This document shows, piece by piece, positions 1-32,000 of a stretch of 32,000 nt of DNA (within the stretch, counting starts at the first letter, position 1; each line of letters opens with the position of its first letter). Both the position numbers and the translations under genes were made by a program. Source of the stretch: Acaryochloris thomasi RCC1774 (lineage in GTDB: Bacteria; Cyanobacteriota; Cyanobacteriia; Thermosynechococcales; Thermosynechococcaceae); the NCBI RefSeq assembly GCF_003231495.1, contig NZ_PQWO01000006.1, forward strand, positions 60,001 to 92,000. Direction: 5' to 3'. The notes beneath the pieces are model-generated. The model saw only the letters and a program-made list of their open reading frames with translations, had not been told where the DNA came from and ran no database searches.

Positions 1-1204
1 GCCCCTGAGAGAACAGGCCCACAGCCAAGGTTCCCCAAACACCGCAGACACCGTGAACAGAGACAGCACCAACCGGGTCATCAATTCTGAGGCCATCAAT
101 GATGGTGACAGAAAAAACAACGATGATGCCCGCGACTAAACCAATCACCGCAGCCCAAGGGATAGAGACAAAGGCACAAGGGGCAGTAATGCCCACAAGT
201 CCGGCTAAGACGCCGTTGATAATCATTGAAAGGTCTGGCTTACCCAGATAGAACCAGGCGGTGAATGTTGCAGAGACTCCACCAAATGCGGCGGCAATAT
301 TCGTGGTCGTAGCAATGTGGGCAATATCGCTGGCGGCAACACCCATTGTTGAGCCGGGATTAAAGCCAAACCACCCTAGCCACAGAATCAGACAGCCCAG
401 CGTTGCTAAGCTCATGCTGTGCCCAGGAAGGGCCAGCGGGCCGGATTCAGAATACTTGCCAATCCGTGGGCCGAGGATAACCGCTCCCATTAGAGCAGCC
501 CAGCCGCCCACAGAGTGAACCACGGTAGAACCGGCGAAGTCCCAGAAGTTGAAGCCGCCGAGCCAGCCGCCACCCCAAATCCAATGGCCGGTGATCGGGT
601 ACATGATGCCCGTTAGAACAACACTAAAGATAATGAACGAGACAAATTTAATTCGTTCTGCAACTGCACCAGAGACAATCGTCGCCGCTGTACCGGCAAA
701 CACGAGCTGGAACAGAAATTTCGCCGTCAAAGGCACACCGGTCCAGTTCAAGGCACTAAAAATACCTTGATAGTCATCTCCGGTGAGTGGGCTATTATCA
801 GCACCCGCGAGAAAGAAGCCACCGGTTCCAAAGATTGGGGTGCCGTCGCCAAACATAAGGCCAAAGCCAATGGCCCAGTAGGCAATTGTGGCTAGGGCGA
901 AGACGACTAGATTTTTCGCTAGAATATTGACAGCATTCTTCTGACGGCAAAATCCGGTCTCTAACATACCGAAGCCTGCGTTCATGAAGAACACGAGAAA
1001 GGCACAGAACAACACCCACATGGTGTCAAGTCCCACTCTCAGTTCTGCAGCGACTTCAGCCGCATCAGGAGGAGCATCCTGAGCCGTTGCGGCAAAGCCC
1101 CAGAACAAAATAATGATTGCTGCGAAGGGCAGACAGGCCTGCCAAAGAGGCGACAGGCGAATAACTGATTTGAGGTTAGACCTCTTTGGTTTCGGCTTAG
1201 ACAT
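1..1204 (-). CDS. amt1: Ammonium transporter, Amt/MEP family (N-terminal ~400 aa; the C-terminal end lies beyond the left window edge)
   Basis: Absent from the supplied ORF track because it has no stop in the window. My reverse-strand translation from ATG (complement of 1202-1204) gives [119 protein letters not shown]. Around 480-540 it gives [20 protein letters not shown]. Both are hallmark Amt motifs. The frame stays open to position 1. Confidence 0.9.
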
Positions 1205-1425
1205 CACCACTGTAATGTTCCTTAGATAAGCGAAGGACAAAGTAGACGGTAAACAACTACACGATGGCAGTACAACCCACAAAGCTTAAACAGCTATCTA
1301 TGAGAAGGGCGTCAAGAGTTTACCTTGGTGAGGGACCGAACTGCAGAAAATACAGCTTTAGATGACCTCACAGTCAGGAGTGAACGGTAGTTGAACCGAT
1401 TCCAGCAGGTCTAGTGCCGCCATTC

Positions 1426-1441
1426 TGTATCAATTAATACA
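1426..1441. promoter_or_regulatory. Candidate NtcA-type operator (TGTA-N8-TACA palindrome) in the divergent amt1 / tab2-like intergenic region
   Basis: The sequence TGTATCAATTAATACA matches the GTA-N8-TAC NtcA consensus exactly and is fully palindromic. It lies 222 nt upstream of the amt ATG and 119 nt upstream of the 1560 ATG. amt1 is a classic NtcA-activated gene in cyanobacteria. I could not place a convincing -10 box (TAN3T) about 22 nt away on either side. Confidence 0.45.
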
Positions 1442-1559
1442 TTTTGTTGAGGGCTGGAGAGTTGATTGTGGTCGGTGATTGTGAAACGCTTAGGGATGGG
1501 CTTGAGCTCGTTGATAAGCTGCGCCGCTGGGCGCAGGCTAACCAAGGTACGGCGGCGGA

Positions 1560-2423
1560 ATGACCAAGGTTTGGGAAATTGATTTCTATTCACGGCCCAT
1601 CTTAGATGAGCAGCAAAAGAAAATTTGGGAACTCCTGGTTTGTGATACCCAACGCTCTTTTGAATACACTCAACAATGCTCAGGAGCTGAAGCGAATGCG
1701 CGTTGGCTGCAGAATGCTTTGACTGAGGCGATGGAGCAATGGCGACAGTCTCAGGGGGTGGCCGTATCGGAGCAGCCGGAGAAGATTCGTTTTTTCCGGC
1801 GTCAGATGAGCAGCATTATTACCCGTGCCTGCAAGGGGATAGGGATTCCGGCACAGGCCAGCCGCCGGACCTTCGCGATTTATCAATGGCTGCAGGAGCG
1901 TTCTTTACAGGTCTATCCACAGCATCCAGGCTATCAGCCGCTGATGGCTCCCCCGGCGCAATTTGATCCGATGCCGCCTCAGTCGCTACCGGATGCGTTG
2001 GTGGGTCAGAGCTGGAGTATCGCAACGCTGCCTTTGAGCGCCTTTTCAGAGATGCAGGACTGGGAGATTGCCTTTAACGACCCATTCCCGCTGGAGCTAG
2101 TAAAGCTACCGGCAGATACGAATATTCCTGGGCTGATCATTTTTTCAGAGCGGGCGGTCCCTTTGGCGGGCTGGATGTCCGGTTTGGAGCTAGCTTTTCT
2201 CAAGTTTTCTCCCACGCCCAAGCCGCAGCTGCTGCTAGAGACTGGGCTAGTGGAACGCTGGGTTCTTTCTAATCTGCAGGATCCGACACTGGCGACTGAA
2301 GTTGAGGCGTTTGAGCGGACGAAGCAAGAGGCTCAGCAGCTCCACTTCTTGGCTATTCAGTCTAGCCCGGAGGCGCAGGATTTTGCTGGTTTTTGGCTAC
2401 TGCAAGAGCTGCTGCCGGATTGA
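1560..2423 (+). CDS. Tab2/ATAB2-family (DUF1092) putative RNA-binding protein
   Basis: The 287-aa ORF starts at an ATG. The N-terminus VWEIDFYSRPILDEQQKKIWELLVCD matches the conserved WE(L/I)DFYSRPILDE...WELL(I/V)CD opening of cyanobacterial and plastid Tab2 homologues, as I recall it. Confidence 0.7.
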   Translation: MTKVWEIDFYSRPILDEQQKKIWELLVCDTQRSFEYTQQCSGAEANARWLQNALTEAMEQWRQSQGVAVSEQPEKIRFFRRQMSSIITRACKGIGIPAQASRRTFAIYQWLQERSLQVYPQHPGYQPLMAPPAQFDPMPPQSLPDALVGQSWSIATLPLSAFSEMQDWEIAFNDPFPLELVKLPADTNIPGLIIFSERAVPLAGWMSGLELAFLKFSPTPKPQLLLETGLVERWVLSNLQDPTLATEVEAFERTKQEAQQLHFLAIQSSPEAQDFAGFWLLQELLPD

Positions 2424-2446
2424 GAAGCACTGACTGTAGCCCTTTG

Positions 2447-3007
2447 CTAGCGAGGCCAAAAGAGGCTGCCCAATGTCAGGATGATGATGCCGAGGGCAAA
2501 CCAGACAAAGCCATTGTCTTTGGTTTCAACTTGGCTGGGATCTGCGGGAGGCTGAATCACACGTTTGGGTTGGGGGGGCTTGGCAAGGGGGCGAGCGGTA
2601 ATCCGGGAGTTGCGATCGCGTTCTTCCACTTGCTCTAAATCAGGAATCTGCGTGAGCCATTCGGGCCGCATCTCCAGCTTGGGCGCTTCCAGAATATACA
2701 ACAAGCGCTTGCTTTGCTTGCGTGTCTCAGCGTAAGGATGGGTATTGAGCTGCCGACAGAGGGTGAGGGCTTCTTCGCGCTGTCCTGCTGCTTCATAGGC
2801 CGTCACGAGAGACATCTGAATCTCGCCGCCGATGCGGGAGTTAGGTAATCCCAGATTGTTGGCTTGACTTAACCACTCAACGGCCTCTCGATACTGACCG
2901 CGTTCAAAAAGGGACTGACCGGTCCGGTAAGCCGCCATCATTTTCTGCTGTTTTGGATCTAGTTCTGAGTTCACTGAGCTTGATGTTCTGGCATTCGTAT
3001 CAAGCAT
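2447..3007 (-). CDS. TPR-repeat protein with a C-terminal transmembrane anchor (last gene of the MoxR operon, BatC-like position)
   Basis: 186-aa ORF. TPR-like helices are present (AAYRTGQSLFERGQYREAVEWLSQA, MSLVTAYEAAGQREEALTLCRQL). The C-terminal hydrophobic segment is FVWFALGIIILTLGSLFW. It begins 18 nt downstream of the DUF58 gene stop on the same strand. Confidence 0.65.
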   Translation of the reverse strand: MLDTNARTSSSVNSELDPKQQKMMAAYRTGQSLFERGQYREAVEWLSQANNLGLPNSRIGGEIQMSLVTAYEAAGQREEALTLCRQLNTHPYAETRKQSKRLLYILEAPKLEMRPEWLTQIPDLEQVEERDRNSRITARPLAKPPQPKRVIQPPADPSQVETKDNGFVWFALGIIILTLGSLFWPR

Positions 3008-3025
3008 TTTAAATGCTTTTACCGA

Positions 3026-4456
3026 TCAAAGACGATTGCGGGCCTTAAGCAGTAGATAGCTATCAACCAGCCGTTCGCTAATGGTATTGGCTGGGGCATC
3101 TAAAACCATGACGCCCTGCTGTTTAAGTCTGGCGAAAGCCACTCTCCGCTGCTGCATTAAATCAAGCGCAACGGACTGCGTGTAGAGTCCCTGGACCTGG
3201 TCTGCAAGCCGCTGGTCCGTGGTCGCTAAGGGCTGCTGCGCCAGAGCATCCACTTGGGGATCGCGCAGGGCAACGCAGAAAGGCAAAAAACGGGGAGACA
3301 GCCGAGCCATCGCTGCCAGCAGCTCAGAGGAGGCAATATCATCAACGATATCGGTCAGTAAAACCACTAAGGCTCGCCGTGTGTATTGATTGAGAACGCG
3401 GCTGACGACGGCCACATAGTCTGATTCCGTCATTACCGGCTCTAGGTTATAGACCTGTCCGAGAATATGAGAGAGATGAGACTGACCGGGCTGCGGTCCA
3501 ACCCAGGTGTGGATGTCGTTGTCGAAGACGCAGACGCCCACGCGATCGCCTCGACGCAAGCCCGCTAAGGCCAATGATAAAGTGGCATTCAGCGCCCAAT
3601 CAAATCGTTGAAGGCCCGCGACCTGAGCCGTCATTAATCGACCTCTATCGAGCAAAATAATCAGGGGCTGATCTCGCTCTGGCTCCAGCAGGCGCACAAG
3701 GGGACGACCTCGACGGGCAGTAGCTTTCCAGTCCAGCAGTCTAAGGTCGTCACCGACGTTATAGTCTCGCAGCTCTGAGAATTCTGTACCCCCTAGAGCA
3801 TGACGCCGCCGTCGTAGGCTTCCGCTCGCTTCAAGGCTAAGGCGCACCGACAGCAGCCGGAGGCCAATTAGATCAGGATAAACGTCAACGTCTGTATGCA
3901 CGGGAAGTCGCCAAGAACGACAGAGAAGCCCCCAAGGGCTATCCTGTCGCAGGGCGATGCCTGTCCATTTGTAGGCTCCTCTCCGGGGGGGGAAGACGTG
4001 ATAGGTCAGCTCGGTCAGGGTATGTGTTCCGATCGGAACGGTGAGGGTTTCCTGATCGGCTCGAAAGTCTTGCGGATACAGGTCGCGGATTTGGAGCTGG
4101 CTTTTGGGGCTGTTTTTGGGTCCGCTGCCCACTGTGATTTTGAGGTGAATGGGATTCTCGCGACCAATGGAAAGGCGGGGGTCACAGCTACGCTCAATCT
4201 GGATCTGCCAGCGAGCCGTGCGGCGGTGATCTAGGGTTGCGATCGCAACCACCAAAACATCATACAAAAACACCAAAACCCAAGACACCCACAGCGGCAA
4301 ACTCGGCATCAGCGCCATCACCAGCGGAATCAGCAACCCCAACAGCAAAAGCAGATAGAACCGTCCAGTCGGGATCGGACGCACTTTATGCGCTTTCATG
4401 GGCCTGGGGGCCTCAGGTCCAGCCATGATAGGGTTTGTTGAAGCAGCAGCCGTCAT
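3026..4456 (-). CDS. DUF58-family protein (vWA-like MoxR partner) with an N-terminal membrane region
   Basis: 476-aa ORF. It carries the DUF58 core motif GGTEFSELRDYNVGDDLRLLDWKATARRGRPLVRLLEPERDQPLIILLDRGRLM and N-terminal TM helices (FYLLLLLGLLIPLVMALM, WVSWVLVFLYDVLVVAIA). Its ATG overlaps the MoxR stop (ATGA at 4453-4456). Confidence 0.8.
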   Translation of the reverse strand: MTAAASTNPIMAGPEAPRPMKAHKVRPIPTGRFYLLLLLGLLIPLVMALMPSLPLWVSWVLVFLYDVLVVAIATLDHRRTARWQIQIERSCDPRLSIGRENPIHLKITVGSGPKNSPKSQLQIRDLYPQDFRADQETLTVPIGTHTLTELTYHVFPPRRGAYKWTGIALRQDSPWGLLCRSWRLPVHTDVDVYPDLIGLRLLSVRLSLEASGSLRRRRHALGGTEFSELRDYNVGDDLRLLDWKATARRGRPLVRLLEPERDQPLIILLDRGRLMTAQVAGLQRFDWALNATLSLALAGLRRGDRVGVCVFDNDIHTWVGPQPGQSHLSHILGQVYNLEPVMTESDYVAVVSRVLNQYTRRALVVLLTDIVDDIASSELLAAMARLSPRFLPFCVALRDPQVDALAQQPLATTDQRLADQVQGLYTQSVALDLMQQRRVAFARLKQQGVMVLDAPANTISERLVDSYLLLKARNRL

Positions 4457-5394
4457 CGCGGTACCGGAATACGAGTTAATAGATTCTGAATCACTTGATC
4501 AATCGAAACCCCATCAAGCTGCGCCTCTGGCTTCAAGATCAAGCGATGCTGCAGCAACGGCAGCGCCATCGACTTCACATCATCAGGGGTGACAAAATCT
4601 CGATCGGTCAGCCAAGCCTGGGCCTGGGCGGCTCGCAGCCATCCCACTGCCGAACGCGGCGACGCACCCAGGAGTAGCTCGGGCTGTTGCCGACTGGCAC
4701 TTACTAACGCCAAGAGGTAATCCACCAAGTTCTCTTCGACGCGTACCTGACGCATCAACTGACGGGCCTGCAGCACTTCATCCACCGTAATCACCGGCTG
4801 CAAATTCATCTGCTTTAGATCACGGTGCTCAAAGCCGCCCAAAACATTCTGCAGCATTTGCTTCTCCGCCTTGGCCTCAGGGTAAGTGACCACCAGCTTG
4901 AACAGAAATCGGTCAAGCTGCGCCTCCGGAAGTGGATAGGTGCCCTCAAACTCCAAAGGGTTTTGGGTGGCAATCGTCCAAAACAGCGGCGACAGCGGCA
5001 TCGTTGTGCCGTCCAGCGTTACCTGGCGCTCCTCCATCGCCTCCAGCAGAGCCGCCTGCGTTTTAGGAGGGGTGCGGTTAATCTCATCTGCCAGCAAAAT
5101 CTGCGTGAAAATGGGCCCTTTTCGCAGGGAAAAACTGCGGCTGTTGAAGTCAAAAATACTGGTGCCCAAAACATCCGCAGGCAGCACATCCGGCGTCAAC
5201 TGGACCCGCCGAAACTCAGCCTGCATCAAATTGGCTAAAAGCCGTACCAAGAGTGTCTTGGCCGTACCCGGCACCCCTTCTAGAATGACGTGACCTTCCG
5301 CCAGTAACGCAATCAGCAAGCCTTTGATCACGGCGTCTTGACCAATTACGATCTGGCTTAGCTGTTGATGGAGGCGTTCGAATGCTGTACTCAA
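4453..5394 (-). CDS. moxR: MoxR-family AAA+ ATPase
   Basis: 313-aa ORF. Walker A is LEGVPGTAKT and Walker B is ILLADEINR. The MoxR-typical segment FRRVQLTPDVLPADVLGTSIF and the C-terminal lid (GASPRS...LLQHRLIL) are present. It sits immediately upstream of DUF58, the canonical pairing. Confidence 0.9.
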   Translation of the reverse strand: MSTAFERLHQQLSQIVIGQDAVIKGLLIALLAEGHVILEGVPGTAKTLLVRLLANLMQAEFRRVQLTPDVLPADVLGTSIFDFNSRSFSLRKGPIFTQILLADEINRTPPKTQAALLEAMEERQVTLDGTTMPLSPLFWTIATQNPLEFEGTYPLPEAQLDRFLFKLVVTYPEAKAEKQMLQNVLGGFEHRDLKQMNLQPVITVDEVLQARQLMRQVRVEENLVDYLLALVSASRQQPELLLGASPRSAVGWLRAAQAQAWLTDRDFVTPDDVKSMALPLLQHRLILKPEAQLDGVSIDQVIQNLLTRIPVPR

Positions 5395-6575
5395 GGTAGT
5401 TCTCGCAGTAGGGATTCAACATTTGCAACCCAGGCTAGCAGTTCTCGGTCACTTCGCACATTCGGCTCTAGTAACTTTAATAACTCCGGTGCTGAGCGCC
5501 CCGTCGCCTCGGCCCAGTGGTCCGAGAGCCGCTCCGCGTCAGGAAGATTATGGCTGTAGGGAGAGATCAGCCCCAATTGAGTCGCTAAAGTCCTGCGGAA
5601 CTGCTGCCCCAGTGCTTGAGTTGCAAACTTTGTCTGTCTAGCCGCATTCATTGTGCTGGCTAACGCCTGGATGTATTGTTCACTGGTATCTTGTCTTTCA
5701 GGTTTAAGCTTCACTAAATTGCCAAAGCGATGATTGTGGCCCCAGATGAGCAGCAACAACACAAAGCCAAGCTGAGCGGCCATAATTGCCACCGGGGTAC
5801 GCATTAGGTACTCCACAAAATCTTGCGGCTTCGATGCCGCGGCCTTCGCCTCTGGTGAGGGATCGCGATAGCCATGAATCCATTCATCGATCCAGATGGT
5901 TCCTCCCTGACGCTGGGATAAAGTCGCGAGAAAGCGATAGTTATCCGCCTGGTCCGCCAGAGCATTCGAGGCCAGCCAAGGGTAGGCACAGCTAATCAGC
6001 ATCCCCTTGCCCACTGGCTGAGACCAAACAACTGACCCAAACCGATCCTGTAGTTCCACTGCTACGTCATCGGAAGCATCTGCGCGCGATGACCCCGATG
6101 ATGTTCCCTGATTGGTGTAGCGTCGCGTCGTTTCAATCTTGACTTGATCCGTACCGGCTTTTAGACGAGAGGTAAAGGGAGCCTCGGTAACGCTGCCCTG
6201 CTGCTGCAGCTTGATTAGGGTATTGCCGTTCGCCAGCCAAGTTTGGATTCCTTCTTCTCGGGAAGAAGCGCTCACATCGATACCAAAAGCAGACTGGCCA
6301 CCAACCTGAATCAAGGTTTGCCCTGTACCGCTGAGCTGATCGTAACTTTTCCGCCATCGCTTCACGGGCTGCTGTTGCTGCTCCATGTAGTCATACCAGC
6401 CTCGGTAACCCGTTAGCGCTCTTGAGTAGCTCGACCCTTTCTGGGCACCAGGTGCCGCCAACAGAATCAAGCCAAAGAGCACCAGCACTGCTAGCAATAT
6501 CGCCACAATCCAAACCGGAGGCCGACGGCGACGGGAAGGATCAGCGCTTTGTACGCCAGGAGAAGTATTGACCAT
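5391..6575 (-). CDS. Membrane-anchored protein, DUF4350-like by position and architecture
   Basis: 394-aa ORF with an N-terminal anchor (PVWIVAILLAVLVLFGLILLAA) and a second TM segment (VAIMAAQLGFVLLLLIWG). It has a 4-nt overlap with moxR downstream and a 1-nt overlap (TAATG) with the upstream gene. The family is assigned from the conserved DUF4129-DUF4350-MoxR-DUF58 synteny, not from a motif I can verify by eye. Confidence 0.5.
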   Translation of the reverse strand: MVNTSPGVQSADPSRRRRPPVWIVAILLAVLVLFGLILLAAPGAQKGSSYSRALTGYRGWYDYMEQQQQPVKRWRKSYDQLSGTGQTLIQVGGQSAFGIDVSASSREEGIQTWLANGNTLIKLQQQGSVTEAPFTSRLKAGTDQVKIETTRRYTNQGTSSGSSRADASDDVAVELQDRFGSVVWSQPVGKGMLISCAYPWLASNALADQADNYRFLATLSQRQGGTIWIDEWIHGYRDPSPEAKAAASKPQDFVEYLMRTPVAIMAAQLGFVLLLLIWGHNHRFGNLVKLKPERQDTSEQYIQALASTMNAARQTKFATQALGQQFRRTLATQLGLISPYSHNLPDAERLSDHWAEATGRSAPELLKLLEPNVRSDRELLAWVANVESLLRELP

Positions 6576-7249
6576 TACGGCACCACCGGACGACAGGGCG
6601 CCAATTCAGAGGCTAGTCGCTGATAAGCTTGCTGACAGCGTTGAAACCGCTCAAGTGATGCATCTTGAGCACCGTAGCAAATCAGCTCGTGGGTTTGAAA
6701 AAGCTGACTCCAGGCTTGAGGTAGCTCTGCGGCCTGAGGATATAGGACCCAAAGCGAGTCTAATCGGCGGAGATATTCTTGATCCGTTAGGGCTGGATTC
6801 TGAGCAAGCCACTCCGTCTTTTCGAGCTGAACCAAAAGGGCCATGTAGAGGGCACGGCAAGCAGTGGCGTAATCTTGCTGTGATTGGGCTGCTGCCGCTT
6901 GCGCGAGCCAATCTTGCAGCGTTTGAGTTTCTATTGAGGTCTGCTGAGTTGCGGTGATAGAGGACTGCCGACGCCTTCGTCGATTGAATAGACTGATAAC
7001 GGCCTTAATGCCCCAGTAAAGAAGACTGCAGACGATTACAACTGCAGCCGCTCGAAGGAGCCACATTAGTAACGGGCCTAGCCAGTCAGGTGCGTCTTGA
7101 AACGTTGAATCTGAACCTTGCAGCCAATCCAATAGCCGCCTGAGTTGTAGCTCACCTCTTTCTGCGATTTGTCGCCTAAGACTTTTAAACTGCCATCTTG
7201 ACCGTTCAATGGGAGTGAGGGCACCGAGAATGATCGACATTAATTGCAT
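6575..7249 (-). CDS. Membrane protein, DUF4129-like (first gene of the MoxR operon)
   Basis: 224-aa ORF starting at an ATG. It has a central TM helix (LLMWLLRAAAVVIVCSLLYWGI) followed by an RRRRR stop-transfer. The C-terminal helical region contains ALTDQEYLRRL, which resembles the T-x-x-E-Y/F motif of DUF4129 and TgpA C-terminal domains. Family call is from memory plus synteny. Confidence 0.5.
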   Translation of the reverse strand: MQLMSIILGALTPIERSRWQFKSLRRQIAERGELQLRRLLDWLQGSDSTFQDAPDWLGPLLMWLLRAAAVVIVCSLLYWGIKAVISLFNRRRRRQSSITATQQTSIETQTLQDWLAQAAAAQSQQDYATACRALYMALLVQLEKTEWLAQNPALTDQEYLRRLDSLWVLYPQAAELPQAWSQLFQTHELICYGAQDASLERFQRCQQAYQRLASELAPCRPVVP

Positions 7250-7283
7250 AGGGGCTTAACCCAGTGATATAGCGGTACATGTG

Positions 7284-7434
7284 TTGATTAGGATATGAAA
7301 AGGGCTGAAACCTGCCTGTACCTAAAGAAGGGGTGCCCTAACTCAGCCAAGTACTGCTACATAGACTTCGACCTATTGATTAGGATATTAGGGCAATTGA
7401 AACGCCCGTCGAAGTAGTGCTGCCCTAACTCAGC
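7284..7434. repeat. Two tandem ~90-nt units sharing a 13-mer and a 14-mer, in the divergent intergenic region between the MoxR operon and panD
   Basis: TTGATTAGGATAT occurs at 7284-7296 and 7376-7388. TGCCCTAACTCAGC occurs at 7334-7347 and 7421-7434. Each unit also contains AGGGC...TGAAAC...GCC between the two conserved blocks, and AGGGC can pair with the GCCCT of the 14-mer. Confidence 0.6.
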
Positions 7435-7546
7435 TAGCGCCGGCTATCGAAGCACTGTGTTTGAGTGTAGGGGGTTAGTCCCCACTGGGCCGTAATTTTC
7501 ACAAAAACCCAAAAATGTTAAGCTTTTTTTAGTCATTAAGGCTTCT

Positions 7547-7942
7547 ATGCAGCGTACCCTCCTCGCCACCAAGATTCACAACTGCACCCTCACGGCAGCT
7601 AATATTGCCTACGTTGGCAGCATTAGCATTGATTCCGTGCTGCTAGAGGCCGCGGGAATGGTGCCCTATGAACAAGTGCATGTCGTCAACGTTAATAACG
7701 GTGAGCGGCTGATTACCTATACGATTCCGGCTGTTGCTCATTCAGGTGCCATTGAGCTAAATGGAGCTGCAGCTCGCCTCGGTGCCCCTGGCGATCGCAT
7801 CATTATTATGGCCTATGCTCAGTTCTCGACCCAAGAGCTAGACGGATTTAGCCCTACAGTCGTTTTTGTCGATCATGACAATCAAATTACTGAGGTGCGG
7901 CCTGCCCAGCATGAACGGTCTAAAGCCCTTTGTGCGACCTAG
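7547..7942 (+). CDS. panD: Aspartate 1-decarboxylase proenzyme
   Basis: 131-aa [32 protein letters not shown] carries the K9, the Y-x-G-S self-processing site (G-S) and downstream [15 protein letters not shown], which aligns with E. coli PanD as I remember it. Confidence 0.9.
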
Positions 7943-7981
7943 CATTTTCCTGTTGTTCTACATATTAGCGATCCTCAATCT

Positions 7982-8581
7982 ATGAAATCTTCGAACGTTG
8001 TTTGGCACGAAAGTACCATTACCCGGCAGCAGCGGGAAGCGCTCAATAATCACCAGAGCACCATCCTTTGGTTTACTGGACTATCAGGTGCGGGGAAATC
8101 GACGCTAGCCCATGCAGTGGAAGCCAAGCTGCATGAGCGGGGGTGTCGCACTTTTGTTGTAGATGGCGACAATGTCCGCCACGGTCTCTGCGCAGATTTA
8201 GGGTTTTCAGACGAGGACCGAGAAGAGAATATTCGTCGGGTCGGAGAAATTGCCAAGCTATTCAACGAAGCCGGTATTATTACGCTGACGGCCTTTATCT
8301 CACCCTTTCGGGCCGATCGCGAAAAGGTGAGACAGCTTGTACCAGAGGGAGATTTTATCGAGGTCTATTGTCAGGCCAGTTTAGATGTTTGCGAAGAGCG
8401 GGACGTCAAAGGTCTCTATAAAAAAGCCAGATCGGGGGAAATTGCCCATTTCACCGGCATTTCGTCCCCCTACGAAGCACCGGAAAAGGCAGAGCTTGAG
8501 GTTGATACGGGCAGCAAATCTTTAGAGGATTGCGCGGCTCAGGTTATCGACTATCTATCGACTAAAGGCGTGTTGAAGTAG
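7982..8581 (+). CDS. cysC: Adenylyl-sulfate (APS) kinase
   Basis: 199-aa ORF. It has the P-loop [14 protein letters not shown], then [29 protein letters not shown] and [10 protein letters not shown], all canonical CysC motifs. Confidence 0.9.
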
Positions 8582-8829
8582 GCGAGTCCCAACGAGCCAC
8601 AGGCAAAATATTAAAAAAGCATCGGGCATAGCCTTTCTCAATTTCTTCGGGGTTTTATGTTCTGTCAGTCGATGTATTTGCTTTGACTGCAATCTCTGAG
8701 TCCATTGGTCGCAGATGGTTTGGCGTATTTATAGCAATACCTAAAATGTCGTTTTTTCACCGCTAGAAGCGGCCCTCTTTTAAGGTAGTGTTATGAGTGT
8801 GGGCCTATTAAAGACGGTAGAGAGCAGGC

Positions 8830-9999
8830 ATGAAGATTGTTGTTTTGGGTGGTGATGGTTTTTGCGGTTGGCCGACGGCGCTGCATCTATCAAACCTTGG
8901 ACACGACATTGTCATTGTCGATAACTTGTCGAGACGCAACATCGACAACGAGTTAGAAGTTTACTCTCTAACCCCCATTAGCTCTATGACAGTGCGCCTG
9001 CAGGCTTGGAAAGAGGTCTCAGGCAAAACACTGGAGTTTCGGAATTTTGATATTGCTAAGGAGTACGATCAGCTCCTGAATCTGTTTACGACTGAGCGAC
9101 CTGATGCGGTGGTGCATTTTGCCGAACAACGAGCGGCTCCCTACTCCATGAAGTCGTCTAAGCACAAGCGCTATACCGTTGATAATAATCTCAATGCCAC
9201 AAATAACGTTCTCTGTGCGGTGGTGGAGTCAGGACTCGATATCCATGTGGTTCATCTGGGTACGATGGGGGTCTACGGCTACGGCACGGCGGGGATGAAG
9301 ATTCCCGAAGGCTATCTCGATATTCAGGTGGTGACGGATACTGGAGCGGTGATTACAAAGGAGATTCTGCATCCGGCGAATCCAGGCAGTATTTACCACA
9401 TGACCAAAACTCAGGATCAGCTTTTCTTTGCTTACTACAATAAGAATGATCAGGTTCGCGTCACGGATCTGCATCAGGGTATTGTTTGGGGCACGAATAC
9501 GGCTGAAACGAAGAAGGATGAGCGGCTGGTTAATCGATTTGACTATGATGGCGATTATGGAACAGTCCTCAATCGCTTTTTGATGCAGGCGGCGATTGGT
9601 TACCCTTTGACCGTTCACGGCACTGGGGGACAAACCCGTGCTTTTATTCACATTCAAGATACGGTGCGGTGCGTGCAGTTGGCGATTGAGAATCCGCCGC
9701 CGGTTGGGGATCGGGTCCAGATTCTAAATCAGATGACGGAGACTCACCGGGTCCGGGCTTTGGCTGAGCTTGTTTCTAAGATTACCGGAGCTGAGATTGA
9801 GTATTTAGAGAATCCTAGAAATGAAGCGGCTGAGAATGAGCTGTATGTAGATAATCAGTGCTTTTTAGATCTAGGGCTAGAGCCCACGAAGCTTAATGAA
9901 GGGCTGCTTAAAGAAGTAACTGAGGTGGCGGCGAAGTATGTGGATCGTTGCGATCGCAACAAGATCCTCTGCACCTCAAAATGGCGTCAGAAGAAGTAG
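8830..9999 (+). CDS. sqdB: UDP-sulfoquinovose synthase
   Basis: 389-aa ORF. GGDGFCGWPTALHLS, HFAEQRAAPYSM, LGTMGVYG, YHMTKTQD, LNRFLMQAAIGYPLTVHGTGGQTRAFIHIQDTV are collinear with plant SQD1 and cyanobacterial SqdB as I recall them. Confidence 0.9.
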   Translation: MKIVVLGGDGFCGWPTALHLSNLGHDIVIVDNLSRRNIDNELEVYSLTPISSMTVRLQAWKEVSGKTLEFRNFDIAKEYDQLLNLFTTERPDAVVHFAEQRAAPYSMKSSKHKRYTVDNNLNATNNVLCAVVESGLDIHVVHLGTMGVYGYGTAGMKIPEGYLDIQVVTDTGAVITKEILHPANPGSIYHMTKTQDQLFFAYYNKNDQVRVTDLHQGIVWGTNTAETKKDERLVNRFDYDGDYGTVLNRFLMQAAIGYPLTVHGTGGQTRAFIHIQDTVRCVQLAIENPPPVGDRVQILNQMTETHRVRALAELVSKITGAEIEYLENPRNEAAENELYVDNQCFLDLGLEPTKLNEGLLKEVTEVAAKYVDRCDRNKILCTSKWRQKK

Positions 10000-10000
10000 G

Positions 10001-11398
10001 CTAAACAATCATCTCTTCTAAAGACGTCTGCAGTTCTCGCGTCAGCGCTTCAACTTCTTGACGGGCGTGGCGACGGTCTTTTTGATAGGTCGGGAATCGT
10101 TCTGTCACCGATAGCGGTTTACCCACCGTAATGCGTAGTGACTTGAGACCCAAATCTGGCGGACTGTGGGGATCGCCACCCTTTAGATGTTCAACAATCT
10201 TCCAGACAATTAGAATGGTCTCTGCAAACCGATCAATGCTGGGCTTCTGCAAAATATAGTGGCCCGTAACCGAAGACAGTCGCTCCACAATTCTCATGTG
10301 GTTGAGCTTGAGGCTGGCCTCCTCTGCTGTCCAGTCCGCTAAGCCCTGCTCCAAGGGTGAAAGTTCCTCGATATCTCGATAAATGTGTGACCAACCGGCC
10401 TGCTCAATCTTTCGGCAGCGATCAGATAGGCTACCTTTAGGCTCTAGCCCAAAGTACTCTTCCGCGACCTGTAGCACCACCTCTAAACGAGATTTTAGAC
10501 GCTTCGTCAAATACTGATTGCGATGGCAGCCGTTCACTTCTGGCTCAGCCGTCGCTATCTCAGGGAAGGTGCGATGGTAGTAGCGGGCATAGAAGCCCTC
10601 CATGATCTCTAAGAGATGATCGCTTAAGCGCAACAACCGACCATAAAGTGCATCCGCCTGCGCATCGGCAAGATGTCCCTTCGGTATGCTCATCTCTGGA
10701 GAAATACCTGCTGTCGTCTCCATTTCAGTCAGCAGATCTTCGAGTGGTGACCAGGACAGATCCCGATAGGAATACTGAATCCCGATTGGGACAACGTAGA
10801 CAGACTCAGGCCGGTTTGCCTTGTGCAAATCATCCGCACACCAAAACCCAAGCTGAGCGGCACCAGGCTCTAGCGAGCCTACCATCTCACTATGCTCATT
10901 TGCGCCGCCCTCGGGCGCTAATGAAAGCGGAATCACGCCGTTGGCCATTAAATCTCTCGCCGCCTTCAATCCCTGGCGATCGGCCTTACCCCGAAAAATG
11001 GGGGTGCCGCCCAGCCGAGGGAACAGCCAAGTCACAAATTCCCCCGCCCACAGAGGAATCCCTCGGTCGTACATGAAATGACTACGGACCGGTTCTTTAA
11101 ACTTGACGCCCATTCGCCTTGCTGCTTTGGGGACCGCATACCACAGCAAATAAGCCATCACAAACGGATCTGCCGTACCCGGATGCCGAAACGTTAGCAG
11201 CATCCTGACCTTATCGGCCTGAAATTTCTGATAAAGCTCTACTAAGACTTCAGTATTCTCTGTCTGAATTGAGGCAATGGAGAGCTTGTATCGCATCCAT
11301 GCCGGGAGCAAGAACTTAACGACCCTAATGACCAGCGGATCCAGCCTTTGCGGCAGAAATTTGAGAGGCGGCTGAACTTTACGGACGGGCTGCGGCAA
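10001..11398 (-). CDS. Glycerolipid acyltransferase (PlsC/GPAT superfamily, long 465-aa form)
   Basis: It has an HX4D motif (FRHPGTADP) and a downstream PEGG motif (SLAPEGGANEHS). The only in-frame start upstream of the conserved-looking N-terminus is TTG at 11398, so the start is uncertain. The next in-frame ATG is at 11296. Its stop lies 1 nt from the sqdB stop (convergent). Confidence 0.6.
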   Translation of the reverse strand: MPQPVRKVQPPLKFLPQRLDPLVIRVVKFLLPAWMRYKLSIASIQTENTEVLVELYQKFQADKVRMLLTFRHPGTADPFVMAYLLWYAVPKAARRMGVKFKEPVRSHFMYDRGIPLWAGEFVTWLFPRLGGTPIFRGKADRQGLKAARDLMANGVIPLSLAPEGGANEHSEMVGSLEPGAAQLGFWCADDLHKANRPESVYVVPIGIQYSYRDLSWSPLEDLLTEMETTAGISPEMSIPKGHLADAQADALYGRLLRLSDHLLEIMEGFYARYYHRTFPEIATAEPEVNGCHRNQYLTKRLKSRLEVVLQVAEEYFGLEPKGSLSDRCRKIEQAGWSHIYRDIEELSPLEQGLADWTAEEASLKLNHMRIVERLSSVTGHYILQKPSIDRFAETILIVWKIVEHLKGGDPHSPPDLGLKSLRITVGKPLSVTERFPTYQKDRRHARQEVEALTRELQTSLEEMIV

Positions 11399-11480
11399 AA
11401 TCTGACGGCTCCGGGCATTTGTGGTTATCTTTAAGTTTAATGAATCACTTGCTAGCTTAACGACCCCACTGGTGCGCTTT

Positions 11481-12170
11481 ATGAACCGTCCGCTCCTTGA
11501 TCGACCCTACGCAACCGTTGTCTTTGCCATGAGTGCCGATGGCAAGATTGCCGCTGACGATGCCCAGCCGTCTTTCGGCTCGGATGCTGACTATAAACAT
11601 CTCGAATGTCAGGTGGCAGCGGCTGATGCCGTTTTAGTCGGTGCTGGCACGATGCGAGCGGGTGGCTCTGCCATGCGAGTGCAGGATTCTGAACTGATTC
11701 AGGCTCGACAGCAAGAGGGTAAATCAGAGCAGCCTGCGCAAATTGTCTGCACTCGCTCAGGCAAGATTGATTCTGACTTGCCATTTTTTAGCCAAGCCGT
11801 TCCTCGTTGGCTGCTGACGACACAGAAGGGCGCTCAGAAATGGCAAGAAAACTCTCATTTTGATCAAGTTCTGATCCACGAGACTTCAGAACAGTCGGTG
11901 GATTGGCAACCTGCTTTCAAGCAACTTAAGGCGCTGGGTGTCGAGAAATTAGCGGTTCTAGGTGGCGGCGCAATTGTGGCAGCCCTGCTAAAAGCCGGAC
12001 TGATTGACGAATTTCATCTAACCGTTTGCCCTTTGTTCTTAGGTGGGGCAGAGCGGCCTACACCTGTCGGAGGGCCAGGTTTTTCAGAGGACGATGCGCC
12101 TAAATTGACGCTACTGAAGCTACAGCAGGTTGAGCAGGAGATTTTCTTGCATTACAAAGTAGAACATTGA
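11481..12170 (+). CDS. RibD C-terminal domain / dihydrofolate-reductase-like reductase
   Basis: RPYATVVFAMSADGKIA and VLVGAGTMRAGG are typical of RibD_C-family proteins. I prefer the ATG at 11481 (MNRPLLDRPY...) over the track's GTG at 11421, which would leave only 22 nt to the divergent neighbour. Confidence 0.65.
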   Translation: MNRPLLDRPYATVVFAMSADGKIAADDAQPSFGSDADYKHLECQVAAADAVLVGAGTMRAGGSAMRVQDSELIQARQQEGKSEQPAQIVCTRSGKIDSDLPFFSQAVPRWLLTTQKGAQKWQENSHFDQVLIHETSEQSVDWQPAFKQLKALGVEKLAVLGGGAIVAALLKAGLIDEFHLTVCPLFLGGAERPTPVGGPGFSEDDAPKLTLLKLQQVEQEIFLHYKVEH

Positions 12171-12248
12171 CATCTGTGTTCCTAAGAGATTCTATGCAGC
12201 ATTGACACAGTACTAAGGAAGTAGAGATCTCTCACAGGCATCAGTTCT

Positions 12249-12701
12249 ATGGCTTTAAAGCTCAGAAAATCCTTTGTTCTCATGGGTTCCGCCAGCATTT
12301 GGCTGATGATTGTTGGCGTTGCTCGGCCCGTGAGTGGAGAACAGAAACCAGGCACAGATGGCTCTCAGGTTGTTCAGTCTACATCGCGCCAAAATTCTGA
12401 TTCATCCATTGCTGTTGAGTGGTTAAGAATCAAGGTTGATCCGGCACGGCGGCAGGAGTATTTACAGAAAGATGCTGAGATCTGGACGCCAGCGCTCAAG
12501 CGTTATCCAGGATTTATCGATAAAACGGTCTGGCTCAATCCCGATAACAATGCGGAGATTATCATCGTGGTGCGCTGGGCATCGCGGGAGCAGTGGTTTT
12601 CAATCCCCAAGGCTGATTTGGAAGCTATTCAGGCGCAGTTTGATCAAGCCTTCCCCTTTGAACACCGCATCAAGGAAGTGCAGGAATATCAGGCTTTATA
12701 G
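12249..12701 (+). CDS. Small secreted protein, possibly ABM/Dabb-fold (cyanobacteria-restricted family)
   Basis: 150-aa ORF with a signal-peptide-like N-terminus (LRKSFVLMGSASIWLMIVGVARPVSG). The body (VEWLRIKVDPARRQEYLQKDAEIWTPALKRYPGFIDKTVWLNP...IIIVVRWASREQW) has the beta-alpha-beta rhythm of monooxygenase-like Dabb domains. Function is unknown. Confidence 0.45.
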   Translation: MALKLRKSFVLMGSASIWLMIVGVARPVSGEQKPGTDGSQVVQSTSRQNSDSSIAVEWLRIKVDPARRQEYLQKDAEIWTPALKRYPGFIDKTVWLNPDNNAEIIIVVRWASREQWFSIPKADLEAIQAQFDQAFPFEHRIKEVQEYQAL

Positions 12702-12804
12702 GTTGCAGGCTGGCACAACGCTGGCATTTTCTCTGGTCTGAAAAAATTTTGACTGCATTATTGGAACAGATGATTTACCTTAAAAAGAGTTTTCGGGTCT
12801 GGCA

Positions 12805-13971
12805 ATGGTCAATCAAGTGCAGCTCTCTCTGGCCTGGGTCGATAAGATCCGTGATATTTCGCAGGCAGAATGGGATGCGCTGGCGCTGCCTCTGGCGACT
12901 CCGTTTCTGGAGTGGCAGTGGCTCAATAATTTAGAAACGTCCGGTAGTGCGACGTCGAAGACCGGCTGGCTACCGAATCACCTAACCGTGTGGCGAGACC
13001 GCAACCTGATCGCGGCGGCCCCGCTTTATATCAAGGGCCACAGCTATGGCGAATTTGTTTTCGATCATCAATGGGCGGATCTATCGCATCGGTTAGGGGT
13101 CAATTACTATCCCAAGCTTTTGGGCATGACACCCTTCACTCCGGCAGAGGGCTATCGGTTTTTAATCGCGCCGGGTGAAGATGAGGAGCTACTAACGGGG
13201 CTGATGGTGGAGGCGATTGATCAGTTTTGCGATCGCAACCAGCTCTCCGGCTGCAATTTTCTCTTTGTTGACCCGGAGTGGCGTCCTGTCATCGAACGCC
13301 ACGGTTTTACAAGCTGGCTCCACCACAGCTATATCTGGCAGAATCAAGACTTTGGCTGCTTTGACGATTATCTAGGGGTTTTCAACGCCAACCAACGCCG
13401 CAACATTAAACGAGAGCGTAAAGCCGTTAGTAAGGCCGAACTCAAGCTCCAGACCTTTACTGGAGATGCGATACCCACAGAGCTTTATAAGCTCATGCAC
13501 CACTTTTATCGCGATACCTGCGAGAAGTTTATGTGGGGCAGCAAGTATCTGACACAACGCTTTTTTGAACAGCTTGAAGAGAGTTATCGCGATCGCATCC
13601 TCTTCGTTGCTGCTTACGATATACAAGGTATACAACAACAGCCAGTGGGCATGTCCTTTTGTTTAACTAAGGGCGATCAGCTCTATGGCCGCTACTGGGG
13701 GGCCTTTCAAGATATTGACTGCCTCCATTTTGATGCCTGCTACTATACGCCGATTGAATGGGCGATTGACAACGGCATTCGTCGATTTGATCCAGGGGCG
13801 GGGGGACGCCACAAAAAGCGACGGGGGTTCAAAGCTACACCCAATCACAGCGTCCATAAGTTCTACAATCCTCGGCTACAGCGGATTTTGCTGAACTATA
13901 TTGGCGAAGTGAATGAAATGGAGCAGCAAGAGATTGATCACATCAACCAAGATCTGCCGCTCAAGTCGTAG
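12805..13971 (+). CDS. FemAB-like / DUF482 (PF04339) GNAT-fold acyltransferase-like protein
   Basis: 388-aa ORF. WDALALPLATPFLEWQWLNNLETSGS, PLYIKGHSYGEFVFDHQWADLSHRLGVNYYPKLLGMTPFTPAEGYRFL and RFDPGAGGRHKKRRGF match the strongly conserved blocks of PF04339 proteins as I recall them. Confidence 0.7.
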   Translation: MVNQVQLSLAWVDKIRDISQAEWDALALPLATPFLEWQWLNNLETSGSATSKTGWLPNHLTVWRDRNLIAAAPLYIKGHSYGEFVFDHQWADLSHRLGVNYYPKLLGMTPFTPAEGYRFLIAPGEDEELLTGLMVEAIDQFCDRNQLSGCNFLFVDPEWRPVIERHGFTSWLHHSYIWQNQDFGCFDDYLGVFNANQRRNIKRERKAVSKAELKLQTFTGDAIPTELYKLMHHFYRDTCEKFMWGSKYLTQRFFEQLEESYRDRILFVAAYDIQGIQQQPVGMSFCLTKGDQLYGRYWGAFQDIDCLHFDACYYTPIEWAIDNGIRRFDPGAGGRHKKRRGFKATPNHSVHKFYNPRLQRILLNYIGEVNEMEQQEIDHINQDLPLKS

Positions 13972-14192
13972 CTTTCGCGTCGATGGTCATGGTTCCCCGC
14001 CCGGAACCTCCGTAAAATTACGCAAATAAGTGAGTGGATCTGCGGTCTTGATGGGCATCCTGGCGATAAGCAGGCTCCTATGTCAGTCTATGTCCTGCAA
14101 TGCAGTGATTGAATAAGCCCTCAGTACAGGGTTTGGATCACAGTGCCTTCAGGATCAAAAAACTAAGCTAGAGCTAGCCAACAATCGATTCA

Positions 14193-15215
14193 ATGGGTGT
14201 AGACATGACGACTTGGTATTTCAGTTACGGTGCAGACCGGATTGGCCCTCTAGAAGAGCAGCAAGCCATTGCTCAAGCCCAACAAAATCCCAACGGCCAC
14301 TGCTGGAAACAGGGATTCACCGACTGGCTCCCCATTGGGCAAGTGCCTGAACTTAATCCGAGCGCACGCGCGATGCCCTCGACTCCGCCGCCGCCGACCC
14401 CAGGGACGGATCATGAAATTGACTACAAGCTCTACGGCGAAGATATGCAGTTCGTTGAGATTGAGTTAGACCCGGGGGAAAGTGCGATCGCAGAAGCCGG
14501 AGCCATGATGTATAAAGATGCATCGGTTCAGCTTGAGACGATCTTTGGTGACGGCTCCAACAAAGCAGCAGGCGGTGGCTTAATGGATAAGCTCGTCGGA
14601 GCCGGTAAGCGCCTCGTCACTGGTGAGAGTCTATTCACCACCGTCTTTACCCACACAGGTCGAGGCAAAGCCCACGTTGCGTTCGCTGCACCCTACCCCG
14701 GAACCATTATCCCAGCGAAGCTCAGCGACTATGGCGGACGGCTGATCTGTCAAAAAGACAGCTTTCTTTGTGCAGCTAAAGGTGTCCAGATTGGCATCCA
14801 TTTTCAGAAAAAGATTCTCACGGGCTTGTTCGGCGGCGAGGGCTTCATCATGCAAAAGCTTGAGGGCAATGGCATGACGTTCTTACATGCAGGCGGCACT
14901 ATCGTTGAACGAGAGTTGAAAGCCGGTGAAACGCTCCACGTCGATACCGGCTGTCTTGTGGCCCTGACCGATTCAGTGAACTACACCATCGAGCAGGTGG
15001 GCAGTATCAAGTCAGCGCTTTTTGCTGGAGAAGGCTTATTCTTAGTCCATCTCACCGGACCGGGCAAAATCTGGCTACAGTCTTTGCCCTTCTCGCGGAT
15101 GGCAGGCCGGATGTTAGCCGCATCGCCGGAGCGCGGTGGCCGCCGTGGCGAAGGATCAGAGCTGGGGGCTATTGGGGCGCTGGGAGCCTTGGGCAATCTC
15201 TTAGACGGAGATTAA
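14193..15215 (+). CDS. GYF_2 (DUF4339) domain fused to a TIGR00266/AIM24-family domain
   Basis: The N-terminus WYFSYGADRIGPLEEQQAIAQAQQNPNGHCWKQGFTDWLPIGQVPEL fits the GYF_2 pattern. It is followed by a P-rich linker (PSTPPPPTPG). The rest (EIDYKLYGEDMQFVEIELDPGESAIAEAGAMMY...GEGFIMQKLEGNGMTFLHAGGTIVERELKAGETLHVDTGCLVA...GPGKIWLQSLP) is typical of AIM24/TIGR00266. A second in-frame ATG at 14205 is an alternative start. Confidence 0.7.
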   Translation: MGVDMTTWYFSYGADRIGPLEEQQAIAQAQQNPNGHCWKQGFTDWLPIGQVPELNPSARAMPSTPPPPTPGTDHEIDYKLYGEDMQFVEIELDPGESAIAEAGAMMYKDASVQLETIFGDGSNKAAGGGLMDKLVGAGKRLVTGESLFTTVFTHTGRGKAHVAFAAPYPGTIIPAKLSDYGGRLICQKDSFLCAAKGVQIGIHFQKKILTGLFGGEGFIMQKLEGNGMTFLHAGGTIVERELKAGETLHVDTGCLVALTDSVNYTIEQVGSIKSALFAGEGLFLVHLTGPGKIWLQSLPFSRMAGRMLAASPERGGRRGEGSELGAIGALGALGNLLDGD

Positions 15216-15272
15216 TCAAGCTGCATTCTAACGGCGGACGCAGAATCTAAGACTCTCTTCTTTTTCTGTGGC

Positions 15273-15300
15273 TATACCGTCTCCCAAAAGAGGCGGTATA
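15273..15300 (+). terminator. Possible stem-loop terminator after the GYF-AIM24 gene
   Basis: TATACCGTCTC-CCAAAA-GAGGCGGTATA forms an 11-bp stem with one G-U pair. It lies 58 nt after the stop at 15215. The trailing U-tract is weak (CTGTCTT). Confidence 0.35.
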
Positions 15301-15327
15301 CTGTCTTAGTGCTGAAAAGCACGTTTA

Positions 15328-15401
15328 GGGCATGTAGCTCAGATGGATAGAGCATCAGATTCCGGTTCTGAGGGTCGGGGGTTCGAATCCCTCCATGCTC
15401 G
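15328..15401 (+). tRNA. tRNA-Arg (anticodon CCG)
   Basis: Hand-folded cloverleaf: acceptor GGGCATG/CATGCTC, D arm GCTC-AGATGGATA-GAGC, anticodon arm TCAGA-TTCCGGT-TCTGA (anticodon CCG), variable loop GGGTC, T arm GGGGG-TTCGAAT-CCCTC, discriminator G. 74 nt, CCA not encoded. Confidence 0.9.
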
Positions 15402-15561
15402 TTAGAGGCAAAGGCTTCAAATAGTTATCACAATAGGAATGTCTGTATTCTTGGAAATCCTTATGCTGACCTGAAATTTTGGGCTGTCGAGACACCCATC
15501 GGGTGAGACAATACGATATGTGTCGGATACGCACGACCCTCAATAACCAGGTAAGGAATAA

Positions 15562-16095
15562 ATGTTTAAACGGATTGCTGCGATCGCAATAGTCATGCTC
15601 ATGCTGACGGGCTGTGTCAGTCCCGATGCGGGTTTGAAAAGTTTTTCAGACAACATTGACGGCTACAACTTTCTCTACCCCAATGGCTGGGTGTCAGTGC
15701 AGGTGTCAGGAGGGGCTGATGTTGTCTATCGTGATCTCATTGAAGAGACAGAGAATGTCAGCGTCGTCGTTAGTCCGGTTTCTGGAGAGCGCAACTTAAC
15801 CGATTTGGGTGACCCTACTGCAGTCGCTAACGGTATTCTGAATGCCGTCATCGCTCCACCCGATTCAGGTGTTAAAGCCTCTCTGGTCTCAGCAGCCTCT
15901 CGCGAAGAGGAAGACAAGACTTATTACAAGCTGGATTACAAGGTAGAGCTACCCATCGGCAATCGCCATAACCTATCGAGCGTTGTCGTGCGTCGGGGTA
16001 AGCTATTCACCCTGAATATCTCAGCTCCAGAGGCGCGTTGGGAAACAGTGGAACCTCTCTTTCAGGAAGTGGTCGATTCATTCTCGGTGTACTAA
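15562..16095 (+). CDS. psbP: CyanoP (PsbP-like photosystem II lipoprotein)
   Basis: 177-aa ORF with the lipobox LMLTGC. It then has DGYNFLYPNGWVSVQVSGGADVVYRDLIEETENVSVVVSPV and GKLFTLNISAPEARW, typical of cyanobacterial PsbP homologues. There is an SD-like AGGTAAGGA upstream. Confidence 0.85.
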   Translation: MFKRIAAIAIVMLMLTGCVSPDAGLKSFSDNIDGYNFLYPNGWVSVQVSGGADVVYRDLIEETENVSVVVSPVSGERNLTDLGDPTAVANGILNAVIAPPDSGVKASLVSAASREEEDKTYYKLDYKVELPIGNRHNLSSVVVRRGKLFTLNISAPEARWETVEPLFQEVVDSFSVY

Positions 16096-16104
16096 TATTT
16101 GGCT

Positions 16105-16130
16105 AGGGTCCCAACTCGGGACCCTTTTAT
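16105..16130 (+). terminator. Rho-independent terminator of the psbP-like gene
   Basis: AGGGTCCC-AACTC-GGGACCCT is an 8-bp GC-rich stem with a 5-nt loop, followed directly by TTTTAT. It lies 10 nt after the stop. Confidence 0.75.
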
Positions 16131-16158
16131 CCTTGTATATGGCATCTCTGTATATTTA

Positions 16159-16231
16159 GGGGAATTAGCTCAGCTGGTAGAGTGCTGCGATCGCACCGCA
16201 GAGGTCAGGGGTTCGAATCCCCTATTCTCCA
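16159..16231 (+). tRNA. tRNA-Ala (anticodon CGC)
   Basis: Hand-folded: acceptor GGGGAAT/ATTCTCC with the Ala identity pair G3:U70, D arm GCTC-AGCTGGTA-GAGT, anticodon arm CTGCG-ATCGCAC-CGCAG (anticodon CGC), T arm AGGGG-TTCGAAT-CCCCT, discriminator A. 73 nt. Confidence 0.9.
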
Positions 16232-16358
16232 TTTTCCTAGAAGAACGAACCTCGGTTTTACAAAATCAGAGATTCCATCACGAAAGGCTTGAGCTAAGTT
16301 AGGCGAGTGAGCGGCCCATGTAGACTTGAATGATTGCAATCCAGCCCCCCGCCTGCAA

Positions 16359-18254
16359 ATGGATTCTCACGATCAATCCCTATCCCCCACGAAACGAGCG
16401 CTCCAGGCGATCCAACTTTTACAGGCCAAGGTGGAGGCGTTGGAAAAAGCTAGGGATCAGCCTATTGCTGTTATTGGTCTTGGCTGCCGCTTCCCCGGAG
16501 CCAGTAATCCTTCTGAATTCTGGGAACTCCTTCAAGGTGGCAAGGATGCCATTTCAGAAATTCCCCGCGATCGATGGGATATCAATCGCTACTACAGTCC
16601 TGATCCCGGCAGCCCTGGCAAAATGACCACCCGTTATGGTGGGTTTGTCTCAGATCTCTTGGACTTCGACGCCAAGTTCTTCCGGGTTTCCCCCCGAGAA
16701 GCAATGAGTTTAGACCCCCAGCAGCGACTGCTCCTAGAAGTCAGTTGGGAAGCTCTAGAGAATGCGGGATTGGCGCCCGACTCACTGGCAGACCGTCAGG
16801 TCGGTGTCTTTGTTGGCATCAGCGCTATTGACTACTGGCACCAGCTTCTCAAGCGCGATGCTGACGATATTGATGCTTATTTAATTACCGGCAATACCCA
16901 TAGCGTGGCCTCCGGTCGCATTTCTTATCTCCTAGGGCTGACGGGACCGAGTTTGTCTGTTGATACGGCCTGCTCCTCTTCGCTGAGCGCGATGCATCTG
17001 GCTTGTCAAAGCCTACGTCATGACGAGTGCAGCGTTGCGATTGCGGGTGGGGTGAATGGCATTCTCAATCCAGAGGCCACGATCAACTTTTCCAAGGCCC
17101 AAATGTTGTCCGCCGATGGGCGCTGTAAGTCTTTTGATCAAGCGGCGGATGGTTTTGGTCGGGCTGAGGGATGTGGTGTCGTAGTGCTCAGGCGACTCAG
17201 CGATGCCGTTGCCGATGGCGACAATATCCGGGCGGTGATTTTAGGATCAGCGCTCAACCATACGGGGCGCACCAGTGGTTTGACGGTGCCCAAGGGACCG
17301 GCTCAGCAACAGGTGATTAGAGATGCGATCGCAACCACTAAACTCACCCCCAGCCAGATCAGCTACATTGAAGCCCACGGCACCGGCACTGCTCTGGGCG
17401 ACCCCATCGAACTCGGAGCCTTGCGCGAAGTCTTTGGTCCGCATCGCAGTGAACCGCTCCTCGTTGGATCGGTCAAGACCAACATTGGCCATCTCGAAGC
17501 CGCCTCCGGTATGGCCGGATTGATTAAGGTGGTTCTGTCCCTGCAGCACAGCGCGATTCCCGCCAACCTTCACTTCAAAACGCCGACCCCTCACTTTGAC
17601 TGGAGCCAGCCGCTGCAGGTACCTACGCAGTTGACCCCCTGGCCCTCTTCCGACTCGCCACGGACTGCCGGAGTGAGTGCCTTTGGCTTCAACGGTACCA
17701 ATGCCCATCTGATCGTCTCCGAGCCACCCGATATCTCCATCTCCCAGGTGCCTCCTCTTCCCTATCAGCTCCTCACCCTCTCTGCCCGCAGCGCCCTTGC
17801 CCTACAGCAGCTTATCAATCGCTATATCAACTTTCTCAAGCATCGACCCCAGCTTTCCTCGCTGGGTGAATTGTGCTGGACCGCGAATACCGGACGATCT
17901 CATTTTCCCCACCGCTTAGCTGTCATTGCCGCCTCAGTCTCAGAGCTGCAAAAGCATTTGCTGGCCGTCAGTCAAGGCACAACTCCCACGGGCGTGATTC
18001 AGGGACAGGGGAACAATGCGAGCACTTCCACAGTCCAATTGAGCCATCAACAGATCCAAGTCTCTGGACTCTCAAACAAGGTGCAGAAGATTCCACTACC
18101 GCCGCCCTCTGAGCAGTGGTTGCTTGTTTTGAAGGCTCTTGCTGAGCAGTATGTGATGGGTGCTTCTATCCATTGGCAGACGTCAGGGTTTCAACCGTAT
18201 CGTAAAATTGAGTTGCCGACCTATCCCTTTCAGAGACAGCATTACGGCCTGTGA
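16359..18254 (+). CDS. Stand-alone type I PKS-like beta-ketoacyl synthase (KS plus linker subdomain; no AT, ACP, KR or DH)
   Basis: [43 protein letters not shown] (Cys codon 16971-16973), [14 protein letters not shown] (His 17376-17378), [12 protein letters not shown] (His 17490-17492) and [11 protein letters not shown] are present. The C-terminal ~175 aa resemble the KS-AT linker plus post-AT linker and end [13 protein letters not shown]-stop. I prefer the ATG at 16359 (MDSHDQ...) over the track's TTG at 16326. Confidence 0.85.
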
Positions 18255-18305
18255 AGATAGCTGTTAAGAGCGTTTATTCCCTTGCTATAATTGGAGAAGT
18301 TTGTA

Positions 18306-18968
18306 ATGACAAACCCCATGCCTAAATCTATGATTGCCGACTCGTTAAAAACTGGACAACGCCTAACTGCTGGCCTCCTCGGACTAGGGTTAGTGTTAGG
18401 GGCCAGTCAAGCGCTTGCGGCCAAGACTCATCCATTCGATGCTCAATCAGGTGAGCGGTTTTCGTCAACTGCAGCTCAGCAGTTAGTCGCAGTTCAGCCG
18501 GGTCAAGTTTCAGTAACCGGTCAAAATGGGCAGTACAGGGGAGAGGTCTTGGTGCAGGCGCCCGCCGATATGGCTTGGAAGGTGCTGACGGACTATGAGA
18601 ACTTTAAAAACTTTCTGCCTAATGTGTCTGAAAGTCGCGTGATCTCCGCTGAAGGCAATCAAAAAGTCTTTGAGCAGGTCAACGTTTTCCGGGTCCTTAC
18701 TTTTACGAAACAGGCTCGGGTCAAGATGGCTTCTACAGAGAGCTATCCCAAGCAGGTCTCTTTTCAAGTCATGGAAGGCGATGTCAAAGATCTGAAGGGA
18801 ACCTGGACGATTTCATCGCCTGCGCCGAATCAAGTCCTGATCAGCCATGAGGTGACCGTTGTTCCCAAGGATTCAGACAACAAGACGATGTTTTTTGGCA
18901 TCTATAAAAATTCACTAAAGAAGACGATCGCAGCCGTGGGCAAAGAGGTTGAGCGTCGCGCACAGTAG
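18306..18968 (+). CDS. Secreted SRPBCC-superfamily protein (polyketide cyclase/dehydrase-like, START fold)
   Basis: The signal peptide is LTAGLLGLGLVLGASQALA-AK. The body VLVQAPADMAWKVLTDYENFKNFLPNVSESRVI...FEQVNVFRVLTFTKQARVKM...LKGTWTI...ISHEVTV fits the Polyketide_cyc2/SRPBCC pattern. I prefer the ATG at 18306 (GGAG 11 nt upstream) over the TTG at 18291. Confidence 0.65.
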   Translation: MTNPMPKSMIADSLKTGQRLTAGLLGLGLVLGASQALAAKTHPFDAQSGERFSSTAAQQLVAVQPGQVSVTGQNGQYRGEVLVQAPADMAWKVLTDYENFKNFLPNVSESRVISAEGNQKVFEQVNVFRVLTFTKQARVKMASTESYPKQVSFQVMEGDVKDLKGTWTISSPAPNQVLISHEVTVVPKDSDNKTMFFGIYKNSLKKTIAAVGKEVERRAQ

Positions 18969-19800
18969 TCCCTTACCCAGCGATACCCACGCCATTATTA
19001 CCGGTGGCTCAAGCGGTATTGGTCGAGCCACGGCAGCGGTGCTCGCCCAGCAGGGTGCGAGTCTAACGCTGATTGCCCGCACCGCATCAAAATTAGAGGA
19101 GACCCGTCAAGCTATTGAACGGCAGGGCCTGCAGAACTCGCAGCAGGTTTTGACGCTCACGGCGGATGTGTCAGATCGCGCCCAGGTAGAGAAGGCGATT
19201 GGAGATGCGATCGCAACCCTAGGTCCGCCCGATCTATTAATTACCTGTGCTGGCATCGCCCACTGCGACTACTTTCAGAACCTATCCCTCGAAATGTGTG
19301 AGCAGGCGATGGCCGTCAACTATTTCGGGTCGCTGTACTGCATTCGCGCTGTCTTACCGGCGATGGAACAGCGGCGTCAGGGTCACATTGTCGTAGTTTC
19401 CTCCGGCGTGGGCTTGATTGGACTGTACGGATACAGCGCCTACAGCCCGACCAAATTTGCTCTGCGGGGACTGGCTGAATCCCTGAGAGGGGAGCTTAAA
19501 CCTTTAGGGATTGGCATCTCTATTGTCTATCCCCCCGATACCGATACGCCCCAACTCGCCCAAGAGAATCTGACTAAGCCTTTAGAAACGCAGCGCATTA
19601 GCAGCACCGCCAAAACTTGGACGGCAGAACAGGTAGCCCACACCATTCTTTCCGGTCTCAAAAACAAAAAATTTATGATTGCTCCCGGTCAAGAGATGAC
19701 GGTACTCGCGCGATTACACAGTCTCATTTCTCCTTTGCTGCATCGCTACTTTGACGGCATCGTGGCTAAAACGCGCCGAGAACGGCAGTCCCATGACTAG
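18949..19800 (+). CDS. Short-chain dehydrogenase/reductase, 3-ketodihydrosphingosine-reductase (KDSR/FVT1)-like subfamily
   Basis: It has the Rossmann motif ITGGSSGIGRA and the catalytic residues SSGVG...YSAYSPTKFALRG (YxxxK). The C-terminal tail LISPLLHRYFDGIVAK resembles the KDSR tail (…FDSIVRR) as I recall it. There is no in-frame ATG upstream of the Rossmann motif. The only canonical start is TTG at 18949, which overlaps the preceding gene by 20 nt. Confidence 0.75.
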   Translation: MSVAHSSPLPSDTHAIITGGSSGIGRATAAVLAQQGASLTLIARTASKLEETRQAIERQGLQNSQQVLTLTADVSDRAQVEKAIGDAIATLGPPDLLITCAGIAHCDYFQNLSLEMCEQAMAVNYFGSLYCIRAVLPAMEQRRQGHIVVVSSGVGLIGLYGYSAYSPTKFALRGLAESLRGELKPLGIGISIVYPPDTDTPQLAQENLTKPLETQRISSTAKTWTAEQVAHTILSGLKNKKFMIAPGQEMTVLARLHSLISPLLHRYFDGIVAKTRRERQSHD

Positions 19801-21577
19801 TTGGCAGCATTTTCTTGATCGAAGCCAGCGCCTGTTTACGCCCAATAACCGCACCTTCTGGTTCCGGCTTAGTTTTATCGCTCCCCTTTACTTTGGCTTG
19901 ATTGCCCTTGGCTACCAGATGTTGGGGCCTGAATATGTTGTTCAAGACGATGCCCGCCAGCATGTGGTGTGGATGCAGCGGTTTGTTGACCCGCAGGTGT
20001 TTGCAGGAGATGCGATCGCAAACTACTATCTCGCCATTGCTCCCCCTGGCTATAAAGGTTTCTATTGGATACTTGCTCAGCTCGGCATTGAACCCCTGCT
20101 CACGGCCAAATTTCTGCCCCTGATTTTGGCGCTGATCACCACATATTTTGCCTATAAACTGGCCCTGAAAATCTTGCCGGTTCACCTCTGCGGCTTCTTG
20201 ACCACCCTCATTCTCAATCAACAAATTTGGCTAGATGATGAACTGATCTCAGCCACACCCCGCGCTTTCTACTATCCGCTATTCACGACTTTTCTCTACT
20301 GTGTGACCCAGCGCGCGCTGATCCCTTGTCTTGCCATTATTGCCTTGCAGGGACTTTTTTACGCTCCGGTAATGCTGCTCAGCGTTGCGATCTTGAGCCT
20401 CCGGCTATTGACCTGGAGACAGCGCTGGCCCCGATTGACGCAGGATCGGAGCCGCTATCTTTTCTGGTTCGCAGGTTGCTCAGTCGCCGCCCTGGTTATT
20501 CTTTTCCTACTCCGTAGTCAGGGTGTCGGTCCCACCGTGACCGCTTTGCAAATGAGAGATCTGCCTGAGTTTGGCCTCCACGGACGCCACGAATATTTTG
20601 ACGTCAACCCCCTCTACTTTTTGTTTCAAGGTAGAAGCGGCCTCAACATTTCTTGGTTTCCCGCCAGTATTCTCATGGGCTTGGCGCTGCCCTTCCTCGC
20701 CATCGGTCGCTTCACTCAAAAAATGACGCCTAATGTTGCCGTCATTTACCAGTCCTTTGCTGCCGCTCTCGGCCTGTATATCCTGGCTCATTTACTGTTG
20801 TTTAAGCTCTACTACCCTAGCCGATATACCTACCACAGCCTCCGGGTAATCCTCGCGCTCGCTGCTGGCATCGCACTGACGATCCTGCTAGAAGCTGGCT
20901 GGTCTTGGATGCAGCACAAACGGCAAACGCAGGCTCCCTTCCACCGTCGAGAGCAGCTTTTGATTACATTCATTGGTTTATTGATCGCCATTGAATTGCT
21001 TGTCCCGGCCCTGCCACCGGTCTTTTTAGCAATGGAAGTCTGGATTGAGGGCCAAGCACCCGAACTTTACACCTTTCTTGCCCAGCAGCCACGCGATACG
21101 GTTGTCGCCACCCTCGCTCCAGAAAGTGATAATTTGGGTGCCTTTGCCCAGCGATCGACGCTCATGGGCCATGAATTCGCCCTCGCCTTGCATCCTCAAT
21201 TCCACCGGGTTGTGCAGCAGCGGATTGCTGCTTTGCTGGACGCACAGTACAGCTCAGATCCAGCCGTTGTGCAGCAAATTATTGATCAATACAGCATTGA
21301 TTTCTTTTTGGTTGAGCATTCTGCCTTTACCCCCGAGTATCTCCTGAGTCAGGATTGGCTTGTTAATCGCTCAGACACGGCTTCAGTCACGAAAGCGATT
21401 CAGCAGATGCGCACAAAGCCTACGAGTTTGCTCTTTCCCAAGGCCCTCACGCCCTGTGGTATTCGTTCGACCCAAGACTGGACTTTACTGGAAACGCAGT
21501 GTCTCAGCCGGTTTCTTGCGACATCTCCGATTACGGACCGCAGCGGGAGAGAAACAGATGATCCACGGGCTAGCTAG
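19793..21577 (+). CDS. Large polytopic membrane protein with a C-terminal soluble domain; possibly a GT-C-type glycosyltransferase
   Basis: 594 aa from the ATG at 19793, which overlaps the SDR stop (ATGACTAG). About 10-12 hydrophobic helices are visible. The first predicted loop carries an acidic DD motif (EYVVQDDARQHVVWMQRF), as in GT-C enzymes. The last ~170 aa are hydrophilic. The function is inferred only. Confidence 0.6.
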   Translation: MTSWQHFLDRSQRLFTPNNRTFWFRLSFIAPLYFGLIALGYQMLGPEYVVQDDARQHVVWMQRFVDPQVFAGDAIANYYLAIAPPGYKGFYWILAQLGIEPLLTAKFLPLILALITTYFAYKLALKILPVHLCGFLTTLILNQQIWLDDELISATPRAFYYPLFTTFLYCVTQRALIPCLAIIALQGLFYAPVMLLSVAILSLRLLTWRQRWPRLTQDRSRYLFWFAGCSVAALVILFLLRSQGVGPTVTALQMRDLPEFGLHGRHEYFDVNPLYFLFQGRSGLNISWFPASILMGLALPFLAIGRFTQKMTPNVAVIYQSFAAALGLYILAHLLLFKLYYPSRYTYHSLRVILALAAGIALTILLEAGWSWMQHKRQTQAPFHRREQLLITFIGLLIAIELLVPALPPVFLAMEVWIEGQAPELYTFLAQQPRDTVVATLAPESDNLGAFAQRSTLMGHEFALALHPQFHRVVQQRIAALLDAQYSSDPAVVQQIIDQYSIDFFLVEHSAFTPEYLLSQDWLVNRSDTASVTKAIQQMRTKPTSLLFPKALTPCGIRSTQDWTLLETQCLSRFLATSPITDRSGRETDDPRAS

Positions 21578-21855
21578 GCTGGAAAGATCGATGCTTCTGC
21601 AGCTTTTGTCGTTTCTCGTAGAGATGACGTTCTGCAAACTCCAAGATGGTCAGATTAGAGTCATCCAAGTACAAGTTGTAAAAAATTGAGTCATAAAGGA
21701 CGACTCCCGATAGATCCATGTGGCAAAAATCCTTTTGACCTGCAAGGTATTTCTCCCAAAACTGCAGGGTTTTCCCAGAGCCAACATGTTCTTTAGAGGT
21801 AGATATTGTGGGTCGCTATCAAAAGGAAACAGAAAGAATCGTCGTTATAAACGGA

Positions 21856-21896
21856 CGGTCACTTTAGCAAAACAATAAGCATTGCTAAAGTGACCG
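21856..21896. repeat. Perfect 15-bp inverted repeat (hairpin) in the AT-rich gap
   Basis: CGGTCACTTTAGCAA (21856-21870), an 11-nt spacer AACAATAAGCA, then TTGCTAAAGTGACCG (21882-21896). There is no U-tract on the plus side and only TTTAT on the minus side. Confidence 0.7.
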
Positions 21897-22268
21897 CCTG
21901 AACTATACCCCCCGAATAATCAGTACAGGTCTTTATCAAATCTGCACTGATATACAGTTCCTAAGCGTCAACGTGAGTGAGGTCAACTTACGACTCAGTA
22001 TTTATTCCTAAGAAGTAATTTTCAAGAACTGCATGTGTCTTTATGATTCACTAATTTTGGGGTTGATTAACTCCTCCAGGTGGGTGGTATTGCCCCTATC
22101 TTCTGGGTGATACTTTCGGTTAAGTTAGTGTCAGAGCACTGTACTGGCTTCATCTGTCACTTTGGTTGAATGGCTTTTGTTAGCGAGGTTTTATTCGCTC
22201 TGAAATGGAGACTGGGTACACTTCTCCTTACTTTTTTGATTGCTCTCTAAGGTGCTAAGTATTTTGCT

Positions 22269-22922
22269 ATGAGTAAAGCTATTCAGCTCCCTAAGTGGCG
22301 TGTATTAATCGTCGAAGATGATCCACTGGTACAGCTTGGTCTTGAACAGGCACTGGTAGACTACGTCGAGCTAACAGTTGTGGGACTGGTTGATGATGGC
22401 TATTTGGCGGTAGAGGCAATTTTGGAAAAACGACCTGATTTGGTCTTAATGGATCTCGGACTGCCGGGCTTAGATGGTATTGAAATCACTCAGCGCGTCA
22501 AGGAAAAACTGCCTGATTTAAAGGTCGTCATTCTAACGTCGCACACCTCTGATGAAGAGGTATTTGCGGCTCTCTCTAGCGGTGCAGATGCCTACTGTGT
22601 GAAAGGCGGGGGGATTGAGCTGTTACTCACTGCGATCGCATCTGTTTCTCAGGGTTCTTTATACTTAGACGTTAAGATTGCCCATACCATTCTGCAAGAG
22701 ATGCGTTCAAGCCCCACCGTAAAGCTTGAACATCCCTTAACTGAGCGAGAGTTTGATGTTTTGAGGCTGTTGGTCGAAGGGTTAAACAACACAGAGATTG
22801 CGGGTCGTCTTTACATCAGCCCCAACACCGTCAAGTCCCATATGCGCGGTCTGATGAGTAAATTGGCGGTGAGCGATCGCGTTCAGGTGGCGGTGAAAGC
22901 TTTACGGGCTGGCTTAGTCTGA
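22269..22922 (+). CDS. NarL/FixJ-type response regulator (REC + LuxR-type HTH)
   Basis: The REC domain shows VLIVEDDPLV and LVLMDLGLPGLDG (phospho-acceptor Asp). The HTH is LTEREFDVLRLLVEGLNNTEIAGRLYISPNTVKSHMRGLMSKLAV. Confidence 0.9.
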   Translation: MSKAIQLPKWRVLIVEDDPLVQLGLEQALVDYVELTVVGLVDDGYLAVEAILEKRPDLVLMDLGLPGLDGIEITQRVKEKLPDLKVVILTSHTSDEEVFAALSSGADAYCVKGGGIELLLTAIASVSQGSLYLDVKIAHTILQEMRSSPTVKLEHPLTEREFDVLRLLVEGLNNTEIAGRLYISPNTVKSHMRGLMSKLAVSDRVQVAVKALRAGLV

Positions 22923-23075
22923 TGCTGCCGATCGCACAAGCAAAAACGACAGTCGAGGCGTTTCTCAACCCTCCCTTGAGAAGGGGTACAGGAAACAGGG
23001 TTTGGCAAAGACGGCCCGACTTATTTGGGGCGCAAACCCTCCATCTATAACGGTACAAGCGAACAAATTGTCCCT

Positions 23076-24434
23076 ATGATTAACAGCACTGTTCTGAAAC
23101 TAGGCAATCTCGACCCGATGGTTTTCGCCCAGGACCGGGGGGAAGGTAAGCAGGCAGGGGCGGCTTGGAAAATTATGCTAGTGGATGATGATGTCTCCAT
23201 TCATCAAGCCACGAAGGTCGCGCTCAAGTTTTTTACCTTTGAAGGCCGATCGCTACACTTTGTCTCAGCCTACTCAGCTCAGGAAGCCAAGAGCTTAATT
23301 CAGTCACATCCTGATACGGCCTTGATTTTGCTCGATGTGATTATGGAAAGTCAGGACGCGGGACTGCAGGTCGCTCAATATATTCGCGAGGTTGCTCAAA
23401 ACTCGATTGTGCGGATTATTCTGCGGACCGGGCAGCCTGGGCAGGTTCCGGAGGAGTCGGTGGTGGTGGAGTATGACATCAATGACTATAAAACTAAGCT
23501 AGAGTTAACGCAGCAAAAGCTCTTTACGACACTGGTTTCAAGTCTGCGATCCTATCGCGATCTGCTGGCGCTCCAGGAGAGCCAGAATGAGCTGGCCCAG
23601 CTTAATCTTGAGCTGCAGCGTTTTAATCAAAACCTAGAGCAGCTTGTTTCTGAGCGGACCCAAGCGCTGGAGCAAAAAAATGATCAGCTCACCCACGAAG
23701 TGCAGGAGCGGCAAAAGGCAGAAGACGCTCTGCGTATTTACCTGCATGCTCTCACCCACGACTTGCGCAACCCGGTAACGGGAATGATGAATGTCGTGGG
23801 CAGCTTACTGAAGCGGCCGACCACGGGTGATGATTCCGCCCCTCAAATACAGATCCCGAGCTCGGTGATCACGCGGATGAAGGCAGGGTGTGATCGTCAG
23901 CTAAAAATGATCAACTCACTGATTGAAACACATGAAATAGAGGTTTGGGGAATCGCACTCCGGCAGCAGCCCTTTGCCCTGGAAACAATGCTACAGGGGT
24001 TGGCAGAGGAATGGGAGCCTAGCTTCAGCAAAAAGCGAATGACGGCAGCTTATCAAATTGAGCCAGGTTTACCTCTGGTCTATGGTGATCGCAATCAAAT
24101 CTGGCGCGTCTTTGAAAATCTGCTGGCCAACGTCATTAAATACAACCCGCCGGGGATTGCCGTATCGGTCACGGTTACGGTAGATGCTGACCCTGCTCGA
24201 CTTCGCTGCGCCGTGACCGATACGGGGACGGGCATCGACGCCAACCAAATCCCGGATTTATTTAAGCTATACCAGCGGGGAAGTACGCGACCCACCCGGG
24301 GGTTAGGCATCGGTCTCTATATTTGTCGCTGCATTGTAGAAGCCCACTGTGGCACGATTGGCATTAATAGTGAGCTTGGTGCAGGCTCTGAATTTTGGTT
24401 CACCTTGCCAACGATGAGAGAAGACTGCTCATAA
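23076..24434 (+). CDS. Response-regulator receiver fused to a histidine kinase (REC, coiled coil, HisKA, HATPase_c)
   Basis: The REC domain shows IMLVDDDVSIH...ILLDVIMESQDAG...RIILRTGQPGQVPEESVVVEYDINDYKTKLELTQQKLF (DUF3369-type receiver as I recall). The H-box is LHALTHDLRNPVTG. The ATPase boxes are NLLANVIKYN, DTGTGI and GLGIGLYICR. I prefer the ATG at 23076 over the track's TTG at 23025. Confidence 0.85.
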   Translation: MINSTVLKLGNLDPMVFAQDRGEGKQAGAAWKIMLVDDDVSIHQATKVALKFFTFEGRSLHFVSAYSAQEAKSLIQSHPDTALILLDVIMESQDAGLQVAQYIREVAQNSIVRIILRTGQPGQVPEESVVVEYDINDYKTKLELTQQKLFTTLVSSLRSYRDLLALQESQNELAQLNLELQRFNQNLEQLVSERTQALEQKNDQLTHEVQERQKAEDALRIYLHALTHDLRNPVTGMMNVVGSLLKRPTTGDDSAPQIQIPSSVITRMKAGCDRQLKMINSLIETHEIEVWGIALRQQPFALETMLQGLAEEWEPSFSKKRMTAAYQIEPGLPLVYGDRNQIWRVFENLLANVIKYNPPGIAVSVTVTVDADPARLRCAVTDTGTGIDANQIPDLFKLYQRGSTRPTRGLGIGLYICRCIVEAHCGTIGINSELGAGSEFWFTLPTMREDCS

Positions 24435-24452
24435 TTTTCGAGTCCGCTTCTG

Positions 24453-27400
24453 ATGCGCAACCTTCAGCTTCTAATGCCCCAAGTGTTTAGAAAATCTCCC
24501 CTATCTCCCCTACGGCGGATTCTGATTTTGGGTTTTGTGCTGCCCCTTGTGGGGACCGTGGGCTTAGTGGAGTATCTGGCCTGGAAGGATGGGGAGCAGG
24601 CCGTCGAGCAGCTTGTTGGACAGCTTCAGCAGCGCGTGGGCGATCGCATCGAAGAACGCCTGCAGCACTATACCGAAGCCCCGGTCCAGGTGACGGAGAT
24701 TTTAGATCGCGCCCTGAAGCGAGGTGACCTAGATATTAATCAACTACAGGATTGGGGACCATACCTCTTCGATCAAGGGCAAATTTTTCAGTCGCTCCCC
24801 TTTCTTTACTTTGGCAATCAAGCTGGGGACTTTGTCATGCTAACCCAGGCTCCAAGGAGCAGCGATCAGGTGACATGGAGGGAGGGCAAACGACCAACCA
24901 CCTTAAAATACCTTGGCGACCCTCTCCGTCAGACTATCCAGGAGGAACCAACGACTCCGTTCGATCCGAGGACACGCCCTTGGTATAAACTTGCGGCAGC
25001 CGGTAAAGCGCAGTGGACCGATGTCTATGAATTTGTAAATCCCCCCGATACGCTAGGGAGCGGCTTTGTCCGTCCCTACTTCAGTGCGGATGGCAAAACG
25101 CTGTTGGGGGTGATGGGGGCAGACGTGACGCTAATTGATATCAATCGTTTTCTAACGAATTTGACAGTGAGTGAGTCAGGAGAAGCATTTGTTCTGGATC
25201 GAGAGGGGACGCTCATCGGGAGTACGGCGAAGGAGGCTCCCCTTAGCGGTAAGAACCAGCCGCGACGGATCAATGAGACTCGAAATCCGTTAATTCAAGC
25301 GACAGGGCAATACCTGCAGCAGCAGTTCAGTGACTTTGGCCAGGTCACGAAAACCCAGTCCCTGAGCTTCAGCAAAGGGGGCAAACGCCAGCTGGTCCAG
25401 ATTCGACCCTTCAGTGATGACTTTGGACTGGACTGGCTGGTGGTGGTGGTGGTGCCCGAGTCAGACTTTACCGGATCCATTCGGGACAACGCTCGGATGA
25501 CACTCTTGCTGTCACTGGGGATTCTGGGACTGGTGATTGCGTTAGCAGTGGTCTTAGCTCAAAAAATCAGCACGGCGATGTCGAGACTGAGTCAAGCCAG
25601 CCAAGAGATTGCCCTGGGCAATCTGAAGCAGATGATTTCAGGCTCCAGTATCAAAGAGCTGGATGTAATGGCTCAGACTTTTAACCACATGAGTCAAGAA
25701 CTGCAGCAGTCTTACGCTCAGCTTGAGGACTATTCACGCTCTTTAGAAACCAAGGTGCAGGAGCGAACTCAGGAGCTAGAGCAGGAGGTTTGCGATCGCA
25801 AGCTCAGCGAACAGCGGTTTAGAACCCTCGTTGCCAATATCCCAGGTGCCGTCTATCGGTGCAGGCTAGACGAGAACTGGACGATGTTGTTCATCAGTGC
25901 CGCGATTGTTGATATCAGCGGTTACCCGGCTTCAGACTTTATTCAAAATCAACCCAGAGCCTTTGGTGACATCATTGTGCCGGAGGACTTGGAGCGAGTT
26001 GCAGCCTCGATTGAGCAAGCACTCCAGGATCGCCAGCCCTATGTTTTGCAATACCGCATCCGGCATGCCGATGGTGAGATCCATTGGGTTTATGAAAAAG
26101 GGCAGGGGGTGTTCGCCCCTGATAGCGATCGGGTTCTTTGTTTAGATGGTGCCATCTTCGATATCACTTCTCAGAAGCAGGCTGAAGCGGACCTGATCCG
26201 CTCAGAGCAGAAGTACCGAACCCTGAATGACGCGACTCAAGATGCCGTTATGCTGCTAGATGGGCAGTCGTTTCTTGACTGCAATCCGGCCACGCTCAGA
26301 ATTTTTGGTTGCCGCAGCACAGAGGATTTTTGTGGCAAAGGTCCGGTTGATTTTTCTCCCCCTTATCAACCTGACGGTCGCTCATCACAGCAGGGCGCAC
26401 AGGAAACAATTGCCGCTGCTCTGCAGTCAGGTACTCATAACTTTGAATGGCTCCACCAGCGGCAAGATGGGACACAATTCCCCGCAGATGTCTGGCTGAC
26501 CTCAATGGAGATTGAGGGCAAAAAAGTCGTTCAGGCTGTTGTTAGAGATATTAGCGATCGCAAACGGGCTGAAGAGGCCATGCAACATAGTGCCGCGATC
26601 GATAGTTTGCTCAGTGAAATCTCCCAAACGCTATTAGATCAAGACCTTGATACCGCGATTGGGTTTGCGCTGCAGCAGGTGGGTGAGTTTGTGGGTTGCG
26701 ATCGCAGCTGCATCTATGCCTTCTCTGACTCACATCAACTTAGCATTACCCACGAATGGTGTGCCGACGGCGTCCCCTCACTCTCGGCACAACGTCAAAG
26801 TTTGAATGCGGATGCCTACCCTTGGTTTGCTGACCACTTACTCAAAGGCAAAACACTTCAGGTCAAGGATGTCGCCAATCTCCCACCCGAAGCCGCGTCA
26901 GAAAAAGTAGAGCTTGAGCATCAGTTGATTCAGGCTTTACTCAATGTACCGATGGTTCATGCCGATCAGGTCGTTGGTTCTATCAGCTTAGAAACGATAA
27001 AAATCATCAAAAACTGGCAAGACACCGACATCAATCTGCTCAATCGAGTCGGTGAGATGATCGCCCTCTCTCAAGCGAGACATGCAGCAGAAGTGGCGCT
27101 GCAGCAGGCCAAAGAAATCGCAGAAATGGCCAATAAAACCAAGAGCGAATTTCTCGCCAACATGAGCCACGAGCTGCGCTCTCCCCTCAACTCCATTTTG
27201 GGCTTTTCTCAACTGATGACCCGCAGCAATACCCTGTCATCAGAACATCAGGACAACGTGGGCATCATTAGCCGCAGCGGCGAACATTTGCTCGATCTGA
27301 TTAACGATGTGCTTGATATGTCTAAGATCGAAGCCGGTCGCACGACTCTCAATCTCGTTGATTTTGATCTTCACGTCCTGCTTGACGACCTTCAGGCAAT

Positions 27401-28589
27401 GTTCTTACTCCGGGCAGAAGAGAAGCAGCTCCAGTTTGAGTGTGACCGTTCCCCCGACCTCCCCCAATATATTCATGCCGATCAGGGTAAGCTGCGCCAG
27501 ATACTCATCAATTTGTTGAGTAATGCGATCAAATTCACTCAAGTCGGACGCATTACACTGCGAACGCATGCAGAGCAGGCAAACCATCTACAAGAGAACC
27601 TGACCCTCCACTTTGAAGTGGAAGATACAGGGCTGGGGATTGCGGTTGATGAGCTAAAGCAAGTTTTTGAACCCTTTGTTCAATCACAATCCGGTCAAGA
27701 TATTCAGGAGGGAACGGGATTAGGCTTACCCATCAGCCGTGAATTTGTCCGGTTAATGGGGGGAGAGATGCTGCTCAACAGTCGATGTGCTCCAGCGTTG
27801 GAAAGTCACAATCAGGCCGCTGTGCCAGAAGATGCTCAATTCGAACATGGCACGATCGCAACCTTCCATATTCAAGCCAGGGCTGCGGCTGCGGTTCAGA
27901 GCATTCGCCCCGATCGACGGATCCTGGCTCTGGCCGCTGGACAACCTAGCTATCGCATCCTGGTGGTGGATGATAAAGCCGACAACCGTAGACTGCTGGT
28001 GAAGCTGTTGGAACCGCTGGGATTTGAGCTGCGGGAAGCAAGCAACGGTCAGGTTGCCGTCCAGCTTGGCCACGTCTGGCAGCCCCACCTGATCTGGATG
28101 GATATGCGGATGCCCATGATGGATGGTCTGGAAGCGACCCGACGCATTCGAGTAGACGTGACATCCGATGCACCTCCCCCCAAAATTATTGTGCTCTCAG
28201 CCAGCAACTTGCCAGAAGATCAGGCCGCAGCCTACGCCGCTGGATGCGATGACTTTATTCAAAAGCCTTTTCATGAGGCCCAGGTTCTTGAAGCGATGGG
28301 CCAGCATATTGGGGTGCGCTATATATATGATGACGAAATCTACGACGATGGGCCATCACTTGACACTCCTGACGGTCAATTGAACGGTTCCTTAGCCCAG
28401 CTATCGCCGCAGCTTTTGGCGGAATTAGAAGCTGCAACGCTTCGTCTGCAGTGGGATCAGCTCCTAGCGCTGATTGGCAATATTCATGAGCAAGACAAGG
28501 CGCTCGCCGACCGACTCACCCGAACCGTCCATAACTTCCAATACACACAGATTTTGCAGGCGATTCAAGCCGTGAAGGAGGAGCAATGA
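24453..28589 (+). CDS. Hybrid sensor histidine kinase: TM, Cache-like periplasmic domain, TM, HAMP, PAS, PAS, GAF, HisKA, HATPase_c, REC, helical C-terminal tail
   Basis: TM1 is [22 protein letters not shown] and TM2 is [21 protein letters not shown], flanking ~290 aa. HAMP is [17 protein letters not shown]...[15 protein letters not shown]-like blocks are [15 protein letters not shown] and [19 protein letters not shown]-like is [16 protein letters not shown]. The H-box is [15 protein letters not shown]. ATPase boxes are [16 protein letters not shown] and GTGLGL. REC is [14 protein letters not shown]...[12 protein letters not shown]. Confidence 0.9.
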
Positions 28590-30244
28590 CGGTTCCTGTG
28601 CCTACCGCAGATATTCTGGTGGTTGATGATACTCCGGCCAATCTGCGGCTGCTGATGAAGCTCCTCACCGATCAGGGGTATGGTGTTCGCCCTGTTGCCG
28701 AGGGGGCTTTGGCCTTGACCGCAGCCCAGCTTGTCCCCCCTGATTTGATTTTGCTTGATATCAAAATGCCGGGGATGGATGGCTATGAAGTCTGCAGACA
28801 GCTCAAGGCCGACGCGCGCACCCGCGAGGTACCCGTCATTTTTCTCACGGTGTTGGATGAAGCCGTCGATATTGTCAAAGGGTTTGCCCTGGGTGGGGTC
28901 GATTACATTACGAAACCTGTGAGAGCGGGGGAGCTAATGGCTCGGATTAATAGTCAAGTGCAGTTGCGATTTCTCCAAAAGCAGCTTGCAGAAAAAAATC
29001 AAGTGCAGGAGTATCTCCTAGAGCAGTATGAGACCACGGCCCTAGCCTTAAAGGAATCAGAGGAGAAATTCTCTAAAGCATTTGAAAGAAGCCCTGTTCC
29101 ACTGTCTTTGGCCGCTCTCCCCGCAGGACATTTTCTAGATGTGAATCAGGAATTCGTCATACAAACGGGTTATTCTCGACAAGAAATTTTAGGTCACACC
29201 GTTTTAGAACTCGACTTTTGGGTTGATTTATCTGAGCGCTCCCAACTCTTGGAGCGGTTGCAGATTCAAGGATCTGTTCATGATTTTGAAACTCGCCTAC
29301 GTGCCAAATCCGGTGAGATCAGAGACGTTCTCATGTCTGTGGAGATTATCAATCTCAATAATAATCCCCATTTTTTGGCTGCGGTGAAAGATGTCACAGA
29401 GCGGAATGTGGCCGAAAGAAGGCTGGCGGCACGGACAAAAGAACTGTCTCAAGCTCTGGAAACGCTGAAAGATGCCCAAAATCAGCTTGTTGAATCTGCA
29501 AAAATGGCGGCTTTGGGGAATTTAGTTGCAGGGGTTGCCCATGAAATCAATACGCCAGTGGGAACCGCAATCATGATGGCTTCAACTTTGGAGAATGCAA
29601 CCCGGATGATCGCAAAGGACACCGCTCAGGGACGGCTTACTCAGTCTGCTTTTCACGACTATTTGGAGGTCGCAACAGACGCCAGCCAGCTCATTCTAGA
29701 TAACCTCAAGCGAGCCGGAGACCTGGTACAGAGCTTCAAGCAAGTGGCCGTTGATCAAACAAGCCTGAGAGAGCGCACGTTCAAGGTGAAACCCTACCTG
29801 CAGGAAGTGATTAGCAATCTACATCCTCAGTTGAAACAGACGCCTCATTCCGTCACGATTGCAGGGGATGCAACACTTACGCTCCACAGCCATCCAGGGG
29901 CCTTGTCTCAGATCATTACAAACTTAGTGGTGAATTCTATCGACCACGGATTCTGCGACAATCGCGCTGGGCAAATTCACATTGACATACAGCAGCGAGA
30001 CGCTCAGTGTTTGCTCACCTACAGCGACAATGGTATAGGTATTCAGCCAGAGAATCTGGAACGAATTTTTGAACCCTTTTTTACGACCACTCATCACAAA
30101 GGCGGCAGTGGTTTGGGGCTTCATCTGGTCTACAACTTAGTGACGCAAAGTCTTCAGGGCTTGATCACGGTTACGAGTACTGTGGGAAGCGGTACGACTT
30201 TCACGATTACGATGCCCCAAAAGTTGAAGGATAAAAAGCAGTAG
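28586..30244 (+). CDS. REC-PAS-histidine kinase (HEINTP-type H-box)
   Basis: The ATG overlaps the upstream stop (ATGA at 28586-28589). REC is [14 protein letters not shown]...[15 protein letters not shown] is [18 protein letters not shown]. The H-box is [14 protein letters not shown]. ATPase boxes are [16 protein letters not shown] and GSGLGLHLV. Confidence 0.85.
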
Positions 30245-30278
30245 TTTCTGTCTTCCACGGTGACTTCCAAATACTTCT

Positions 30279-31568
30279 ATGAAAATTGCCCTCATTAGTT
30301 CAGGATTTTTACCGGTTGTTGATGGTGTATCTGTTGCGATCGCAAACCGTCTACAGCAGCTCAGTCGCCAAGGTCATTCTGTCTTATTACTGGTTCCCGA
30401 TTACGCGGCTCTGGGGCAGACTTATCCCGATTGGCAAACCCACGTGGGTTCAATTCTGCCCAATGTGAAAGTGGTGCCTTTAGAAAGTAATCCGGCCCTG
30501 GGCCTCGCCTTTGAGCGAGATGTCAAACCCAAAGCCTATCGAACTGTGCTCGCTGAGCTGGGGGCTTTTGCACCTGACATCATCCATGTCGATGAACCCG
30601 AAAGGCTCTCTTTTTGCTTGCTTAAAAAGCCAGGAATTGCCTATGCACGCCAGCACAATATTCCCTGTGTGGGCTTTTTTCATACCCACTATATTGACTA
30701 CATCGATGACTATGTAACCTGCCCTAAGATTTTTACTGCAGGTATCCAAGCACTCTTCAAAGTTCTGTTCGCTTGGATATATAACAGCTATGATGCCACT
30801 CTGGTTGCCAGCCCTACAACCTACCAAGCCGTCTGCCGGATGGGGATTCGCAATGCGGTGCAGGATGATTTTTTAGGGTTCGATGCTCCTAGCTTTTGGG
30901 CCGTTCAACGTCAGCCTCATTTTTTTGAGCAAACCTATGGGCTCAAGAATCTTGAAAACACCGTCAGGCTGGTATTCGTGGGTCGCCTCACACCGGATAA
31001 AGGCTGGGGCTTTACCTGCCACGCCGCTCGACAGCTAATCAAGGCAGTGAATCCTGCTGATGTTTCCCTAATCATTGTCGGCGACGGTCCACTTAGAGAA
31101 TCTCTTGAACAGGATTTAGGCTCACTTTTCACTCACGTTCATCTTCTGGGGCGCATTCCACCCCAGCAGATGCCTGCACTACTGGCGAATAGCGATATCC
31201 ACGTGACTGCCTCAGCGAAAGAAACGACGGGGTTAACGGTTCTAGAGGCGAGTGCATCTGGAATCCCGATACTGGCACCCCGAGCAGGCGGCGTTGTTGA
31301 CTATATCTACGATGGTCAAACAGGTTTCTTGTTCAATCCACAGGACCCAGAAGACTTTGTGCAAAAGCTTCGGTTTCTGATTGAGAATATGACTGTTCGG
31401 CAGGCGATGGGAGCCGCTGGCAAAGATCATGTCATCCCATACAGTTGGGAGCAGGCCGTCGAGAGATTATTGATATTTTGGCAAACAAAAATTTCTGAGC
31501 GTACACGAGAGAAGTTCCAGACCACTCTGCATTCGCCCCCCCAGCCCCCTGAGTCTGGAGGGAGTTAG
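30279..31568 (+). CDS. Glycosyltransferase family 4 (GT-B, group 1)
   Basis: 429-aa ORF. The N-terminus MKIALISSGFLPVVDGVS is typical of GT4. The C-terminal half has GRLTPDKG and the EX7E region ETTGLTVLEASASGIPILAPRAGG. It lies 34 nt downstream of the last kinase gene on the same strand. Confidence 0.85.
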   Translation: MKIALISSGFLPVVDGVSVAIANRLQQLSRQGHSVLLLVPDYAALGQTYPDWQTHVGSILPNVKVVPLESNPALGLAFERDVKPKAYRTVLAELGAFAPDIIHVDEPERLSFCLLKKPGIAYARQHNIPCVGFFHTHYIDYIDDYVTCPKIFTAGIQALFKVLFAWIYNSYDATLVASPTTYQAVCRMGIRNAVQDDFLGFDAPSFWAVQRQPHFFEQTYGLKNLENTVRLVFVGRLTPDKGWGFTCHAARQLIKAVNPADVSLIIVGDGPLRESLEQDLGSLFTHVHLLGRIPPQQMPALLANSDIHVTASAKETTGLTVLEASASGIPILAPRAGGVVDYIYDGQTGFLFNPQDPEDFVQKLRFLIENMTVRQAMGAAGKDHVIPYSWEQAVERLLIFWQTKISERTREKFQTTLHSPPQPPESGGS

Positions 31569-31575
31569 CGATACG

Positions 31576-32000
31576 CTAGCGAATGGCGGCGTTTAAGAAG
31601 GGTGGAATAGGGCAGCCGAGGGCAATCACAGTCCCTCGCAGTAGCTCTGCTTCTTCTACGGTGACGGTTCCGTCTAGCATCACGGTATAGGAACAGGCAT
31701 CCACTAAGGCTTTTTTCAGTTGTGGTGTGGTGTGGGCTAGCCGCTTGAGGCTTTCAATAAATTGCCTAAAGTTGTTGGGCTTGAGCTGATCAGGGATAGT
31801 GTGCTGATTGGCACCGGGGAGTCGGAACAAACCACAGCGGAGGGCATAGGTACAGGTATCGGGAATGTCATGACCGGCGCTGGCTAGGTGGGAAAGCACG
31901 GTGACGCTATCTGCCCAAATTTGATCGAGGGTGGTGTAGAGAACGGACGAATCGGGAGCTGCACCGAAGTGAGGCTGGAGTCGTCGCTCTAAAATGATCT
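31576..32000 (-). CDS. C-terminal part of a conserved protein of unknown function (the gene continues beyond the right window edge)
   Basis: The track starts this ORF at the GTG at 31899. My translation of 31900-32000 in the same frame (…IILERRLQPHFGAAPDSSVLYTTLDQIWADSVT-VLSHLASAGHD…) has no stop, so the ORF is open to the edge. The tail TVEEAELLRGTVIALGCPIPPF resembles C-terminal domains seen in some M48-type peptidase-like proteins, but I cannot confirm that. Confidence 0.5.
   Translation of the reverse strand, partial: IILERRLQPHFGAAPDSSVLYTTLDQIWADSVTVLSHLASAGHDIPDTCTYALRCGLFRLPGANQHTIPDQLKPNNFRQFIESLKRLAHTTPQLKKALVDACSYTVMLDGTVTVEEAELLRGTVIALGCPIPPFLNAAIR

What the first reader, a model, noticed from the sequence alone, without database searches (positions are those of the whole stretch)
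16359..18254. Stand-alone type I PKS ketosynthase with its AT domain missing, ending exactly at the post-AT linker motif
- **Catalytic residues.** The protein keeps the full KS triad: DTACSSS, EAHGTGT and [10 protein letters not shown].
- **KS-AT linker.** After the KS core (…[15 protein letters not shown]) comes a segment that reads like the KS-AT linker of cis-AT modular PKSs: [27 protein letters not shown]…[29 protein letters not shown]…GVIQGQG.
- **Missing AT.** Where a ~300-aa acyltransferase (GHSxG) should begin there are only ~35 residues: [35 protein letters not shown].
- **Post-AT linker.** Next is a post-AT-linker-like segment, [45 protein letters not shown], followed by TGA at 18252-18254. 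In canonical modules YPFQRxRYW leads into DH/KR/ACP.
- **No partners nearby.** I found no ACP, AT, KR, DH or TE domain anywhere in the 32 kb.

An intact-looking condensing enzyme with no carrier protein or loading partner nearby is unusual. It could be a PKS relic or a KS that works on a carrier encoded elsewhere.
Basis: partly seen in the sequence, partly recalled or inferred. Interest (0 to 1): 0.65.

Follow-up and report, generated by a model that had tools for sequence, protein, structure and literature searches.

The report
Stand-alone AT-less polyketide ketosynthase, conserved
This is an intact, selectively maintained condensing enzyme that has lost its loading domain; it belongs to an undescribed cyanobacterial family that most likely finishes the work of a large fatty-acid-loading synthase encoded elsewhere and feeds an uncharacterised envelope-lipid pathway.

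Summary
ORF 16359-18254 encodes a 631-aa type I PKS ketosynthase with an intact Cys205/His340/His378 triad, the KS-AT linker subdomain and the post-AT linker. It has no AT, and the window holds no ACP, AT, DH or FAAL.

It is not a relic or an artefact. More than 80 cyanobacterial proteins share the architecture and the stop position, and dN/dS is 0.13 (0.06 in the KS core). About 30 relatives keep a shrunken AT without its nucleophile serine, so AT decay probably preceded excision.

In sequence it is closest to cis-AT CurL. In shape it equals a trans-AT KS plus flanking subdomain.

In six other genomes the gene lies directly beside a FAAL-ACP-KS-AT-DH-ER-KR-ACP megasynthase. That megasynthase ends in a docking tail, and the KS begins with a conserved helix that could match it. 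A megasynthase of Acaryochloris thomasi RCC1774 sits on a contig of the same length as the window's source contig.

Downstream in one operon are an exported SRPBCC protein, a ketosphinganine-reductase-like SDR and a Pfam-less GT-C-fold membrane protein.

Best reading: the split-off terminal condensing enzyme of an uncharacterised lipid pathway. It is a new variant of a known kind and moderately interesting.

The parts
16359..18254 (+). Gene for the stand-alone KS-LD protein (631 aa plus stop): docking helix, KS, KS-AT linker subdomain, spacer and post-AT linker
   Evidence: ORF; Pfam; family alignment; AF2 model pLDDT 87.6; Foldseek
16383..16454 (+). N-terminal docking-type helix, residues 9-32 ([24 protein letters not shown])
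   Evidence: Nearly invariant in the family. AF2 predicts a helix at 10-32. It resembles the N-terminal docking helices of cis-AT PKS subunits (PMC9113145). The docking function is inferred.
16458..17726 (+). KS catalytic core, residues 34-456; Cys205 (16971-16973), His340 (17376-17378), His378 (17490-17492)
   Evidence: PF00109 and PF02801; invariant C205/H340/K373/H378; dN/dS 0.058
17727..18011 (+). KS-AT linker (flanking) subdomain, residues 457-551
   Evidence: PF16197, PF22621 and PF22336; superposes on the CurL linker and on trans-AT flanking subdomains
18012..18116 (+). Spacer of 35 residues (552-586) where the AT would be. It is conserved only among the closest relatives and is predicted to form beta strands.
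   Evidence: Alignment. Insert length is 9-60 aa in short forms and 164-254 aa in dead-AT forms. AF2 predicts strands at 556-561, 565-569 and 576-579 with pLDDT around 87-95.
18117..18251 (+). Post-AT linker, residues 587-631, ending in [13 protein letters not shown]
   Evidence: Motif conserved in 107 of 111 relatives; aligns to the C-termini of trans-AT KS structures
18291..18968 (+). Exported SRPBCC (Polyketide_cyc/START-like) protein. The start codon is uncertain (18291, 18306 or 18318).
   Evidence: PF03364 and PF10604. A signal peptide is present in all 8 orthologues examined. The gene follows the KS in the window and in L004, L005, L006, L026, L028, L029 and L030.
18949..19800 (+). SDR reductase, overlapping the SRPBCC gene by 20 nt; its closest solved relative is 3-ketodihydrosphingosine reductase TSC10
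   Evidence: PF00106; PDB 8jat E=1.7e-28; syntenic in L005, L006, L028 and L030
19793..21577 (+). 594-aa polytopic membrane protein without a Pfam family, with a GT-C glycosyltransferase fold; overlaps the SDR stop by 8 nt
   Evidence: 794 homologues, all named 'hypothetical'. AF2 pLDDT 86.7. Foldseek matches STT3/AglB/PglB, DPY19, AftA and ArnT with E from 1e-7 to 1e-3. Q51-D52-D53-x-R55-x-H57 is invariant just after the first hydrophobic segment. Syntenic in L003, L005, L026 and L028.
16159..16231 (+). tRNA-Ala(CGC) marking the upstream boundary of the cassette; in other genomes the megasynthase occupies this side
   Evidence: ARAGORN

Best explanation
The gene encodes a catalytically competent type I PKS ketosynthase of the cis-AT sequence lineage. 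Its AT domain has been excised, leaving the KS, the KS-AT linker (flanking) subdomain and the post-AT linker. This is the same structural unit as a KS of a trans-AT PKS.

It belongs to a cyanobacteria-wide family of stand-alone proteins that are either AT-less (about 610-670 aa) or carry a dead, shrunken AT (about 800-850 aa).

Proposed mechanism:
1. The protein is the split-off KS of a second module.
2. Its N-terminal helix docks onto the C-terminal tail that follows the last ACP of a FAAL-ACP-KS-AT-DH-ER-KR-ACP megasynthase. That megasynthase loads a fatty acid and extends it once with full reduction.
3. The stand-alone KS takes the saturated acyl chain onto Cys205.
4. It performs one further decarboxylative Claisen condensation with a malonyl group on a carrier. 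The most likely carrier is the megasynthase's own terminal ACP, reloaded by the megasynthase's AT.
5. The resulting 3-oxo lipid is reduced by the co-transcribed ketosphinganine-reductase-like SDR.
6. The product is handled outside the cytoplasm by the exported SRPBCC lipid-binding protein and the GT-C-fold membrane enzyme.

Shown: the architecture, the conservation, purifying selection, the gene neighbourhoods and the folds.

Inferred: docking, the identity of the extender carrier, the chemistry after condensation and the nature of the product.
For: Architecture and competence:
- Pfam finds KS plus linker and no AT.
- The C-H-H-K residues are invariant.
- The AF2 model matches CurL KS-AT only through the linker (54% identity, TMq 0.79, TMt 0.56). 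It matches trans-AT KS plus flanking-subdomain structures over their whole length (TM 0.80-0.88 both ways).
- By sequence it is closest to cis-AT CurL (669 bits) and less close to trans-AT KSs (400-425 bits).

The gene is maintained:
- 81 short and 30 mid-length homologues appear among the top 120 hits.
- 107 of 111 end 5-17 residues after YPFQR.
- dN/dS is 0.13 overall and 0.058 in the KS core.

AT decay series:
- 29 of 30 mid-length forms have replaced the GHSxG serine.
- Their insert is 164-254 aa, against 9-60 aa in the short forms.

Partner:
- The megasynthase lies directly upstream on the same strand in L001/L002, L006, L026, L027 and L028, and divergently in L003.
- Its domain order is FAAL-ACP-KS-AT-DH-ER-KR-ACP, with no release domain.
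- It ends in a conserved ...LSEAEAEALLLxxLEQL tail, while every family KS begins with the conserved helix.
- P0293 (Acaryochloris thomasi RCC1774, 2871 aa) lies on a 289,386-nt contig. That is the contig length recorded for the window's own P0001 and P0121.
- 16 contig lengths are shared between the KS and megasynthase hit lists.
- Intact two-module relatives (P0259, P0260) have a second-module KS that is 57-58% identical to this KS.
- In the closest named relative the megasynthase is also unlinked and nothing PKS-like follows it.

Cassette:
- KS-SRPBCC-SDR-GT-C recurs in L005 and L028, and partly in L003, L004, L006, L026, L029 and L030.
- In the window the genes are tightly spaced or overlapping.
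- The SDR resembles TSC10, the GT-C fold is well supported and the SRPBCC signal peptides are conserved.
Against: - No experiment supports any step, and the product is unknown.
- No ACP is encoded in the KS operon in any locus, so the extender carrier is a guess.
- Neither the megasynthase nor the operon has a TE, R or other release domain.
- The megasynthase is not adjacent in the window or in L004, L005, L008-L010, L012 and L029.
The look-ups that would give positions failed.
- Docking is inferred from sequence resemblance only.
- The SRPBCC, SDR and GT-C genes are each missing next to the KS in some genomes, so their link to the KS is statistical.
- If the megasynthase's own KS could iterate, a second KS would seem redundant.
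Confidence: 0.55

Rival explanations
1. Chain-terminating or off-loading KS. The protein still partners with the FAAL megasynthase, but it does not hand a product back to an ACP. It would condense the acyl chain with a free acceptor such as malonyl-CoA, releasing a 3-oxo acid or, after decarboxylation, a methyl ketone. Alternatively it would release the chain by another KS-catalysed reaction. The SDR would then reduce a free keto lipid.
For: - Neither the megasynthase nor the operon has a TE or R domain.
- Related FAAL megasynthases carry a fused terminal PLP-dependent alpha-oxoamine-synthase-type domain instead (P0304). A neighbouring PKS in L031 ends in the same kind of domain. Terminal decarboxylative condensation as a release step therefore occurs in this group.
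- The SDR's closest solved relative acts on a free 3-keto lipid.
- A terminal KS in a chain-release region is described for TgPKS2 (bioRxiv 10.1101/2023.05.23.541938, abstract seen).
Against: Type I KS domains normally use ACP-bound extender units. No evidence here shows use of a CoA-bound or free acceptor. The intact C-H-H triad fits ordinary elongation equally well.
Confidence: 0.2
2. The KS works with the primary fatty-acid-synthase carrier (AcpP). It would either bridge the PKS to FAS-II elongation or act independently of the FAAL megasynthase as an extra elongating KS for an envelope lipid.
For: - The KS operon lies away from the megasynthase in the window and in L004, L005, L008-L010, L012 and L029.
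- No dedicated ACP is encoded in the operon.
- The operon sits among housekeeping genes.
Against: - The conserved N-terminal helix and the megasynthase's C-terminal tail point to a specific PKS partner.
- The two genes are immediately adjacent in six genomes.
- The KS is a modular-PKS type: FabF models score 179 bits against 765 for the PKS model.
Confidence: 0.1
3. A decaying remnant of a larger PKS gene (pseudogene or relic) without function.
For: The AT is missing, and the window has no ACP or other PKS domain.
Against: - dN/dS is 0.13 overall and 0.058 in the KS core.
- The catalytic residues are invariant across the family.
- The same end point occurs in 107 of 111 relatives.
- The operon context is conserved.
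Confidence: 0.03
4. An assembly or frameshift artefact: the stop at 18252 truncates a longer KS-AT-... gene.
For: None beyond the unusual architecture.
Against: - Independent assemblies from many genera stop at the same place.
- The next ORF, 36 nt downstream, is a conserved SRPBCC gene with its own signal peptide.
- No AT-like sequence occurs in any frame of the window.
Confidence: 0.01
5. A component of a genuine trans-AT PKS, served by a discrete trans-acting AT.
For: The KS plus flanking subdomain without an AT is the architecture of trans-AT KSs.
Against: - The sequence is closer to cis-AT KSs: CurL 669 bits and DEBS about 480-490 bits, against 400-425 bits for trans-AT KSs.
- Sister sequences are ordinary cis-AT module KSs.
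- Relatives retain a dead cis AT.
- No discrete AT gene was seen in any neighbourhood.
Confidence: 0.05

Closest known systems
KS plus flanking subdomain units of trans-AT PKSs (bacillaene PksJ KS2 4na1, OzmH KS7 4ope, MgsF KS4 4zdn, Brevibacillus BGC11 7zm9)
   Same: Same structural unit: KS, a vestigial KS-AT linker subdomain and a wrap-back linker ending in LPTYPF, with no AT. TM-scores are 0.80-0.88 in both directions, and the sequence alignment runs end to end.
   Different: Those are internal domains of multimodular proteins, are followed by their own ACPs and are served by discrete ATs. This protein is stand-alone, has no ACP, belongs to the cis-AT sequence lineage, and has relatives that still carry a dead cis AT.
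CurL KS-AT didomain of the curacin cis-AT PKS (PDB 4mz0)
   Same: Closest solved sequence and structure: 669 bits, 54% identity, with KS and linker superposable. Both are cyanobacterial, and both begin with an N-terminal docking region at an ACP/KS subunit junction (PMC9113145).
   Different: CurL has a complete, active AT and the rest of a module. Here the alignment stops at the linker (query residues 4-557) and target coverage is only 0.56.
Cyanobacterial olefin synthase (Ols: FAAL-ACP-KS-AT-KR-ACP-ST-TE)
   Same: A FAAL-initiated, single-extension type I PKS acting on fatty acids in cyanobacteria (PMC11837247 and PMC10114076).
   Different: The partner megasynthase here has DH and ER and lacks ST and TE. 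Ols has no stand-alone KS, SRPBCC, SDR or GT-C partners.
Mycobacterial FadD32-Pks13-CmrA mycolate condensation system
   Same: The logic is analogous: FAAL loading of a long acyl chain, a final Claisen condensation by a type I KS, reduction of the 3-keto product by a separate SDR, then envelope export. This analogy rests on my own knowledge of that pathway. Pks13 appears among the hits.
   Different: Pks13 carries its own ACPs, AT and TE and condenses two long chains. No carboxyacyl-CoA machinery is seen here, and similarity is limited to the generic KS core (NF040607 535 bits against a cut-off of 2100).
Terminal KS domains used in chain release (TgPKS2 KS-TR region; fungal TAS1 C-A-PCP-KS)
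   Same: A KS at the very end of an assembly line without its own AT or ACP. For TgPKS2 see the abstract of bioRxiv 10.1101/2023.05.23.541938. TAS1 is from my own knowledge.
   Different: Those are fused domains in eukaryotic synthases with different chemistry. No sequence or phylogenetic link was tested here.
HglE/PfaA-type KSs of heterocyte-glycolipid and PUFA synthases
   Same: Cyanobacterial type I KSs that make long-chain envelope glycolipids (PMC11804610).
   Different: The PfaA model scores 246 bits against a cut-off of 1010, while modular PKS models score 525-765 bits. The gene context is also different.

Membership tests
Decarboxylating type I PKS/FAS ketosynthase | Thiolase-fold KS with N- and C-terminal halves (PF00109, PF02801) | tested here: met
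   E=3.5e-101 and 4.8e-44, both full length
Decarboxylating type I PKS/FAS ketosynthase | Cys-His-His catalytic triad and the conserved Lys | tested here: met
   C205, H340, K373 and H378 are present and invariant in the family
Decarboxylating type I PKS/FAS ketosynthase | Condensing activity with malonyl-ACP | not testable with these tools
   Requires an enzyme assay
Canonical cis-AT PKS module | AT domain with the GHSxG nucleophile after the KS-AT linker | tested here: not met
   No PF00698 hit. 35 residues stand in its place. No GHSxG of PKS type occurs in the window.
Canonical cis-AT PKS module | ACP in the same protein or module | tested here: not met
   The protein ends 5 residues after YPFQR, and the window has no PP-binding domain
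Canonical cis-AT PKS module | KS sequence groups with cis-AT KSs | tested here: met
   CurL 669 bits and DEBS 480-493 bits, against 400-425 bits for trans-AT KSs. On an NJ tree without support values it is sister to ordinary cyanobacterial module KSs.
trans-AT PKS | KS followed by a flanking subdomain without an AT | tested here: met
   End-to-end sequence and fold match to trans-AT KS structures
trans-AT PKS | Discrete trans-acting AT encoded with the synthase | tested here: not met
   No free-standing AT gene in the window or in any of the neighbourhoods examined
trans-AT PKS | KS falls in the trans-AT KS clade | tested here: inconclusive
   Scores favour cis-AT. The tree contained no reference trans-AT sequences.
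Non-condensing KS variants (KSQ, KS0, decarboxylase KS) | Active-site Cys replaced (Gln or Ser) or a His lost | tested here: not met
   Cys and both His residues are retained and invariant
PfaA/HglE-type synthase KS | Reaches the TIGR02813 family score | tested here: not met
   246 bits against a cut-off of 1010
Olefin synthase (Ols) pathway | Sulfotransferase and thioesterase terminal domains in the partner synthase | tested here: not met
   The partner is FAAL-ACP-KS-AT-DH-ER-KR-ACP and has neither
Docking-domain-linked PKS subunit pair (cis-AT class 2 type) | N-terminal coiled-coil helix on the KS and a matching C-terminal tail after the upstream ACP | tested here: inconclusive
   Both elements are present and conserved, and the class description comes from PMC9113145. 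Neither the physical interaction nor class assignment by alignment to CurG/H was tested.
GT-C glycosyltransferases (neighbour gene 19793-21577) | GT-C membrane fold with an acidic motif just after the first transmembrane segment | tested here: met
   Foldseek probability 1.00 to STT3, AglB, PglB, DPY19, AftA and ArnT. D52-D53 are invariant directly after the first hydrophobic segment at 21-41. Activity was not tested.

The most novel reading that the evidence does not exclude
The KS, the FAAL megasynthase, the exported SRPBCC protein, the ketosphinganine-reductase-like SDR and the Pfam-less GT-C enzyme together make an undescribed envelope lipid found across many cyanobacteria. The product might be a long-chain 3-hydroxy or keto lipid that is glycosylated on the outer face of the membrane. 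The chain-terminating step would be carried out by a cis-lineage KS that lost its AT through a dead-AT intermediate, probably several times. That would be a living record of how an AT-less KS architecture arises.
Probability: 0.25. Interest if true: 0.75.

Novelty: new variant of a known kind. Interest (0 to 1): 0.5.

Why it matters
**PKS enzymology.** The family offers natural, selectively maintained examples of three states in close relatives: intact AT, dead shrunken AT and no AT. These are a ready-made series for asking what the KS-AT linker and post-AT linker do on their own. They also bear on how a cis-AT module can turn into a trans-AT-like unit.

**Cyanobacterial biology.** The work links five genes into one candidate lipid pathway present in many genera: Leptolyngbya, Thermoleptolyngbya, Elainellaceae, Limnospira, Chroococcus, Hydrococcus, Waterburya and Acaryochloris. 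Two of the five have no useful annotation. I found no description of this pathway in the searchable literature. It gives a first functional hypothesis for a family of about 800 'hypothetical' GT-C-fold membrane proteins.

**Genome annotation.** These genes are variously named 'beta-ketoacyl synthase N-terminal-like domain-containing protein', 'polyketide synthase' or 'acyl transferase domain-containing protein'. The last name is wrong for the AT-less forms.

Tried and rejected
1. **Natural fusions.** I asked whether the 3,500-3,600-aa Nostoc and Floridanema megasynthases are fusions of megasynthase plus this KS. They are not. They carry extra N-terminal domains and end in an ACP.

2. **Representative search.** I ran the search of protein representatives with the KS to look for other architectures. 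The top 150 hits are all multi-KS synthases of more than 4,000 aa, because scores sum over domains. The result was uninformative.

3. **Contig positions.** The look-up of encoding contigs for P0293 and P0001 would have given the distance between megasynthase and KS on the source contig. Neither is on record.

4. **Genome scan.** The search for related loci in genome contigs returned only 21 loci, because rare-peptide patterns were used. Most were ordinary Chloroflexota multimodular PKSs.

5. **Literature.** Seven searches and seven papers read in part gave no description of this KS family or gene set. Subscription-only papers were not searchable.

6. **HglE/PfaA and Ols identities.** Both were considered and rejected on model scores and domain content.

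7. **Second PKS in L031.** The KS-AT-DH-ER-KR-ACP-aminotransferase protein was considered as the true downstream partner of the megasynthase. I rejected it as a docking partner because its KS starts at residue 4, with no docking helix, and it lies on the opposite strand.

8. **Promoter and terminator scans.** Counts did not exceed the shuffled expectation, so I did not use them.
Full report
**1. The observation**

An ORF runs from 16326 (TTG) or 16359 (ATG) to the TGA at 18252-18254 on the + strand. Orthologues begin at the position of the ATG, which gives 631 aa.

Pfam finds both KS halves (residues 34-283 and 292-406). It also finds three overlapping models for the KS-AT linker region: KAsynt_C_assoc at 416-519, the CurL-like linker at 470-534 and the RhiE-like linker at 474-540. 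It finds no acyltransferase domain.

C205, H340, K373 and H378 are invariant in a 40-sequence family alignment. Residues 552-586 are the 35-residue spacer. Residues 587-631 are the post-AT-linker segment, which ends in [13 protein letters not shown].

Nothing else in the 32 kb is PKS-related. Pfam scans of all ORFs of at least 120 aa show housekeeping, envelope and signalling genes. A tblastn and motif scan aimed at small ACPs, AT, DH and FAAL gave only noise, with every hit at E > 0.05.

**2. Not a relic and not an artefact**

A search of 5.8 billion proteins returned 81 proteins of 600-700 aa among the best 120 hits. They share the same Pfam content, 55-94% identity and full-length coverage, and every named one but a single hit labelled Candidatus Gracilibacteria is cyanobacterial. 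Genera include Leptolyngbya, Thermoleptolyngbya, Elainellaceae, Nodosilinea, Pegethrix, Romeria, Chroococcus, Hydrococcus and Limnospira.

107 of 111 family members end 5-17 residues after the YPFQR motif, so the stop position is a family character.

Against a 94%-identical orthologue (L030), dN/dS is 0.13 overall. It is 0.058 in the KS core, 0.25 in the linker subdomain and 0.43 in the spacer. Against the 72% orthologue L005 the KS core gives 0.064.

**3. An AT decay series**

Thirty further relatives are about 780-855 aa and do have a Pfam AT hit. In the alignment the insert is only 164-254 aa. The GHSxG nucleophile serine is replaced in 29 of the 30, by Gly, Asp, Glu, Lys, Thr or Ala. Examples are GHGIGE, GYGVGE, GWGAGE and GDDVGE. 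The exception, P0085, is a fragment of an ordinary PKS. In the short forms the insert is 9-60 aa.

On a neighbour-joining tree of KS cores, the short and dead-AT forms make one clade. This clade is sister to ordinary cyanobacterial module KSs and then to Chloroflexota PKS KSs. The dead-AT forms are scattered and basal, with short forms nested among them several times. The tree has no support values, so this is tentative. It suggests that the AT was first inactivated and then excised more than once, always leaving the linker subdomain and the post-AT linker.

**4. Shape versus lineage**

The closest solved protein is the cis-AT CurL KS-AT didomain. It scores 669 bits and 54% identity, aligned only to residue 557. 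DEBS didomains score about 480-490 bits. Trans-AT 'AT-less' KS constructs (PksJ, PksL, MgsF, OzmH and Brevibacillus BGC11) score 400-425 bits but align from residue ~31 to 630.

The AlphaFold model has pLDDT 87.6. It matches CurL with query coverage 0.79 but target coverage 0.56. It matches trans-AT KS plus flanking-subdomain structures with TM 0.80-0.88 in both directions.

So the protein has the architecture of a trans-AT KS but the sequence ancestry of a cis-AT KS.

**5. The partner**

In Leptolyngbya FACHB strains (L001, L002), a Leptolyngbyaceae MAG (L006), a Limnospira MAG (L026), Leptolyngbya ohadii (L027) and a JGI genome (L028), the KS gene lies directly downstream of a 2,750-3,050-aa gene on the same strand. 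In Chroococcus FPU101 (L003) the two are divergent neighbours.

The big protein is FAAL-ACP-KS-AT-DH-ER-KR-ACP. It has no thioesterase, reductase or other release domain. All examined copies end, after the last ACP, in a conserved ...LSEAEAEALLLxxLEQL tail. All family KSs begin with a nearly invariant helix, [22 protein letters not shown], which AF2 predicts as a helix at 10-32. These are the positions and the general character of the C- and N-terminal docking domains that join ACP-ending and KS-starting subunits in cyanobacterial cis-AT PKSs (PMC9113145). The interaction itself is inferred.

Intact two-module relatives (P0259, P0260; about 4,490 aa) have a second-module KS that is 57-58% identical to the window's KS and is followed by an AT and further domains. 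This fits an origin of the stand-alone KS as a truncated module 2.

**6. The partner in this genome**

A search with a complete megasynthase (L006) returned P0293. It is 2,871 aa, named from Acaryochloris thomasi RCC1774, and lies on a contig of 289,386 nt. That is exactly the contig length recorded for the window's own KS (P0001) and GT-C protein (P0121). P0293 carries the same docking tail.

The window is therefore very probably from that contig, with the megasynthase beyond the window's 32 kb. The position could not be retrieved.

In the closest named relative, a Thermosynechococcaceae MAG, the KS operon (L005) and the megasynthase (L031) are on different contigs. Nothing PKS-like follows the megasynthase there.

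Across the three hit lists, 16 contig lengths are shared by KS and megasynthase and 16 by KS and GT-C. Three are shared by all three lists.

**7. The cassette**

In the window the KS is followed by three genes:
- an SRPBCC gene, 36 nt downstream (18291-18968);
- an SDR gene (18949-19800), overlapping the SRPBCC gene by 20 nt;
- a 594-aa membrane-protein gene (19793-21577), overlapping the SDR gene by 8 nt.

The same order recurs in L005 and L028. Parts of it recur in L003 (KS-membrane protein), L004 and L029 (dead-AT KS-SRPBCC), L006 and L030 (KS-SRPBCC-SDR) and L026 (KS-SRPBCC-GT4-membrane protein).

All eight SRPBCC orthologues examined have signal peptides, and the only PDB sequence hit is a weak START lipid-transfer match. 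The SDR's best solved relative is 3-ketodihydrosphingosine reductase TSC10, at E=1.7e-28.

The membrane protein has no Pfam family and 794 homologues, all named 'hypothetical'. Its model (pLDDT 86.7) has a GT-C glycosyltransferase fold. It matches STT3/AglB/PglB, DPY19, AftA, ArnT and ALG9/12 with E from 1e-7 to 1e-3. A Q51-D52-D53-x-R55-x-H57 motif is invariant right after the first hydrophobic segment.

**8. Mechanism**

Shown: a competent-looking, maintained KS without AT or ACP, and its recurrent adjacency to an ACP-terminated, release-domain-less FAAL megasynthase and to the SRPBCC, SDR and GT-C genes.

Inferred:
1. The KS docks on the megasynthase tail and takes the saturated, once-extended fatty acyl chain onto Cys205.
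2. It condenses the chain with malonyl on a carrier, most economically the megasynthase's terminal ACP reloaded by its AT.
3. The 3-oxo product is reduced by the SDR.
4. The lipid is then handled by the exported SRPBCC protein and the GT-C enzyme.

The main rival keeps the partnership but makes the KS the chain-releasing step. The lack of any release domain favours it, as does the fact that related synthases end instead in a PLP-dependent alpha-oxoamine-synthase-type condensing domain (P0304, and the second PKS of L031).

A FAS-linked role is less likely. Relic, artefact and true trans-AT membership are contradicted by the data above.

**9. Comparison and novelty**

The KS meets the defining features of a decarboxylating type I KS. 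It fails those of a complete cis-AT module, having no AT and no ACP. It shares the architecture of trans-AT PKS KSs but shows neither their sequence affinity (by the scores) nor a discrete AT. It is not KSQ/KS0, not PfaA/HglE (246 bits against a cut-off of 1010) and not part of Ols.

Seven literature searches and the papers read found no description of this family or gene set. Subscription journals were not searchable, so prior description cannot be excluded.

I class it as a new variant of a known kind. Interest is moderate, at 0.5. The architecture itself has precedent. What is new and testable is the dead-AT to AT-less series and the link to an unannotated GT-C family in a widespread candidate lipid pathway.

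Noticed in passing
L031:444-9790 (same MAG as L005): Divergent from the FAAL megasynthase lie an HMGL-like gene and a second 2,701-aa PKS. Its domain order is KS-AT-DH-ER-KR-ACP followed by a C-terminal PLP aminotransferase-class I/II (alpha-oxoamine-synthase-type) domain. P0304 (3,331 aa) is a FAAL megasynthase with such a domain fused on. This suggests amino-lipid (sphingoid-like) products in this group.
   Followed up: partly
L027:1-7932 (Leptolyngbya ohadii megasynthase P0329); also P0287: These megasynthases have DH and ER but no detectable KR, either by tblastn or in the precomputed Pfam list. That is odd for a reducing module. No SDR gene lies next to the KS in L027.
   Followed up: no
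L026:10522-11766 and L001:13359-16750: Extra glycosyltransferases accompany the cassette in some genomes. In Limnospira a GT4 gene sits between the SRPBCC and GT-C genes. In Leptolyngbya FACHB two PMT_2 (GT-C) genes lie 3.5 kb downstream of the KS.
   Followed up: no
window:2447-7249 (- strand): A six-gene run on the minus strand: a TPR protein, DUF58/vWA, a MoxR-type AAA ATPase (AAA_3), DUF4350 and DUF4129. This looks like a MoxR-vWA chaperone-type cassette.
   Followed up: no
window:14193-15215: A protein that combines an N-terminal GYF_2 domain with an AIM24 domain.
   Followed up: no
window:15328-16231: tRNA-Arg(CCG) and tRNA-Ala(CGC) flank a PsbP-family (CyanoP-like) gene immediately upstream of the KS. 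In other genomes the megasynthase occupies this side of the KS, so this may mark a rearrangement point.
   Followed up: partly
window:22269-30244: A run of two-component genes: a LuxR-type response regulator, a hybrid kinase with a receiver domain, a 1,378-aa dCache-HAMP-PAS-GAF hybrid histidine kinase, and a receiver-PAS kinase.
   Followed up: no
window:8830-13971 and 30279-31568: Several envelope or lipid-related genes lie near the cassette: an NAD-dependent epimerase, a 464-aa protein with a sub-threshold acyltransferase (PF01553) hit, a FemAB-like protein and a GT4 glycosyltransferase. No link to the KS cassette was tested.
   Followed up: no
L008, L009, L010, L012 (Waterburya / Chroococcales): A more distant branch of stand-alone KSs (about 650 aa, 51% identity) has none of the recognised partner genes nearby. 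Megasynthase homologues are, however, recorded on contigs of the same lengths as L010 and L012 (5,596,561 and 5,305,086 nt).
   Followed up: partly

Follow-up and report, generated by a model that had tools for sequence, protein, structure and literature searches.

What do four tightly packed genes of Acaryochloris thomasi RCC1774, encoding a ketosynthase (KS), an SRPBCC protein, an SDR reductase and a large membrane protein, make together? They occupy positions 16359-21577 of the 32 kb of DNA analysed, hereafter called the window, and no account of such a cluster was found in the literature searched. The reading I favour, with a probability of about one half, is that this cassette forms the closing part of a FAAL/type I PKS pathway that supplies lipid to the cell envelope and is found widely among cyanobacteria.

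Four tightly packed genes and their products

The coordinates and all the junctions given in the initial annotation are correct in every detail checked, and the gene boundaries called from the sequence (Table 1) are identical to those of the RefSeq models WP_110986204 to WP_110986207. A gap of 51 nt separates the KS stop codon from the SRPBCC ATG. The SDR gene, which had been described as devoid of a usable ATG, does begin at a TTG, the sole in-frame start upstream of the Rossmann motif, and shares 20 nt with the SRPBCC gene. The ATG of the membrane protein lies inside ATGACTAG (19793-19800), which makes an overlap of 8 nt with the SDR stop. In a consensus scan, in itself weak evidence, promoter-like and terminator-like sites within the cassette did not exceed those of shuffled sequence. 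The four genes probably form a self-contained, co-transcribed cassette.

Table 1. Positions in the window of the cassette genes and of two features of their products.
Feature	Position	Strand	Start	Stop	Product or residues
KS	16359..18254	+	ATG 16359	TGA 18254	631 aa
SRPBCC	18306..18968	+	ATG 18306	18968	220 aa
SRPBCC signal peptide	18306-18419				residues ~1-38
SDR	18949..19800	+	TTG 18949	19800	283 aa
GT-C membrane protein	19793..21577	+	ATG 19793		594 aa
QDDxR motif	19943-19957				Q51-D52-D53-x-R55

The KS protein comprises, according to Pfam, the N- and C-terminal ketoacyl-synt domains and the KS-AT linker, with no AT or ACP domain. It begins with a coiled-coil docking-type helix and carries the post-AT linker motif LPTYPFQRQ; both of these terminal motifs, as well as the active-site residues C205, H340, H378 and K373, are invariant in an alignment of 11 orthologues. 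Its top single-domain solved relative, CurL (4mz0), spans residues 4-557, its full length is matched by KS-LD constructs that lack an AT, for example PksJ (4na1), and NCBIfam reports a weak similarity to PigJ. KS-LD proteins that stand alone and are 606-670 aa long make up most of its best 120 matches, and those that are named are all cyanobacterial. The protein is therefore predicted to be a catalytically intact, stand-alone type I PKS ketosynthase with a linker domain (KS-LD).

The reductase matches adh_short/KR in Pfam and displays the motifs TGGSSGIG, N124, S151/S152, Y165-x3-K169 and PPDTDTPQL..EN.TKP.ET. In a single-sequence search its top solved relative was the 3-ketodihydrosphingosine reductase TSC10 (1.7e-28). 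A profile built from 20 orthologues set TSC10 further apart (1.5e-43, 152 bits, all others scoring at most 125 bits), the shared motifs reaching into the C-terminal substrate region. The initial suggestion of a KDSR-like enzyme is thus strengthened, and the protein can be classed, by sequence, as a KDSR-family classical SDR ketoreductase.

The SRPBCC protein, which matches Polyketide_cyc (PF03364), has the Sec signal peptide that had been noticed at its N-terminus, with a predicted cleavage site ASQALA|AK. This signal peptide is kept in all 13 orthologues compared, in each of which a positive n-region is followed by a hydrophobic h-region and a cleavage site of the AxA|Q type. Profile comparison revealed a weak likeness to the START lipid-transfer protein 3qsz and to the cyclase 3tfz, consistent with a secreted protein of SRPBCC/START fold, a lipid-binding fold. 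A role as a cyclase for chains bound to an ACP was rejected since the protein is extracytoplasmic, and it is therefore taken to be a lipid binder or carrier.

The membrane protein has no sequence match in Pfam, NCBIfam or the PDB. It has about 11 TM helices, a predicted cytoplasmic N-terminus and a C-terminal soluble domain (residues 408-594) with two invariant cysteines, C555 and C570. The acidic QDD motif pointed out initially does lie in the first external loop, as part of an invariant Q51-D52-D53-x-R55 motif, and Q51-D52-D53 is invariant across 86 homologues. An AlphaFold2 model built from these 86 sequences (pLDDT 93.2, pTM 0.91) was compared with the PDB using Foldseek: the best 27 matches, all with a probability of 1.00 and a TM score of about 0.5, are GT-C enzymes, including STT3/PglB/AglB, DPY19, AftA, ArnT and ALG9/12. 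No unrelated family was matched, in agreement with the GT-C transferase that had been guessed. This high-confidence model indicates that the protein is a GT-C-fold glycosyltransferase of a new family lacking a Pfam model. The family has more than 600 cyanobacterial homologues, and its basal clade is linked to a GT2 resembling polyprenyl-phosphate sugar synthases (AglJ, PpgS, ArnC).

Conservation in cyanobacteria and the link to megasynthases

The orthologues are syntenic rather than scattered, whether loci are anchored on the GT-C or on the KS, and the cassette is conserved across many cyanobacteria. In a set of 79 species-level loci anchored on the GT-C, the SDR gene lies immediately upstream of the GT-C gene in 19, where its stop codon usually overlaps the GT-C start (distance from stop to start mostly -23 to +4 nt), while SRPBCC is present in 15 loci and a KS-LD in about 12. 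When loci are anchored on the KS, the order KS, SRPBCC, SDR, with or without a following GT-C, is found in L083, L085, L088, L090, L091 and L092, and SRPBCC follows KS in these six, in L086 and L087 and in the window. In the window, L002, L091 and L092 the four-gene cassette is complete and the genes on either side of it are unrelated, and the gene overlaps in L091 and L092 are identical to those of the window. Because the order and the overlaps recur in many species with different flanks, the arrangement is far beyond chance. Other combinations also occur: KS-SRPBCC-SDR without GT-C (L085, L090), KS-GT-C without SDR (L025, L031, L089), and many GT-C paralogues that stand alone. The cassette is thus modular and its proteins do not strictly depend on one another, which counts against the proposed reading. 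The wider context of the GT-C family is that of the envelope, with FAAL genes in 19 loci, signal-peptide DUF1400 hydrolases in 15, FG-GAP proteins and PagL-like outer-membrane deacylases.

The window has no ACP phosphopantetheine-attachment motif in any of its six reading frames, no AOS, AT or TE among its ORFs of at least 150 aa, and neither a FAAL nor a polyprenyl-phosphate sugar synthase in its 32 kb; all of these absences except that of an AOS count against the reading proposed here. Because ACP, AT, FAAL and thioesterase are all missing there, the KS is without a visible substrate carrier or release enzyme in the window. The absence of ACP, AT and AOS noted at the outset thus holds for the window. 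It does not hold for the relatives. Most other lineages encode a FAAL-ACP-KS-AT-DH-ER-KR-ACP megasynthase just upstream of the KS, and an ACP-terminated FAAL-PKS occupies this position in L005, L007/L083, L015, L088, L090 and L084. Other loci place an AOS by the SDR: a PKS-AOS is followed by SDR and GT-C in L021 and L061, the order in Chroococcidiopsis is ACP-AOS, GT4, SDR (a FAAL-ACP-AOS-GT4-SDR cluster whose SDR is 65% identical to that of the window), and L069 brings KS-LD, GT-C and SDR together with a PKS-AOS. A KS-LD also accompanies a FAAL-PKS-AOS in L025 and L031. These neighbours imply that the pathway is PKS-linked and, in some lineages, sphingoid-like; where a PKS-AOS or ACP-AOS precedes the SDR, the chemistry is of the sphingoid type.

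A proposed pathway and its alternatives

The initial proposal that the cluster serves the synthesis, reduction and membrane handling of a long-chain keto-lipid is supported by the synteny, the GT-C fold and the KDSR-like SDR, from which I infer the following enzymatic steps. Most likely, the cassette builds a long-chain envelope lipid, reduces it and then glycosylates it outside the cytoplasmic membrane. The KS-LD, having neither AT nor ACP of its own, would be loaded with a long fatty acyl chain by an ACP, which in most relatives would be the terminal ACP of the upstream megasynthase and in A. thomasi either that of an unlinked partner or a FAS acyl-ACP. It would then perform one last decarboxylative Claisen condensation, leaving a 3-keto group that the SDR would reduce to a hydroxyl, a role the SDR may also play in those cyanobacteria where a PKS-AOS or ACP-AOS makes the ketone from an amino acid. 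Once the hydroxy-lipid, or in the AOS variants the amino-hydroxy-lipid, has reached the outer face of the cytoplasmic membrane, the GT-C, by means of its QDD loop, would add to it, or to an envelope acceptor carrying it, a sugar presumably donated by a polyprenyl-phosphate sugar. The SRPBCC protein may serve as a carrier or chaperone that holds the lipid in the periplasm or possibly in the thylakoid lumen.

One difficulty for this reading is that KDSR-type enzymes normally act on a free amino-ketone and not on a 3-ketoacyl thioester. An alternative is a split sphingoid-base pathway, in which A. thomasi would encode an unlinked ACP-AOS or PKS-AOS, the SDR would be a true KDSR that reduces a 3-keto-amino-lipid to a sphinganine-like long-chain base, the KS-LD would add only an extra elongation ahead of the AOS step, and the GT-C would glycosylate the base or an N-acyl derivative into a cyanobacterial glycosphingolipid-like lipid. 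The clear separation of TSC10 from other solved SDRs and the extent of the shared motifs argue for this scheme, as do the AOS-associated SDR and KS-LD genes described above and the very wide distribution of ACP-AOS and PKS-AOS proteins in cyanobacteria. However, the window lacks an AOS, no A. thomasi protein figures among the best 120 AOS matches (in itself a weak indication), no AOS lies within 7-10 kb of the four closest cassettes, the megasynthase of the commonest complete clusters (L083, L088, L090) ends in an ACP and is accompanied by no AOS, and no report of cyanobacterial sphingolipids was found in the literature searched; I consider the scheme unlikely. A remodelling of LPS or lipid A is less likely again. 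Here the product of KS and SDR would be a special 3-hydroxy fatty acid, perhaps with a very long chain, the 3-hydroxyacyl group expected from a KS followed by a ketoreductase being the hallmark acyl group of lipid A, while an ArnT- or RgtA-D-like GT-C would act in the periplasm to put a sugar on the LPS core or on lipid A, and SRPBCC would serve as a periplasmic lipid chaperone. ArnT is indeed among the structural matches, UniProt automatically names the membrane protein RgtA/B/C/D-like, the GT2 linked to the basal clade is ArnC-like, PagL-like lipid A 3-O-deacylase genes adjoin the GT-C in L050, L053 and L069, and an AsmA-like gene precedes the KS in L092. The PagL and AsmA links are nevertheless confined to a few loci, the GT-C shows no sequence relationship to PMT_2/ArnT-type proteins (no Pfam match, hhalign probability 0.24), neither an Lpx-type acyltransferase nor a dedicated ACP was found in the window or among the annotated neighbours of the cassette loci, and the FAAL-PKS and AOS links point to a separate lipid class.

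The structural comparison itself bears on a further alternative, since the best matches of the GT-C, the STT3, AglB and PglB oligosaccharyltransferases, like the C-mannosyltransferase DPY19, all glycosylate proteins, a fact that weighs against the lipid pathway proposed here, as do TM scores no higher than about 0.5. The GT-C might accordingly be an O- or N-glycosyltransferase whose targets are the secreted proteins of neighbouring genes (SRPBCC, FG-GAP, DUF1400 hydrolases), or the SDR might modify a lipid-linked sugar donor, the link with the KS being genomic and not metabolic. A weak likeness of the C-terminal domain to the AglB globular domain (3vu0, E about 0.1) and the many secreted proteins among the family's neighbours agree with the former, and the latter recalls mycobacteria, where the SDR gene dprE2 adjoins the GT-C gene aftA. 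Yet the sequence of the GT-C, read directly, lacks a WWDYG-type OST motif, no DprE1-like oxidase partner was seen, the SDR is of the classical KDSR type and recurs together with condensing enzymes of the AOS or KS kind, and the pairing of GT-C paralogues with FAAL genes in 19 loci argues for lipid rather than protein chemistry, all of which makes this explanation improbable. Finally, the want of an AT and an ACP in the KS, and of partner genes in the window, could mean that the KS is the decayed remnant of a larger PKS and that the four genes are neighbours but not parts of a functioning pathway. This idea is already disfavoured, and indeed very hard to credit, given that stand-alone KS-LD proteins of similar size predominate among the best matches, that the catalytic residues and termini are invariant, and that the overlapping genes have been kept together in many species and genomic contexts.

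Relation to known systems

The long-chain-base steps of sphingolipid synthesis, of which BT_0972 is a bacterial example (SPT/AOS and KDSR/TSC10; PMC9278070), resemble the proposed pathway in that a Claisen condensation yields a long-chain 3-ketone that an SDR then reduces, the SDR of the cassette being apparently of the KDSR family and lying, in related loci, beside an ACP-fed PLP-dependent AOS domain (BioF/SPT/KBL family). By contrast, the condensing enzyme of the window and of the commonest clusters is a type I KS and not an AOS, the acyl chain would come from a FAAL-PKS megasynthase instead of acyl-CoA, no ceramide synthase is seen with the cassette, and the glycosyltransferase is a putative periplasm-facing GT-C and not a cytoplasmic or Golgi GT-A or GT-B. 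Cyanobacteria also have type I PKS lipid pathways primed by a FAAL, namely those of the olefin synthase Ols/CurM type (PMC11837247). As in these, the megasynthase of the relatives combines FAAL-ACP loading with a single KS-AT-(reductive)-ACP module that takes a fatty acid as its substrate, and the window KS most resembles that of CurL, a cis-AT KS from cyanobacteria; the cassette system differs by having no off-loading sulfotransferase or thioesterase, and by its separate AT-less KS-LD, its trans-acting KDSR-type reductase, its secreted SRPBCC protein and its GT-C.

The modelled GT-C shares with ArnT/RgtA-D and the rest of the superfamily (STT3/PglB, PMT, AftA/Emb, ALG) its overall fold, an acidic first-external-loop motif just after TM1, a C-terminal extracytoplasmic domain and, for part of the new family, a link to a GT2 of the polyprenyl-phosphate sugar synthase type. 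It differs in its motif (QDDxR) and in having no sequence similarity to the GT-C families of Pfam and NCBIfam, and a profile-profile comparison with neighbouring PMT_2 proteins showed no similarity either. A described GT-C that is genetically coupled to an SDR, a KS and a FAAL-PKS is not known to me, and none was found in the literature searched.

In the heterocyst glycolipid pathway, a cyanobacterial PKS/FAS-like system (hgl) makes a hydroxylated long-chain aglycone that is glycosylated and deposited in the envelope. The resemblance is a conceptual analogy only: the cassette has no HglE/D/C-type synthases and no HglT-type glycosyltransferase, and its carriers, judging by record names, belong for the most part to genera that are coccoid or simple filamentous and are not known for heterocysts. 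In prodigiosin MBC synthesis, the stand-alone KS PigJ works on the ACPs of PigH, an ACP-ACP-AOS protein. The substrates are pyrrolyl there and would be fatty acyl here, and the window, which lacks an AOS, has a KS-LD of type I PKS whose architecture is not that of PigJ. The pair nonetheless offers a precedent for an ACP-less KS extending a chain on the ACP of an AOS-bearing protein, a situation that may apply to L025, L031 and L069, where a KS-LD and a PKS-AOS occur together.

Organization and conservation of the cassette

The initial annotation, made by a model from the sequence alone, had read the genes for a ketosynthase (KS), an SRPBCC protein, an SDR and a 594-aa membrane protein (GT-C) as a lipid or glycolipid pathway. 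Comparative genomics and structure prediction support and extend this reading: the four genes are a conserved, uncharacterised cassette, probably for a lipid or glycolipid. The gene boundaries proposed then are also those of RefSeq (WP_110986204 to WP_110986207), and the GT-C is 100% identical to C1752_02244. Direct reading of the junctions confirms a 51-nt gap between the KS stop and the SRPBCC ATG, and an SDR gene that begins at a TTG overlapping the end of the SRPBCC gene by 20 nt; the GT-C ATG, within ATGACTAG, overlaps the SDR stop by 8 nt, again as claimed. The TTG is the sole in-frame SDR start 5' of the Rossmann motif (TGGSSGIG). In GenBank, the SDR (PZD73269, 253 aa) is modelled too short, with a start that falls after this cofactor motif, and the 283-aa RefSeq model with the TTG start is plausible and preferred.

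Promoter and terminator scans from 15000 to 23000 gave signals no better than in shuffled sequence, and an Rfam search of the window returned two tRNAs and nothing else. Horizontal transfer was considered from base composition and dismissed, the GC content of the cassette (0.49-0.58) being unremarkable against that of the rest of the window (0.47-0.56). The psbP-like gene located between the two tRNAs is followed closely by a strong hairpin, rich in GC and with a T run, and the KS start is 127 nt past tRNA-Ala. Downstream, a 690-nt non-coding gap separates the cassette from a response regulator of the LuxR type and several consecutive hybrid histidine kinases; the first two regulators are kept downstream of GT-C in a close relative (L001, 88% and 74% identity). 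Among the other genes of the window, the APS kinase and extended-SDR pair might be sulfolipid-related.

Conservation was assessed in 79 species-level cyanobacterial loci anchored on GT-C. The supposed co-occurrence was found: the SDR gene lies directly upstream of GT-C, on the same strand, in 19 of the 79 loci, and the gap between SDR stop and GT-C start in the SDR-linked loci is mostly -23 to +4 nt. An SRPBCC gene is present in 15 of the 79, and a KS-LD (a ketosynthase with its linker domain, without AT or ACP) in about 12, including one truncated by a contig end. Loci anchored on KS display the order KS, SRPBCC, SDR, GT-C in L083, L088, L091 and L092, and the same order without GT-C in L085 and L090. 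The closest relatives (L002, L091 and L092) carry the four-gene cassette in identical form, its genes overlapping by 4 and 8 nt, in entirely different flanks, and the flanks in the window, with a psbP-like gene and tRNAs on the 5' side and two-component regulators on the 3' side, are unrelated to those of the relatives. Since the identical cassette recurs amid unrelated flanks, it behaves as a unit. It is also modular, members being lost in some genomes, and seems to consist of two very closely joined pairs of genes, KS-SRPBCC and SDR-GT-C. The 338-aa ORFs that occupy the KS position in L022 and L063 were examined as an alternative condensing enzyme and rejected: they are a HisKA protein and a contig-truncated KS-LD. 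In a close relative (L092), an AsmA/DUF748-like gene (227 aa) is found 45 nt upstream of KS; members of this family have been linked to the movement of lipids from one membrane, inner or outer, to the other.

Coordinates of features in the window and in other cyanobacterial loci compared with it (L numbers)
Feature	Locus	Coordinates	Strand	Remark
KS	window	16359-18254	+	
SRPBCC	window	18306-18968	+	
SDR	window	18949-19800	+	TTG start
GT-C	window	19793-21577	+	
MoxR AAA+ / DUF58 (vWA) / DUF4350 / DUF4129 operon	window	3026-7249	-	
APS kinase, then extended-SDR epimerase/dehydratase	window	7982-9999	+	
465-aa ORF	window	10001-11398	-	no Pfam match
tRNA-Arg(CCG)	window	15328-15401		
psbP-like gene	window	15562-16095		
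GC-rich hairpin with T run	window	16105-16125		
tRNA-Ala(CGC)	window	16159-16231		
LuxR-type regulator and hybrid histidine kinases	window	22269-30244		
Two regulators downstream of GT-C	L001	3149-5268		
AsmA/DUF748-like gene	L092	6976-7659		
Broken SRPBCC gene	L085	11992-12620		
Tandem GT-C copies	L074	starts 9746, 11521, 13251		
PagL-like gene	L050	13030-13863		beside GT-C
PagL-like gene	L053	3375-4337		beside GT-C
PagL-like gene	L069	11648-12505		beside GT-C
PKS-AOS	L021	2414-9115		KS-AT-DH-ER-KR-ACP-AOS
PKS-AOS	L061	444-8696		KS-AT-DH-ER-KR-ACP-AOS
PKS-AOS	L069	13667-21646		KS-AT-DH-ER-KR-ACP-AOS
ACP-AOS cluster, Chroococcidiopsis sp.	L081	4325-13927		
HMGL-like gene	L083	1-457		divergent from FAAL-PKS
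HMGL-like gene	L084	165-1532		divergent from FAAL-PKS
Isocitrate/isopropylmalate dehydrogenase-type gene	L069	12612-13670		beside PKS-AOS or GT-C
Isocitrate/isopropylmalate dehydrogenase-type gene	L012	4201-5241		beside PKS-AOS or GT-C
KS with partial AT	L086	10001-13146		
KS with partial AT	L087	10001-13076		

The ketosynthase and its probable megasynthase partners

The KS (631 aa) contains the N- and C-terminal ketoacyl-synt domains (Pfam, 3.6e-101 and 4.4e-44), KAsynt_C_assoc and a CurL-like/RhiE-like KS-AT linker. Elongating ketosynthases of type I PKSs use a Cys-His-His triad and a Lys for decarboxylative condensation. The KS has the complete set and qualifies as such an enzyme: C205 (DTACSSS), H340 (EAHGTGT), and K373 and H378 (VKTNIGH) are invariant in the 11 orthologues aligned, as are an N-terminal coiled-coil docking-type helix and a C-terminal post-AT-linker motif, LPTYPFQRQ. 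Pfam detects neither Acyl_transf_1 nor PP-binding in the protein, whose sequence ends with the linker domain and post-AT linker; with AT and ACP missing from the same polypeptide, the KS is not a canonical cis-AT type I PKS module. Among single-domain proteins of solved structure, its best relative, over residues 4-557, is CurL (4mz0), a cyanobacterial cis-AT ketosynthase. Given the invariance of the catalytic residues and of both termini and the kinship with CurL, the KS looks, from its sequence, like a working cis-AT-type ketosynthase from which the AT has been cleanly excised.

In trans-AT PKSs, a KS-LD unit consists of a ketosynthase and a flanking linker domain without AT, and is supplied by a free-standing AT. 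The KS has a fitting architecture and aligns over its full length with AT-less KS-LD constructs such as those of PksJ and PksL; the window contains no free-standing trans-AT gene. A 796-bit match to 7zma had first pointed to a trans-AT-like reading, but the 7zma chain carries two KS domains whose scores had been summed, and CurL is the best single relative. The 120 best database matches to the KS are mostly stand-alone proteins of 606-670 aa, and wherever the organism is named it is a cyanobacterium. Another type of KS, about 815 aa long and some 61% identical to the window KS, retains a partial AT and likewise has an SRPBCC gene directly 3' (L086 and L087); it may be an intermediate in AT loss.

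The claim that no AOS (α-oxoamine synthase), ACP, AT or TE accompanies the KS holds within the 32-kb window, where no AT, free-standing trans-AT or KS release enzyme is visible and where no ACP motif was found in any of the six frames. Small ORFs upstream of KS in L002, L008 and L014 were examined as ACP candidates and proved not to be ACPs. Most other lineages encode, directly upstream of KS-LD, a megasynthase with the organization FAAL-ACP-KS-AT-DH-ER-KR-ACP (2,750-3,050 aa), and the stop and start codons of the two genes sometimes overlap. It is directly 5' of KS-LD, and ends in an ACP, in L005, L007/L083, L015, L088 and L090; L084 has a variant without KR. In A. thomasi and its closest relatives, this FAAL/PKS front end is not adjacent to the cassette.

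Other loci carry a megasynthase with an extra C-terminal PLP-dependent AOS domain of the BioF/SPT/KBL family. Such a PKS-AOS is directly followed by SDR and GT-C, without separate KS or SRPBCC, in L021 and L061, and is convergent to KS, SDR and GT-C in L069; in L025 and L031, a FAAL-PKS(-AOS) diverges from KS and GT-C. HMGL-like (isopropylmalate/homocitrate synthase-type) genes are divergent from the FAAL-PKS in L083 and L084, and isocitrate/isopropylmalate dehydrogenase-type genes adjoin the PKS-AOS or GT-C in L069 and L012, which could be a coincidence or reflect a supply route for an unusual precursor.

The reductase, the secreted SRPBCC protein and the membrane protein

The SDR had been likened most closely to 3-ketosphinganine reductases, and its assignment to the KDSR family (3-ketodihydrosphingosine reductases, such as TSC10) is borne out by both motifs and matches. 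The motifs of a classical SDR (TGGSSGIG, N124, S151/S152 and Y165-x3-K169) are invariant. TSC10 already ranked first among solved structures in a single-sequence search; with a profile of 20 orthologues, it scored 152 bits (8jat, 1.5e-43), against at most 125 bits for every other solved SDR, and the profile alignment extends into the C-terminal region, through EN.TKP..TK.I. There is no AOS within the window, and the orthologous SDR of relatives (57-65% identical) adjoins PKS-AOS or ACP-AOS. Since SDRs of this family adjoin KS-LD, PKS-AOS or ACP-AOS, they regularly accompany a Claisen-type enzyme (KS-LD or AOS) that would catalyse the terminal condensation on a fatty chain bound to an ACP. Often a glycosyltransferase (GT-C or GT4) joins the two. 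Chroococcidiopsis sp. CP083761 (L081) has a 4HBT thioesterase-FabF-like KS-FAAL-FAAL-ACP-AOS-GT4-SDR cluster, with an SDR 65% identical to that of the window; this cyanobacterial cluster is a candidate for the synthesis of a glycosylated lipid resembling sphingoids or ceramides. No member of the GT-C family is found near the ACP-AOS locus of Hydrococcus (L080).

The SRPBCC protein belongs to the SRPBCC/START superfamily (Polyketide_cyc, PF03364, 1.7e-15 in Pfam). A profile search gave weak matches only, to one START lipid-transfer protein and one cyclase, and AlphaFold2, run on the single sequence, yielded a model too poor to use (pLDDT 38). In 13 of 13 orthologues, the protein begins with a positively charged n-region and a hydrophobic core, followed by a cleavage site of the AxA|Q type. 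The protein is therefore extracytoplasmic, so that the secretion proposed for it stands while the alternative role of a cyclase acting on an ACP-bound chain does not. In a Leptolyngbya sp. (L085, CP182898), the SRPBCC gene is broken into 131- and 78-aa ORFs followed by an SDR gene without GT-C, which could result from a frameshift or mean that the extracytoplasmic half of the cassette is decaying.

The 594-aa membrane protein gave no Pfam or NCBIfam match (E up to 0.01) and no PDB sequence match; fold comparison alone identified it. An AlphaFold2 model built from 86 homologues (pLDDT 93.2, pTM 0.91) was compared with the PDB using Foldseek, and each of the 27 best matches is a GT-C enzyme (probability 1.00, E as low as 4e-8), among them STT3, AglB, PglB, DPY19, AftA, ArnT, ALG9/12 and Pmt4; of the two roles that the initial annotation had suggested, GT-C transferase or exporter, this agrees with the first. 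The acidic QDD motif it had pointed out in the first loop, 11 residues after TM1, is part of a Q51-D52-D53-x-R55 signature invariant in the 86 sequences. Hydropathy and the positive-inside rule place the N-terminus inside and this loop outside, and the signature is the predicted acidic catalytic motif of the enzyme. Two cysteines are invariant in the C-terminal domain, which spans about 190 residues. The PMT_2 proteins that neighbour some paralogues show no relationship to the protein in hhalign (probability 0.24): it represents a new GT-C family, unrelated in sequence even to these adjacent proteins.

In a neighbour-joining tree, the window GT-C falls in a clade whose members, among those with enough flanking sequence, are nearly all SDR-linked. 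The basal clade is linked to a GT2 similar to enzymes that make polyprenyl-phosphate sugars (AglJ, PpgS and ArnC); no such GT2 is present in the window. The family is strongly paralogous, with three tandem copies in L074, three in L066 and two each in L022, L050 and L018, and its subclades differ in their partners: SDR/KS, FAAL/DUF1400/FG-GAP, or GT2 and PMT_2. In L050, L053 and L069, GT-C has a PagL-like gene of the lipid A 3-O-deacylase family as its neighbour. Lipid and envelope genes recur around the wider family: FadD32-like FAALs that stand alone, often divergent from GT-C, occur in 19 loci and DUF1400 α/β-hydrolases with signal peptides in 15, and other neighbours include membrane-anchored α/β-hydrolases, secreted FG-GAP proteins and PagL-like outer-membrane deacylases.

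A tentative pathway, its rivals and known systems

A tentative reading, to which I give a probability of about 0.3, is that the cassette makes unrecognised cyanobacterial envelope glycolipids, with a FAAL/PKS-derived 3-hydroxy aglycone or, in the PKS-AOS lineages, a sphinganine-like 2-amino-3-hydroxy aglycone, finished by the KDSR-type reductase, glycosylated in the periplasm by the GT-C and carried by the SRPBCC protein. In the main model, which is about as likely as not, a FAAL would activate a fatty acid, and the chain would be extended and fully reduced once, then presented on the terminal ACP of the megasynthase. The KS-LD, docking through its N-terminal helix, would take over this chain and perform a last decarboxylative condensation that leaves a 3-keto group; in the AOS variants, an amino acid would be condensed instead. 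Once the SDR has reduced the ketone, the hydroxy-lipid or amino-hydroxy-lipid would reach the periplasmic leaflet, where the GT-C would glycosylate it with a polyprenyl-phosphate sugar as donor and the lipid would be carried by the secreted SRPBCC protein. In A. thomasi, the front end may be encoded elsewhere in the genome, or an acyl-ACP from FAS may take its place.

A split sphingoid-base pathway with an unlinked AOS is unlikely, if the least so of the rivals. Proteins of the ACP-AOS and PKS-AOS types occur very widely among cyanobacteria (7,879 matches at E below 1e-20) and adjoin the SDR of relatives; A. thomasi is absent among the best 120 of these matches to an ACP-AOS query, and neither AOS nor ceramide synthase, as in the canonical sphingolipid pathway, is found in the 32-kb window. 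Remodelling of LPS or lipid A, by analogy with ArnT/Rgt and PagL, seems somewhat less probable still; ArnT is among the structural matches of the GT-C, but its links to FAAL-PKS and AOS suggest a lipid class other than lipid A. That the GT-C glycosylates secreted proteins, or that the SDR modifies a sugar donor, is improbable, although the best structural matches of the GT-C are protein-glycosylating oligosaccharyltransferases, at a TM score of about 0.5; the SDR is repeatedly linked to KS or AOS condensing enzymes. A decayed PKS remnant, for which the lack of AT and ACP might speak, is very improbable since the conservation data are contrary to it.

If the envelope glycolipid reading is true, the GT-C of the cassette would be the first to specialise in polyketide or sphingoid lipid acceptors, and the cassette would provide the first sphingolipid-like pathway in cyanobacteria, a phylum not known for sphingolipid synthesis. 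If the main model is right, many non-model cyanobacteria, including Leptolyngbya-like, Elainellaceae, Thermosynechococcaceae, Chroococcus and Pleurocapsales lineages, would make an envelope lipid or glycolipid of this kind, and cyanobacteria would pair KDSR-type reductases with PKS-AOS or ACP-AOS, which amounts to sphingoid-base chemistry. The new GT-C family has more than 600 members, with a clear predicted catalytic motif and testable partners, and the KS would be a concrete case of an AT-less, ACP-less terminal ketosynthase acting after a FAAL-PKS megasynthase.

Literature searches returned no description of the cluster, of a cyanobacterial KDSR or of cyanobacterial sphingolipids, and the cluster is undescribed both in a phylum-wide survey of cyanobacterial NRPS/PKS clusters and in a review of FAALs. 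The enzyme classes themselves are familiar (PKS ketosynthase, KDSR-type reductase, START-fold, GT-C); their union in one conserved cassette is undescribed in the literature searched. In mycolate-type condensation (FadD32, Pks13, CmrA), an ACP-KS-AT-ACP-TE condensase is adjoined by a FAAL and a reductase. By contrast, the window KS has no ACP, AT or TE, and its match to the Pks13 NCBIfam model is confined to the KS region (535 bits, against a cut-off of 2100); the likeness to Pks13 is one of functional analogy only.
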